The notes under the pieces: generated by a model
Seen by the model: only the letters and a program-made list of their open reading frames with translations
Told to the model about the DNA's origin: nothing
The model's database searches: none
In this document: positions 1-40,009 of the stretch, in pieces
Layout of the letters: each line of letters starts with the position of its first letter
How positions within the stretch are numbered: the stretch's first letter is position 1
Program-made: the position numbers and the translations under genes
NCBI GenBank assembly: GCA_943367505.1
Contig: CALRJJ020000001.1
Coordinates: forward strand, 1-40,009
Reading direction: 5' to 3'
DNA length: 40,009 nucleotides
Source of the DNA: Flavobacterium psychrophilum
GTDB lineage: Bacteria > Cyanobacteriota > Vampirovibrionia > Obscuribacterales > Obscuribacteraceae

Positions 1-161
1 CTGATCAGTGCTCGCATAACCAGCTCACGCTCGCTGTTATCAGTTATTTTCAAATCAGCCATGATTTCTCCCGACAGAACCGGCACAAGCGGACATCTCA
101 CCAACACAAAGGCTGCAAACCCTAATTATATCGGCTTTTGCAGCGATTATTCTTAAAAAGC

Positions 162-206
162 TTGGCAACGTGTCATCTTTGTAATACAATAATTACATGT
201 ATTACA
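162..206 (+). promoter_or_regulatory. sigma70-like promoter with an overlapping inverted-repeat operator for the RHH/RelE pair
   Basis: TTGGCA at 162-167, 17-nt spacer, TACAAT at 185-190. The perfect 9-bp inverted repeat TGTAATACA (180-188) / TGTATTACA (198-206) straddles the -10. Confidence 0.5.
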
Positions 207-217
207 AGGGTACTGCA

Positions 218-445
218 ATGACCACATCCGTTAGGTTTTCACCAGAAATAGAAGAGCGCCTCGATATCCTCGCCAAGGAAACCGGGCGGGCAAAAAGCTT
301 TTACATCAAACAGATGGTGGAAGGTAATATCGACGCGGTCGAAGATTGCTATCTCGCTGAAGCTACGCTTGAGCGCATCCGTGGCGGTAAAGAGAAAGTA
401 CACTCCAGTGCTTCTGTGAGAGAACAGCTTGCCCTGGGCGATTAA
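218..445 (+). CDS. ribbon-helix-helix antitoxin (CopG/RelB-like)
   Basis: ORF 197..445. The internal ATG at 218 is preceded by AAGGG. The N-terminus MTTSVRFSPEIEERLDILAKETGRAKSFYIKQMVE fits an RHH fold. It overlaps the downstream RelE-like gene by 17 nt. Confidence 0.75.
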   Translation: MTTSVRFSPEIEERLDILAKETGRAKSFYIKQMVEGNIDAVEDCYLAEATLERIRGGKEKVHSSASVREQLALGD

Positions 446-767
446 CTATTCCGATACGGCACTCAAAGAGCTAAAGAAGCTTGATAAAGGGGTGGCACGA
501 GAAATTCTCGATTATCTAGACGGCAAGATTGCCGCTCTGGACGATCCGACTACCGCCGGAAAACCGCTCACAGGGAAGCTGGCGACCTACTGGCGCTACC
601 GAGTACGCGACCACCGGGTAATCTGCCATCTCGACAAAGGCGAAGTCACTGTTCTTGTCCTGCGCGTCGCACACCGGAGCACGGTATACGGGGACGAACC
701 CAAAATTGCAGCCAAAGCAGCAGACGATATTGCGGCATTCCAGCAGGAAGCAAAAGAAAGCAAATAG
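429..767 (+). CDS. RelE/ParE-family toxin
   Basis: TTG start overlaps the antitoxin stop. 112 aa with a typical RelE/ParE C-terminal half (GKLATYWRYRVRDHRVICHLDKGEVTVLVLRVAHRSTVY). Confidence 0.8.
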   Translation: MPWAINYSDTALKELKKLDKGVAREILDYLDGKIAALDDPTTAGKPLTGKLATYWRYRVRDHRVICHLDKGEVTVLVLRVAHRSTVYGDEPKIAAKAADDIAAFQQEAKESK

Positions 768-772
768 GTTTT

Positions 773-1048
773 GGGCGGCGGGTGGGTAGCCCGCGCAGCT
801 TGCCTGCGCCGCTGTTGCGTCGGTTGCGCAGCCCGTTGCGCCGGTCAACTGCGTGGCTGCGGGGCAAAATTCGTAGCTTCGTCGGTTGCGCCGGTCACAG
901 GTTAAAGCCTCAGGGCGGCGGGCGGGTAGCCTCAGCAGCCAAGAGGCTGCGCCACTTTCGCCGGTTGCGTCGTTGCGTCGCGAAAATTTCGCCGCTTTGC
1001 GCCGGTCTTTCGCAACCGTGCAAGACCAGAACCACCACCAAAGAATAG
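773..1048 (+). repeat. GC-rich non-coding block containing an imperfect 140-bp tandem duplication and short iteron-like repeats
   Basis: 19-mer GGGCGGCGGG(T/C)GGGTAGCC at 773-791 and 913-931. 11-mer TTGCGCCGGTC at 836, 886 and 997. TCGGTTGCGC at 820 and 882. 6-bp GC hairpins at 793-809 and 935-950. The block ends with GAACCACCACCAAAG (1029-1043). Confidence 0.6.
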
Positions 1049-1119
1049 CGATTTGATATCTAGTATATATACAAATTAGGCAATTTGGTCCAGTTAGCGC
1101 CCTGGTCGACCGGTACGCA

Positions 1120-1144
1120 AAAAGCCGCCCGGGGCGGCCTTTTG
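1120..1144. terminator. bidirectional rho-independent terminator
   Basis: AAAA-GCCGCCC-G-GGGCGGC-CTTTT. A GC hairpin flanked by an A-run and a T-run, downstream of the minus-strand 70-aa gene. Confidence 0.65.
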
Positions 1145-1169
1145 GGATTTCAGGTTTACAGGTATGTTT

Positions 1170-1382
1170 TTAGTAGCCCATTTCGCGGCGCACCGCGAGC
1201 ACTTTTTCTTTTGAGTCGATGACGCGAAACTCGCAGTAATCTTCGCCGGGGTCTTCGATGTCGGTCCCGTAGACTTCGACCCGGGCAACTGATGCCAGGT
1301 CGAATTGTGCGAGGTCGAGCTTGAGCTTTTCTTCGCAGAATTTGGCGGCGTTCTCGCCTTTGATGGTCTCGTAGATGTGCAT
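1170..1382 (-). CDS. hypothetical 70-aa acidic protein
   Basis: ORF with GAGGA 7 nt upstream of the ATG. A terminator follows. No motif recognised. Confidence 0.5.
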   Translation of the reverse strand: MHIYETIKGENAAKFCEEKLKLDLAQFDLASVARVEVYGTDIEDPGEDYCEFRVIDSKEKVLAVRREMGY

Positions 1383-1429
1383 TTGCTGTCCTCTTCTGCT
1401 GGATTAGTGTACTAGAACAAGAAGGGAAA

Positions 1430-1449
1430 GCCGCCCCTCGCGGGGCGGC
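1430..1449. terminator. GC hairpin terminator downstream of radC
   Basis: GCCGCCCC-TCGC-GGGGCGGC, flanked by GGGAAA on one side and GAATTTTT on the other. Confidence 0.55.
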
Positions 1450-1465
1450 GAATTTTTCCAGTTAT

Positions 1466-2026
1466 TCAGTCTCGATCCCATAGCTGCGGCTCTGTTTCTC
1501 GCAGGCTATTCATGCTCGCTGAGCTGACAATGCAGTGATCAGCAACCAAAACGCCCATGATTTTGCCCGCTGCAATGAGCTGTTTAGTTACTTCGATGTC
1601 TTCGCGGCTGGGAGCTACTGAGCCGCTCGGGTGGTTGTGCGCCACGATGATGGCGTAAGCGTTTGAGAGAAGCGCCGCCTTAAAAACTTCGCGCGGATGC
1701 ACGAGACTGGCATTAAGAGTGCCTTTCGATACTTCGTGATAGCCAATTACTTGATACTTAGCATCGAGATGGAAAGCAATAAAGTGCTCTTCTGAGTAGT
1801 GCGCAAGCGGCTGAATGAAATGATGAAACGAGATCGGATCTGTAATTGTCGTAGGTTTAATACCCGGCTCTTTAACCAGAACTAGCCGGTATTGCGGCAC
1901 GATGTATTTAAAATGCCTTCTAAGCGGCTTTATTTCCTTCTTCGCTCCAATTTCCCGCCGCGCACTTTTACCAGCAATAGTGGCCTTCTGAACTGCCTTA
2001 CCGTCTGTTTTTTCTGCTCTATTCAT
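1466..2026 (-). CDS. radC: RadC-like JAB/MPN domain protein
   Basis: HNHPSG motif (IIVAHNHPSGSVAPSREDIEVT). The ATG at 2026 has a strong SD (GAAGGAGAAG). The longer ORF back to 2206 runs into GC-rich non-coding sequence. Confidence 0.85.
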   Translation of the reverse strand: MNRAEKTDGKAVQKATIAGKSARREIGAKKEIKPLRRHFKYIVPQYRLVLVKEPGIKPTTITDPISFHHFIQPLAHYSEEHFIAFHLDAKYQVIGYHEVSKGTLNASLVHPREVFKAALLSNAYAIIVAHNHPSGSVAPSREDIEVTKQLIAAGKIMGVLVADHCIVSSASMNSLRETEPQLWDRD

Positions 2027-2362
2027 GTGCTCTTCTCCTTCAGTTCGCGGGGCACGCGCGCACCCCATGCAGCACATGCCTGCTACATGCGAGCCGGGGT
2101 CCCGGTGTCCAGCCTCGCGAAGCGACCCGAAGGGCTTGGGACTGGACGCGGGGGGCTGCATGTGAGGCTCAAGTGCCAGGCATGGAAGGAAGCAAGTGAC
2201 CCGCATTTAGAGCAGAAGCTTTCTGCGGGGCAAAAGATGACTGACAGAATCCGCCGGCAGCGTCGACTAAAAAACTTCCGCCGGCGCCGGCACAATATCA
2301 AACTAAACGGTCCAAGCAGCGACGCTCTTGTTTGTCAGAGTGGCAGCAGCACTCTCCTTTTT
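2027..2362 (-). other. 336-nt GC-rich structured non-coding leader upstream of radC (candidate ssDNA promoter or radC-motif-like element)
   Basis: No credible ORF. Hairpin GGGG-CACGCGCGCA-CCCC at 2049-2066 abuts the SD. Hairpin GCAGAA-GCT-TTCTGC at 2212-2226. Palindrome GCCGGCGCCGGC at 2280-2291. Confidence 0.35.
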
Positions 2363-2569
2363 CTAAACCGATGGTTCGCGAGCTCGCATACTTTCGTCCA
2401 GCTCACGGTACTTAGAAATTGCGTGCACGATCGCTTCTTTTGAACAAGCCACGCATCTTGCATGACAGGCTAGATGCACTTCTCGCTTCAAGTCACAGGT
2501 GTACAGCCCAACAAGATCAGACAGCAAACTGCGCTCAATAGGATTGATGAAATCGTCGTCACCAGGCAT
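2363..2569 (-). CDS. hypothetical 68-aa Cys/His-containing protein
   Basis: ORF with GAGGTG 8 nt upstream of the ATG. No motif recognised. Confidence 0.45.
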   Translation of the reverse strand: MPGDDDFINPIERSLLSDLVGLYTCDLKREVHLACHARCVACSKEAIVHAISKYRELDESMRAREPSV

Positions 2570-2657
2570 AGATATTGCACCTCAAAGCAAATAGCTTTAG
2601 CGTAGCTAAAGGTCGATAGCCTTGTAATGTGCAATTGTACAGTTCTGCACTCAACCC

Positions 2658-2686
2658 TTGACACAGTATATTTGCCGAAGTAGACT
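2658..2686 (+). promoter_or_regulatory. sigma70-like promoter for the 144-aa gene
   Basis: TTGACA at 2658-2663, 17-nt spacer, TAGACT at 2681-2686. AAGGAAAG SD lies ahead of the ATG at 2719. Confidence 0.45.
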
Positions 2687-2718
2687 GTTAGTACTACCAC
2701 AAGGAAAGAATCCGGACT

Positions 2719-3153
2719 ATGGTGATCTCGTTCAAAGACCAAGCACTAGAAGAGCAGCTAAAGTTGAAAAGCAAACATCAGGAAATGTCCCCTTCTCTAG
2801 TAGCAAGGCGTGATTTGCAGCGGTATGCCTGGATTTTGGCGGAACAACAGCCAATTGAGTTAACGGGAGAAGAGTTCTACTCAATTTGCTCAATAATCAA
2901 AGCTATTCAATGGTTTGAAGAGCCTTATCAAATAAAACGTCTACCAGCTTTGGTTGAAGACAGCATAAGAAGTTGCAGGGATGGAAACGACGAATACACA
3001 AAAGTGAGTATGTGGGGAATAGACGTTGATTTAGTTTGCAGTAAATTACAGAAAGCAACGCCATTGCAGCTTCTAGCATTGCTTGACAGAGCTGAGCAAT
3101 ATCCAAAGGAGGCAGTGGACGAAGCTTATCTTGCACGAGTACGCAAGAAATAG
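2719..3153 (+). CDS. hypothetical 144-aa protein
   Basis: ORF with promoter and SD, followed by a strong hairpin. No motif recognised. Confidence 0.55.
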   Translation: MVISFKDQALEEQLKLKSKHQEMSPSLVARRDLQRYAWILAEQQPIELTGEEFYSICSIIKAIQWFEEPYQIKRLPALVEDSIRSCRDGNDEYTKVSMWGIDVDLVCSKLQKATPLQLLALLDRAEQYPKEAVDEAYLARVRKK

Positions 3154-3179
3154 AGCAAATTTATCCTAAAACTAAAAAG

Positions 3180-3199
3180 CCCCTGGCTTGCGCCAGGGG
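3180..3199. terminator. GC hairpin after the 144-aa gene
   Basis: CCCCTGGC-TTGC-GCCAGGGG, preceded by AAAAAG. The T-run on the plus strand is weak. Confidence 0.4.
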
Positions 3200-3262
3200 T
3201 GTACAAATCCATAATACCCAAAATTTCAGACTTTGCAAGCATTTTCAGAGTGACTTAATAAT

Positions 3263-4042
3263 ATGACACCCCATTTATGTCCTTATCCCTTTACTAATGC
3301 CATCACAACGGCGATAGAAACATCAATCTCTCCTGCAAGACTTGCGTTGTATCAGCAGCAGTCGAAGGGTTCCAAGGAGGATGCGCTTGTGCTTTATTGC
3401 TGGAATATCGCTTTGTGCCAATCCCTGTATTGGCCTTTGCAAGCGTTAGAAATTGTCCTGAGAAATGCAATGGCAGAAAAGCTTAAAGTGGCTTATGGAC
3501 CTGATTGGTATGAGGATTTGACACTTTTTAGCACCTCAAAAAGAGGCAAAGCTATCAAAGAAACGGACCAGATCAAAAAAGCTAAAGAAAAGCTAGATGA
3601 TGCTAGTCGACCATATAATCACGACAATATTGTTGCAGCATCTACTCTGGGTTTCTGGCATGGACTTCTCAAATTAGAATACGAGAATCACCTCTGGAAA
3701 CCACATTTTGAAGACCTGTTAGAAGTTAACGACAGGGAAGAAGCGTGGAAAAAGATCAACCAGATGAAAAGGTTGCGCAACAATATTGCACACTACGAGC
3801 CGATCTTTGTATGGGCGAACAAAAGCAAAAGAGAGCTTTATCGTGAATACAAAATTATGGTGAAAATTATTCGTTGGCTTTGCCCAGAAACAGCATTATG
3901 GGTTGAATCTCATTGCAGTAAAAATTTTTTCGATACTTGGAACTGCGCGCCAGCTTCATTCAACGTTTTACCATTGTCTGTAGAGTCAGAAGGAACTGAG
4001 ACAAATTCAGGTGTATGGAAGTTTCCCGTACAACCGATATAG
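3263..4042 (+). CDS. Abi_2 (AbiD/AbiF-like) abortive-infection family protein
   Basis: LYCWNIALCQSLYWPLQALEIVLRNAM near the N-terminus and MKRLRNNIAHYEPIF near the C-terminus match the Abi_2 pattern. Confidence 0.75.
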   Translation: MTPHLCPYPFTNAITTAIETSISPARLALYQQQSKGSKEDALVLYCWNIALCQSLYWPLQALEIVLRNAMAEKLKVAYGPDWYEDLTLFSTSKRGKAIKETDQIKKAKEKLDDASRPYNHDNIVAASTLGFWHGLLKLEYENHLWKPHFEDLLEVNDREEAWKKINQMKRLRNNIAHYEPIFVWANKSKRELYREYKIMVKIIRWLCPETALWVESHCSKNFFDTWNCAPASFNVLPLSVESEGTETNSGVWKFPVQPI

Positions 4043-4840
4043 GTGCACAATGTGACCAAACAAAAGAAAATAGCTACTTGTAAGTTTTGCACAAAGTCGC
4101 GCCAGTTGTGCAAATCGCACATACAGCCACGATGGCTATATAGAGAACGTGGCACAAATTTCAAACTAATCGCGAGCGATGCGATCTTCGAAAAGTCTGC
4201 TCCAATTGGGCCTTACGAGCATCTTCTCTGTTTAGAATGCGAAGGACTGATGGGAAAATATGACGACTATTCAGCAACTTTTTTCAAAGGAAGTCGCTGG
4301 TGGCCCAGGGATGAACGCACTAATTGGCGTGTCATCTTTCAGTACGATTACAGCTTACTAAAACTGTTTATGCTCAGCATGCTTTGGCGTGCAGGAGTAG
4401 CTCAAACAGATTACTTTGCAAACGTTGTGCTCAGCGAACCTGTGTTAGATGACCTTCATTCAATGATAGAAAAACGGGATGCGGGCAACGAACAAGATTA
4501 CAGTGTAATGATTCAAATGCGCGAACCGCGTGGCGGCCTCGAGAAGGTAGGCAGAAGCCCATACATCAAAAAAAGATCCGATAACTTAGAATGGTGCCGA
4601 TTCGACTTGAATGAGTTTTCCTGCGATATCAAAATCAGTAAAGATCAGACTTCCATGGAGCCGAAAATATTATTGACCGACAGACCTCCTATTCTGGTGG
4701 TCACTGGACCGACCTATACTGAGCGTTTGCTTGAGTTTAAAGATCAATCGCTAGCGAGATCAGAAAGAGAGCGTGTGTTTAGGGAAGAGCAAGCGATGAA
4801 GAAATTAGCAAAGAACGACAGCATGCAAACTGAAGAATAA
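4043..4840 (+). CDS. Cys-rich (CxxC...CxxH, CxxC) protein of unknown function, translationally adjacent to the Abi_2 gene
   Basis: The GTG start at 4043 directly follows the Abi stop (an alternative GTG is at 4052). Contains CKFCTKSRQLCKSH and CLEC. Confidence 0.6.
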   Translation: MHNVTKQKKIATCKFCTKSRQLCKSHIQPRWLYRERGTNFKLIASDAIFEKSAPIGPYEHLLCLECEGLMGKYDDYSATFFKGSRWWPRDERTNWRVIFQYDYSLLKLFMLSMLWRAGVAQTDYFANVVLSEPVLDDLHSMIEKRDAGNEQDYSVMIQMREPRGGLEKVGRSPYIKKRSDNLEWCRFDLNEFSCDIKISKDQTSMEPKILLTDRPPILVVTGPTYTERLLEFKDQSLARSERERVFREEQAMKKLAKNDSMQTEE

Positions 4841-4883
4841 GCCTGAGAAATCAGGCCCACCTTGCGGCGACAAAAGAAAAGAA

Positions 4884-4903
4884 GGCGGGGCTTGTGCCCC
4901 GCC
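4884..4903 (-). terminator. rho-independent terminator of ssb
   Basis: GGCGGGGC-TTGT-GCCCCGCC, followed on the minus strand by TTCTTTTCTTTT. Confidence 0.65.
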
Positions 4904-4910
4904 CCAGTGA

Positions 4911-5300
4911 TTACGCCGCTTTGACTTTCCTGGAAGTCGCAGTTTTCGCTTCGCCTTTTTCTTCAGTCTTGGGCTTCGGACCACAGAGATGAAAACCGGA
5001 GAGCTTCACCACCGGGCGTCTCATCTCGACTTTTACTCCGTTAATTTCCTTGGTGTATTTCGAGATTGAGAGCCTGCCCGAAACTGCGACTTCGCGCCCT
5101 TCAGTTATGGTTTTAAGAACCCGCTCAGCCAGACCATTCCAGGATTCGACATCGATCCACATCGGCTCTGGATTGTCCGATTTAGAGGAGAAGTCAGCGA
5201 CAGCAAGGGAGAACTTAGCCAGAGTGTTGTCCGTATCAGTGAAGGTAGTGGAAGTGGGGGCTTGTCCGACGCGGCCGATGAGAGTGATTTGATTGTTCAT
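4911..5300 (-). CDS. ssb: single-stranded DNA-binding protein (OB fold) without an acidic C-terminal tip
   Basis: MNNQITLIGRVGQAPT...AKFSLAV...WIDVESWNGLAERV...GREVAVSGRL is an SSB OB-fold pattern. GGAGG SD. The C-terminus is basic (SRKVKAA). Confidence 0.85.
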   Translation of the reverse strand: MNNQITLIGRVGQAPTSTTFTDTDNTLAKFSLAVADFSSKSDNPEPMWIDVESWNGLAERVLKTITEGREVAVSGRLSISKYTKEINGVKVEMRRPVVKLSGFHLCGPKPKTEEKGEAKTATSRKVKAA

Positions 5301-5747
5301 AAGATGGCACCTCCAAGTGCTGTGTGTTGTATGCCAAACACGTGCAACTGGTTTCGAGAGTGCAAGGGCGCGCAGCGCGGAGCAGAGCGAAGTTTATCCT
5401 TGTCACGGTAGAAAACTGGTGCCAGAGTAAGGCAAAACAACCACCGCCTTGGGGGTAGCCAGATATGGACGACCAACCACACTGAACGAGCTGCGTTGGT
5501 TTCCCCCACCAACAGAACCATCAACAAGAAGCGGACAGCGCCAGCATTCTCCAATGCTGCTGGCTCAACCTGAAAAGGCCTATCCACGACCAGTGAGAGA
5601 GCGAAGTTGACTGACAAAAAGGCTAGCTGAGCGGGTCTAATGCATAACTGATGTAGCGACAACGATAGAATGGGAAGACTCGCAATCGGACACCAAGGAA
5701 ATCAACGCTTCGCGAGATGAGGTGCCCGAGGGCTCTCCAGGTAATCA
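5301..5747 (-). other. 447-nt GC-rich non-coding leader upstream of ssb
   Basis: Only an implausible ORF (5297..5662). Contains AACCACC (5439-5445), GGGTAGCC (5453-5460) and AACCAC (5475-5480), boxes shared with the other GC-rich blocks. Confidence 0.3.
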
Positions 5748-6542
5748 CTACGGTAGGCAGAAAGCACAAGACTGGCATGGGCGAAGCGTATCTTTCTGCG
5801 ACTTCAAAGAAAGTCCTCCGAGGACGGCGGGACAGAGGGTGAGCATGGCATGCCTGACCGGTTCTGCATGACGCCCGCCCCGGTGATGCGGAAAACTGAC
5901 TATGTCTATGTCAGACTCAAGCGCCTCGAAACTAGGCAATACAGCACTATCCAGCTCTTTGTCCTGCAGTAGTGCTAGCTTCCAGATCGCTGCAGGAGTT
6001 TTGCACAGTGCCATGATGGCGCGGTCATAGTTTTCAGAATCGACTGAAAGCCAGCCCTGGACGTTAGGTAGAGCGGCAAATTCGGTCAGCGCATCGAACA
6101 GATCACCTGGTGCAAACGAGCGAGTGTAAAACCAGAACTTGCAGCCAGTGTATTTCTTGGCAGTTATCGCCCATGCACGCACATAGTCAGCGGAGAAAAA
6201 ATCGCCGACATCATGAATGCGCATGGTCCATGGAATGATAGTCTGCACGCCAGCAATCTTGGCAGTGAGCCAATCTCTTGGACGCGCCTGATCGACCATC
6301 ATCGAGAGATTTTCTGATAGTAGCTTCGGTCCACCTTCAGTAAGCAGATACTCGCAAGTTCTGAAATTGCGGCCCCGTTTGGCTTTCTGCCCTACAGTCT
6401 GATAGCGCACACCATTGCCGTAGCAAAGTCTTTTGCATAAATCGGTAGCACCGACACATGTCTCAGTACGCGGCAAACTAAATGCCCAACCCACTTTGCT
6501 ATTGTTCGTCAACTCCAATCCATAATCCAAACTTACCTTCAT
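5748..6542 (-). CDS. Cys-rich protein of unknown function (Cx6Cx3C near the N-terminus, CxxCxxC at the C-terminus)
   Basis: Internal ATG at 6542 with GGAGAAA SD. Contains TETCVGATDLCKRLCYGNG, MRIHDVGDFFS, FWFYTRS and a C-terminal PCQSCAFC. It loosely recalls phage/plasmid GP88-type proteins, which I could not verify. Confidence 0.6.
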   Translation of the reverse strand: MKVSLDYGLELTNNSKVGWAFSLPRTETCVGATDLCKRLCYGNGVRYQTVGQKAKRGRNFRTCEYLLTEGGPKLLSENLSMMVDQARPRDWLTAKIAGVQTIIPWTMRIHDVGDFFSADYVRAWAITAKKYTGCKFWFYTRSFAPGDLFDALTEFAALPNVQGWLSVDSENYDRAIMALCKTPAAIWKLALLQDKELDSAVLPSFEALESDIDIVSFPHHRGGRHAEPVRHAMLTLCPAVLGGLSLKSQKDTLRPCQSCAFCLP

Positions 6543-6926
6543 GCCATTTCTCCGAGAGCCTCTAATGGCAGCAAGCGCTGCTGTGGCACTCCACCGACTC
6601 GGCTCCGGAGCGGCATTTAAAGAATTAGATAAACAGCAAAACGCCAAACGGTTACCGCAACGGTGGCGCAGAGGCGGGACTCTGGAGATACAGCGCGGCT
6701 CAGTAGCACCAATGAATATCTGTTGGGTATAGATAAAAAAACTAACCGACATAAAAGTGCGAATCGGCTAAAGTTACACTTCAAACCTACTTTCTTTTGC
6801 TCGCCTTACCCGGGAGCAAAGCATATAGAGTGGATTTCCAAAGCGCATATCAACAGGCGGTAGCCCTCACACAAACCATCTGAATATCCCAGCCTGTAAG
6901 CGATTCGGGAAATGTCAGAAAATGGA

Positions 6927-6971
6927 TTGACAAACGATACAATGTCAGGTTATGGTTAAAGCAACCTGACA
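6927..6971 (+). promoter_or_regulatory. promoter and operator of the QueC-like operon
   Basis: TTGACA at 6927-6932 and TATGGT at 6951-6956 with an 18-nt spacer. The perfect 9-bp inverted repeat TGTCAGGTT (6943-6951) / AACCTGACA (6963-6971) overlaps the -10. An extra half-site ATGTCAG lies at 6912-6918. Confidence 0.5.
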
Positions 6972-6987
6972 GCGGAGCGTTTCATAA

Positions 6988-7557
6988 GTGACTGACGGAC
7001 CATTTCGATATACAGAATTGAGCGGGCGCTGGAAAGAATACGGCCGACTTCTGGATGAAGAGATATTTACCCCTTTAGATAGGCTAAATCAGGCGCAGAA
7101 GGCTTTGATTGAAGACCTGGCTCCTGGGGAGTTTCGTGCCATGTTGCGTGAAGTTCAGAGCAAACTCGATCACCTTCAGGGTCACTTATTTATAGACATG
7201 TCTAAACAGGCGCTCGAAAAAATTATTGATAAGCATCCTGCCTGCCAGCAATCCGAAAACTTCCGAAGAGAAATGCTGGCGGAAATGTCTATAGGTAACG
7301 TATCAACCGCTTTCGATACTGCTTGGCAAAATACGCTCCAAACTGGAATTGATCAGGCGAATGAGCATTTACGTGTTCATTGCATCATTGCTGACGAAAA
7401 GCGCGAGAACAAAGAGCACCAGTCCAACTTGCGAATGAATCATGACGAAGTTTTTTCAAGCATAAATACCGACTTTCTCCGTCAGGTGATTTTCGACCGA
7501 CCAGCTTCTCCTGCGTTATCAACTGTTTCCCGCTCTGAGGATGGACCGCCTTTATGA
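6988..7557 (+). CDS. hypothetical helical 189-aa protein, first gene of the QueC-like operon
   Basis: GTG start. Its stop overlaps the next ATG (ATGA at 7554-7557). No motif recognised. Confidence 0.6.
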   Translation: MTDGPFRYTELSGRWKEYGRLLDEEIFTPLDRLNQAQKALIEDLAPGEFRAMLREVQSKLDHLQGHLFIDMSKQALEKIIDKHPACQQSENFRREMLAEMSIGNVSTAFDTAWQNTLQTGIDQANEHLRVHCIIADEKRENKEHQSNLRMNHDEVFSSINTDFLRQVIFDRPASPALSTVSRSEDGPPL

Positions 7558-8894
7558 CTGAAATAAACGAATGGCATGTACAAATTTTAGAGAGTGAACA
7601 AAAGCCTATTGCAGGCTGCTCCGCATACGCACGTCTTGGCACAGAAATCAAAATTGACCCTCAGGTCTTAAATGCCATAAAAGACGGTGCATTTCAGCCC
7701 ATTCACCACGATTTGCTGATACTTTGTGCTGCAATTGAATATGCAGACAGACGTTGGCCTCATCACGATTTTTGGTCGCGCAAATTGCGTCTTACTGTTC
7801 CTGTTTCAGAATTAGAGCTATGGCAAGAACCACAAATTGCCGACCTACTGAAACATATCCTGAGATATTTAACTTGCGACTCCTGGCATTTTGATTTCGT
7901 GCAAGCACGCGAAATACCACAATCAACTGGACAGAAGAAAATCATTTTTGACGACGAAAAAACTCTAGCTATCGCTTATAGCGATGGATTAGACTCACGC
8001 GCTGTCTGGGCTTTAAGCGGAACATACAACGAATCGATTTGCATCCGTGTGGCAAAAAAATATAATAAAGCAAAGAAAGGGGATGGCTTATTCACTCAAA
8101 TTCCATTTGCTGTCACAGTTCCTGGTGGACGGGAGAGCAGTTTTCGGTCGAGATCATTTCAGTTTTCAGTGATTACTGCAATAGCGGCGCATATTGCTGG
8201 TTTCACTCGCATTGTTGTTCCTGAGAGCGGACAGGGTGTGCTTAGTCCAGCGATTTTGCCGCTGCATAGAAACTACGCCGACTACAGAAACTATCCGTTG
8301 TTCTTTCGCAAGATGGAGCGTTTTATAAATTTGGTGCTTAAGCATAACGTTCGATACGATCAGTTCCGGCTCTGGTCGACTAAGGGTGAAACAATGGAAG
8401 CGTTTCTCAAACTTCCTGGTAAATCTCCCGAATACCTGCTTGAGACGCGCTCCTGTTGGCAGATTCGCAATGTCGTGAATTACAAAAAACGGCGCCGACA
8501 ATGTGGGCTCTGTGCTGCATGTCTTCTGAGAAGGTTCAGCTTACACAAGGCAAACGTCGTCGAACCGGAAGGGATGTATGTTGTCGAAGATTTGACTCTA
8601 TCAACCGCCAAGGGCGCGATGTTTGCCGTCCAAGAGAAATATGTACCGAGCATGATCGGTTATGGAATTGCTGCGGTCAGGCACTTTCAACAGTTTGCAA
8701 ATTTGGCTTCGAAACCTGATAGTGCTTTGCGAGTACCAATTCAAGAACTATCAGCTGCCACAGCCACTGCTCAAGACGTAGTTAGCGTCAACCTTAGGAC
8801 GCTTTTGAGTAACCATGCAAGCGAGTGGAACACATTTATTTCTGACCAAGGCAAAAATAGTTTTCTTTTGAACTGGATTGATGGAGGCACTTAA
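7554..8894 (+). CDS. QueC-like PP-loop ATP pyrophosphatase with an N-terminal extension
   Basis: PP-loop variant AIAYSDGLDSRAV. C-terminal Cys cluster SCWQ...RRRQCGLCAACLLRR like the QueC zinc site. About 130 aa of extra N-terminal sequence. Confidence 0.8.
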   Translation: MTEINEWHVQILESEQKPIAGCSAYARLGTEIKIDPQVLNAIKDGAFQPIHHDLLILCAAIEYADRRWPHHDFWSRKLRLTVPVSELELWQEPQIADLLKHILRYLTCDSWHFDFVQAREIPQSTGQKKIIFDDEKTLAIAYSDGLDSRAVWALSGTYNESICIRVAKKYNKAKKGDGLFTQIPFAVTVPGGRESSFRSRSFQFSVITAIAAHIAGFTRIVVPESGQGVLSPAILPLHRNYADYRNYPLFFRKMERFINLVLKHNVRYDQFRLWSTKGETMEAFLKLPGKSPEYLLETRSCWQIRNVVNYKKRRRQCGLCAACLLRRFSLHKANVVEPEGMYVVEDLTLSTAKGAMFAVQEKYVPSMIGYGIAAVRHFQQFANLASKPDSALRVPIQELSAATATAQDVVSVNLRTLLSNHASEWNTFISDQGKNSFLLNWIDGGT

Positions 8895-10084
8895 TGGTTG
8901 ATTTGAATGAGTTAAGTTCACAAGAAATCGGGAGGAGACTTAAAGTAGCGCGTGAGACTGCTGGTTTCAGGCAAGAGCAAGCAGCCCAAAAACTAGAAGT
9001 TTCACGACCAACTCTTGTATCCATCGAACAAGGTGCACGCAGAATCAAACCCAAAGAGTTGCAAATTCTTGCCAACTTTTATGGAATCTCTGTAAACCGT
9101 TTACTGCGGCGAGAAGCCGTTCATACAGATTTGTTGCCACGATTTAGAAGGCTAAGTGATACTGAAGACGGTGACATAAAAGTTGCAGTGAACTTACTAA
9201 ATGACTTATCTCGCGCTGACGTGGAACTCGAAAATGTGCTGGGAATAGCCAGCCGCAGAGAATATCCACCAGAGCACGGCATAAATGAGGGTGATGTATA
9301 TGAGCTTGCCGCGAAAAATGCAAACTTGATGAGGGAGCATCTGGGGCTCGGATCTGGGCCAATATCGAACATTTTTTCACTGATTGAATTTGATCTGGGA
9401 ATACGTTTGTACCAGCGTTGCCTGCCGTCAAAGATTGACGGTCTGTTTTCTTACGATGATATGGTCGGTGCCTGCATTTTGATCAACGCAAACCATCGTT
9501 TAACACGTCGGGTTCAAACAGCCAGTCATGAACTCGGACACTTCGACGGCACTCGGCAAAATCCAGAAGTCCTTGAGAGCGATGAAAAATTCAACTCGCG
9601 CGACGAACGTTACGCTCATGCCTTTGGCAGAGCTTTTCTTACTCCATCCGATTCATTTTCTGAGTCCTTCTATCAAGTTAAGAGGCTGTGTGGAACTGAC
9701 AAGTTGAGCAGAAAGCTCGTTATATTGCTCGCCGATAAGTTTCATATCTCCCGAGAGGCGTGTGTTAGAAGGCTCGAAGAGTTAGGCTTGGCGCGTAAAG
9801 GGTCGTGGGACTGGTTCGAGACAAAAGGGAAGATCACACACAGTGATGCAGTGGAAGTTTTAGGCGCAGCAGCGCATAGAGACGACCCGATAAAAGAGGA
9901 AGCTGCGCGCCCCCTTTCTCAAAGAATGAGTGTATTAGCGCACTCAGCATGGAAGCGCGATCTCTTGTCAGAGGGACAGTTAGCGGAGCTATTTAAAATC
10001 AGTCGAGTTGAGTTACGCAGAGTCATCGATGAAATCGAGGTCTTAGAAGAGGAAAATTATGAATTTTTCCAACTCGTTGACTGA
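8894..10084 (+). CDS. Xre-family HTH fused to an ImmA/IrrE (COG2856) zinc metallopeptidase
   Basis: HTH: IGRRLKVARETAGFRQEQAAQKLEVSRPTLVSIEQG. HEXXH: TASHELGHF. The start overlaps the upstream stop (TAATG). Confidence 0.85.
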   Translation: MVDLNELSSQEIGRRLKVARETAGFRQEQAAQKLEVSRPTLVSIEQGARRIKPKELQILANFYGISVNRLLRREAVHTDLLPRFRRLSDTEDGDIKVAVNLLNDLSRADVELENVLGIASRREYPPEHGINEGDVYELAAKNANLMREHLGLGSGPISNIFSLIEFDLGIRLYQRCLPSKIDGLFSYDDMVGACILINANHRLTRRVQTASHELGHFDGTRQNPEVLESDEKFNSRDERYAHAFGRAFLTPSDSFSESFYQVKRLCGTDKLSRKLVILLADKFHISREACVRRLEELGLARKGSWDWFETKGKITHSDAVEVLGAAAHRDDPIKEEAARPLSQRMSVLAHSAWKRDLLSEGQLAELFKISRVELRRVIDEIEVLEEENYEFFQLVD

Positions 10085-10697
10085 TCCGCAACTGCCACTG
10101 GTAGTGGATACGAGCGTACTTATCAGCATACAAAGTTGTGGTCAGGGAGAGGACATTTTTTCTTCCATACCAAATCCCATTATCGTTCCGAAGGTGGTTG
10201 CCGACGAATTTCAACGAGGAACCGAGGATAAATCATTTTTGCCGAAGCTCATTCTTTCGCAGCATCTACTGCTGGAAGAGGTTACAGAAACCGAAGACGA
10301 GACGTACTTCAATCTGTTGATGTCTCTAGATGATGGCGAATCCGCCACTATAGCGATTGCATTTCATAGAAAATTTCTACCGATCATTGATGAACGAAAA
10401 GGCAGAGCAAAAGCTCTCACATTAGACGCACAGCTTGCACCAGGCTGGTCTCTCGACTTACTTCAACATCAGGCGGTTGTGGAGATATTAGGCGAATCAA
10501 GAACAGCTGATCTGATTTTTTTGGCTCTACGGGACAGCCATATGAGAATCCCAGAAGAGAGAGCAGACGAAATAATCAGCCTCATTGGAGAGGGGCGGGC
10601 TCGTGAGTGTACCTGTCTTCCTAGCTATAATCGGCGTTTTCGACTTGCTGCGTTTATCGAAAAAAAAGAGAGCCCCGGGTTACCGGGGCTCATATAA
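10059..10697 (+). CDS. PIN-like nuclease domain protein
   Basis: LPLVVDTSVLISI, DDGESATIAIA and IIDERKGR give a PIN-type acidic residue pattern. GAGGAA SD. It overlaps the ImmA-like gene by 26 nt. Confidence 0.6.
   Translation: MNFSNSLTDPQLPLVVDTSVLISIQSCGQGEDIFSSIPNPIIVPKVVADEFQRGTEDKSFLPKLILSQHLLLEEVTETEDETYFNLLMSLDDGESATIAIAFHRKFLPIIDERKGRAKALTLDAQLAPGWSLDLLQHQAVVEILGESRTADLIFLALRDSHMRIPEERADEIISLIGEGRARECTCLPSYNRRFRLAAFIEKKESPGLPGLI
10671..10690 (-). terminator. rho-independent terminator of the TPWG/SHGG gene, embedded in the 3' end of the PIN gene
   Basis: AGCCCCGG-GTTA-CCGGGGCT, followed on the minus strand by CTCTTTTTTTT. Confidence 0.55.
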
Positions 10698-10698
10698 A

Positions 10699-10944
10699 TT
10701 AAAGATTGATCTTGAAAAATTCGCGCACTATTTGGGCATCTTCGTCTTCCTCGTAGAAACCGTTGAGACCCTGACTGCACCAAGTAGATTGTTTGATTTC
10801 ATTAGGGATTTCTTTATTGCGCTCAGGTGAAAGGTAATAGCCACCGTGGCTGGCGGTGGAAATAAACCAAACGCCTTCAGCGTGCTCTTCTACAGTCTGG
10901 ATTTTTCCCCATGGTGTCTTGAGTTCATTTGGAAGTGTTTGCAT
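10699..10944 (-). CDS. small conjugative-element-type protein (TPWG...SHGG...EED motifs), function unknown
   Basis: The internal ATG at 10944 has an AAGGAG SD. 81 aa: MQTLPNELKTPWGKIQ...FISTASHGGYYL...FYEEDED. Confidence 0.65.
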   Translation of the reverse strand: MQTLPNELKTPWGKIQTVEEHAEGVWFISTASHGGYYLSPERNKEIPNEIKQSTWCSQGLNGFYEEDEDAQIVREFFKINL

Positions 10945-11379
10945 ATCTGCCTCCTTGGGGCATCTGGGACGCGCACCCAGAACCGCATAAGCGCCTGGCA
11001 AAAAATTCGCGCAGCGCCTCGAAGAGGTTGATTTTGCAGCCAGAAGCGGTGTGGTTTAAGGCTAGCTACCAGAAGCCACGTAAAGGAGGTAAGAAATCAA
11101 ACCACCTTTGAACTCAAAACAGACAGAGCAAAAGCCTAGGAGTGAAGAGCTTTTTCGAAGGCGCAAGGTAAACTTCCACCAAAAGCAACAACGGCAAAAA
11201 CGCTATAGATAGCGCCCTTAGAAATCCAAAGAAATCAAACATACAATTGAAAAGTAGTCAGGGTCTGGGTTTGTACATCAGGGACGCAGTGCATAAAGTG
11301 CACGACTACCAAAAGGTCAATCCAACAATTATTTGAGCTTCGTATAGCAATCCAATTAAACCCAGGCGAAGAGCTGCTC
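10945..11379 (-). other. 435-nt GC-rich structured non-coding leader upstream of the TPWG/SHGG gene
   Basis: Hairpin CTGGG-ACGCGCA-CCCAG at 10964-10980 abuts the SD and shares CGCGCACCC with the radC leader. AACCACC at 11100-11106. Confidence 0.35.
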
Positions 11380-13179
11380 TCAACTAGAGTCACTCGGCGG
11401 TAACTTGCCTCGTACTCTTCTTTCTGGACCATGCTGCCGAGAACTAAATTCCCTTCGAAGCTGCTGGATATACGGCAAAAGCAAGACAGCGTCTTCTTCA
11501 TAGGGGGCCATACTAAGCAAACTCGACAAAGCAACGAGCCGATATTTCAGATCAACAACAGATAGGGAAAAAGGACTATCTGCTGTAAGTTGAGCAACCC
11601 TTGATCGCCACTCCTGTTCGGACGCGCTAACAGACTGAGTTTTGGCCAATTCATTAGTGTGAATCTCTTTAAGACGTTGTAGAGAAAGATCCGAAACAAC
11701 TCGACGTGCAGCTACAAGACCAGAAGGAATTTCTTCAACAAGGACAGGAGAACATGGCAAGCCTTCAGAAATCGGATTTGAATCCTCCACAGCGTTATAT
11801 TCGTCAGTACAGGATGCAAAGAAGCCATCTGCTAGCTCCTCATATTCCTGCCTCCAAATATCGGCGTGCTTGTACAGGGTAGCTCTGCCACATCCGGCAG
11901 CCTTCTGAAGTTCAAGAGTCGAAAATCGTTCTTTGCGAATCCGAAGTGCCGCGAGGGCATCTTCAATTCTGCGGCGAGCGCTAGCTTTGCGCTTGGCGTT
12001 TTCTCTAATCCAGGAAATCGGTGCTGTAGCCTTATAAGTTTCGACTTCACCGTCCCGTCTATGAGGGGGCACCCAGATGGCCATGCGCGAAATTTGGGCG
12101 GTGGCATCAGCCCGCCCACGAGCAATATCTTTACTGAATCCATTGTGGTTCGTGGCAAGAAAGTCCTGAATGAGAAGCTCGCGGCTGGCGCTGTGGGCGT
12201 AGCCGAGTGCCGGAAGTCCGCGGCTGGGATCGCCATAGAAAAAATAATGACCTAAACAGAAGGCGGCCTCAGCGCGCTGACCATTACTGGTTAATCCTTG
12301 TAAATGAAACAGGCGGCCACGTTGCCAGACTTCCGTATCAATGTTGAGTGGCAGGTGCCCGAAGACTGAAGCGACAAATAGGCTTGCTTCACCCGATGAG
12401 ACTGGTTTGCCAGCGCGAATCGGTACGAGGTTGTCGCGCTTTTCCAATTGTGGCGAGGACGTTTGGATTGCCCCCAATTCGGCGATACGAGCCTTTAAGG
12501 CAAGAAAATCGGCATAAGAATTGGCATCGCTGTCGACGCAGTCGATGAAAAACTCGAGCGCTTTGGTGGCAGACATCTCTTCACGGTAGTGATCAATATC
12601 GAGCGTCCGTTTATCAAGCCAGGCGAAACCTGCTTGAAGAGGGAGCCGTAAACCCATACCAAGTGATGCATAGCCTGGGTGTGGGAAAACTTCGAGAGTG
12701 CCTTTTGCCACTTCAAAATTGGATAACTTGAGCAGTTTCACTAACTGCTGATAAAGATTTTTGCTGCCGATTGGCTCATCAAAGAATATATAGAGGTGCC
12801 AGCCGCCGCTAAAGCTTGAGCGATATAGCGAAGAGCGCTTGAGCCCCGCCAGGGCCAGCGTCTCAAGCAATCGGTCGAGTTCTTCTTTGCAGTGATACTT
12901 GCTGTCGGTGTCGATATCGAGCACCGCATATAGGGTCTTGTTGCCAGAGCGACTACCTATATAGTATTTGTCGTTTTGAAGCGAGATCGCCTTCAAGATG
13001 CTGCTATCGTCTAGCTTCCATGTCTCGTTTGCAGATGACCAGTTGCCACCGGCTATTGGTTTGTAGATGTAACCGTAACGGTGAAACAGCGATAGAAACT
13101 GAGACACGCAAAACTCCCATCCTTCAGGGAAGAATTTCTTGCGCGCAAACCTAGTCGGCGCGCTCGACGAAGAGCGCAC
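11380..13179 (-). CDS. AEP-type primase-polymerase / plasmid replication initiator with a C-terminal HTH
   Basis: LYAVLDIDTD (DxD) and SFSGGWHLYIFFDEP (GGxH) are AEP motifs I and II. The C-terminal AAGCGRATLYKHADIWRQ is HTH-like. Confidence 0.7.
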   Translation of the reverse strand: MRSSSSAPTRFARKKFFPEGWEFCVSQFLSLFHRYGYIYKPIAGGNWSSANETWKLDDSSILKAISLQNDKYYIGSRSGNKTLYAVLDIDTDSKYHCKEELDRLLETLALAGLKRSSLYRSSFSGGWHLYIFFDEPIGSKNLYQQLVKLLKLSNFEVAKGTLEVFPHPGYASLGMGLRLPLQAGFAWLDKRTLDIDHYREEMSATKALEFFIDCVDSDANSYADFLALKARIAELGAIQTSSPQLEKRDNLVPIRAGKPVSSGEASLFVASVFGHLPLNIDTEVWQRGRLFHLQGLTSNGQRAEAAFCLGHYFFYGDPSRGLPALGYAHSASRELLIQDFLATNHNGFSKDIARGRADATAQISRMAIWVPPHRRDGEVETYKATAPISWIRENAKRKASARRRIEDALAALRIRKERFSTLELQKAAGCGRATLYKHADIWRQEYEELADGFFASCTDEYNAVEDSNPISEGLPCSPVLVEEIPSGLVAARRVVSDLSLQRLKEIHTNELAKTQSVSASEQEWRSRVAQLTADSPFSLSVVDLKYRLVALSSLLSMAPYEEDAVLLLPYIQQLRREFSSRQHGPERRVRGKLPPSDSS

Positions 13180-13510
13180 TTGAAGCTGTCCGGTAATAGT
13201 TGGTCATCCTTAATCTGGACGTGTTGACCTAACCGGACCGTTCGTCTATTCTGTGTTTACTTCGCGAAATCGGCAGAGAACGCGACAACAATAGAATACG
13301 AGGTCCGTAAAAAGGTCTCACAAAAGACATCGCCTGCAAGCGGTGTTTTTTGCTTTAGGAGTAGTTCGGACTGGTTCTTCTTTCTAGGGAGCTGGGCTCC
13401 AATGTGTCTGATAGATATACATTCAGCGTTTAATGCCAAGTGCCACCAGCCACTATATAAGGTGCTTGGATTTCAATCAATACTTTAGATCCAAAAAAGC
13501 GATCTGCACA

Positions 13511-13960
13511 GGGGGTCTAAGGGGGCGGCGCAACGACGTCGCGGGTACGCGGCTAGCGCAAAGCCGCAGACTGTCTTAATCTTGGCCCTCCAATTCGCAA
13601 TGGAGAATATTCAATCTTTTTGGCACCGGCGCAAAATGAATTGCCCTTTCACGACCGACGCAATAATCACCCGACCCGCGAAGGACGACCGACGAAGTCG
13701 CGACGCGAGCGACGCAGCCGCACAAGCCAAACAGGGCTATTGTTTTCGCCGCCACCCAAAACCACCACAAAGAGGTTGCGCAGCCACCGGCGAAACCGGC
13801 GCAATACTTTCGTCGCTACCGGCGCAGAAAATACTTTGCTTCGTCGGTCGGTAAATTCAGCGGCGCAATTAAATTAGCACACCTGCGCCGGGCAGACGTC
13901 CTGGCGCCGCAGCGTCGCAGATGTGCCGCAGATGGCAATTTGACCGACGACAAATTTGCG
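13511..13960 (+). repeat. iteron-like GC-rich repeat array next to the Rep gene (candidate oriV or ssi region)
   Basis: CCGGCGCA(A/G) at 13626, 13796 and 13819, and CGGCGCAA at 13861. This is the reverse complement of the TTGCGCCGG core at 836/886/997. 12-mer GGTTGCGCAGCC at 13774-13785 is identical to 822-833. Hairpin GCGGCT-AGCGCAA-AGCCGC at 13549-13567. AACCACCACAAAG at 13760-13772. Confidence 0.5.
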
Positions 13961-14098
13961 TCGCTGCCGATAAATAATCAACAGACCGCTCGATGCACGA
14001 GGCGACTTGATACCAGTAGTGATGCTTTTCGATAGCTTCGGGGGTATGGCGCCAAAGTCGGAATTTCTGCGCAGGTCAAGAAAAACGCCCCCAAATAG

Positions 14099-14126
14099 CT
14101 GACTTTTTAGGGTTCACCCTTATAAT
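14099..14126 (+). promoter_or_regulatory. possible sigma70 promoter of the KfrA-like/SNF2/type III operon
   Basis: CTGACT at 14099-14104, 16-nt spacer, perfect TATAAT at 14121-14126. Confidence 0.3.
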
Positions 14127-14192
14127 GGTGCGTGGCAAAACCTGGCGCATATATACATTTGATGCGCGATACCATATACGGAGATAGTACGA

Positions 14193-15050
14193 GTGAGAAC
14201 ACTAACCGTAAAAGAAACCGCAAAGATACTCGGCGTGAGCGTTCGCACTATCCAAAATCGCCTCAACGCCCAAGACTTAAATGGTAAACGGGTCACTAAC
14301 CAATATGGGACGTCTGAATGGCGTGTCTGGCCAAACAAAGAAATCTTGGACAAACTGAAGGATTTTCCGCCCGATGCATTTGCCCTCGGCGGCGACCGAC
14401 CAAGTGAAGAATTTCAAGGCGGCGACAGCAGTGCCGTACTTGATGCCGAAGCAGTAGATATTGACAACGATTACTTCGAGGATGAACAAACTCCCATAAA
14501 GTCCATCATCCGGGAAATATCTCAGCAGTTTGCGGAGCAGTTGAGTCGCGAAAAGCAGCTTAATTTCCAACTTCAGCGTGAGCTACAAGAGAAAGATCTC
14601 GAACTGAAGCGACTTCCCGACTTTCAAAAGCAAGCCGAAGATCGCCGGCTGGAAGCAGAAGCCAAAGAACTCGAAGCTATCGCCCTGGCGAAACAAGTCG
14701 AAGCCCTCAAGGCCCTGACCGAAGAGAAGGCTGCCGATCTGGCACGACTCAATGAGCTTGAGACCAAAACTTTGCCCACCATACAGCGCCAGCTTGACCA
14801 AGAACGCTCTCAAAAAGAGCAAGGCTTAGCAGAAGCCGCCGCTAAGGTCAGCGCCCTGGAAAACGCCAAACAAGAGGCAGAAATTGCCAAATCGAAGCTT
14901 GAAGAGTCTCTTCAAAACGAGATTGCTCGCCTCCGGGACGAGAAGGAAGACCAGGCACGTGCTATAGAAACTAAATTTGATTCTTTGAACCAAAAATTGG
15001 AAGCCTTACAAAAACCGTGGTGGAAGAAGTTTCTAGGTTCTCTGGATTAA
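14193..15050 (+). CDS. KfrA-like DNA-binding protein (N-terminal HTH plus a long coiled coil)
   Basis: GTG start. LTVKETAKILGVSVRTIQNRL is an HTH. It is followed by about 180 aa of E/K/Q/L-rich heptad-like sequence. Confidence 0.65.
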   Translation: MRTLTVKETAKILGVSVRTIQNRLNAQDLNGKRVTNQYGTSEWRVWPNKEILDKLKDFPPDAFALGGDRPSEEFQGGDSSAVLDAEAVDIDNDYFEDEQTPIKSIIREISQQFAEQLSREKQLNFQLQRELQEKDLELKRLPDFQKQAEDRRLEAEAKELEAIALAKQVEALKALTEEKAADLARLNELETKTLPTIQRQLDQERSQKEQGLAEAAAKVSALENAKQEAEIAKSKLEESLQNEIARLRDEKEDQARAIETKFDSLNQKLEALQKPWWKKFLGSLD

Positions 15051-15061
15051 GAAGGCGAAGT

Positions 15062-17899
15062 ATGAGCACGGCGACCGTCACACACACCGAGCATCAGCGT
15101 AAATATTTTGCGTCGCTTCTTAGCTTGCGAGGGAATGCGGAAGAAGAGATTTCGCAAACTTTGAAACGCGTGCGGGTTGATATGAACCCTCACCAGGTAG
15201 ATGCTGCTATTTTTGCCATCCAATCTCCGGTGTCATCTGGAGCGATTTTGGCGGATGAAGTTGGACTCGGGAAGACAATTGAAGCCAGTCTAGTGATGGC
15301 CCAAAAATGGGCCGAGAGAAAACGACGGATACTTTTGATTGTTCCAGCGTCACTTCGCAAACAATGGAGTCAAGAACTTTCAGAGAAATTTGGACTTCCC
15401 AGCATAATTATGGAAGCGAAAATATTCAATGCTGCGGTAAAAGCCAAACAGATAAACCCCTTTGAACAAGAAGGCTCAATCGTTATTTGCTCTTATCAAT
15501 TCGGAGCAGCCAAAGCAGACATGGTGGCACGAGTACCATGGGACCTGGTCGTTTTTGATGAAGCTCATAAACTGCGGAATGTCTACAAGAAGGACGGCTC
15601 GGCAATCGCAAAAAAATTGAAAGCTGCTACTGCTGCGCCTAAAAAGTTATTGCTTACTGCAACTCCACTCCAAAACACACTAATGGAGCTATTCGGTCTT
15701 GTTTCAGTTCTGGACGAACATTTTTTTGGAAGTGAATTAGCTTTCAAAACAGCTTACGTTTCTGGGCGAAGTGGCGTCAATTTGCCGATCTTAAAGCATC
15801 GTATGAAAGCAATCTGCCAGCGAACATTGAGGCAAGAAGCGCAAGAAGCAGGTCTGGTGAATTTCACAAGACGAAACCTTGTAACAGAAAATTTCTCTCC
15901 ATCTGATGAAGAGCAGCAGCTTTACGAGAAAGTATCTGCATATTTACAGCGTCCGGAAATTAAGGCGATGAAGCCAAACGGGCGCCATCTAGTGACCTTG
16001 GCTGTTAGAAAAATTTTGGCGTCTTCTTCGTTTGCGATAGCTGATACGCTCAAGAAAATGATGGACCGCCTTAAAACGAAGCACGCTGTCAATCTGGCAG
16101 CATTGAACGATCTCGAAGATCTGGACGAAACAGCTGAAGAACTTGAAATTGATGTCGATGACGAAGCTGATGCCCAGGAAGTAGAGGCTCTGGGAAGTGA
16201 GATCGAAGAACTTAGAGGCATGCAAGAACTGGCTTTAGGCATTAGAGAAAATGCTAAAGGAGAATGCCTTGTAAATGCTTTGGGTAAATACCTCGATAGC
16301 ATTGAAGAAAAAGGTGGTCAGCGCAAAGCTGTTGTCTTCACTGAATCCGTCCGTACGCAAACGTATCTCAAAACCTTGCTAAGCGCCAATGGTTATGATG
16401 GCAAAATAGTCGTTATGAATGGCTCCAATAGTGATCCTTCAAGTCAAGAAATATATAGACAGTGGTTAGCGAAGCACAAAGGAACGGATGCCATTTCCGG
16501 TTCTAAAAGTGCTGATATGAAGGCAGCTATTGTTGATAAGTTCAAAAATGATGCAGTCGTTCTTGTATGCACAGAATCAGGCGCAGAGGGTATAAACCTT
16601 CAGTTTTGCTCACTCTTGGTTAACTACGACCTACCGTGGAACCCACAAAGAGTAGAACAGCGTATCGGCCGTTGCCATAGATATGGGCAAAAGCTTGATG
16701 TTGCAATTCTAAATTTCATAAATCTTGGGAATAGAGCTGAACAGCGCGTCTTTCAACTCTTGAATCAAAAATTTCAGCTCTTCGATGGTGTGTTTGGTTG
16801 CAGCGATCAAGTTTTGAGTGCCATTGAATCTGGTGTCGACATCGAGCAAAAAATATTGGCTGTCATTCAAAAATGTCGATTTCCTCATGAGATAGATGCT
16901 GAGTTTGACAAGTTGCAGCAGGAATTAAAAGAAAAAATTGAGCAGCGAGATGAGGAAGCTCGTCTAGCTCTTCTCCAGACTATGGACGAAAGTGTTGTAG
17001 ACAGACTTAAGCTGCGTAAAGAGCGCATTGAAGACCGTCTGGGCAAATATGATCGCTATCTTCTTCTCCTCACCAAGTCAGAACTACCAGAAGCGCGTTT
17101 TGTAAATCCCAAGCGTTTTGAATACGATGGACAGACCTACAGCTTGGAATGGCCAGCGGCGGATGATAATGGTTGGCATTTTTACAGAATAGCTGAAGGC
17201 ACATTAGCTGCTAATCTAGTAGAAAAAGCAAAATCCAGAGAAGTTCAATTAGCCACAATTACCTTCGATTACAATGCTTACGAAGGTGGCGGTCAACTTA
17301 GCGATCTGCTACCGCTACGTGGCAATAGTGGCTATTTGACGGCAAACAAACTGACGATCACAAATGCAGTGTCAGTCAAGGAATATGTCATTTTAAGCGG
17401 GGTGACTGAGACCGGTGAAGTCTTGCATGAGGAACAACTCCACCATTTACTTTTAATTCCTGGGTCAGTTAAGAACAAGCTTCCTTCAAATCCACTGGCC
17501 TCGGTCTTAGCAAATATCTTAGACTCTCGGCAAAAAGAGCTTTATGTCAACGCAGAGGGCGAAAATTTAGAGTTTCTCAATGATGAAACAGAAAAGTTAG
17601 ATCGCTGGGAAGAAGAAAGTACAGCGGCTATTGATGTGGTTATCAAAGATCTGCGAAAACAAGCTAACGAGTGTGACAAACAGTCGCGGAATCCGGCGCT
17701 TACAATGAAAGAGAAACTAGCGCTTAAGAGGCAATCTAGCCATCACAAAGGCGAAGCGACTAAACAGAAAAAGAACTATTTTGAGCAGCAAGAGAAGATA
17801 GCAAGCGATCGGGTGGAAATACTTGATCGTCTTGAAAAACAATTACAGATAGAACAAGAAGTCGAGCCTATGTTCTCGATTCGGTGGGAATTGGTATGA
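15062..17899 (+). CDS. SNF2-family helicase/ATPase
   Basis: Helicase motifs LADEVGLGKTIEA, VVFDEAHKLRN, LLLTATPLQN, CTESGAEGINLQ and DLPWNPQRVEQRIGRCHRYGQ. The ATG at 15062 is preferred over the GTG at 15017. Confidence 0.9.
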   Translation: MSTATVTHTEHQRKYFASLLSLRGNAEEEISQTLKRVRVDMNPHQVDAAIFAIQSPVSSGAILADEVGLGKTIEASLVMAQKWAERKRRILLIVPASLRKQWSQELSEKFGLPSIIMEAKIFNAAVKAKQINPFEQEGSIVICSYQFGAAKADMVARVPWDLVVFDEAHKLRNVYKKDGSAIAKKLKAATAAPKKLLLTATPLQNTLMELFGLVSVLDEHFFGSELAFKTAYVSGRSGVNLPILKHRMKAICQRTLRQEAQEAGLVNFTRRNLVTENFSPSDEEQQLYEKVSAYLQRPEIKAMKPNGRHLVTLAVRKILASSSFAIADTLKKMMDRLKTKHAVNLAALNDLEDLDETAEELEIDVDDEADAQEVEALGSEIEELRGMQELALGIRENAKGECLVNALGKYLDSIEEKGGQRKAVVFTESVRTQTYLKTLLSANGYDGKIVVMNGSNSDPSSQEIYRQWLAKHKGTDAISGSKSADMKAAIVDKFKNDAVVLVCTESGAEGINLQFCSLLVNYDLPWNPQRVEQRIGRCHRYGQKLDVAILNFINLGNRAEQRVFQLLNQKFQLFDGVFGCSDQVLSAIESGVDIEQKILAVIQKCRFPHEIDAEFDKLQQELKEKIEQRDEEARLALLQTMDESVVDRLKLRKERIEDRLGKYDRYLLLLTKSELPEARFVNPKRFEYDGQTYSLEWPAADDNGWHFYRIAEGTLAANLVEKAKSREVQLATITFDYNAYEGGGQLSDLLPLRGNSGYLTANKLTITNAVSVKEYVILSGVTETGEVLHEEQLHHLLLIPGSVKNKLPSNPLASVLANILDSRQKELYVNAEGENLEFLNDETEKLDRWEEESTAAIDVVIKDLRKQANECDKQSRNPALTMKEKLALKRQSSHHKGEATKQKKNYFEQQEKIASDRVEILDRLEKQLQIEQEVEPMFSIRWELV

Positions 17900-17912
17900 G
17901 GTTGGCTGGGAT

Positions 17913-19562
17913 ATGAGCAGAAAACAAAAACTTCAACTTGACTGGATTAAAAAAGAAATTCGCCCTTTATTAGAGCCACGCATACTAGTGGAAGAATGTG
18001 AGAAAAGCTATCACCTAGACCATCGAATTACCGACAGTGACCTGTTTGATAACAAATTGATTTTCGGTGATAACCTATTAGCGCTCAAGGCTCTCGAACA
18101 AGAATTTAGTGGCAAAGTAAAGTGTGTATTTATAGATCCTCCGTATAACACGGGGAGTGCATTTGCTCAATATGATGACGGAGTAGAACATTCAGTTTGG
18201 TTATCTTTGATGAGAGATAGACTCGAACTTTTACATCGCTTACTCTCTGATGCAGGCTCACTCTGGATCACTATTGATGACAATGAGTGCCACTATTTGA
18301 AGGTGTTATGCGACGAGATTTTCGGTCGCAGCAATTTTATTTCGTCGTTTGCGTGGGAGAAAGATCAAGCTCGTCACAATGATGCGCTTATCTCTAGTGC
18401 GCACGATCATATACTGCTATACGCTAAAAATGCGGGGATATGGAGAGGAATTCGCAATCTACAGCCTCGTGAATCAGAGGGAAATAAGAGATATAAAAAT
18501 CCGGATAAAGATCCGCGTGGACCATGGCTCCAAGGAGCATGTAGCACTGCCAAAAGCGGTAGTGAAAAGAATAGATTTCCTGTAAAACTTCCTTCTGGTC
18601 GTGAAACGAAACCACCAGCCGGAAATTATTGGCGTTTTTCAGAAGCTACTCTTCAAACTGCCATTCTCGAAAATCGTGTCTACTATGGTAAAGATGGTGA
18701 CAGGTTGCCAATTATCAAAAGCTACTTGAATGAAGTTCAGGATGGCTTTGTACCAAAAACTTGGTGGCCAGCAGAAGAGGTCGGCTCAAATCAATCAGCT
18801 CGTAGAGATCACCTGAGAAAATTACTACCTGATGTTGAACCATTTGCAACTCCTAAACCAGAACAACTTATTGCCCGTATATTGCAGATATCCACTAACG
18901 CTGGAGATTTGGTTTTAGATTCTTTTGCAGGCTCTGGAACAACGGGTGCTGTGGCGCACAAAATGGGCCGCCGTTGGATTATGGTTGAACTCGGCGAACA
19001 TTGTAATACTCATATTGTGCCGAGACTAAAAAAAGTTATTGATGCATCTGATCCTGGTGGAATCACGGAATCAGTGCAGTGGAAAGGTGGTGGAGGTTTT
19101 CGTTTTTACCATTTAGCGCCTTCATTATTAGAGAAGGATTCCCTTGGGAATTGGGTTATTTGCCCTGAGTACAATGCTGCGATGCTTGCTGAAGCAGTGT
19201 GTAAGCACATGGGGTTTGTTTATGCCCCAAGCGACAGCCATTATTTCATTCACGGTTACTCAACTGAAACTGATTTTATATACACCACTACTGCTAGTTT
19301 GAGCCACGACCAATTAAAAACCTTAAGTGAGGACGTTGGAGAACATCGAACGCTGCTCATTTGCTGCAAAGCTTTTAGAGCCCAAGTAGATGCATTTCCC
19401 AATCTTTCTGTAGTGAAAATTCCAAAAGTTATTTTGAACAGGTGTGAATGGGACCGCGATGATTACAGCTTGAATGTAGCTAACGTACAGGCAGAACCAG
19501 TGCCCAAGCCTATAATTACGGCGGGGCAGCTCTCTCTCCTTGGAGAGTTGGTAAGCAAATGA
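17913..19562 (+). CDS. mod: type III restriction-modification methyltransferase (beta-class N6A/N4C)
   Basis: VFIDPPYNTGS (motif IV) precedes DSFAGSGTTGAVA (motif I), which is beta-class order. The start is 13 nt after the SNF2 stop. Confidence 0.9.
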   Translation: MSRKQKLQLDWIKKEIRPLLEPRILVEECEKSYHLDHRITDSDLFDNKLIFGDNLLALKALEQEFSGKVKCVFIDPPYNTGSAFAQYDDGVEHSVWLSLMRDRLELLHRLLSDAGSLWITIDDNECHYLKVLCDEIFGRSNFISSFAWEKDQARHNDALISSAHDHILLYAKNAGIWRGIRNLQPRESEGNKRYKNPDKDPRGPWLQGACSTAKSGSEKNRFPVKLPSGRETKPPAGNYWRFSEATLQTAILENRVYYGKDGDRLPIIKSYLNEVQDGFVPKTWWPAEEVGSNQSARRDHLRKLLPDVEPFATPKPEQLIARILQISTNAGDLVLDSFAGSGTTGAVAHKMGRRWIMVELGEHCNTHIVPRLKKVIDASDPGGITESVQWKGGGGFRFYHLAPSLLEKDSLGNWVICPEYNAAMLAEAVCKHMGFVYAPSDSHYFIHGYSTETDFIYTTTASLSHDQLKTLSEDVGEHRTLLICCKAFRAQVDAFPNLSVVKIPKVILNRCEWDRDDYSLNVANVQAEPVPKPIITAGQLSLLGELVSK

Positions 19563-22288
19563 CTAATAAACTCGTTAACGACATCAGTGCTCGTTTGAGT
19601 TTACGCACTCCACAGCATGATTGTCTTTCAATTTTATCAAAAATTGAAAGCTTGTTTGGCAGTGAAAACAAACTTGATGTCCAAGATGCTTTGGCATCGT
19701 TAGCTAAAGCATACCCGACAGTAACAGACTTTGAACGCGAATTCCCCTCGGTATGTTTTTCCTTGGCGACAGGAGTAGGTAAAACGCGCTTGATGGGCGC
19801 TTTTATCTCCTATTTATATCTTGTAGGAAGGAGCAAACATTTCTTTGTTTTAGCTCCCAATTTAACCATCTACAATAAATTGATCAACGATTTTGCTCCA
19901 GAAAACCCAAAGTATGTTTTTCGCGGAGTGGCTCAGTTCGCGAACAATCCACCTTTGATTGTCACTGGAGATAATTATGACCAGGGGCAAGGCGTCCGGT
20001 TTGATTACGCCACCGCCAAATCTGCAAATACGGCCAGAGCTTATGATTCGGGCGAGACTATTTTTATACAACGCCGTCTGTTTGAGACCGATGAAACCGT
20101 CATCATCAATATTTTCAACGTCTCCAAAATAGATGCTAAAGCTCGTAAAGGCAGTGCTCCGCGAATAAAACAGCTGCAAGAGTACATAGGCGAGAGCTAT
20201 TTTGAATATTTAGCTGGTTTACCAGATTTGGTGCTGTTGATGGATGAGGCTCATCGATACAGAGCGAAAGCGGGTGCTGATGCCATTAACGAATTGAAAC
20301 CAATTTTAGGACTTGAACTTACAGCTACTCCCAAAACAACCGGTCAAAATTCTCAACCTTTCAAAAATGTTGTTTATAGCTATCCATTGGGGGCAGCAAT
20401 GCAGGATGGTTTTGTTAAAGAACCTGCTGTTGCAACACGAAAAGATTTTCGCCCAGAAGATTATTCAAATGAAGCACTCGAACAGATCAAATTAGAAGAT
20501 GGTATTCACCACCATGAACATGTAAAAGTTGAATTGGAAGTTTATTCTCTCCAGCAAGGTAAAGCACTAATTCATCCATTCATGCTCGTTGTTGCTCAAG
20601 ACACCACTCACGCAAGTCAACTGCGTCAACTTATAGAATCTGACAGCTTTTTTGAAGGTCGATACAAGGACCGTGTTATTGAAGTCCATTCTAATCAAAC
20701 TGGTCAAGAATCGGATGAAGCTACACAACGTCTGCTTTCTGTTGAAAATGACACACAAACGGAGATTGTGATACATGTCAACAAACTAAAGGAAGGCTGG
20801 GACGTCACAAATTTGTACACGATTGTGCCGTTACGAGCATCAGCATCTGAAATATTAACGGAACAGACTATTGGTCGTGGACTACGTCTCCCGTATGGGC
20901 AACGAACTGGGGTAGAAGCTATTGATCGACTGACCATTGTTGCTCACGATAAATTTCAAGCAATTCTTGATGCCGCGAGTAATCCAGATTCAATAATACG
21001 AAAAACTGTGATCATTGGAGATGGCTGCGATGTTCCACTAGAAAAAACCAAAGCTCTTGTTGTTCCATCAATGATTGAGAGTACATTGGCGCAAGCGGCG
21101 GAAAATTCAGATAGCTATCAGCTAGACACTCAAACGAAACGGGATGTAGCGAACGTAGTCTTAGATGTGGTGAAGCAATTTGAGAGATTGGAAAGCTCAC
21201 AAAGACTGCAAGAACCAGAAATTAAAAGACAGATCGAGGCCAAGGTTAGAGAAATTTGGAATCCTGGTCAACTGACAATCGATGGAGTGATTGAAGAATT
21301 AGATATCGCCGCGATTGTTGATGTAGTAACAAAGACAGTTGCAGAATTGACTATAGATGTTCCGAAAATATCAGTAATTGCTACCAGCGAAGTGACATTT
21401 GGGTTTAAAAATTTTGATTTATCTAATTTGAGCACAATTAGATACCAGCCTGTAAGTCAGGATATTCTCATTCAAGAGCTGCGTACAAACGATCGATCGT
21501 TTTTGCTATCTAACAATAGCTTTGTCAAAGAAAATAAACTCGAAGATTACATCGTCAAAATGCTAATTGATCGCGATGAGATTGACTATGATGAACACTC
21601 AGAACTTTTGTACAAGCTTGCCTCTCAGGTAGTGACTCACTTACGAACATATCTCAAATCAGACATGGATGTTGAAAATGTTTTGTTGTATCACCAGTTA
21701 GCGATTTCAAATTTTATTGCTGCTCAGATGATGGAGAATAGCTGGGTCACACCAACTGGTCATGAAGTTAGGATCAGCAAAGGTTTTACTATCTTAAAGC
21801 CAAACAATTACAACATCTATTCCAATGAAAAAGCTCGAGACTTTCGAATAGCGTTAACTGATAAAAGTGGCATCAAAAGGATGATTTTCACAGGTTTTGA
21901 ACGTTGTTGCTATCCAATACAAAAGTTTGATTCTGACTCAGAAAGAAGATTCGCAACCCTGCTTGAAGATGATCCTACTGTTATACGCTGGATGAAACCA
22001 GCAATCGGACATTTTCAAATTGAGTGGAAGAATGGCGTTCCTTATCAGCCCGATTTTGTTGTGGAAACAATATCAGAAAAGTTAATTTGCGAACCAAAAG
22101 CGGCAGCAGAAGTAAATAGTGATGAAGTTCAACTTAAAGCTAAAGCAGCCATTAAATGGTGTGAGCATGCTACGGAGCATGCGCGCAAATTTGGTGGCAA
22201 ACCTTGGTCTTATCTTTTGATTCCGCATACAGACATTTTGGCCAACCGTACGTTGGATGGCCTAAAAGCTGGTTTTCTAGCCATTTAA
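19559..22288 (+). CDS. res: type III restriction enzyme Res subunit (helicase plus C-terminal PD-(D/E)xK)
   Basis: LATGVGKTRLM and LLMDEAHRY are helicase motifs. C-terminal YQPDFVVET...LICEPK is nuclease-like. ATGA overlap with mod. Confidence 0.85.
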   Translation: MTNKLVNDISARLSLRTPQHDCLSILSKIESLFGSENKLDVQDALASLAKAYPTVTDFEREFPSVCFSLATGVGKTRLMGAFISYLYLVGRSKHFFVLAPNLTIYNKLINDFAPENPKYVFRGVAQFANNPPLIVTGDNYDQGQGVRFDYATAKSANTARAYDSGETIFIQRRLFETDETVIINIFNVSKIDAKARKGSAPRIKQLQEYIGESYFEYLAGLPDLVLLMDEAHRYRAKAGADAINELKPILGLELTATPKTTGQNSQPFKNVVYSYPLGAAMQDGFVKEPAVATRKDFRPEDYSNEALEQIKLEDGIHHHEHVKVELEVYSLQQGKALIHPFMLVVAQDTTHASQLRQLIESDSFFEGRYKDRVIEVHSNQTGQESDEATQRLLSVENDTQTEIVIHVNKLKEGWDVTNLYTIVPLRASASEILTEQTIGRGLRLPYGQRTGVEAIDRLTIVAHDKFQAILDAASNPDSIIRKTVIIGDGCDVPLEKTKALVVPSMIESTLAQAAENSDSYQLDTQTKRDVANVVLDVVKQFERLESSQRLQEPEIKRQIEAKVREIWNPGQLTIDGVIEELDIAAIVDVVTKTVAELTIDVPKISVIATSEVTFGFKNFDLSNLSTIRYQPVSQDILIQELRTNDRSFLLSNNSFVKENKLEDYIVKMLIDRDEIDYDEHSELLYKLASQVVTHLRTYLKSDMDVENVLLYHQLAISNFIAAQMMENSWVTPTGHEVRISKGFTILKPNNYNIYSNEKARDFRIALTDKSGIKRMIFTGFERCCYPIQKFDSDSERRFATLLEDDPTVIRWMKPAIGHFQIEWKNGVPYQPDFVVETISEKLICEPKAAAEVNSDEVQLKAKAAIKWCEHATEHARKFGGKPWSYLLIPHTDILANRTLDGLKAGFLAI

Positions 22289-22683
22289 TGCTTACATTTC
22301 TTTTGAATCATTTTCCAATCAGCTTCTGATATTTTGGCTATACCGTTACGAAAATAGACTGCCCAGAATGCCAAATTGGTGACGAAACTTAGGTCCTCCA
22401 TTATTGTTTTGATATCAAATTCTTTTTGGAGTGAAGTAGCTTCGAATGAAAATCGGTCGGGATAATTGCCTTTTTTAAGAAAAACATCTTGGTCATCAAC
22501 GTAGTAGTCACTGGTGCTCTCGCCTATAGCAATGATTTTCCAATCTCCTTTTCCAGCACAGCAGGCAATTTTGTCGCCCTGCATCACACTGGAAATGAGA
22601 TTTTTGCGTCCTAAACCAAAAACTTTTTGCTTTATACAATGTTCCATGTCGAGGCGCGGCAGGCAAATAATCCAGTAATTCAT
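22285..22683 (-). CDS. small PUA-like (EVE/ASCH-type) domain protein (tentative)
   Basis: 132 aa. MNYWIICLP...KVFGLGRKN...MQGDKIACCAGKGDWKIIAIGE resembles the EVE/PUA beta-barrel pattern. Its stop overlaps the res stop (convergent). Confidence 0.5.
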   Translation of the reverse strand: MNYWIICLPRLDMEHCIKQKVFGLGRKNLISSVMQGDKIACCAGKGDWKIIAIGESTSDYYVDDQDVFLKKGNYPDRFSFEATSLQKEFDIKTIMEDLSFVTNLAFWAVYFRNGIAKISEADWKMIQKKCKH

Positions 22684-22777
22684 AAATTCTCAATAGTATG
22701 TAGCGACTTGAATATTATAGAGGGCTCGTCCGAAGCAACGATCAGCATGCCATTACGTTAGGCATTTGTGTAAATCG

Positions 22778-23368
22778 CTATTTCATTTGTTTCTTCACTT
22801 TCATAACAGTAGTTTTGCTTATGTCCAGCTCGGCGGCAATCTTTCTGACAGAATATTTTTCTTTCAAAAGGCGTTTTACTGTCTCCAAATCCGAAAAAGC
22901 GGGTCTACCGATAGGACGGCCGCTCTTTGTACCCTTAGAACGAGCGTGAGCTATTCCAGAAGTGATTCTTTCACGGAGTAAACTTCGTTCAAATTGTGAA
23001 ATCACTGAAAGCAGTCCAAGCAGCAATTCGCCCTGGGCGGTTGTTGCGTCAAGATCTGGACCGTTCAAAGTACGCAAACCTATTCCCCGGTAGGCCAAAT
23101 CTTGGATAGTCTGCAACAGATCAGATGTGCTGCGTCCCCATCGAGACAGCTCTGACACCAGAATTAAGTCAATTTCTCGACGCCGTGCAATCTCAATGAC
23201 GGCTTGCCGTTGCGGACGTTTCTTTTCTGCGCCACTCATAGTCTCGGCGAAAATTCCAACAACTTCAAACCCACTTCGCTCGGCATATTGCTGCAATTCG
23301 GCAATTTGACGTTCACAGGATTGTTCAGAAGTACTAACCCTGGCATAGATTGCTACGCGCTGTACCAT
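22778..23368 (-). CDS. serine recombinase (resolvase/invertase family)
   Basis: VAIYARVSTSEQSCERQ carries the catalytic Ser. 196 aa with a C-terminal HTH (KIAAELDISKTTVMKV). Confidence 0.9.
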   Translation of the reverse strand: MVQRVAIYARVSTSEQSCERQIAELQQYAERSGFEVVGIFAETMSGAEKKRPQRQAVIEIARRREIDLILVSELSRWGRSTSDLLQTIQDLAYRGIGLRTLNGPDLDATTAQGELLLGLLSVISQFERSLLRERITSGIAHARSKGTKSGRPIGRPAFSDLETVKRLLKEKYSVRKIAAELDISKTTVMKVKKQMK

Positions 23369-23432
23369 AAACCCTTCTTAAAACTTGGGACATATAAGGC
23401 TCACCAGTACGGCTATTTCATTCAAAAAAAGA

Positions 23433-23464
23433 GTGTACCAGAAAACAAATGGTTAGTGGTACAC
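23433..23464. promoter_or_regulatory. inverted repeat upstream of the recombinase gene (candidate recombinase binding or crossover site)
   Basis: GTGTACCA (23433-23440) and TGGTACAC (23457-23464) form a perfect 8-bp inverted repeat with a 16-nt A/T-rich spacer, 65 nt upstream of the recombinase start. Confidence 0.3.
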
Positions 23465-23530
23465 ATTAAAAGTTGATTGAAAATTATAGAAATTTGGAAG
23501 TGTAGAAAAGAGTGTTTATGAAAGGTGCTT

Positions 23531-23953
23531 ATGAAAATACAGTCAGTGTTAGCAATAATTGTCACTTCATTATTTTCTTGTCCAGCAGTTTTGGCTGGTG
23601 AATTTACTTTTTATGATGGGAATGGAGCAGGCAAAAAAATGCTAGGCAGCCTCTCTGATAGTCCTGGGCAAAAATATAATTTGAAGAAAAAAAAGCCACC
23701 ATTTACAAACGATGAGGCTCGTAGTGTGGTGCTGCACAATGTGCGCGCTGGAGCAGTTCTGACTGTTTACGATAGCCCCGATGGGAAGAAGCAGGATGAT
23801 TGGACACGCATTGAAGTTAAAAAACAGGTTTTGTCTTATGAGATCAAATCCTTTGATGGCCAACCTATGGAGGATGACGTTGTTAAGGTCAATCCACATC
23901 CAGACAATAACAACGGTCTGGATGGGAAAGTATCTCGAATTGAGATCGATTAG
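23531..23953 (+). CDS. small secreted protein (signal peptide), function unknown
   Basis: MKIQSVLAIIVTSLFSCPAVLAGE is signal-peptide-like. AAAGG SD. The mature part looks beta-rich. Confidence 0.6.
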   Translation: MKIQSVLAIIVTSLFSCPAVLAGEFTFYDGNGAGKKMLGSLSDSPGQKYNLKKKKPPFTNDEARSVVLHNVRAGAVLTVYDSPDGKKQDDWTRIEVKKQVLSYEIKSFDGQPMEDDVVKVNPHPDNNNGLDGKVSRIEID

Positions 23954-24016
23954 AGACTGGTCGTGATTGCTTTAGTGATCCACTTCCAATGTTGTTGGCT
24001 TGAAAAATGAGGTCGT

Positions 24017-24778
24017 ATGTCCACAATTGTGATTGAAGTCGTTCCTCAAGGAATAATTTTTGGTGCTGATAGAAACAGGACGTTAACCAAGCTGTTAACT
24101 GGTGAAAAGAGTCAAATCCAGGTAACCAAAGTTCGCAAATCTGCTAACGAAAAGGTGCTTATAGGAAGCATTGGCAGTGGCGAGATAGCAAACAAATCTG
24201 CTCAGGATTGGCTCTCTGACTTTGTAAATGAACGAGAAAAACTTTCGCTTGAGGAAATAGCGAAAGAAGTCAAAGAAGCTGTCGAAAAGGAACGAAAACT
24301 CGCTGACGGTAGTAGCCCCGTTGGACAAATCATAAATTTAGCTGGCTTTGTGGAAGAAGGTGGAGTCATAATCCCCTCGGTCCGTTACATCAGCAACTGC
24401 TGGAGCCTTATCAAAGGCAATTATGACGATGTTCGTCCAGAGTTCGGTGAATATCCAGATGTATTTAGGCAAAATTTGACTGTACCTCCCCCCTTAGTGA
24501 AGCCTGTTATAGAAGCCTTGGCTAACGACTTCAACCCATTTTGGTTTCATCATTCAATTGGTTTAACTGATTTCAATATTCTCAAGTCATTCTTAAAACA
24601 AAGTCTTCAAATTATCTCAAAAGAAAATAATCGTTTGGTACCAACCACTCTTGAAGACTGGGAAAAGCAAGTGCGAATGTCAGTGCTAGTTTATGGAGCA
24701 TTTTTTGAAGCATTTTCGCCGCCCGGGGATCAATATGTCGGAGGGGGCGCTGATATCGTTTCTCTTCCTTGGCCGTGA
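24017..24778 (+). CDS. HslV/proteasome-beta-like Ntn-hydrolase candidate (tentative)
   Basis: The N-terminus MSTIVIEVVPQGIIFGADRNRTL...VTKVRKSANEKVLIGSIGSG parallels HslV [23 protein letters not shown]...VKKVRRLYNDKVIAGFAGG. Confidence 0.4.
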   Translation: MSTIVIEVVPQGIIFGADRNRTLTKLLTGEKSQIQVTKVRKSANEKVLIGSIGSGEIANKSAQDWLSDFVNEREKLSLEEIAKEVKEAVEKERKLADGSSPVGQIINLAGFVEEGGVIIPSVRYISNCWSLIKGNYDDVRPEFGEYPDVFRQNLTVPPPLVKPVIEALANDFNPFWFHHSIGLTDFNILKSFLKQSLQIISKENNRLVPTTLEDWEKQVRMSVLVYGAFFEAFSPPGDQYVGGGADIVSLPWP

Positions 24779-24838
24779 GGTGATTTGGTCACAAGTCATG
24801 CTTTATTATTAGGCACCGTGTAGTTTGAAAGGAAAAAA

Positions 24839-25483
24839 ATGGCGACAGAAGCCAAATTAGTTAGATGGGCAAACTTAGATGGGCAAGGCAAAGCGCGCCA
24901 GTTTACCGAGCGCGGGACAGAAAGAACCGCAAGAGCCAAATTGCGTGCCTCTTGCATTTTTTGCAACAAGCCCATAACTGTAGGCACTGATTATATCGAT
25001 GTGAACGGTGCCAAATTTGCACATAAGCTGTGCGTTGTTTCGCACTCTAGCGACCTGTCAAAGCATAGTAAAGTCATCACGCACAAAATGATTGACGAAC
25101 TGGCGGCAAAAAAATCGGGGAAACTTAGTGCCGTTAAAACGTCAAAACGTGGGCGGCCACCGAAGTCTTCGAAGTCTGTAGAACCCACAGACAGTAATCA
25201 AAAAAGCGCCGCTACATTAGTTAAATCTTCAAAGCGTGGTCGTCCCGCCAAAGCGACAAGTGCAAAAGCAGCACCAATTGCGGCTAAGGCAACAACCAAA
25301 GCAAAGACAACAGCATATACCGGAGCCAAACAAGGACCAAAGCCAAAGGCACAAGCACCGCCTGCGACACCAATCATAAACTTGAGCGAAGTGAGAGAAG
25401 CACTGCCTGGAGCTATCGTAACGCTTACCATTACCGGCACTGTTGAAGCTGTACAAAGAGCCTTAGACAAACTGCAAAACTGA
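24839..25483 (+). CDS. AT-hook / Lys-Ala-rich DNA-binding protein with an N-terminal Cys/His motif
   Basis: Two RGRP cores (SKRGRPPKS and SKRGRPAKA) sit in a histone-H1-like K/A/T/P-rich tail. The N-terminus has CIFC...HKLC. Confidence 0.65.
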   Translation: MATEAKLVRWANLDGQGKARQFTERGTERTARAKLRASCIFCNKPITVGTDYIDVNGAKFAHKLCVVSHSSDLSKHSKVITHKMIDELAAKKSGKLSAVKTSKRGRPPKSSKSVEPTDSNQKSAATLVKSSKRGRPAKATSAKAAPIAAKATTKAKTTAYTGAKQGPKPKAQAPPATPIINLSEVREALPGAIVTLTITGTVEAVQRALDKLQN

Positions 25484-25556
25484 ACTTTCTGTTGCTATCC
25501 CTGCAACAGATTCCACTCCGTTCGCACCAGCGAAGCTGTGCACTCTCGGCGCGGTG

Positions 25557-26498
25557 TTAGTCTGGCATCAAAATTGGTTTGCGAAGTCTCTCGGGAATCA
25601 TCTCAATTTGCTTGGCGTAAGCAGCTAAATTTTCCAAAGTTATTTTGCCCTTTGGACAAACAAGAGAGCCGCTTTCCTCTTTCTCCAGCTCGGCAGTCCA
25701 CCCACCAACACCCCAAACGATTGACACAAGGTAAGTCCGTCCTCTTTCACCATCGGGACAACTGGCTGCCATAGAACCGACAATGTGGTCGCCTTCTTTT
25801 AAATTAAACGCAGGATCAAAAATGAATTGAGGACCGCCGCTGCTTTTGGCCCCAATCCAATCAAATGTTGTGACTTTAATTGGAAGTGGATTTATAGTGT
25901 GCGCACTCAAATTCCAGAGTGCAAATGCATACTTAATCTCACGAACAGCTTTGGTAGACGGATTGGAAATGAGTAAAGCTGGGCTTTCAGGATAGATTAG
26001 CCTCAGTGAAAAATCTGATTTGCTTTCCGCTTGTTGCGGCTTTATGAGAGCCGTTCCTTTTGTCCAGACATCGAAACAATTGTTCAAAACGCCGAAGAAT
26101 ATTCCAGCTATGGTGAATAGAGCAATCAATCCGACCAAGATTGGATTGTTTGCTGACCACTTTTTCCCGCGATCTAATAAAGTTTCTGAGCTGGGGCGTT
26201 TATATTTTCCCGCTTGCTTTGCAGTTAGAGCCGCCTCTCCAGATGATGTCACAGTTAAACGTCCGTTAGATTCGATTATCCAGCCCTGCTCTACAGCGAT
26301 TTTTTTGCCCAGATCATAGTTCAAGACGATGACTTTCTGAACACCAGTTGCCGTTGGAGAACAAACCCAGACGTCATTGTTAATATTGGGTTGTTCAGTA
26401 AAGGTTCGTTGACCAGATTGCATCACAGTTTGAATGATTGCAAATGCTGCGGTTTCTTCGACAGTTGGAACAAAAACCGCCTTCAAAATTTTCATCAA
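25557..26498 (-). CDS. single-pass membrane protein, last gene of the mob operon
   Basis: 313 aa with a central TM segment (NPILVGLIALFTIAGIFFGVL). 4-nt overlap with the upstream J-domain gene. Confidence 0.6.
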   Translation of the reverse strand: MMKILKAVFVPTVEETAAFAIIQTVMQSGQRTFTEQPNINNDVWVCSPTATGVQKVIVLNYDLGKKIAVEQGWIIESNGRLTVTSSGEAALTAKQAGKYKRPSSETLLDRGKKWSANNPILVGLIALFTIAGIFFGVLNNCFDVWTKGTALIKPQQAESKSDFSLRLIYPESPALLISNPSTKAVREIKYAFALWNLSAHTINPLPIKVTTFDWIGAKSSGGPQFIFDPAFNLKEGDHIVGSMAASCPDGERGRTYLVSIVWGVGGWTAELEKEESGSLVCPKGKITLENLAAYAKQIEMIPERLRKPILMPD

Positions 26499-27712
26499 TT
26501 ATTCTGCTCCGGAGCTTTAAACGGGTTGACTTGGTTTTGTCGTATAAGCGGTTGCTGCACTCCAAATCGAGATTTGCGCTCCGTGCGTAAACTGCTTGGT
26601 TGATAGCTAAATGGGGCTGTATCGAATGTGCGGGGAACTGGTGTAGTAGGGATCACAGGTGTAGGAGCTGGATTTCCAGTCAGCTCAGAAAGGCGTTGGT
26701 TGGCTGAATTCAGTTCATTTTGAGCTTGGAATAAATAGCCCTTCTGACTATTTTGAAAGTTCAGAGCGCTTTTTTTGTCAACACTACTTACGTTTGTATC
26801 GTCCAGCTGAGTATCAATCTTGGCGATTTCACCTGTGCAATGTCGAATGATATTTTCTTGCTTATCGATCTCCATCTTCGTGTTGTAGATGTCCTGCTGT
26901 TTTTGCTTTTCAGCCTCTGCATCGCGACGCTTTTGTTCAATATCTGTCTGCGTTTGGTAAGCTGCATCATTGCCACCAGGGTATTGGTTGTAAGATGGGA
27001 TGATGCGCCGTGTACTGCCTGTGGACGAATCTGACGGTGTTGTTGCAGCCGGTCGATGGTCTCGCTCCCATTTCCAAGAAAAGTCATGCCACCAGGCTTT
27101 TAGGCCTGTTCCTGCCCAGCCATAGAAACACAGCGCGACCCATATCGCGCCAAGACCAATCGCTATTTTCCAGCGCAGAGATTCGTCCTGCATTATTCTT
27201 CTGTGGCTTAGAGCGTCTTCTTCTGCCTTCTGTGTTTTTGCATATTTTTCAGAAAACGCTTTGGCCTGCGCATCTTGTTCGGCGGCTTCGGCCGCTGCTT
27301 TTTGTGCTCGTTCGCGACTTCTCTGTCTAGCTTCTTCTTCTTCAGTGTCACGTTCCTGAGTACTGCGACGCCTTCCTGGCCCAGGTCCAGGTCCTGGTCC
27401 TGGTTGTGATCTTTCCGCAGAGCTGCCGCTAGGGGGCGTTTGAGAGGTCTGAGAACTTCCGCCGGCAGATCTGCAGGAGCACTGAGGAGAATCAGAATGG
27501 CTGCGTTCAAAATGAGCCGACAATAAGTCTTTGGCGTTATTTATTTTCTTCAATTCGGCTTCGGCTTCGAGTTTTCCTTCAGCGTTTTGAAAGCGGTCTG
27601 GATGCCATACCAAGATCAGTCGCTTGTGGCGGCGTTTGATTACATCAAATGGTTCGCCGCCATCCATTCCGAGATCACGATAGGCTTTTTGCAATGTTTG
27701 ATGATCGCTCAT
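26495..27712 (-). CDS. membrane-anchored J-domain (DnaJ-like) co-chaperone
   Basis: J domain with an HPD motif (AYRDLGMD...RRHKRLILVWHPDRFQ...KKINNAKDLL). Also a (PG)5 linker, a TM segment (IAIGLGAIWVALCFYGWAG) and a coiled-coil C-terminus. Confidence 0.8.
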   Translation of the reverse strand: MSDHQTLQKAYRDLGMDGGEPFDVIKRRHKRLILVWHPDRFQNAEGKLEAEAELKKINNAKDLLSAHFERSHSDSPQCSCRSAGGSSQTSQTPPSGSSAERSQPGPGPGPGPGRRRSTQERDTEEEEARQRSRERAQKAAAEAAEQDAQAKAFSEKYAKTQKAEEDALSHRRIMQDESLRWKIAIGLGAIWVALCFYGWAGTGLKAWWHDFSWKWERDHRPAATTPSDSSTGSTRRIIPSYNQYPGGNDAAYQTQTDIEQKRRDAEAEKQKQQDIYNTKMEIDKQENIIRHCTGEIAKIDTQLDDTNVSSVDKKSALNFQNSQKGYLFQAQNELNSANQRLSELTGNPAPTPVIPTTPVPRTFDTAPFSYQPSSLRTERKSRFGVQQPLIRQNQVNPFKAPEQNN

Positions 27713-28389
27713 TGTCCAAACACCGCCTTATTGATGCTGGTCCATAGCGTCATGAGCATGAGTGCTGTCGTTCCCAATAGCCACCAGGGTGGCGCTGGCA
27801 ACTTGGTATCGGCAGGATCTGCTGCGTTCTCTCCCGGTCCCATGGCGCTATCAATCTCAATGGTAAGGTTATTGATTATTGCGTCGCAAGCGCCTATAGC
27901 TGGGCCTTCTACAGTTGGAACAAAATCTAGTTGAACGATTGTTGTGTCGTTAGGCCCTTCGCTGAACTGCACGTCAAGCTCTATCAATCTTTGTTTGCGT
28001 TCTTTTCTCACGTGTATGTTTGACAAAGACTGACCTTCGAGATGGCTTTCTTCGTCCATAAATTTGAGAGTGGCACTTATTCTTCGCTGAATAGTATCGG
28101 AAGTAGCGACATGCCATTTATCACCAAAGTTGTAGGTCTTGTCACTCAAAATTTGGCGAACTTTAGAGTAAACCTGCTTGAGAGGCAGGTTATAGCGCCT
28201 TGGTACGGGATGGAGAAAGTTGTATCTGTTAACGCGGTCGGTATGTAAAAACGGCCAGAGAACCCAGAGGCCTGCCACAAACCCGGGGAATAAGCCACCC
28301 TCCAATTTGCCACCGACAATGCCATATGTCGTGGCAGAACCAACAACACAAAATGCAAAAATTGCTAAAGCTATGCCTGCTCCGAGCAT
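27709..28389 (-). CDS. membrane protein (two N-terminal and one C-terminal TM segments)
   Basis: 226 aa. 4-nt overlap with the J-domain gene. The start lies 8 nt after the coupling-protein stop. Confidence 0.65.
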   Translation of the reverse strand: MLGAGIALAIFAFCVVGSATTYGIVGGKLEGGLFPGFVAGLWVLWPFLHTDRVNRYNFLHPVPRRYNLPLKQVYSKVRQILSDKTYNFGDKWHVATSDTIQRRISATLKFMDEESHLEGQSLSNIHVRKERKQRLIELDVQFSEGPNDTTIVQLDFVPTVEGPAIGACDAIINNLTIEIDSAMGPGENAADPADTKLPAPPWWLLGTTALMLMTLWTSINKAVFGQ

Positions 28390-28396
28390 TTAAACC

Positions 28397-30418
28397 TCAC
28401 ACATCCCAGTCGGGAGAATCTTGTCGGTTGGGAATTGGTCTGCGAATGTTTGAGTCATTCTCTTTTTCTGGCTCGACCGGCTTATCACGTTCAATTTTTT
28501 TGTTATCGTTTTCAATAACTTCTGGTGTTGAAATAGGTTCTGATGTTGTATCAGTTGCTTCAGATTCCTGATTTTCGACTTGCTCTGGCTTTGTTTCTGG
28601 CGGCCTTAGAGGCTCTGTGGTTTTGTCTGGAATCGGTGCAGGCTTTTCCTTTGCGACTCTGCCACGCTTGCGAATAAATTCAGACACCTTGTGCTCAGCT
28701 CTAACTGGCGGGTCATACTCCATCGCCTGGTTGTATGCATCAGGGCTGATGAGCGGCATCTTCAACGGCCTTGTGTCGGCAGTAAAAATGATCACTTCCT
28801 TGTTCAAGCTAATTAGCTCATCTGGGGTTATCAAATGACGTCCCTGAATCGATTCCTGCACGCGCCCGCTATCGCTTACGGTAGCCTCATCTACGGTCAT
28901 GCGCCCAATCGCTTCGCTCAAATCCCGTGCTTCTTGGAAGGTCTTTTGTTTAAAGTGGACTTGCGTCGCTGGCATGTCCATAATTGTCTGAGCCTCTCTC
29001 TTGGTGTAGATTTGCTCCAGCTGTGAGTAGTTCTGAAAACCTAAGATCAGACCGATCTTATTTTTACGAATGAGCGACAGAGCGTTCTCTATGCCAGGTA
29101 TTTTTCCGAAGTTTGTAAACTCGTCGAGCAGCATGGTCATTGGATATTTCATATCTTTGCGAATATCCAAAATGTGATCGAGCAAGAAATTGAACATCAA
29201 TGAGCCAATAAGTTTGCTATCGGTAGACCGACTTGGAACAGCAATATAGAAAGTGAATAGCTGCTGTTTAAGCGCTTCTAGGTCAATATCGGTCTTTTCT
29301 GTCAAAGTGACAATCTGATCTGTCATCCAGGGGTTCATCTTCGAAATTAGGCCAGAAAATACGCCGTAAGCAAAGTTGGTTTTGCCTGCAAGCTGCATCC
29401 AGCCTTCAAATTCCATCTGCGCTATTTCAGAAGGGCTGTTGTACAAAATTTTCGCCAGCTTGTCTGGTCCTTCCAAAAGCATCCAACGTAGTGCGCCGAA
29501 ATGCCCTCGCTCTGGGTCTATGATCGCTGCATGAAGTATGAGAGACGTTAGCAAATGCTTCTCAGATCTGCTCCATGTCTTATCAACTTTGTTGTCGCCA
29601 CTCTCGCCGTTCATGATGACGAGGTCGGCTAGACTCTCAGCCATGCTCGATTTCTTCTCTTCCGGAGCATTTCTGACTCGATCAATTGGATTGATTCGCG
29701 TCGATGTCATGTCGGATGGATTGAAGCAATAAACCTGATGACCAGCCATCTTGCGCCAACCAGATGTGAGCTGATATAGCTCTCCAGCTTCATTGCCTGG
29801 CGTTGCTTCAGTCACGATCATGTTTGTCGCAACGCGCTCTACGAGCTGCGGAATAAAGAAACCGCGTGATTTACCAACGCCTGTTCTTCCGCAAACTAGT
29901 GCATGAGCATGGGTCAAACGCTCCGGCACCTGGATGTACTCATTCTTTGAAGACCTACCAATAATGAGCCTTTTGGGGTCGGCATTTTTTTGGAAGTAGT
30001 CCAGGGCGCGCAAGTCATCTTCTGACCCCCAGGTTGCAGCGCCATAAACGGTGTTCTTTTCTTTGTGCTCTTTTGCTTCTTCTGCTCTTACTGCGTCGTT
30101 TTGCAGTTCAAGCAAAATGCGATCACAGCGCTTTTGGCACTCGGCCTGACTGGCGCCGCCTTTGTTTTCCTCAATTTCAATATTGACGACAACACCGCTG
30201 GTTTTGGCGTTTCGCCATCTCACAATAACGCGATATTCGTGCCGCCACCAATCTTGCCCAATTTGCTCATCGAGTCTCTGAGTGGCCAGAATCTGGTCGA
30301 GCTGCTTACTTGCCCTGGTGACCTGGTAGCCGAGACGGTCTAGAACGTTGACGGCAAGGACCGGAAACTCCTTGGCAGAGGTTTCTACAAAGCCTTTATC
30401 CTCAACTCTCACTGGCAT
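28397..30418 (-). CDS. type IV coupling protein (VirD4/TraG/TraD family ATPase) lacking N-terminal TM segments
   Basis: Walker A LVCGRTGVGKSRG and Walker B MTMLLDEFTNFG. I saw no hydrophobic stretch in the first ~180 aa. The C-terminal tail is acidic and Pro-rich. Confidence 0.9.
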   Translation of the reverse strand: MPVRVEDKGFVETSAKEFPVLAVNVLDRLGYQVTRASKQLDQILATQRLDEQIGQDWWRHEYRVIVRWRNAKTSGVVVNIEIEENKGGASQAECQKRCDRILLELQNDAVRAEEAKEHKEKNTVYGAATWGSEDDLRALDYFQKNADPKRLIIGRSSKNEYIQVPERLTHAHALVCGRTGVGKSRGFFIPQLVERVATNMIVTEATPGNEAGELYQLTSGWRKMAGHQVYCFNPSDMTSTRINPIDRVRNAPEEKKSSMAESLADLVIMNGESGDNKVDKTWSRSEKHLLTSLILHAAIIDPERGHFGALRWMLLEGPDKLAKILYNSPSEIAQMEFEGWMQLAGKTNFAYGVFSGLISKMNPWMTDQIVTLTEKTDIDLEALKQQLFTFYIAVPSRSTDSKLIGSLMFNFLLDHILDIRKDMKYPMTMLLDEFTNFGKIPGIENALSLIRKNKIGLILGFQNYSQLEQIYTKREAQTIMDMPATQVHFKQKTFQEARDLSEAIGRMTVDEATVSDSGRVQESIQGRHLITPDELISLNKEVIIFTADTRPLKMPLISPDAYNQAMEYDPPVRAEHKVSEFIRKRGRVAKEKPAPIPDKTTEPLRPPETKPEQVENQESEATDTTSEPISTPEVIENDNKKIERDKPVEPEKENDSNIRRPIPNRQDSPDWDV

Positions 30419-31999
30419 CTAATACCGTCCCCATGGGTCATATTTGTCCCAGTCTTCTGTGTTATCGCGCTCCCACTTTTTGCGCTTTTTCTCGTCAGTC
30501 GCTTCGTTTCGTTTTGCCTGGTTCTCATCGATTTTCTGATCGAGCTTTTCTATTGTCTCGCGATCTTGGGCTTTCTGATCCTCTGGTCGTCCAGCCTGGT
30601 TATGCTCCTGAACTTTGTCCAGTTTCGCCGATTCGAGGTCATCCCTGCCTTCTTTCAGGCGGTCACGTTGATCAGTCAAAGGAATCCATTTGACCAACTC
30701 ATTAACTACTGCCGCCCCTTTCATGAAAAGACCCACAACCGGATTGCCCATAACTGCGTCTTGCATGGGAGTAGCAACCCTGAAGTTGTCCGGCATGCCT
30801 GACTGGGCTCGCTCTTTCCAGTGAGCTTCCTTGGCTTCGCCAATTTGACGCTCTAAAACACCAGACCATCGGGCGCGGTCGGCATTTTCCATCCATCCTC
30901 GCAGCGCCTGGTATTCGGCCACCGGCAAACGTTCGGCGTCTTTCTCCCTTAACTTGGCAGTCAGTTCGGACAGTTTTTCGTGCGGGGAATCTTTAGTGTA
31001 TTTTTGGCCCTTGTGCTGGATTGCAGTGACTTCTCTGTCTTCTTTTTCTTTGTCCGGCACCTGTTTATCAGGTTGCGATCGATCGCGTTCACCATTTCTC
31101 TCTTTGTCCTTAATCCAGCCAACGAGCTTCTTGTACTCGTCGACCGGTATGCGCTCGTCATAGTTATCCCAAAGATGCTCGTTCAATTTCTGCAATTCTT
31201 TGAGAGTGTTTTTCTTTGACCATTCTTCGCCAGCTGCGTGAATGGAGTCATTCAAAAATGGGACTTCGCGTTCCTGCGCAGAGGCTTCTTTGGCTTTTTC
31301 TTTTTTTGCGCGCTCCTGCTCGAGTTTTTTAGCCTTCCACTGGTCATAAGGCTCCAGTTGCTCCCGGATGATCTTTTTATGCATCCAGGGAAGCTCTAAA
31401 CCGTCTCTAACGCGTTCCTGCCGAGCAGTCTCTTTCTCTTTTTGGCGCTCGTCCCGTCGGCGCTTTATCTTTTCTTCCCGGTCGGTCCTGGCGTGATTCA
31501 GCTCAAGAGGGTGCACCCGCTCAAGATAGCGGTCGCCAAATTCTTTGATCTTGTCGTAGTCCCTTTTGTCCAAACGAACATCCCGACCGCTTTTGTCCTT
31601 GCCGAGAATGATCACATGGATATGGTGATGGTCAGTATTGCTGTGCGCCGTAGCCGCCCAGCGCAGGTCGAGCCCCTTGTCAGAACCGAGTTGCTTCATC
31701 ACTTCGCGGGTGAAGGCTTTCTTGTCTTCAGGGTTTATCTCTGGCGCCAGCGTGACCTTGTGGATGACGACATTGGCTTTGCCCATCTCCTTGATTGCTT
31801 TGCGCAATTCTTTTGAGTCCATGGCGTCTTCGGTTTCGTTGAACATCTCCCGACCGCCGTCGCCCCGGTCATCACCTGGGCGATGCTGGATATATTTGAC
31901 ATGCGCCATAGCCTTGCTGATGGCAACGACCTTTCCCGACCTGCCGCCGACAGCTCGCTGTTTTTTAGCTGAGATATAGCTGTGGCGAACGATCATCAT
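30419..31999 (-). CDS. relaxase (MOBP/VirD2-like nuclease domain) with a long charged C-terminal region
   Basis: MMIVRHSY...HVKYIQHR (Tyr candidates) and the histidine triad HSNTDHHHIHVII. ATGA overlap with the upstream RHH gene. Its stop abuts the coupling-protein start. Confidence 0.9.
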   Translation of the reverse strand: MMIVRHSYISAKKQRAVGGRSGKVVAISKAMAHVKYIQHRPGDDRGDGGREMFNETEDAMDSKELRKAIKEMGKANVVIHKVTLAPEINPEDKKAFTREVMKQLGSDKGLDLRWAATAHSNTDHHHIHVIILGKDKSGRDVRLDKRDYDKIKEFGDRYLERVHPLELNHARTDREEKIKRRRDERQKEKETARQERVRDGLELPWMHKKIIREQLEPYDQWKAKKLEQERAKKEKAKEASAQEREVPFLNDSIHAAGEEWSKKNTLKELQKLNEHLWDNYDERIPVDEYKKLVGWIKDKERNGERDRSQPDKQVPDKEKEDREVTAIQHKGQKYTKDSPHEKLSELTAKLREKDAERLPVAEYQALRGWMENADRARWSGVLERQIGEAKEAHWKERAQSGMPDNFRVATPMQDAVMGNPVVGLFMKGAAVVNELVKWIPLTDQRDRLKEGRDDLESAKLDKVQEHNQAGRPEDQKAQDRETIEKLDQKIDENQAKRNEATDEKKRKKWERDNTEDWDKYDPWGRY

Positions 32000-32451
32000 T
32001 GCCCGGTTACCACCTTGGCATTTCGGTCGGCAATTTCTGCCTCGTCGCGTTCAACGTGCCTGCGCATTTTTTGCTTGGCAGTATTTGACGCTGCTTCAAA
32101 TGCCTTCCTGGCATTTTCGTCGTCCGGCAAAGCCATCCAGGAAAGCTCAAAGAGCGTTCCAAGAGCGACCCCTTGCCGGGCAAGCATTTTACATATCCGG
32201 TCGACGCCGTTTTTGGTCGCTTTGATTTGCTGGTCGGTAGCGTAGCGAATTGCTTGGGCAACTTCGGCTTCACGGTCGTCCAAGGTGAGTTTCTCTTGAT
32301 TGTCCAAATACCAGAGCAAAGCTTGCCTGGCATATTCGGCTCGGGTCTGACCTGCCAGTTTGGCGTTGTCATCGAGTCGCTTCAGGTCTGCCTGGGCGAG
32401 TCGGGTTTCGACCCGGGGACTGTACTTGAGTGATGTTTTGGTTTCTTTCAT
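31996..32451 (-). CDS. relaxosome accessory protein (MobC-like RHH)
   Basis: SPRVETRLAQADLKRLDDNAKLAGQTRAEYARQALLWYL fits an RHH pattern. It is the first gene of the mob operon. Confidence 0.65.
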   Translation of the reverse strand: MKETKTSLKYSPRVETRLAQADLKRLDDNAKLAGQTRAEYARQALLWYLDNQEKLTLDDREAEVAQAIRYATDQQIKATKNGVDRICKMLARQGVALGTLFELSWMALPDDENARKAFEAASNTAKQKMRRHVERDEAEIADRNAKVVTGQ

Positions 32452-32541
32452 GGTGCGCCTACAAAAACCCTTGCCTACATAGTAATATAAAGGATGTGCG
32501 GCGCCAACCGGGTAAACCCCAAACGTAGTGCGGCGCCTCTA

Positions 32542-32593
32542 AAGCCCATACAATGGGCTTATTTTTATTAGCGCGGGTGCGCTTTATCTTGCC
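32542..32593 (+). other. candidate oriT (inverted repeats plus a nick-like core)
   Basis: Hairpin AAGCCCAT-ACA-ATGGGCTT at 32542-32560 and an AT-rich spacer. A second hairpin AGCGC-GGGT-GCGCT at 32570-32583 is followed by TTATCTTG/CC (32584-32593). This matches 8 of 9 positions of the RP4 / T-DNA border nick core TATCCTG/CC and sits 8 nt from the inverted repeat. Confidence 0.4.
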
Positions 32594-32599
32594 TTACCG

Positions 32600-32870
32600 A
32601 ATGGTAGGACCATCGGTTCGGGGGATGGTTGCGCGTCGTTGCCCACTCCGCGCGGCTGCTTCGCAGCCCAAAGCGAGCCTCAAAGCAACGTCGCAAAATA
32701 CCATCCCAACCACCAGAGCGAACAAAGAGAGCGAGCACCGGAGGTGCCAGTTCGAAGCGTCTCCCGACGCGCTACCTTCAGCACCAAAGGTGCGGGTCCG
32801 AAGAGCCCACCCGAGAAGGGCGATATCCTCAGCGCCGCAGGTGCGTGCCCGAGACCTAGCAGAATTTGAA
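32600..32870 (+). repeat. GC-rich structured block related to the 773-1048 and 13.5-13.96 kb blocks
   Basis: GGTTGCGCGTCGTTGC (32627-32642) compares with GGTTGCGTCGTTGC (963-976). Hairpin GGCTGC-TTC-GCAGCC at 32654-32668. AACCACC at 32708-32714. Only overlapping Arg-rich pseudo-ORFs on both strands. Confidence 0.4.
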
Positions 32871-32934
32871 ACGTTACTCGGTGACTGTATACTGGGCTCT
32901 TGTCTTATCCCCTTGGCTTTTGAGGAGTGCAGAA

Positions 32935-33324
32935 ATGAACAAGGGAAAGCCATTTTTTGGCGGAGCACAGGTCGATTTTTTAGAAGCATTCCCTGCTGTT
33001 GAGAAACTAGAACTAGTTATTGAACGAGAGCAAAGACGCATCGACGGACCCGGCTGGGATTGGTCAACACACAAATTTACTGAAGAGAATGTACAGCCTC
33101 ACATTAGCTGTAGCAGCTTACCCGCTTGTCATAGAGGCGGCTATAACATTGAGAGTCTACTCAGATCTCTTGAGAGCAAGCGCCAGCCGGGGGAGAAAGT
33201 TGTTTTACTGGAAAATCAATTTCTTTACTGCCAAGGCGATTTTGGCTCACTCCAAGGACGGCATAAAGGTAAGCCATGCTCAATCCAGTTTAATCTCAAA
33301 ATTGCGAAGATGACTTTCAAGTAG
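32935..33324 (+). CDS. hypothetical 129-aa protein
   Basis: The internal ATG at 32935 has GAGGAG 7 nt upstream. No motif recognised. Confidence 0.5.
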   Translation: MNKGKPFFGGAQVDFLEAFPAVEKLELVIEREQRRIDGPGWDWSTHKFTEENVQPHISCSSLPACHRGGYNIESLLRSLESKRQPGEKVVLLENQFLYCQGDFGSLQGRHKGKPCSIQFNLKIAKMTFK

Positions 33325-33589
33325 ATGAGAGCATAATTTGATCTTGTAAAGCTGGACTACCGGAGGCTCTTCTAGGGTTTTCCCTATTCTTTGATAGCTT
33401 CTCTTTTGAGAAGATGGAAGAAGACTTCGACCGTCTAAAATTCAGCACGAAAGTTGAATAGTTTAGACGATTCGAGAATCTGGTACCTCGATAAAATTTC
33501 GTGTCCCTGCTGGTCAATTGCCATGCATACACCATCGACTTCCGCTGAAGCGCAGCACGCCTTCAGCCCTATATAACAAGGAAAGACAT

Positions 33590-33919
33590 ATGGACAAAAG
33601 CGTTAAAGCGCTTGCGTCTGATGACCCGTTTGTGGACATCAGGATGAGCAGCTCAGTCCGATACAAGCTGGAGACCAAACATAAAATCAACCCGGACGTG
33701 GTAGCAGGATGTTTCCAAAATCCGCACCGCAAGTACCTAACCGACATACGGGAGCAGCACAGAACGGTTCCTGCGACACAGTGGTTCATCGTCGAGTACG
33801 AACCAGAAAAGAAGCTCAAAATCTGTTTTGTCTACTACCCAGACAAAAAACTAACCGCTATCAAAACCGCCTATCCGCCCTGCGAAAAGGAATTAGAGAT
33901 TTACCTCAGAGCGGCATAG
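33590..33919 (+). CDS. hypothetical 109-aa protein (possibly toxin-like)
   Basis: ATG at 33590 with an AAGGAAAG SD. A small basic protein followed by a 60-aa acidic ORF. Confidence 0.5.
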   Translation: MDKSVKALASDDPFVDIRMSSSVRYKLETKHKINPDVVAGCFQNPHRKYLTDIREQHRTVPATQWFIVEYEPEKKLKICFVYYPDKKLTAIKTAYPPCEKELEIYLRAA

Positions 33920-33956
33920 CATCAGGCATTTAAGACAGAAAAGTTTTGGAGAAAAT

Positions 33957-34139
33957 ATGACAGACAAAAAGAAAGATCTGACTTTCACAAGCAGAGAGCA
34001 CGACATTCTGCATGAGTTGATCGGTAAAGCTATGAATGAAAATCCCGATGATGACGAGCTTTGTTACCTGTATGGAGCAGTATGCAGCATCTGGTACAAG
34101 GAAATTTATAGCGACCCAGTCTCAGAAATGTGGAACTAG
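33957..34139 (+). CDS. hypothetical 60-aa acidic protein
   Basis: GGAG ahead of the ATG and a strong terminator directly downstream. Confidence 0.5.
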   Translation: MTDKKKDLTFTSREHDILHELIGKAMNENPDDDELCYLYGAVCSIWYKEIYSDPVSEMWN

Positions 34140-34150
34140 GTTAATGCAAG

Positions 34151-34187
34151 AAGGGGAGACAGGACGACTGTCTCCCCTTCTTTTTTT
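34151..34187 (+). terminator. rho-independent terminator
   Basis: 12-bp stem AAGGGGAGACAG / CTGTCTCCCCTT, 5-nt loop, then CTTTTTTT. Confidence 0.85.
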
Positions 34188-34197
34188 CAATCTCAAA

Positions 34198-34458
34198 TTA
34201 CTTATCTTTCCACCTGGGAGGCGGTGAACCCGGGGGCTTGTGCTCCCGCGACTCCATGGACTTGGGCAGTTTAACCGATCCCGCACCAAGTTTGAAAACT
34301 GAACCCAGTACAGTAGTTACGATGCGTATGGACACTGTCAGTAGATTTTCTGCCATGCGAATCGCCGGTCGCACAATTGTCGAGTGGCGACCACCGGCCA
34401 TATAGTTCAAGGCAAGCAAAATGCCAACAAGTAAGCCGAGCGACAAAAGAATATCCAT
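34198..34458 (-). CDS. possible small membrane protein (86 aa)
   Basis: The ORF has two hydrophobic segments. The SD is weak. Confidence 0.35.
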   Translation of the reverse strand: MDILLSLGLLVGILLALNYMAGGRHSTIVRPAIRMAENLLTVSIRIVTTVLGSVFKLGAGSVKLPKSMESREHKPPGSPPPRWKDK

Positions 34459-34610
34459 GCAGATATCTTACTGCCAGTCAGCGAGAATCACGTCGACCAG
34501 GGCGACCAATCCCCAAAGCAGCGCCAATGCATGGTTTCGAGAGCCTCATTTTTAGTTACCGTCAAACTGACAAGAGGAGGGTATATAACTCAAGTTGCCC
34601 CGAGGTTGGC

Positions 34611-36107
34611 ATGCCCGAAGACGCAGAAAAGAACAGAGAAATCGTCAAACCTCTGGAGCAGCAAGCGCCGCCAGAAGCAGCTCAGCGCGGCGGTGTAATC
34701 GGGGGAAATGTCAATCAGGCTAGGTGGCGTCAAACCCAACAAGCTCACATTCTTGAGCAAGGTGAATCGGCTACCGATTTATTCTACGACCCAAATTTTA
34801 AACCGAAGGACAAAAGTGCGAAATTTGAACTGTTTGACGATTCGGCGCCCGCAGAGTCAGTCAAACAGGGCAAATTCATTGACTATGAACCGGCACAATT
34901 AGACAAAAAAACTTTTGCCTTGGGCATGGACCATGAAAATGACAATCGCTCAGGTGTGCAAAAGCTGGGCGATTTCATTGATGCTGTGGCACGTCGAGCT
35001 TCTAACCCGGAACAGCAAAAGCAATATATTCAGGACGAACTTGAAAAAATCGTTGGCATTGGACGCGGTTTGAACAATGCAAAAGAACACACAAAAGCAG
35101 CTGCTACAGCTGGTTGGACAGCATTGACAGATGGTACCGTTGCCTCCTTTCTTGCAAAACCGAACGCGATAAATGAGCCACTTTTCCACGCCGTCGGCAA
35201 TCTATTTGACCAAATGAGTAAGGACCCTCTTGCCACAAGCCAAGCAATGGAGCGCATCGGACAACTAGTAATTGCAAGCAGTGAAAACTATTCAAAACTT
35301 CCACCGGGCAAGCAAGGAGAAGTTTTAGGCGAGACTTTGTTTTATTCAATCAATCCAGAAGGCAGCACAGAAGCCGGTGAACTAGCTTTGAAAGTTGCCG
35401 ATCAGGTGGCCACAAAGGTAGATGCGGCAGTTATCGCCGGTATAGAAAAATCGGCGAAAGCGGCTCAAGAAATGGCTCTGGTAGCTCCTGAACTGGCCGA
35501 ACAATCAAGAGCGATGATTCTTGATTACGGACGCAGCCTTGGACTAACACCGCAAGAAATGGAAGTAGCCGGTGTGCCGCGCGGCTGGATGCAAGACCGT
35601 GTTCGCCTGGACGACAATATGTTCGCGATGAGCGATGGTAAGTCCGGTTTTCGCGGCGATCATGATTTTCATAACCCTATTAACGAGCAGACTGGAAAAA
35701 AGAAAAGCTACATCAACGCTGATGGAGATTTGACCCCAGCCGACCCTGAGGGCTTGTTCAAAGAGAAACCGGTAGATATCGTTCATCACTTGTGTGGTGA
35801 TTTCTATAAATGGCATAAGCCTTTCAGCCCATACACCAGTTTGAGCGAGTTGGCCGAAATCTCGGTCAAGTACGGCAAGCAGTTTAAATTGACAGCTGAC
35901 TTGGAAAAACTCGAGTTGGCTATTCAGTCGGGTGAAGTATCGGGTGTTCAGCTTATCAAGCATGATGAAGTACTGGAGATGATCCGCAATTCGCCCTGCC
36001 ATGAGTATTCACGCAAAAACGCTATGAAATATGCGATAAAAGACAAGGAAATTTTGATTCGTGGAGTCTTGCCCAAACGCTTCTTCAAAGTGGAGTTGGC
36101 TGAATGA
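34611..36107 (+). CDS. polymorphic-toxin-like protein (helical N-terminal region, unassigned C-terminal toxin domain)
   Basis: ATG at 34611 with a GAGG SD. The call rests on context: an ATGA-coupled small gene and then a SUKH/SMI1-KNR4 immunity-type gene follow. Confidence 0.55.
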   Translation: MPEDAEKNREIVKPLEQQAPPEAAQRGGVIGGNVNQARWRQTQQAHILEQGESATDLFYDPNFKPKDKSAKFELFDDSAPAESVKQGKFIDYEPAQLDKKTFALGMDHENDNRSGVQKLGDFIDAVARRASNPEQQKQYIQDELEKIVGIGRGLNNAKEHTKAAATAGWTALTDGTVASFLAKPNAINEPLFHAVGNLFDQMSKDPLATSQAMERIGQLVIASSENYSKLPPGKQGEVLGETLFYSINPEGSTEAGELALKVADQVATKVDAAVIAGIEKSAKAAQEMALVAPELAEQSRAMILDYGRSLGLTPQEMEVAGVPRGWMQDRVRLDDNMFAMSDGKSGFRGDHDFHNPINEQTGKKKSYINADGDLTPADPEGLFKEKPVDIVHHLCGDFYKWHKPFSPYTSLSELAEISVKYGKQFKLTADLEKLELAIQSGEVSGVQLIKHDEVLEMIRNSPCHEYSRKNAMKYAIKDKEILIRGVLPKRFFKVELAE

Positions 36108-36385
36108 ACTTATTTCATCGAGGAAAAAACGTCGGCACTGTGTCGGACGTAAAAAAAACCGGTTTCGAATACTCAGCCGAAGTCTCGTTGCTGCCAGCAT
36201 TTGACGAGTACAAATCGATGTTTGAATTTTTCGACGATGAAAATAACGACCCTGACGAGAATCTCCCATTCACAGAAGAATGGCTTGAAGGCTGGTCTAT
36301 GGATAACAGTGAGGGAGTCGTTCAAGACATTTCCTTCCCCGCATTCTATAAAAACTACAGCGTCATATCATGGCGCTGGGGTTGA
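36104..36385 (+). CDS. candidate cognate immunity protein (93 aa, acidic)
   Basis: ATGA overlap with the toxin-like gene. A truncated paralogue lies at 36876-37016. Confidence 0.55.
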   Translation: MNLFHRGKNVGTVSDVKKTGFEYSAEVSLLPAFDEYKSMFEFFDDENNDPDENLPFTEEWLEGWSMDNSEGVVQDISFPAFYKNYSVISWRWG

Positions 36386-36402
36386 GATTTAGCAGGTAGA
36401 AA

Positions 36403-36879
36403 ATGCCTAACGCCTTTATCGATAGTTTTGCCGAAAGGCTCTATGCAAGTGGTCTCGCCAACGAAAGCGATCCGCTAATTGGATGTAGCCTGCAAGAATG
36501 CTCTGAAATAGAGAGCAAGCTTGGTGTCAAACTACCGGCTATCTATCAGGCTTACCTGCTTAAGATGGGGCGTAAATCCGGAGTTTTCTTGCGAGGTGAA
36601 GAGCACTCCTATCCACACCTTTTGTCACTCACAAAAGACGGACAAGACACAATCACTGAGTCGGATATAGACTACAAACTTCAACCGACTGCTTTTGTTT
36701 TCTGGATGAGCCAGGGCACTCAGTTTGCATTTTTTGACACGACAGATGGTGATAATCCGTCGGTCTATCACTACCGAGAATATGACGCTGCACCGATTAA
36801 GCGACTTGATCATTTCTCGCAATGGCTCGACTATCAACTCAATGGTGCTCTTGAAGTTCAAGAGCGATTAAAGAAATGA
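36403..36879 (+). CDS. SMI1/KNR4 (SUKH-1) family immunity-type protein
   Basis: CSLQECSEIESKLGVKLPAIYQAYLLKMGRKSG is the typical SUKH N-terminal signature. Confidence 0.8.
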   Translation: MPNAFIDSFAERLYASGLANESDPLIGCSLQECSEIESKLGVKLPAIYQAYLLKMGRKSGVFLRGEEHSYPHLLSLTKDGQDTITESDIDYKLQPTAFVFWMSQGTQFAFFDTTDGDNPSVYHYREYDAAPIKRLDHFSQWLDYQLNGALEVQERLKK

Positions 36880-37016
36880 TATTCAAACTTTTCCACGGTG
36901 AGATACTTATTGGAACTGTTTCAAATGTAGTTCCAGAAGATAACTACGAGATGGCGGGCAACATAGAACTCACTGCTGACGGCAAAAAATACGAACCAAT
37001 ATTCGCTTTATATTGA
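36876..37016 (+). pseudogene. truncated paralogue (46 codons) of the 93-aa immunity candidate
   Basis: MIFKLFHGEILIGTVSNVVPEDNYE...YEPIF aligns with MNLFHRGKNVGTVSDVKKTGFEYS...YKSMF. ATGA overlap with the SUKH gene stop. Confidence 0.45.
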
Positions 37017-37222
37017 GCAATGACAGGCTCACAGACGGTAGCGACCCTTCATTGGTGTTACTCTGCGCTTGACCTCTATATCTTATGCAGTGCAGTTAAG
37101 AGTTTTTATTACTCAATGTAGTACTTGTGGCGTTAAAAAAATGGAGAAATACGTATGGCCAAATCCAACATGTGAACCTATATTTGAGAAAGTGAATCGA
37201 CTAAAACTGAGGGTTTGAGACC

Positions 37223-37534
37223 ATGACAAAGCTGTTTATATTGTTGTGTGTGGCACAGGTAGCAGCTATGGCCGCAATTTATTACTATACGGGCCTAGGA
37301 CTTAGAGATAGTTACTTAGGTGCACAAAACCTTTCAAGAGCCATAGCTTTGGGTTTAGTGCTGTTAATTGGCGTGGTTGCAATCATCAAACCTATTAGAG
37401 CTAGGCTTGGAATTTTGGGCACTAAGCAGGACATATCACAAATAATCAGTTTTGCAATCGTCGCACCTTTGGTGACTCTATCTCTCGGGCATTGCATGGC
37501 TATGACCTTTGGTGGACTCGGCGGAGACTTTTAA
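37223..37534 (+). CDS. small membrane protein (103 aa, about 3 TM segments)
   Basis: The ORF is hydrophobic throughout. A terminator follows. Confidence 0.55.
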   Translation: MTKLFILLCVAQVAAMAAIYYYTGLGLRDSYLGAQNLSRAIALGLVLLIGVVAIIKPIRARLGILGTKQDISQIISFAIVAPLVTLSLGHCMAMTFGGLGGDF

Positions 37535-37537
37535 AAA

Positions 37538-37563
37538 GAGGAGCAGGTTTACACCTGCTCCTC
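37538..37563. terminator. bidirectional terminator between convergent genes
   Basis: 11-bp stem GAGGAGCAGGT / ACCTGCTCCTC, flanked by AAAAA and CAAAGTTTTT. Confidence 0.7.
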
Positions 37564-37587
37564 CAAAGTTTTTATAGCACCGGTTTT

Positions 37588-38694
37588 TTACCAGGTGACT
37601 GCTGGGCAACCGGTTCCCGTAAAGGCGCTTGCGGGAGGATTCAGGTGCGGATCAGTGTAGAAATACTGCATTGCGATTTTTGTGCAACGAAACGCCGCCG
37701 TACTATCAATATAAGCTCCGTAGCCCAAAGCCTTGTCTGTCTGCTTCAAGAAGTTAACCTGGGTTTGGTCAATGCTGTTATGACGGATCGTGAACTCCTG
37801 CGCCCACAAATCGAGATTAGTACCAGTATTTGGTGCCGTACCGTTGTTGCCGACAAAATAGGGCAATTTCTGTTCATAGATCTGTCGCGGTGTTTTATTC
37901 AAGAATGCCGAATTGAGAACCAGTGAAGCATTGCAAACCTCGGTTTGAGGCGTGGCTCCGAGGTTAACCTCAAGGTTGCTCGACAAAATGTTTCCGAAGA
38001 TGCCGCATAGGTAGTTACTCTTTCGGAATGCGTCCCAGTTTGCTGGATTGCTCCAGTCAGTGGGTGTGAGCTTACTTAGGTCATACATCATGAGCGAAAC
38101 CCATGCAGCCGATCTATCAGGACCATTGCCGGTGCCGCCCTTGTATTGCTTACCAATGGCAAAGCCCAAAGCATGCCCGGTTTCGTGGAATGTAGTCCTT
38201 ACCAACTCGGGATTGATGAAACGGTTGCCGTTCGTCAATTGACATACTTCGAAGATGGCAACAGTGATAACACCGTTTAGGGTGTTAGTTCTTGTAACTC
38301 CGCACCGTGCTGTCGCGTCTTGGAAAGCAGAGCCTAAAGTGGCGCCCGCATAGAGATTCCAGTAATCTCTGTCGTAAACGTAGTGATACGTAACTACGGC
38401 GTTCTGTAAGACATCGCGAACTTCAGGAATTGTGGCACTGGAGGTCTTCCGGGGAAGCAACTGGATAGCGTTGAAAATGTCGTTCCTGCGTGCAGTGTCG
38501 ACTGGTTGGGCCACTGGGAAGCAGACTTTGAACCTGGAGCTGCCTGAGAGCGTTCCAGGATATACGCCGTTACCGCTGTAGTCGACGCATGTTGCTGTTT
38601 GTGCTTGCGCTGTAGATGGCAATAGGGCATTACCGGCTAATGTTGCAAGTGCTAGTGCGGCAATGCCTAGCAGTTTTGATATTGTTCGTTTCAT
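37588..38694 (-). CDS. secreted zinc-metalloprotease-like protein (HExxH)
   Basis: Signal peptide MKRTISKLLGIAALALATLAGNALLPSTAQA. Motif TTFHETGHALGF. Multiple Cys residues. Confidence 0.7.
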   Translation of the reverse strand: MKRTISKLLGIAALALATLAGNALLPSTAQAQTATCVDYSGNGVYPGTLSGSSRFKVCFPVAQPVDTARRNDIFNAIQLLPRKTSSATIPEVRDVLQNAVVTYHYVYDRDYWNLYAGATLGSAFQDATARCGVTRTNTLNGVITVAIFEVCQLTNGNRFINPELVRTTFHETGHALGFAIGKQYKGGTGNGPDRSAAWVSLMMYDLSKLTPTDWSNPANWDAFRKSNYLCGIFGNILSSNLEVNLGATPQTEVCNASLVLNSAFLNKTPRQIYEQKLPYFVGNNGTAPNTGTNLDLWAQEFTIRHNSIDQTQVNFLKQTDKALGYGAYIDSTAAFRCTKIAMQYFYTDPHLNPPASAFTGTGCPAVTW

Positions 38695-39120
38695 TTTTTG
38701 TGTTTCCTTGGTTTGTTGAAAGGCTATCTATCTCAATTCCAGGCAATGGCAATCATCTCTTCGGCAAAGCCGAACAGAAAAATTGCTGATATTGGGTGCT
38801 TGGTTAGCGGTTTGGGTGATTGCCTGGAAGATGGTTGGAGAAAGATAGAACCAACACATTCGCCGAACCATGGCTCCGTATGCTGACTTTGTGAATCATC
38901 GCAAAATTGCAACTAACTCATAAAAAAACCGATCTTCGTTATAAGTATGCTGTCTCAACAAAAAATCAAGATTCCAAATCCTAGCGCAGCTTGCTAACCA
39001 AAACGGAAGTTAAGCGTCCGTTACCTTGTTTCGGAGTATTCTTGCGACGTAAGGTTGCAATAATGACAACTATTGCTACTGACGAAGTTCAAAGAAACCA
39101 AATGTTTTTAACTATAGTCA

Positions 39121-39675
39121 TCAATAACTTTTCAACTTATCCCGTACTTCCATTAGTGCAAAGCCGAGCCAATTTCGCCCTTTCCAGAGCTTGGGATCGC
39201 TGGCGCCAGGCGCCGAGGCGACCATACCTATTCCCCAGATTTTGTCCCACATACTTGCTTCAACGAGTATTTTTGGCGCAGTAGCAATCAGCCAATCCGA
39301 GAAGCCCTGGTTGTCTGAAAACTTAGCCAGGTTGGCTTTGACGACAATATCAGTAGAGTGTTTTTGCCAGGCTTCAGTCTCGAAATTTTGCACTTTGCGT
39401 CCAAATGCTTTTGCTTCTTTCGGTGTTTTGCATTCAAGAATATTTTGCAGCATGCTGTGGTCGTCAAACAGGCGCGCCTTTTCAGCCATCATAAAATGCT
39501 CGGCAGTCGGGTATTTGATACCGTCAATTTCAAATTCGGCAGGAAACCACTGACTGAGGCAAGCAGCGGTGATACTGCCATCGGTGGCAGCTTTGTGACC
39601 ATAGAAGAGTAGGTAATCGAAAGTCTTACCCTGGTCGATTTGGTCAATTAGCCATTCTCTGGAATAACGCATCAA
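39121..39675 (-). CDS. NADAR (YbiA/DUF1768) family protein
   Basis: LSQWFPAEFEIDGIKYPTAEHFMMAEKARLF...PKEAKAFGRKV...ANLAKFSDN...LVEAS..DKIWGIG...GRNWLGFALMEVRDKL parallels E. coli YbiA over its whole length. Confidence 0.85.
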   Translation of the reverse strand: MMRYSREWLIDQIDQGKTFDYLLFYGHKAATDGSITAACLSQWFPAEFEIDGIKYPTAEHFMMAEKARLFDDHSMLQNILECKTPKEAKAFGRKVQNFETEAWQKHSTDIVVKANLAKFSDNQGFSDWLIATAPKILVEASMWDKIWGIGMVASAPGASDPKLWKGRNWLGFALMEVRDKLKSY

Positions 39676-39709
39676 AACAATTTCCCTAGTAGATCAAGCG
39701 GCAGGCATT

Positions 39710-39979
39710 TCAAATTTTTGGCGCAACGAAATAGTAGGCACCTTTACCGCATGCGCTGCATTCATTAGTCCATGCAAAAGATTCTTCGGACATGCGCTCG
39801 TGCTCTTCACCTTCACTGGGTGCGCAGTTGAGACAGTAGAATTTTGAATTGGCGAGATGCACGCCAAAATATTTGGCTACCATCGTCAAAGCTGATTCCA
39901 TCTCGCTCTTCGCTTGCGCCGCGATATTGACTATCGCTTTATCACCGAGCGCTTCTTTGCTTTCCTCGTGCAACTTCAA
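39710..39979 (-). CDS. small zinc-ribbon-like protein (89 aa)
   Basis: CLNC ... CSAC pairs. Co-directional with the NADAR gene, 34 nt upstream of it. Confidence 0.5.
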   Translation of the reverse strand: MKLHEESKEALGDKAIVNIAAQAKSEMESALTMVAKYFGVHLANSKFYCLNCAPSEGEEHERMSEESFAWTNECSACGKGAYYFVAPKI

Positions 39980-40009
39980 AGTGTCCTTACACTTAAATGC
40001 ATGACTGAT

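Follow-up and report, generated by a model that had tools for sequence, protein, structure and literature searches.

A conserved four-gene cassette joining a QatC-like enzyme to a repressor-protease fusion and a PIN-like nuclease: a putative QueC-family defense system

Anti-phage systems built on QueC-family enzymes have been described recently. In QatABCD, the MGTS tail of QatB occupies the active site of QatC and cannot do without its G2, and a GTSKAY peptide modified with NDG has been detected (PMC13279940, PMC13376578, PMC13639016). The QatC reaction itself has not yet been reconstituted in vitro (PMC13279940). QatBC by itself suffices for some defense. In type IV CBASS, the QueC-family enzyme Cap9 deazaguanylates CdnD, i.e., it modifies the N-terminal amine of an adjacently encoded partner. 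The CD-NTase motif of type IV CBASS is M(G/S)G(G/S)GG, and the substitution G2D abolishes function in both QatB and CdnD. PIN-like toxins are among the partners of ImmA-type antitoxins (PMC10440598), and PDC-S70 has been described as a PIN nuclease candidate (PMC12988326).

The current work concerns a cassette (6913-10697) in a 40,009-nt stretch of DNA, the whole of which is called the window below. In it, a QatC-like enzyme and the protein that it probably modifies are combined with a repressor-protease fusion and a PIN nuclease (Table 1). The cassette is real, conserved in many bacteria, and unnamed as yet: we found no name for the combination of four genes in the literature searched or in the PADLOC and NCBIfam models. 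We lean, by a modest margin, towards regarding the region as a horizontally mobile system, complete in its four genes, that acts against phages or mobile elements through protein modification of the QueC-family type; its function is inferred and untested. It would most likely be a new relative within the QueC-family anti-phage systems.

Table 1. Features of the cassette (positions are those of the window)
Feature	Position (nt)	Residues	Strand	Details
Distal operator half-site	6913-6918		+	TGTCAG; part of TGTCAG-N24-TGTCAG-N17-CTGACA
Sigma-70-type promoter	6927-6956		+	TTGACA 6927-6932, 18-nt spacer, TATGGT 6951-6956
Inverted repeat	6943-6971		+	TGTCAG 6943-6948, N17, CTGACA 6966-6971; -10 region inside
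ORF1 ribosome-binding site	6974-6977		+	GGAG; basis: sequence
ORF1	6988-7557		+	189 aa; GTG start directly 3' of in-frame TAA
ORF2	7554-8894		+	446 aa; QatC-like PP-loop ATP pyrophosphatase
ORF2 N-terminal extension		~1-135	+	homologous to N-terminal extension of QatC
ORF2 QueC core		~136-335	+	
ORF2 PP-loop	7980-7997	S143-S148	+	variant AYS-D-GLDS
ORF2 substrate loop	8274-8291	Y241-A-D243-Y244-R245-N246	+	
ORF2 Zn cysteines		C301, C317, C320, C323	+	family alignment
ORF2 helical C-terminal extension		336-446	+	
ORF3	8894-10084		+	396 aa; Xre HTH + ImmA/IrrE M78 metallopeptidase
ORF3 Xre HTH	8921-9106	10-71	+	HTH_31 E = 2.7e-12 (Pfam)
ORF3 ImmA/IrrE M78 metallopeptidase	9395-9775	168-294	+	Peptidase_M78 E = 1e-12 (Pfam)
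ORF3 HELGH	9527-9541	212-216	+	H212, E213, H216 invariant in family
ORF4	10059-10697		+	212 aa; PIN-like nuclease domain
ORF4 PIN-like domain	10098-10433	14-125	+	D17, E50, D92, E94, D111 invariant
G+C-rich hairpin	10670-10691		.	GAGCCCCGG-GTTA-CCGGGGCTC; inside non-conserved ORF4 3' end

Four coupled ORFs (6988-10697, plus strand) lie behind one promoter, with the junctions ATGA at 7554-7557 (ORF1/ORF2), TAATG at 8892-8896 (ORF2/ORF3), and a 26-nt overlap at 10059-10084 (ORF3/ORF4). This layout had been claimed in a sequence-only reading of the window made earlier, and its coordinates were reproduced. The promoter matches the consensus at 10 of 12 positions; its TTGAC element beside the middle TGTCAG is kept in homologous loci, and GGAG(G) occupies the same position in their aligned upstream regions. 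The tripartite operator, conserved from locus to locus, overlaps the promoter. It has 0/18 mismatches in the window and at most three in 62 of 73 distinct upstream regions, while in the shuffled control a site with at most four mismatches occurred in 1 of 365 shuffles. Of these 62, 46 have exactly 24 and 17 nt between the half-sites, with the sequence in between varying. In the window the inverted repeat extends to TGTCAGGTT/AACCTGACA; from sequence alone, we infer that the ORF3 HTH may bind there. The hairpin, which delimits the cassette region on the right, precedes a T-run on the minus strand and is therefore read as the terminator of a convergent DUF7007 gene.

The four-gene arrangement recurs far beyond chance. 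Among 80 related loci taken from GTDB species genomes, ORF2, ORF3 and ORF4 are adjacent and co-oriented in every one, and ORF1 is present in 77, the three exceptions being truncated by contig ends. Gene order is unchanged on annotated plasmids whose ORF2 identity is 30-32%. In PLSDB, ORF2 and ORF4 each match 26 plasmids, and the two sets are identical except for one record each. The four proteins have closely correlated distance matrices (r = 0.95-0.98). All four genes are inherited together; that ORF1/ORF2 and ORF3/ORF4 are physically linked is an inference for which co-inheritance is the only support. Absence of such co-occurrence across genomes had been named beforehand as a refutation of the four-gene reading, and this refutation fails.

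ORF2 resembles QatC over its full length and is a PP-loop enzyme whose ATP- and zinc-binding residues are intact: S143, G145, D147 and S148 of the PP-loop and all four cysteines are invariant in the family alignment. It matches QatC in PADLOC (1.6e-27) and in the PDB (9vlk_A, 8.7e-22). Foldseek aligned it with 9y01_B, the QatC of the QatB-QatC complex, at E = 1.2e-14 (TM 0.66/0.68), and with Cap9 (9nto_B) only at E = 1. With 107 bits against the NCBIfam QatC equivalog it stays well under the cut-off of 280 and represents a clade separate from QatC. The PP-loop variant, the C-terminal Cys cluster and about 130 aa of extra N-terminal sequence, all claimed for ORF2 earlier, held, the last being homologous to the QatC extension. 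ORF2 appears to keep Y-x-D where QatC has T-x-T. This assignment rests on a weak alignment (E = 0.046) of the QueC YPDC motif with Y241-A-D243-Y244, and the QatC alignment places the region three residues out of register relative to the QueC one.

It is very unlikely that ORF2 is a metabolic QueC (7-cyano-7-deazaguanine synthase) with unrelated neighbors. In favor of this, RefSeq gives most plasmid homologues that very name, and there is a weak Pfam QueC match (19.3 bits). However, the Pfam match is under the gathering score, ORF2 reaches only 12.9 of the 150.3 bits required by the TIGR00364 QueC equivalog, and it is twice as long as QueC, with QatC-type extensions at both termini. Moreover, queD, queE and queF were not found among the examined neighbors, where the same three non-metabolic genes invariably occur instead, and E. 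coli QatC fails to complement a queC mutant (PMC13329287). The earlier statement that no queD, queE, queF or tgt neighbor is present held for the window ORFs scanned, and embedding of ORF2 in queuosine clusters, which would have counted against that reading, was not seen.

ORF1 evolves fast, and its invariant residues lie only at the extreme N-terminus and near the C-terminus. Its AF2 model is all-helical (pLDDT 84, pTM 0.75), with a flexible N-terminal tail (aa 1-12), an all-helical core (aa 13-169) and a disordered C-terminal tail. In the family alignments the N-terminal tail carries invariant M1-[ST]2-D3-G4-P5, W15 is also invariant, and the C-terminal tail ends in D-[DE]-G-[PV]-x-L. The start is confirmed by 78 loci in which the N-terminal motif begins right at the initiation codon (ATG in 73, GTG in 5). 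Thus, of the two earlier claims about ORF1, its helical nature held as a prediction, and the lack of a recognized motif has to be amended. No QatB match for ORF1 was found by PADLOC, NCBIfam, PDB sequence or Foldseek searches. By analogy, we regard it as a counterpart of QatB (helical, with a flexible N-terminal tail), not as a detectable homologue, and propose it as the substrate and partner of ORF2. The previously suggested Qat-like pair is upheld for ORF2, a structural full-length relative of QatC found by profile and structure searches, and for ORF1 as an analogue only. Position 2 of ORF1 is Ser/Thr instead of Gly, followed by an invariant Asp. Because of this, and since G2D is not tolerated by QatB and CdnD, the acceptor chemistry may differ.

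ORF3 is a fusion of an HTH of the ImmR/DdrO type with a metallopeptidase of the ImmA/IrrE type; the Xre HTH and HELGH metallopeptidase recognized earlier were confirmed by Pfam and by the invariant HExxH. The best matches of its HTH are ImmR of ICEBs1 (7t8i, 3.5e-6) and DdrOC (6rnz). In PADLOC it matches 16 RmrA models (best 3e-18), capP (4.6e-10) and capH (3.6e-5). About 100 conserved residues follow the peptidase, and none of the other three proteins is as conserved as ORF3 (median identity 64%). We infer that it may serve as an autorepressor and protease switch or as an antitoxin. ORF4 is inferred to be a PIN-like nuclease with an invariant acidic tetrad and is proposed to be the effector or toxin. 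Its Pfam PIN score is below threshold (16 bits, cut-off 23.6), and such matches occur in 14 of 24 family members, every one weak. Its best PADLOC match is PDC-S70 (4.1e-13), no PDB sequence match was obtained, and its conserved C-terminal domain carries RMR[IV]P and C184-x-SLP. The PIN-like label given to ORF4 earlier held on these weak matches and the invariant acidic residues.

It is possible that ORF3 is a transcriptional switch only, a fused CapH/CapP- or ImmR/ImmA-like protein derepressing the operon after a stress signal, e.g., DNA damage, and does not neutralize ORF4. The immune machine would then consist of ORF1, ORF2 and ORF4, in which a PIN nuclease takes the position of the TatD nuclease QatD beside a QatBC-like core. 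This reading is supported by the operator at the promoter, by the capP and capH matches, and by the proximity of the HTH to ImmR and DdrO, repressors cleaved by ImmA and IrrE. QatBC also complexes with QatD (PMC13639016), and in PLSDB there are no free ORF3-ORF4 pairs and no ORF4 relatives outside the operon. On the other hand, the overlap of ORF3 and ORF4 and their antitoxin-then-toxin order are typical of TA pairs, the top ORF3 matches are RmrA antitoxin models, and the high conservation and extra C-terminal region of ORF3 exceed the needs of a simple switch. The "protease-gated" PIN effector of the sequence-only reading is therefore one of two readings, and a CapH/CapP-like switch is equally possible for ORF3.

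Integrases and genes of AbiE, Gabija, SoFic, RM, Shedu and Lit lie near related loci, conjugative plasmids are among the carriers, and the window itself contains an AbiD-like gene and a type III RM system with a DrmD-like helicase. The surroundings are typical of mobile elements and defense islands, but no genome-wide background was used to gauge the enrichment. A second copy of the cassette (L001) is 95.6% identical and has a different downstream context; nucleotide identity with the window stops at 10749. The cassette was absent from an IMG/VR search, which is uninformative on defense either way.

We consider it unlikely that, instead of providing immunity, the cassette serves mobile elements as an addiction or regulatory module (a three- or four-component TA) that stabilizes plasmids or ICEs or controls transfer, with ORF1 and ORF2 tuning antitoxin stability. 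Such a role would agree with the conjugative or mobilizable nature of 20 of the 26 PLSDB plasmid hosts, with the window being a conjugative element (T4CP, relaxase, SSB, RadC), with ParB and integrases in the flanks, and with the regulation of mobile elements by ImmR/ImmA (PMC10440598). However, flanks vary by locus, every flank family occurring in at most 14 of 80 loci, so the cassette is not bound to the regulation of one element. Known defense genes often adjoin it, and both parent families, Qat and RosmerTA, are experimentally anti-phage; TA and defense roles are also compatible.

In the defense mechanism that we propose, the ORF3 HTH would bind the TGTCAG/CTGACA sites and hold the operon low. 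ORF2 would bind ORF1 and accommodate the N-terminal tail of this partner in its active site, like QatC with QatB and Cap9 with CdnD. Removal of Met1 would leave a free alpha-amine on Ser/Thr2, to which ORF2 would couple a carboxylate substrate after adenylating it. The substrate is probably 7-carboxy-7-deazaguanine, because the canonical Y-x-D motif seems to be kept, and Ser may be tolerated at acceptor position 2, as the CD-NTase motif permits it. The ORF3-ORF4 module would read the modification state of ORF1. A signal would activate the ORF3 peptidase to cleave ORF3 itself or ORF1, the operon would be derepressed and ORF4 freed, and the freed nuclease would degrade nucleic acid and stop the infection or the cell. 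That modification of the ORF1 N-terminus controls a protease-regulated PIN effector is an inference from sequence alone, without experiment. The original suggestion of an unnamed system combining a Qat-like modifier pair with a protease/PIN pair is supported as far as sequence evidence reaches.

Among known systems, QatABCD (PDB 9y01, 9y02, 9zee, 9vlk) shares with ORF2 the three-part QatC layout and several QatC motifs, namely DxWxxxF, RxRxxxF, ExG, P(x)4TK and CGxCxxCxxRR (PMC13329287). Like QatB, ORF1 is encoded directly upstream of the enzyme and is helical with a flexible tail bearing an N-terminal motif. In contrast to QatABCD, the cassette lacks QatA (KAP NTPase) and QatD (TatD) and has an additional repressor-protease and PIN nuclease; the ORF1 motif is M-[ST]-D-G-P instead of MGTS, on a tail of ~12 aa instead of 30-90, and Y-A-D-Y-R-N of ORF2 contrasts with the invariant T-x-T of QatC. 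The layout of Cap9-CdnD is the one proposed for ORF2/ORF1: ORF2 appears to keep the canonical Tyr/Asp nucleobase-recognition motif, as Cap9 does, and Ser is permitted at ORF1 position 2, as in CdnD-type acceptors. However, the cassette has no CD-NTase, TGT-like Cap10 or cyclic-nucleotide effector, and Cap9 is minimal (~185 aa), without extensions. CapH/CapP, ImmR/ImmA and DdrO/IrrE combine the same Xre HTH repressor and M78 protease with a conserved operator at the operon's own promoter, whereas in ORF3 a single polypeptide carries both activities and an additional C-terminal region, and the cassette is without CBASS, ICE excision genes or a DNA-repair regulon. RosmerTA (RmrA, HTH + Zn-peptidase; RmrT, toxin) and Xre-COG2856 + PIN-like modules have the same antitoxin-first order and an overlapping downstream PIN-like gene. 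No RmrT model in PADLOC matches ORF4, and RosmerTA has two genes, while the ORF3-ORF4 pair was never seen without ORF1 and ORF2. Finally, ORF4 matches four PDC-S70 models (4e-13 to 8e-8) and a fifth weakly (E = 0.008); PDC-S70 is an unvalidated, mostly archaeal single-gene definition, whereas ORF4 is always the fourth gene of the operon and has an extra conserved C-terminal domain.

Four genes of the window, all on the forward strand, make up an operon that we call the cassette. They encode a predicted helical protein (ORF1), a QatC-like PP-loop enzyme (ORF2), a helix-turn-helix (HTH) protein with an M78 metallopeptidase domain (ORF3) and a PIN-like protein (ORF4). The sequence-only reading had described four co-directional, tightly coupled reading frames. 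This description held: the coordinates and the junctions (ATGA, TAATG and a 26-nt overlap) were all found. A GGAG motif is located 10 nt upstream of the GTG codon of ORF1.

Positions of the cassette parts and of other features in the window (aa, amino acid positions in the protein)
Feature	Position	Strand	Remarks
ORF1	6988-7557	+	189 aa; GTG start directly behind an in-frame TAA
ORF2	7554-8894	+	446 aa
ORF3	8894-10084	+	396 aa
ORF3, Xre HTH (HTH_31)	aa 10-71	+	Pfam
ORF3, Peptidase_M78	aa 168-294	+	Pfam
ORF4	10059-10697	+	212 aa
Promoter-like site TTGACA-18-TATGGT	6927-6956	+	10/12 consensus matches
Operator half-sites	6913-6918, 6943-6948, 6966-6971	+	window fits 18/18 positions
Hairpin, 9 bp, G+C-rich	10670-10691		T-run at 10662-10669
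GP88-family protein	5748-6752	-	PF17338, 6.2e-26
DUF7007 protein	10699-11001	-	2.4e-21
599-aa protein	11380-13179	-	weak, sub-threshold archaeo-eukaryotic-primase (TOTE AEP) match
Abi_2/HEPN protein	3263-4042	+	PADLOC PD-T4-5 1.7e-14, AbiD 8.6e-10
265-aa ORF	4043-4840	+	no family match
Protein with mad1-like N-terminal HTH	14193-15050	+	precedes DrmD-like helicase
DrmD-like SNF2 helicase, type III methyltransferase (Mod), type III restriction enzyme (Res)	15017-22288	+	PADLOC DrmD 6e-193; Mod 7.9e-213; Res 2.4e-279
Conjugative backbone	26495-31999, 22778-23368, 1466-2206, 4911-5300	-	
Conjugative backbone	36403-36879	+	
Coupling protein (T4CP)	28397-30418		
Relaxase	30419-31999		
Large ORFs without family match	34377-36107, 37588-38694, 24017-24778, 25557-26498		

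The regions upstream of ORF1 in related loci are alike in layout and not in sequence, with the pattern TGTCAG-N24-TGTCAG-N17-CTGACA. This operator is present with at most three mismatches in 62 of the 73 distinct upstream regions, and the 24/17 spacing is exact in 46 of these 62. As a control, only one of 365 shuffled sequences reached four or fewer mismatches. The operator ends approximately 12 nt before the start codon in the loci and 16 nt before it in the window. In the aligned upstream regions the -35 element, TTGAC(A), adjoins the middle TGTCAG half-site; in the divergent clade a complete palindrome, CTGACAwTGTCAG, stands at the distal position. Read as a pattern, this layout is the signature of an operator bound by a dimeric HTH protein. 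ORF3 is the obvious candidate binder, by inference only.

The hairpin at the other end of the operon lies within ORF4, in a 3' end that is not conserved. On the minus strand it has the form of an intrinsic terminator for the convergent DUF7007 gene, so that ORF4 and this gene share their ends.

The four genes are inherited as one unit. The ORF2 profile, run against one genome per GTDB species, revealed 122 relatives, and 80 of these loci were fetched. Homologues of ORF3 and ORF4 are located directly downstream of ORF2 on the same strand in all 80 loci. An ORF1 homologue was found by profile search directly upstream in 77 of them, and the other three are cut by a contig end. The gene order is kept even at 30-32% ORF2 identity, on annotated Agrobacterium and Roseomonas plasmids. 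In the plasmid set PLSDB, ORF2 and ORF4 each match 26 plasmids, and the two sets differ by only one record each. At the sensitivity of the PLSDB search, ORF3 and ORF4 were not detected as a pair on their own. The distance matrices of the four proteins correlate with r = 0.95-0.98 overall and 0.88-0.97 in the closer clade. It could be supposed that two independent two-gene modules are adjacent by chance; the 80/80 co-occurrence, the near-identical plasmid sets and the correlated matrices rule this out.

No family of flanking genes occurs in more than 14 of the 80 loci, and no conserved fifth gene was found. Of the cassette plasmids in PLSDB, 20 of 26 are conjugative or mobilizable. The closest public copy of the cassette, on the metagenome-assembled contig CALROJ020000031.1 (L001), is 95.6% identical in nucleotides (window 7529-10749 versus L001 1-3221) but has a different downstream context, which is evidence of a recent relocation. 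Co-inheritance and context thus show that the cassette is self-contained and mobile. No match was obtained when the operon was compared by megablast with complete E. coli genomes and with PLSDB. The window does not come from a well-sampled organism. A scan of IMG/VR with the ORF2 profile found no relative either.

ORF2 matches the PADLOC QatC model with an E-value of 1.6e-27. Its score against the NCBIfam QatC equivalog is only 107 bits with a cut-off of 280 bits, and we therefore regard it as a member of a sister clade, not as QatC proper. The profile of its family (28 members) significantly matches only QatC chains among PDB sequences (9vlk_A, 8.7e-22; 9zee_B, 2.5e-19). The AF2 model (pLDDT 83.5, pTM 0.86) aligns by Foldseek over the full length with 9y01_B, the QatC chain of a QatB-QatC complex (E = 1.2e-14, TM 0.66/0.68); the similarity to Cap9 is weak (E = 1). 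The QatC-type features, i.e., a QueC-like PP-loop, N- and C-terminal extensions and a Zn site, are present in ORF2. The family shows no variation at S143, G145, D147 and S148 of the PP-loop or at the cysteines C301, C317, C320 and C323. By our reading of the alignment, ORF2 also has several of the motifs given as QatC-specific in PMC13329287 (DxWxxxF, RxRxxxF, ExG, P(x)4TK and CGxCxxCxxRR).

One difference from QatC may matter. In QatC an invariant T-x-T replaces the Tyr/Asp that bind 7-deazaguanine in QueC and Cap9 (PMC13279940). The substrate loop of the ORF2 family is instead Y241-A-D243-Y244-R245-N246. It aligns with YPDCRD of the QueC structure 2pg3, although this alignment is weak (E = 0.046); in the QatC alignment it stands opposite S-T-R-T-T with the register shifted by three residues. 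It is thus possible, on weak evidence, that the canonical 7-deazaguanine-binding motif is kept in ORF2.

ORF2 failed both QueC models (TIGR00364, 12.9 bits with a cut-off of 150.3; PF06508, 19.3 bits with a cut-off of 22), and no que genes of the queD/queE/queF context were found among the scanned ORFs of the window or the examined families of flanking genes. As judged from sequence and predicted structure, "7-cyano-7-deazaguanine synthase" appears to be a wrong name for this family. RefSeq gives this name to most ORF2 homologues in the PLSDB hits H2-H24, e.g., NC_019555.1 19028-20407.

ORF1 matches nothing in Pfam or NCBIfam and nothing significantly in PADLOC, and it evolves fast: the median identity is 27%, compared with 50% for ORF2, 64% for ORF3 and 45% for ORF4. 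In alignments of 41 and 54 members only M1, D3, G4, P5 and G186 are invariant, W15 is invariant or nearly so, position 2 is Ser or Thr, and the sequence at the very C-terminus is D-[DE]-G-[PV]-x-L. In 78 loci (73 with ATG, 5 with GTG) the first codon is also the first of the N-terminal motif M-[ST]-D-G-P, which fixes the start position. In the AF2 model (pLDDT 84, pTM 0.75), nine helices (residues 13-169) are flanked by disordered tails, of which the N-terminal one spans residues 1-12.

The suggestion that ORF1 is QatB was rejected. There is no QatB match in PADLOC, NCBIfam, PDB sequences (E <= 10) or Foldseek; the best Foldseek E-value is 2.1, with no match to chain A of 9y01 although both QatB-QatC entries, 9y01 and 9y02, are in the fold library. 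The N-terminal motif is also not the MGTS of QatB. We infer from sequence and predicted structure that ORF1 corresponds to QatB in its position and its build, with a helical body and a flexible N-tail that bears a motif, as an analogue and not as a demonstrable homologue. A separate observation is that similar acidic-Gly-Pro motifs stand at both ends of ORF1, each on a disordered tail. They have no known explanation; conceivably they are recognition or processing sites.

HExxH is invariant in the ORF3 family (H212, E213 and H216 in ORF3). ORF3 matches 16 PADLOC models of RmrA, the RosmerTA antitoxin (best 3e-18), and also capP and capH. By models and domains it has the features of RosmerTA-type RmrA, i.e., an HTH and a Zn-peptidase. 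Its HTH is nearest to ImmR of ICEBs1 and to DdrOC; ImmR and DdrO are repressors cleaved by ImmA and IrrE.

ORF4 matches PDC-S70 (4.1e-13), a PADLOC candidate PIN nuclease without validation (PMC12988326). Its Pfam PIN score is 16 bits with a threshold of 23.6, 14 of 24 family members match weakly, and the family profile finds nothing among PDB sequences at E <= 1. The family has invariant D17, E50, D92, E94 and D111 in the order expected for PIN, together with a conserved C-terminal domain. The PIN assignment is no more than probable. No RmrT model of PADLOC matches ORF4.

In the known paradigm, a QueC-family enzyme binds its partner, draws the Met-processed N-tail into the active site and couples an ATP-activated carboxylate, which is 7-carboxy-7-deazaguanine in CBASS, to the alpha-amine. 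By analogy, ORF1 and ORF2 may fit this paradigm because of three suggestive points: the invariant tail motif of ORF1, its Ser/Thr at position 2 and the intact active site of ORF2. Met can be removed when Ser or Thr follows it, and Ser at position 2 is tolerated in CBASS CD-NTases according to the literature comparison. Our proposal is a modification of the ORF1 N-terminus by ORF2, with the modification state coupled to the ORF3-ORF4 module. ORF3 would repress the operon through the operator and, on a signal, act as a protease on itself or on ORF1, thus releasing or inducing the PIN nuclease. The evidence does not decide what restrains ORF4, or whether ORF3 is a RosmerTA-like antitoxin or only a CapH/CapP-like switch.

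A bolder reading, which we consider unlikely, takes the end motifs of ORF1 as processing or ligation sites. In one version, the ORF3 metallopeptidase would cut before Gly4 only after a phage signal and thereby unmask a glycine at the N-terminus. Such a glycine is the acceptor that QueC-family enzymes canonically use, and ORF2 would then modify ORF1. This, if true, would be protease-gated protein-nucleobase conjugation. In the other version, ORF2 would adenylate a carboxylate in the C-tail of ORF1 and join it to the N-terminal amine. The model here is lasso-peptide synthesis, which employs a leader protease and a PP-loop Asn-synthetase-like cyclase. The whole ORF1 would be cyclised, and in this form it would control the PIN nuclease.

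The window is a conjugative element with cargo rich in defence genes. Its backbone genes encode a T4SS coupling protein, a MobA/VirD2-like relaxase, a DnaJ-domain protein, a resolvase, RadC and SSB. The genes at 14193-22288 are inferred from their sequences to be a type III RM system with an attached DISARM-type helicase. The Abi_2/HEPN gene abuts the 265-aa ORF, and the two could form a two-gene abortive-infection module. A SUKH-1 (SMI1/KNR4) immunity-type protein is also encoded. None of the genes flanking the cassette (GP88, DUF7007 and 599-aa) is conserved beside it elsewhere; behind the L001 copy, a GT4-conflict glycosyltransferase (1.2e-116) and a large unidentified ORF take the place of the DUF7007 and primase-like genes. 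The immediate neighbours in other loci include AbiEi/AbiEii, SoFic, Gabija, type IIG RM, mad3, the GT4-conflict glycosyltransferase, Shedu, Lit, integrases and ParB. The hosts of homologues are Alphaproteobacteria, Burkholderiales, Melainabacteria and others, and the annotated homologues are mostly called "7-cyano-7-deazaguanine synthase", "XRE family regulator" or "hypothetical protein".

By PADLOC models only PDC-S70, a single-gene candidate, can be called in the cassette; the partner genes that belong with QatC and RmrA in their systems are missing. Searches of the literature on QueC with ImmA/PIN, COG2856 or a metallopeptidase turned up no account of the operon. As judged by word search, neither the QatBC structure papers nor the network paper on the QueC superfamily mentions a partner of the peptidase, Xre or ImmA kind. 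PF06114 and PF13560 are absent from the supplement of the network paper, where the rows found for the QatC cluster give KAP_NTPase and TatD_DNase. No naming paper or model was found in the literature and models searched.

The cassette differs from each of the known systems compared. Unlike QatABCD, its four genes lack QatA (KAP NTPase) and QatD (TatD nuclease), neither of which is among the 25 most frequent PADLOC or Pfam families of flanking genes; it has no QatB homology, falls below the QatC equivalog cut-off and carries Y-x-D instead of T-x-T. Unlike type IV CBASS, it has no CD-NTase with a Gly/Ser-rich N-tail, no Cap9 and no TGT-like Cap10 in the operon or the scanned window ORFs. RosmerTA consists of two genes including the RmrT toxin, whereas the cassette always has four genes and no RmrT match. 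The evidence for an ImmR/ImmA-type switch is only indirect, i.e., the conserved promoter operator and the HTH similarity to ImmR and DdrO. The front end of the cassette resembles QatBC and Cap9-CdnD, and its back end resembles RosmerTA or ImmR-ImmA plus PIN.

We place the cassette, from sequence alone and with its function inferred, as a variant among the QueC-family protein-modification defence systems. Protein-modifying enzymes of this family were found only in 2025-2026, in type IV CBASS and QatABCD, and for Qat the reaction of QatC and the way in which modified QatB stops phage remain puzzles. The cassette is a third, independent architecture on the QueC-family scaffold. It combines small size and strict conservation with outputs whose parts can be recognised (the PIN nuclease, the repressor-protease and a defined operator), and it apparently keeps the Y-x-D that QatC lost. 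With the cassette, therefore, the chemistry could be easier to reconstitute and the coupling of N-terminal modification to an effector easier to follow.

Follow-up and report, generated by a model that had tools for sequence, protein, structure and literature searches.

In a mobilization operon of the Obscuribacterales, the gene for a coupling protein (T4CP) that has no membrane anchor is followed by overlapping genes for two predicted membrane proteins, here called A and J, the second of which carries a J domain. As judged from gene order, it is A and J that make up the conserved module. We propose that A serves the anchorless T4CP as its membrane receptor and that J, placed beside A, recruits host DnaK to that site, a proposal to which we give an even chance of being correct.

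Organization of the operon

The window (i.e. the whole stretch of DNA that was analysed) comprises 40,009 nt of contig CALRJJ020000001.1 in assembly GCA_943367505.1, of Obscuribacterales lineage. The Obscuribacterales are uncultured, non-photosynthetic cyanobacteria. Six open reading frames on the minus strand were confirmed at the coordinates given below. They form a closely packed operon in the order RHH-like accessory protein, MobA/VirD2 relaxase, VirD4-type T4CP, A, J and a protein of 313 aa that is the third after the T4CP (the third protein).

The junctions can be read from the sequence. The accessory and relaxase genes share an ATGA overlap, the TAG of the relaxase gene is followed immediately by the ATG of the T4CP gene, and the T4CP and A genes are separated by 7 nt, with a GAGG overlapping the T4CP stop codon. 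The first-pass annotation placed 4-nt overlaps at the last two junctions. That between A and J stands, as ATGA at 27709-27712; that between J and the third gene has 4 nt (TTGA, 26495-26498) only with a TTG start codon. There is also an ATG 3 nt further on, which would give an overlap of 1 nt (TGATG), and in the public gene call (P0241) the protein has 312 aa, so ATG is the likelier start. The third gene is coupled to J with either start.

The same annotation described the products of these genes as a 3-TM protein, a 405-aa protein with a bona fide J domain (WHPDR), a (PG)5 sequence, one TM segment and a coiled coil, and a single-pass protein of 313 aa. The first two descriptions are borne out by the analyses presented below. 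The third protein (25557..26498, minus strand) does have one strong TM segment (residues 115-143), but its length is more likely to be 312 aa, starting from the ATG at 26495. It has no match in Pfam, NCBIfam or PADLOC, and the GC content of its gene (0.437) is the lowest of the operon.

The accessory protein (151 aa; 31996..32451, minus strand) is encoded by the first gene of the operon. It is RHH/NikA-like on the basis of weak matches, one NikA-like with E = 8e-4 (below the cut-off) and one RelB-like, and 63 of 85 loci keep its gene in the same place. The relaxase (526 aa; 30419..31999, minus strand) is of the MobA/VirD2 type, matching PF03432 with 30.2 bits against a cut-off of 24.6. NCBIfam relates it to RlxS with E = 9e-14, a match that falls far short of the cut-off of that model, and the His-rich motif HSNTDHHHIH is present in its translation, in agreement with the histidine triad of the relaxase nuclease domain.

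A hairpin with a perfect 8-bp stem, AAGCCCATTGTATGGGCTT (32542..32560, no strand assigned), is located ~109 nt upstream of the accessory gene and is a tentative candidate for the inverted repeat of oriT. An identical hairpin is found at the same offset in locus L044, and near-identical ones in L006 and L007. The assignment is tentative because most other loci yielded no perfect hairpin of 7 bp or more. Scanning for promoters and terminators and searching for inverted repeats provided this one tentative hairpin and nothing more.

The core is part of plasmid-like and integrated mobilizable elements of the Obscuribacterales, the transfer of which we infer. Among the open reading frames of 100 aa or more in the 40-kb window there is no gene for VirB4 or another mating-pair protein, and no recurrent mating-pair cluster is present within 9 kb on either side of 85 loci. 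Ten large Walker-A proteins from the flanks were scanned, and are helicases, defence-type ATPases or ParA. Given the absence of VirB4-family and mating-pair genes from window and flanks, we reject the idea of a self-transmissible element. A Pfam scan of non-overlapping open reading frames of at least 100 aa detected no Hsp70 in the 40-kb window, in agreement with the earlier observation that none is nearby.

The coupling protein has no membrane anchor

The T4CP (673 aa; 28397..30418, minus strand) is of the VirD4 type, with matches to T4SS-DNA_transf, TraG-D_C and TrwB_AAD_bind (PF02534, E = 1.6e-52; PF12696, E = 7e-24; PF10412, E = 1e-17). GRTGVGKS and MLLDEF, the Walker motifs expected of VirD4/TraG proteins, are visible in its translation. 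The nucleotide-binding domain and the all-alpha domain of such proteins are both present. T4CPs of the VirD4/TrwB type need an N-terminal membrane anchor. The N-terminal TM domain of VirD4/TraG-type coupling proteins was not found on analysing the hydropathy of seven members of the present family; the maximum 19-mer Kyte-Doolittle hydropathy is 1.07 for the T4CP of the window, and the range over the seven is 1.01-1.15. The T4CP of this Obscuribacterales family has no membrane anchor, and has instead a conserved soluble N-domain (residues 1-115; nt 30074-30418, minus strand), the alignment of which has a mean column identity of 72% and 43 invariant columns. A profile of the N-domain found nothing meaningful among PDB sequences, and relatives of the T4CP in PLSDB are at most 26% identical to it.

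When the N-domain was compared with the soluble domain of A using hhalign, the score (21.7) exceeded those of all 150 column shuffles (mean 12.9, sd 2.5); the hhalign probability is 4%, so that homology between the two domains is only hinted at. In one sequence (P0347) a fragment of the T4CP is fused to A. This looks like the product of a deletion, and because the C-terminal half of the T4CP is missing it has been set aside as evidence of interaction.

Protein A

Protein A (226 aa; 27709..28389, minus strand) is predicted to have three TM segments, as was first proposed for the product of the gene following that of the T4CP. Peaks of hydropathy at residues 1-17, 32-48 and 203-219 agree with AlphaFold2 helices at 2-23, 29-59 and 202-224, arranged around an alpha/beta domain (mean pLDDT 80). 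TM1 is assigned to residues 2-23, TM2 to approximately 29-59 and TM3 to 202-224 (nt 27718-27786). The alpha/beta domain (residues 64-183; nt 27841-28200) is helix-grip-like and is predicted to be cytoplasmic; the K/R counts of 4.2 after TM2 and 0.8 in the TM1-TM2 loop provide a positive-inside signal. Foldseek gave weak matches to START/SRPBCC, CoxG and BamC-N folds (E = 8e-5 to 1e-3), with target-normalised TM-scores of only 0.3-0.5 for 2d4r, 8uds (CoxG) and 2yh6 (BamC-N). No match to A was found in Pfam, NCBIfam or PADLOC, and its profile matched nothing meaningful among PDB sequences. The lengths of 146 homologues are nearly constant, and with a mean column identity of 53% A is the most conserved of the module proteins compared.

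Protein J

The predicted fold of J (405 aa; 26495..27712, minus strand), taken with its HPD motif, indicates that the J domain is genuine. Residues 1-80 (nt 27473-27712) were modelled by AlphaFold2 with pLDDT above 90, and on comparison with solved J domains using Foldseek they match 6rzy and 5nro_B (the latter being E. coli DnaJ bound to DnaK) with TM-scores of 0.73-0.74 and rmsd of 1.6-2.1 Å. J matches the Pfam DnaJ family (PF00226) with 31.5 bits against a curated cut-off of 27.8, the profile of the J family matches solved J domains at E = 1e-10, and the sequence WHPDR is present, its HPD tripeptide being in the loop between helices II and III. HPD occurs in 113 of 120 homologues; seven, all of one clade, have HSD, because of which a strict need for canonical stimulation of DnaK is open to question.

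The J domain is N-terminal to the single TM segment, and there is no signal peptide. Four residues, H67, H72, C78 and C80 (nt 27473-27514), are invariant. The J domain is followed by (PG)5 (residues 104-113; nt 27374-27403), and then by a single long helix (118-218) that contains the TM segment (183-201; nt 27110-27166) and has a conserved face comprising E125, A128, R131 and R135. Beyond this the model has a helical hairpin (249-345; nt 26678-26968), predicted as a coiled coil with pLDDT 95, and a disordered Pro-rich tail. Comparison with the DjlA model NF006948 gave E = 0.08 and 12.5 bits against a cut-off of 162, so J does not belong to that family. The domain order of DjlA is the reverse of that of J. 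The J domain of Sec63 is matched by the J family profile at E = 0.002.

Conservation of the module and loss of J

Co-occurrence with relaxase and T4CP genes, proposed in the first-pass annotation as a check on the linkage, is strongly positive for the genes of A and J. The order accessory-relaxase-T4CP-A-J is kept in ~100 distinct loci, so that the arrangement of A and J is not due to chance. Seven distinct contexts, in which J identity ranges from 36 to 100%, are all accessory-relaxase-T4CP-(TPR)-A-J, and the A/J overlap is 1-4 nt in the window and in six other loci for which gene calls were inspected. Among 67 genome loci that were found using A alone, J follows A in 65 and the T4CP precedes A in all except three. 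In two of these (L029 and L054) the contig begins just before A; in the other (L047) A and J are present but the 9 kb upstream of them contains no MOB genes. Using the T4CP N-domain alone we found 47 metagenome loci with enough downstream sequence, of which all have A and 38 have J. Within 9 kb on either side of 85 loci only the five core genes are conserved, the genes for replication and cargo differing from one locus to another. Outside the Obscuribacterales the family is essentially absent.

The trio of genes that had been described after the T4CP does not hold as a unit. The family of the third protein has seven members, other loci have unrelated proteins or nothing at all in the position after J, and in a sister element (L167) a DUF4379 gene lies between J and the homologue of the 313-aa protein. 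The third gene is thus not a member of the conserved module; it occupies a variable slot after J. The cargo of these elements includes nitric-oxide reductase, efflux and restriction functions, among others.

There is a sublineage that has no J, in which A also lacks its C-terminal helix TM3. Among 103 distinct A sequences, TM3 and J occur together in 93 and are both missing in nine; one sequence has TM3 without J, and none has J without TM3. The co-loss of J and TM3 is essentially one evolutionary event, found in a single subclade together with one IS-disrupted copy. The relaxase, T4CP and A are intact in the J-less subclade, so J is accessory and not required for the persistence of the core. 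Neither this sublineage nor the anchorless T4CP featured in the first-pass annotation.

Persistence without J might be expected if A and J formed an independent membrane module at the end of the mob operon, acting in entry or surface exclusion, relief of envelope stress or maintenance, apart from the processing and export of DNA. The locus with A and J but no MOB genes nearby would fit this, as would the use of the operon end as a cargo slot and the variation of the periplasmic part of J in length and sequence. Exclusion determinants often vary in this way. Yet A is found at every one of the loci identified by the T4CP N-domain alone and is the best conserved protein of the module, and a T4CP without its own anchor leaves a role that fits A. 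Moreover it is not obvious what use exclusion would make of a J domain in the cytoplasm, and A, J and the 313-aa protein gave no match to the defence models of PADLOC. We therefore consider such a module unlikely, and its stress or exclusion form, raised as an alternative at the outset, is disfavoured because of the near-obligate synteny of A and J with the mob genes.

Conserved and variable parts of J

The best conserved parts of J are the J domain, H67/H72/C78/C80 and the juxtamembrane region. The periplasmic half is poorly conserved, being the region of lowest conservation, and some members of the family are only 275 aa long (L016), with a short periplasmic part. This pattern, together with the retention of HPD in nearly all homologues, makes it quite improbable that J is a structural adaptor spanning the envelope from the T4CP-A complex to a helper T4SS or the outer membrane, with a J domain that is secondary (i.e. 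one that helps only J itself to fold or insert, or that works without DnaK). The architecture of J, with a cytoplasmic domain, a single TM segment, a well-predicted coiled-coil hairpin and a Pro-rich tail, would suit such an adaptor, and the HSD clade is in keeping with it. Distant members of the A family have their own coiled-coil tail after TM3, with no J domain in the same polypeptide, which points in the same direction. Lastly, since there are no mating-pair genes nearby, a helper system must on this reading be contacted somehow.

A role of the J domain in establishment or replication of the element, or in manipulation of the host heat-shock response, instead of transfer is very improbable, despite the precedent of phage RB43 Rki as a mobile-element J protein acting through DnaK, the established activation and remodelling of plasmid Rep initiators by DnaK/DnaJ and a primase-like candidate replicase in the window (11380-13179), because it is T4CP-A, and no replication gene, to which J is linked and translationally coupled, T4CP-A-J is constant where replication and cargo genes vary, and such roles do not need membrane anchoring.

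A model for the function of A and J

Because the T4CP has no membrane anchor, A is likely to be its receptor, and this would be the rationale of the module. We suggest that A, through its TM helices and cytoplasmic alpha/beta domain, holds the T4CP at the membrane. J would be made in step with A through translational coupling, and would insert beside it, probably against TM3. The J domain and the conserved charged helix would be cytoplasmic, with the helical hairpin and Pro-rich tail in the periplasm. The J domain could then recruit DnaK-ATP and trigger its ATPase at the T4CP-A complex, whereupon DnaK would act on a local client. Candidates for the client are the relaxase (export of which requires unfolding), the relaxosome and oligomers of the T4CP. 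The contacts of A with the T4CP and with J are predictions from synteny and co-loss, and the recruitment of DnaK and the identity of its client are what we infer. Recruitment of DnaK to unfold the relaxase, as first proposed, is plausible; relaxases have to be unfolded before they can go through the conjugation channel, and it is not known which enzyme does this (PMC5826034).

A stronger form of the model may be envisaged, in which the T4CP, A and J form a self-sufficient, Hsp70-assisted device for export of DNA and relaxase that needs no classical VirB-type channel, the tethered J domain making DnaK the long-sought unfoldase, or the feeder, where the relaxase enters the coupling ATPase. We would give this only a slight chance. 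If true, bacteria would have an equivalent of the Hsp70-driven motors that power eukaryotic translocons.

Relationship to known systems

A class comprising a T4CP lacking the TMD plus a small membrane protein has been described, e.g. TraJ with TraI of pIP501; such small proteins are thought to anchor the T4CP, as TraI would TraJ, and the membrane assembly of anchorless T4CPs is unresolved (PMC7434980). The present operon resembles that of pIP501 in having a VirD4-family ATPase without a TM helix and an adjacent gene for a small membrane protein, and in the proposed logic whereby the partner would supply the anchor, the likeness of A to TraI being one of arrangement. However, pIP501 is a Gram-positive, self-transmissible plasmid with a full T4SS, whereas here the host is diderm and there are no T4SS genes nearby. 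Differing again from pIP501, the T4CP here has a conserved soluble N-domain, its partner has a cytoplasmic helix-grip-like domain, and there is a second partner with a J domain.

The TraG-TraJ pairs are a further class (PMC7434980). In IncH R27 the T4CP likewise has an adjacent membrane protein of ~200 aa, and needs it (PMC7434980). TraG of R27 has its own TM domain, in contrast to the anchorless T4CP here, which thus falls outside that class, and R27 TraJ, with as many as five TM helices, lacks a J domain. The combination of a relaxase with its own T4CP, no mating-pair genes and a presumed helper system is shared with CloDF13 (MOBC1 group, PMC7434980). Unlike elements of the CloDF13 type, the present T4CP has the low identity to all PLSDB T4CPs given above, and A and J have no homologue in PLSDB.

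Membrane-anchored J proteins function at protein translocons, namely Sec63 with BiP and Pam18/Tim14 with mtHsp70, and the membrane J proteins of bacteria are DjlA, DjlB and DjlC. By analogy with Sec63 and Pam18 (for the latter, PMC3237618), J would be a TM-tethered J domain beside a translocation ATPase or channel that localizes Hsp70. In those systems the J domain is located on the trans side, with Hsp70 pulling on the substrate, whereas the J domain of J would be on the cis side, i.e. in the donor cytoplasm. In J, as in DjlB and DjlC, the J domain is N-terminal and the TM segment is C-terminal to it. Beyond the J domain there is no sequence relationship between J and Sec63, Pam18 or the Djl proteins. 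Rki of phage RB43 acts through DnaK and stabilizes sigma-32 (PMC3486835), and J may similarly be a case of a mobile genetic element encoding a J domain to exploit host DnaK. Rki, though, is soluble and unlinked to DNA-transfer genes, whereas J is predicted to be anchored in the membrane beside the T4CP.

While the anchorless T4CP with a small membrane partner is thus a known class, the added J-domain partner was found neither in the literature searched nor in PLSDB. It had been remarked that J-domain genes are not known as standard members of mob operons, and we found none in such operons in the full-text literature searched or in PLSDB. The literature searched contained no prior description linking a J domain to a relaxase, a coupling protein or conjugation, and nothing informative on Melainabacteria plasmids or on DjlA with a T4SS. 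Searches of PLSDB plasmids with the operon DNA and with proteins J and A gave no match.

The operon provides a natural experiment on the unfolding of relaxases and the membrane assembly of anchorless T4CPs, and the tethering of a J domain beside such a T4CP predicts a direct role of Hsp70 at the coupling step. The T4CP, A and J make a compact system that is open to tests in a heterologous host. This mobilization module, of which we found no description in the literature searched, is widespread in the Obscuribacterales, and should be useful in annotating their genomes and in tracing gene flow among them.

Organization of the operon

Six open reading frames lie head to tail on the minus strand of the window, from 32451 to 25557. 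In order, they encode an accessory protein (151 aa, with weak ribbon-helix-helix/NikA-like matches), a MobA/VirD2 relaxase (526 aa; PF03432 at 30.2 bits, cut-off 24.6), a VirD4/TraG-type coupling protein (T4CP; 673 aa; PF02534, E = 1.6e-52), protein A (226 aa), the J-domain protein J (405 aa; Pfam J domain at 31.5 bits, cut-off 27.8) and a protein of 313 aa. The last has no family match, nor has A, which is covered by no Pfam, NCBIfam or PADLOC model. Successive genes meet at ATGA, at TAG-ATG, across a 7-nt gap in which GAGG lies, at ATGA and at TTGA/TGATG, a layout made for coupled translation. The first-pass annotation had described A, J and the 313-aa protein as a trio of joined genes, and the joins are real, A and J overlapping at ATGA, and J and the third gene at TTGA or TGATG. 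Its coordinates also stand, except for the start of the third gene, for which the ATG at position 26495 is likelier, given a length of 312 aa in the public gene call. As it had reported, no Hsp70 gene is found among the scanned window ORFs of at least 100 aa.

The conserved unit is an A-J pair within a five-gene core

The order accessory-relaxase-T4CP-A-J is found on a single strand in seven independent genomic contexts, in which the identity of J falls to 36% and the end of A overlaps the start of J by 1-4 nt; some have a gene for a 171-177-aa TPR-like protein between T4CP and A. Using A alone as probe and one genome per species we obtained 67 loci. J follows A in 65, and T4CP precedes A in all except L029, L054 and L047; in L029 and L054 the contig starts just before A. 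Clustering of neighbouring ORFs returned the accessory protein, relaxase, T4CP, A and J as the recurrent set, besides which only the TPR gene (20 loci) and a tyrosine integrase (21 loci) recur. When metagenome contigs were probed with the N-terminal domain of T4CP alone, A was present in every one of the 47 loci whose downstream sequence was long enough, and J in 38. Both scans thus clearly bear out the proposed linkage to relaxase and T4CP genes for A and J; it does not extend to the third gene. The few named homologues of A and J are labelled Obscuribacterales, Melainabacteria or 'Cyanobacteria bacterium REEB67'.

The third gene belongs to a family of just seven members. In the loci compared, the gene after J elsewhere encodes mutually unrelated products (217, 243, 195, 146/153 aa) or is absent, and in L167, a sister element, J and the 313-aa homologue have a DUF4379 gene between them. 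The trio is therefore not one unit, and the position behind J behaves as a cargo slot. A 46%-identical relative of an unannotated 576-aa window protein (34377-36107, plus strand) is encoded directly behind J in L067 (8167-9966), which shows that cargo genes shuffle into this position.

J is absent from eight distinct loci of one sublineage (L149, L150, L154, L157, L159, L160, L161 and L163; a single 56-kb contig holds both L154 and L157). Here A is 186-192 aa long and stops right after its soluble domain, without the third transmembrane helix (TM3). Differing cargo genes follow immediately, so that the 3′ limit of the module falls within the 3′-terminal part of A. J is thereby shown to be a dispensable add-on to a T4CP-A core. 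Among 103 distinct A sequences 93 have both TM3 and J, one has TM3 without J, nine have neither and none has J without TM3; this argues for a joint function of J and TM3, although the pattern approximates to a single evolutionary event and its statistics should not be over-read.

The megabase contigs that carry several copies of the module point to integration; other copies are on plasmid-like contigs of 20-50 kb. Many MAGs have multiple copies (e.g. palsa_1080, on four contigs). Decayed copies have a fragmented T4CP and J (L046), a split J or T4CP (L073, L074), a T4CP remnant only (L071) or A and J without MOB genes (L047); all five are chromosomal or large contigs.

A coupling protein without a membrane anchor

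Canonical T4CPs of the VirD4/TrwB type require an N-terminal transmembrane domain. In the seven members of the present family examined, T4CP hydropathy stays at or below 1.15 in every 19-residue window, and the first ~115 residues instead form a strongly conserved soluble domain (mean column identity 72%, 43 invariant positions). These T4CPs thus have no membrane anchor. The identity of the window's T4CP to plasmid T4CPs in PLSDB is at most 26%.

In A, hydropathy and AlphaFold2 agree on three helices (2-23, 29-59 and 202-224) that enclose an alpha/beta domain, in keeping with its earlier description as a 3-TM protein. It has 146 detectable homologues. Lys and Arg residues number 4.2 after TM2 versus 0.8 in the TM1-TM2 loop, and by the positive-inside rule this would place the soluble domain in the cytoplasm. 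The fold weakly resembles helix-grip domains (START/SRPBCC, CoxG, BamC-N). In profile-profile comparison the T4CP N-domain and the A domain score above all 150 shuffles, with an hhalign probability of 4%; the two may be related, which we treat as a lead only.

A fits the role of membrane partner of the anchorless T4CP, since it is always beside T4CP, is better conserved than any other protein of the module and nearly constant in length, has a soluble domain that is probably cytoplasmic and is kept even where J is lost. The arrangement resembles that of pIP501, where TraJ, one of the recognized 'T4CPs lacking TMD', is accompanied by the small membrane protein TraI; the same classification lists 'TraG-TraJ pairs' (R27) as another exception (PMC7434980).

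We note that in six distant relatives of A (P0259, P0308, P0325, P0327, P0333 and P0337) TM3 is followed by a Ser/Pro-rich and coiled-coil tail; its recurring E-x-W-x-x-F-K-like motif recalls the juxtamembrane region of J. P0347 is half a T4CP fused to A, probably a deletion product.

Structure of J and its possible function

J has 176 detectable homologues. Its J domain is genuine by the Pfam score, and the model superposes on solved J domains, including DnaK-bound E. coli DnaJ, with TM-scores of 0.73-0.74. The architecture described in the first-pass annotation is upheld by hydropathy and AlphaFold2: the J domain (1-80) is followed by a disordered linker containing (PG)5, an uninterrupted helix (118-218) in which residues 183-201 are the TM segment, a helical hairpin modelled with confidence (249-345) and a disordered proline-rich tail. 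Conservation is concentrated in the J domain and a motif behind it, the GPGPG stretch, the TM segment, a tryptophan-rich juxtamembrane stretch and a single side of the cytoplasmic helix (E125, A128, R131, R135); both the length and the sequence of the periplasmic coiled coil are variable. The motif that immediately follows the J domain, H67-x4-H72-x5-C78-x-C80 (window 27473-27514), is invariant in 99 of 99 aligned homologues. It differs from the zinc-finger repeats of DnaJ, and may form a small metal-binding or redox site.

We infer a function of the J domain in coupling, and give about an even chance to the likeliest mechanism, in which A tethers T4CP and J recruits host DnaK. The T4CP would be held at the inner membrane by A; J, made in stoichiometry with A, would pack against it and display its J domain at the cytoplasmic face, bringing DnaK to the coupling complex. 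The relaxase is an attractive candidate client, because relaxases must be unfolded before export, by an unfoldase yet to be found (PMC5826034). A role in remodelling the relaxosome, or T4CP oligomers, would fit the evidence just as well.

An independent exclusion or membrane-stress module, the alternative raised at first, is unlikely given the obligate association of A with T4CP and a J domain that is cytoplasmic. A chiefly structural, envelope-spanning role for J is a little less probable still; distant A-family members do have a coiled-coil tail of their own, but the periplasmic part is the least conserved of J. The 40-kb window has no mating-pair genes, the gene clusters that recur around 85 loci include none, and none is among the ten large Walker-A flank proteins scanned, so the elements look mobilizable rather than self-transmissible. 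The missing channel genes are the extent of positive support for T4CP-A-J as a self-contained, Hsp70-assisted export device, which we consider improbable. A replication or heat-shock role of the J domain, to which gene linkage lends no support, is equally doubtful.

Other genes of the elements

A defence island at 14193-22683 contains genes for an HTH protein, a DrmD-like SNF2 helicase (PADLOC E = 6e-193), an N6/N4 DNA methylase and a type III restriction enzyme (E = 2e-279), with a convergent EVE-domain gene. The resolvase-EVE-ResIII-methylase backbone also follows the module in L167. A three-gene cassette at 7554-10697 recurs in the REEB67 element (L001, 14771-17889) with 48-65% identity, encoding proteins of 446 aa (weakly QueC-like), 396 aa (HTH and M78 (ImmA/IrrE) peptidase) and 212 aa (DUF3368 in the L001 relative); each copy has a small ORF upstream, of 189 aa in the window and of 188 aa in L001. 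The cassette resembles a regulatory or defence unit. The 599-aa protein encoded at 11380-13179 (minus strand) weakly matches archaeo-eukaryotic primases (E = 2e-4) and may act in replication; five loci have it ~8.9 kb upstream of A. The two ends of the window do not overlap.

Downstream of the module in L004 and L009-L012 are genes for NorB (nitric-oxide reductase), Rrf2, globin and hemerythrin, and L013-L015 carry an RND/MFS efflux operon; mobilizable elements of this kind therefore move respiratory and detoxification genes.

Significance of the J-domain partner

The design of an anchorless T4CP with a membrane partner is already known; what is new is a partner with a J domain, a T4CP whose N-domain is soluble, and the helix-grip-like putative receptor. 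No homologues of A or J occur in 72,556 PLSDB plasmids, and full-text literature searches gave no description of a mob operon that includes a J-domain gene. HPD is retained in 113 of 120 J homologues. A single clade has HSD instead (P0016, P0018, P0021, P0025, P0026, P0030 and P0100; loci L004/L005) with the relaxase-T4CP-A-J operon intact, and provides a natural test of the need for canonical DnaK stimulation.
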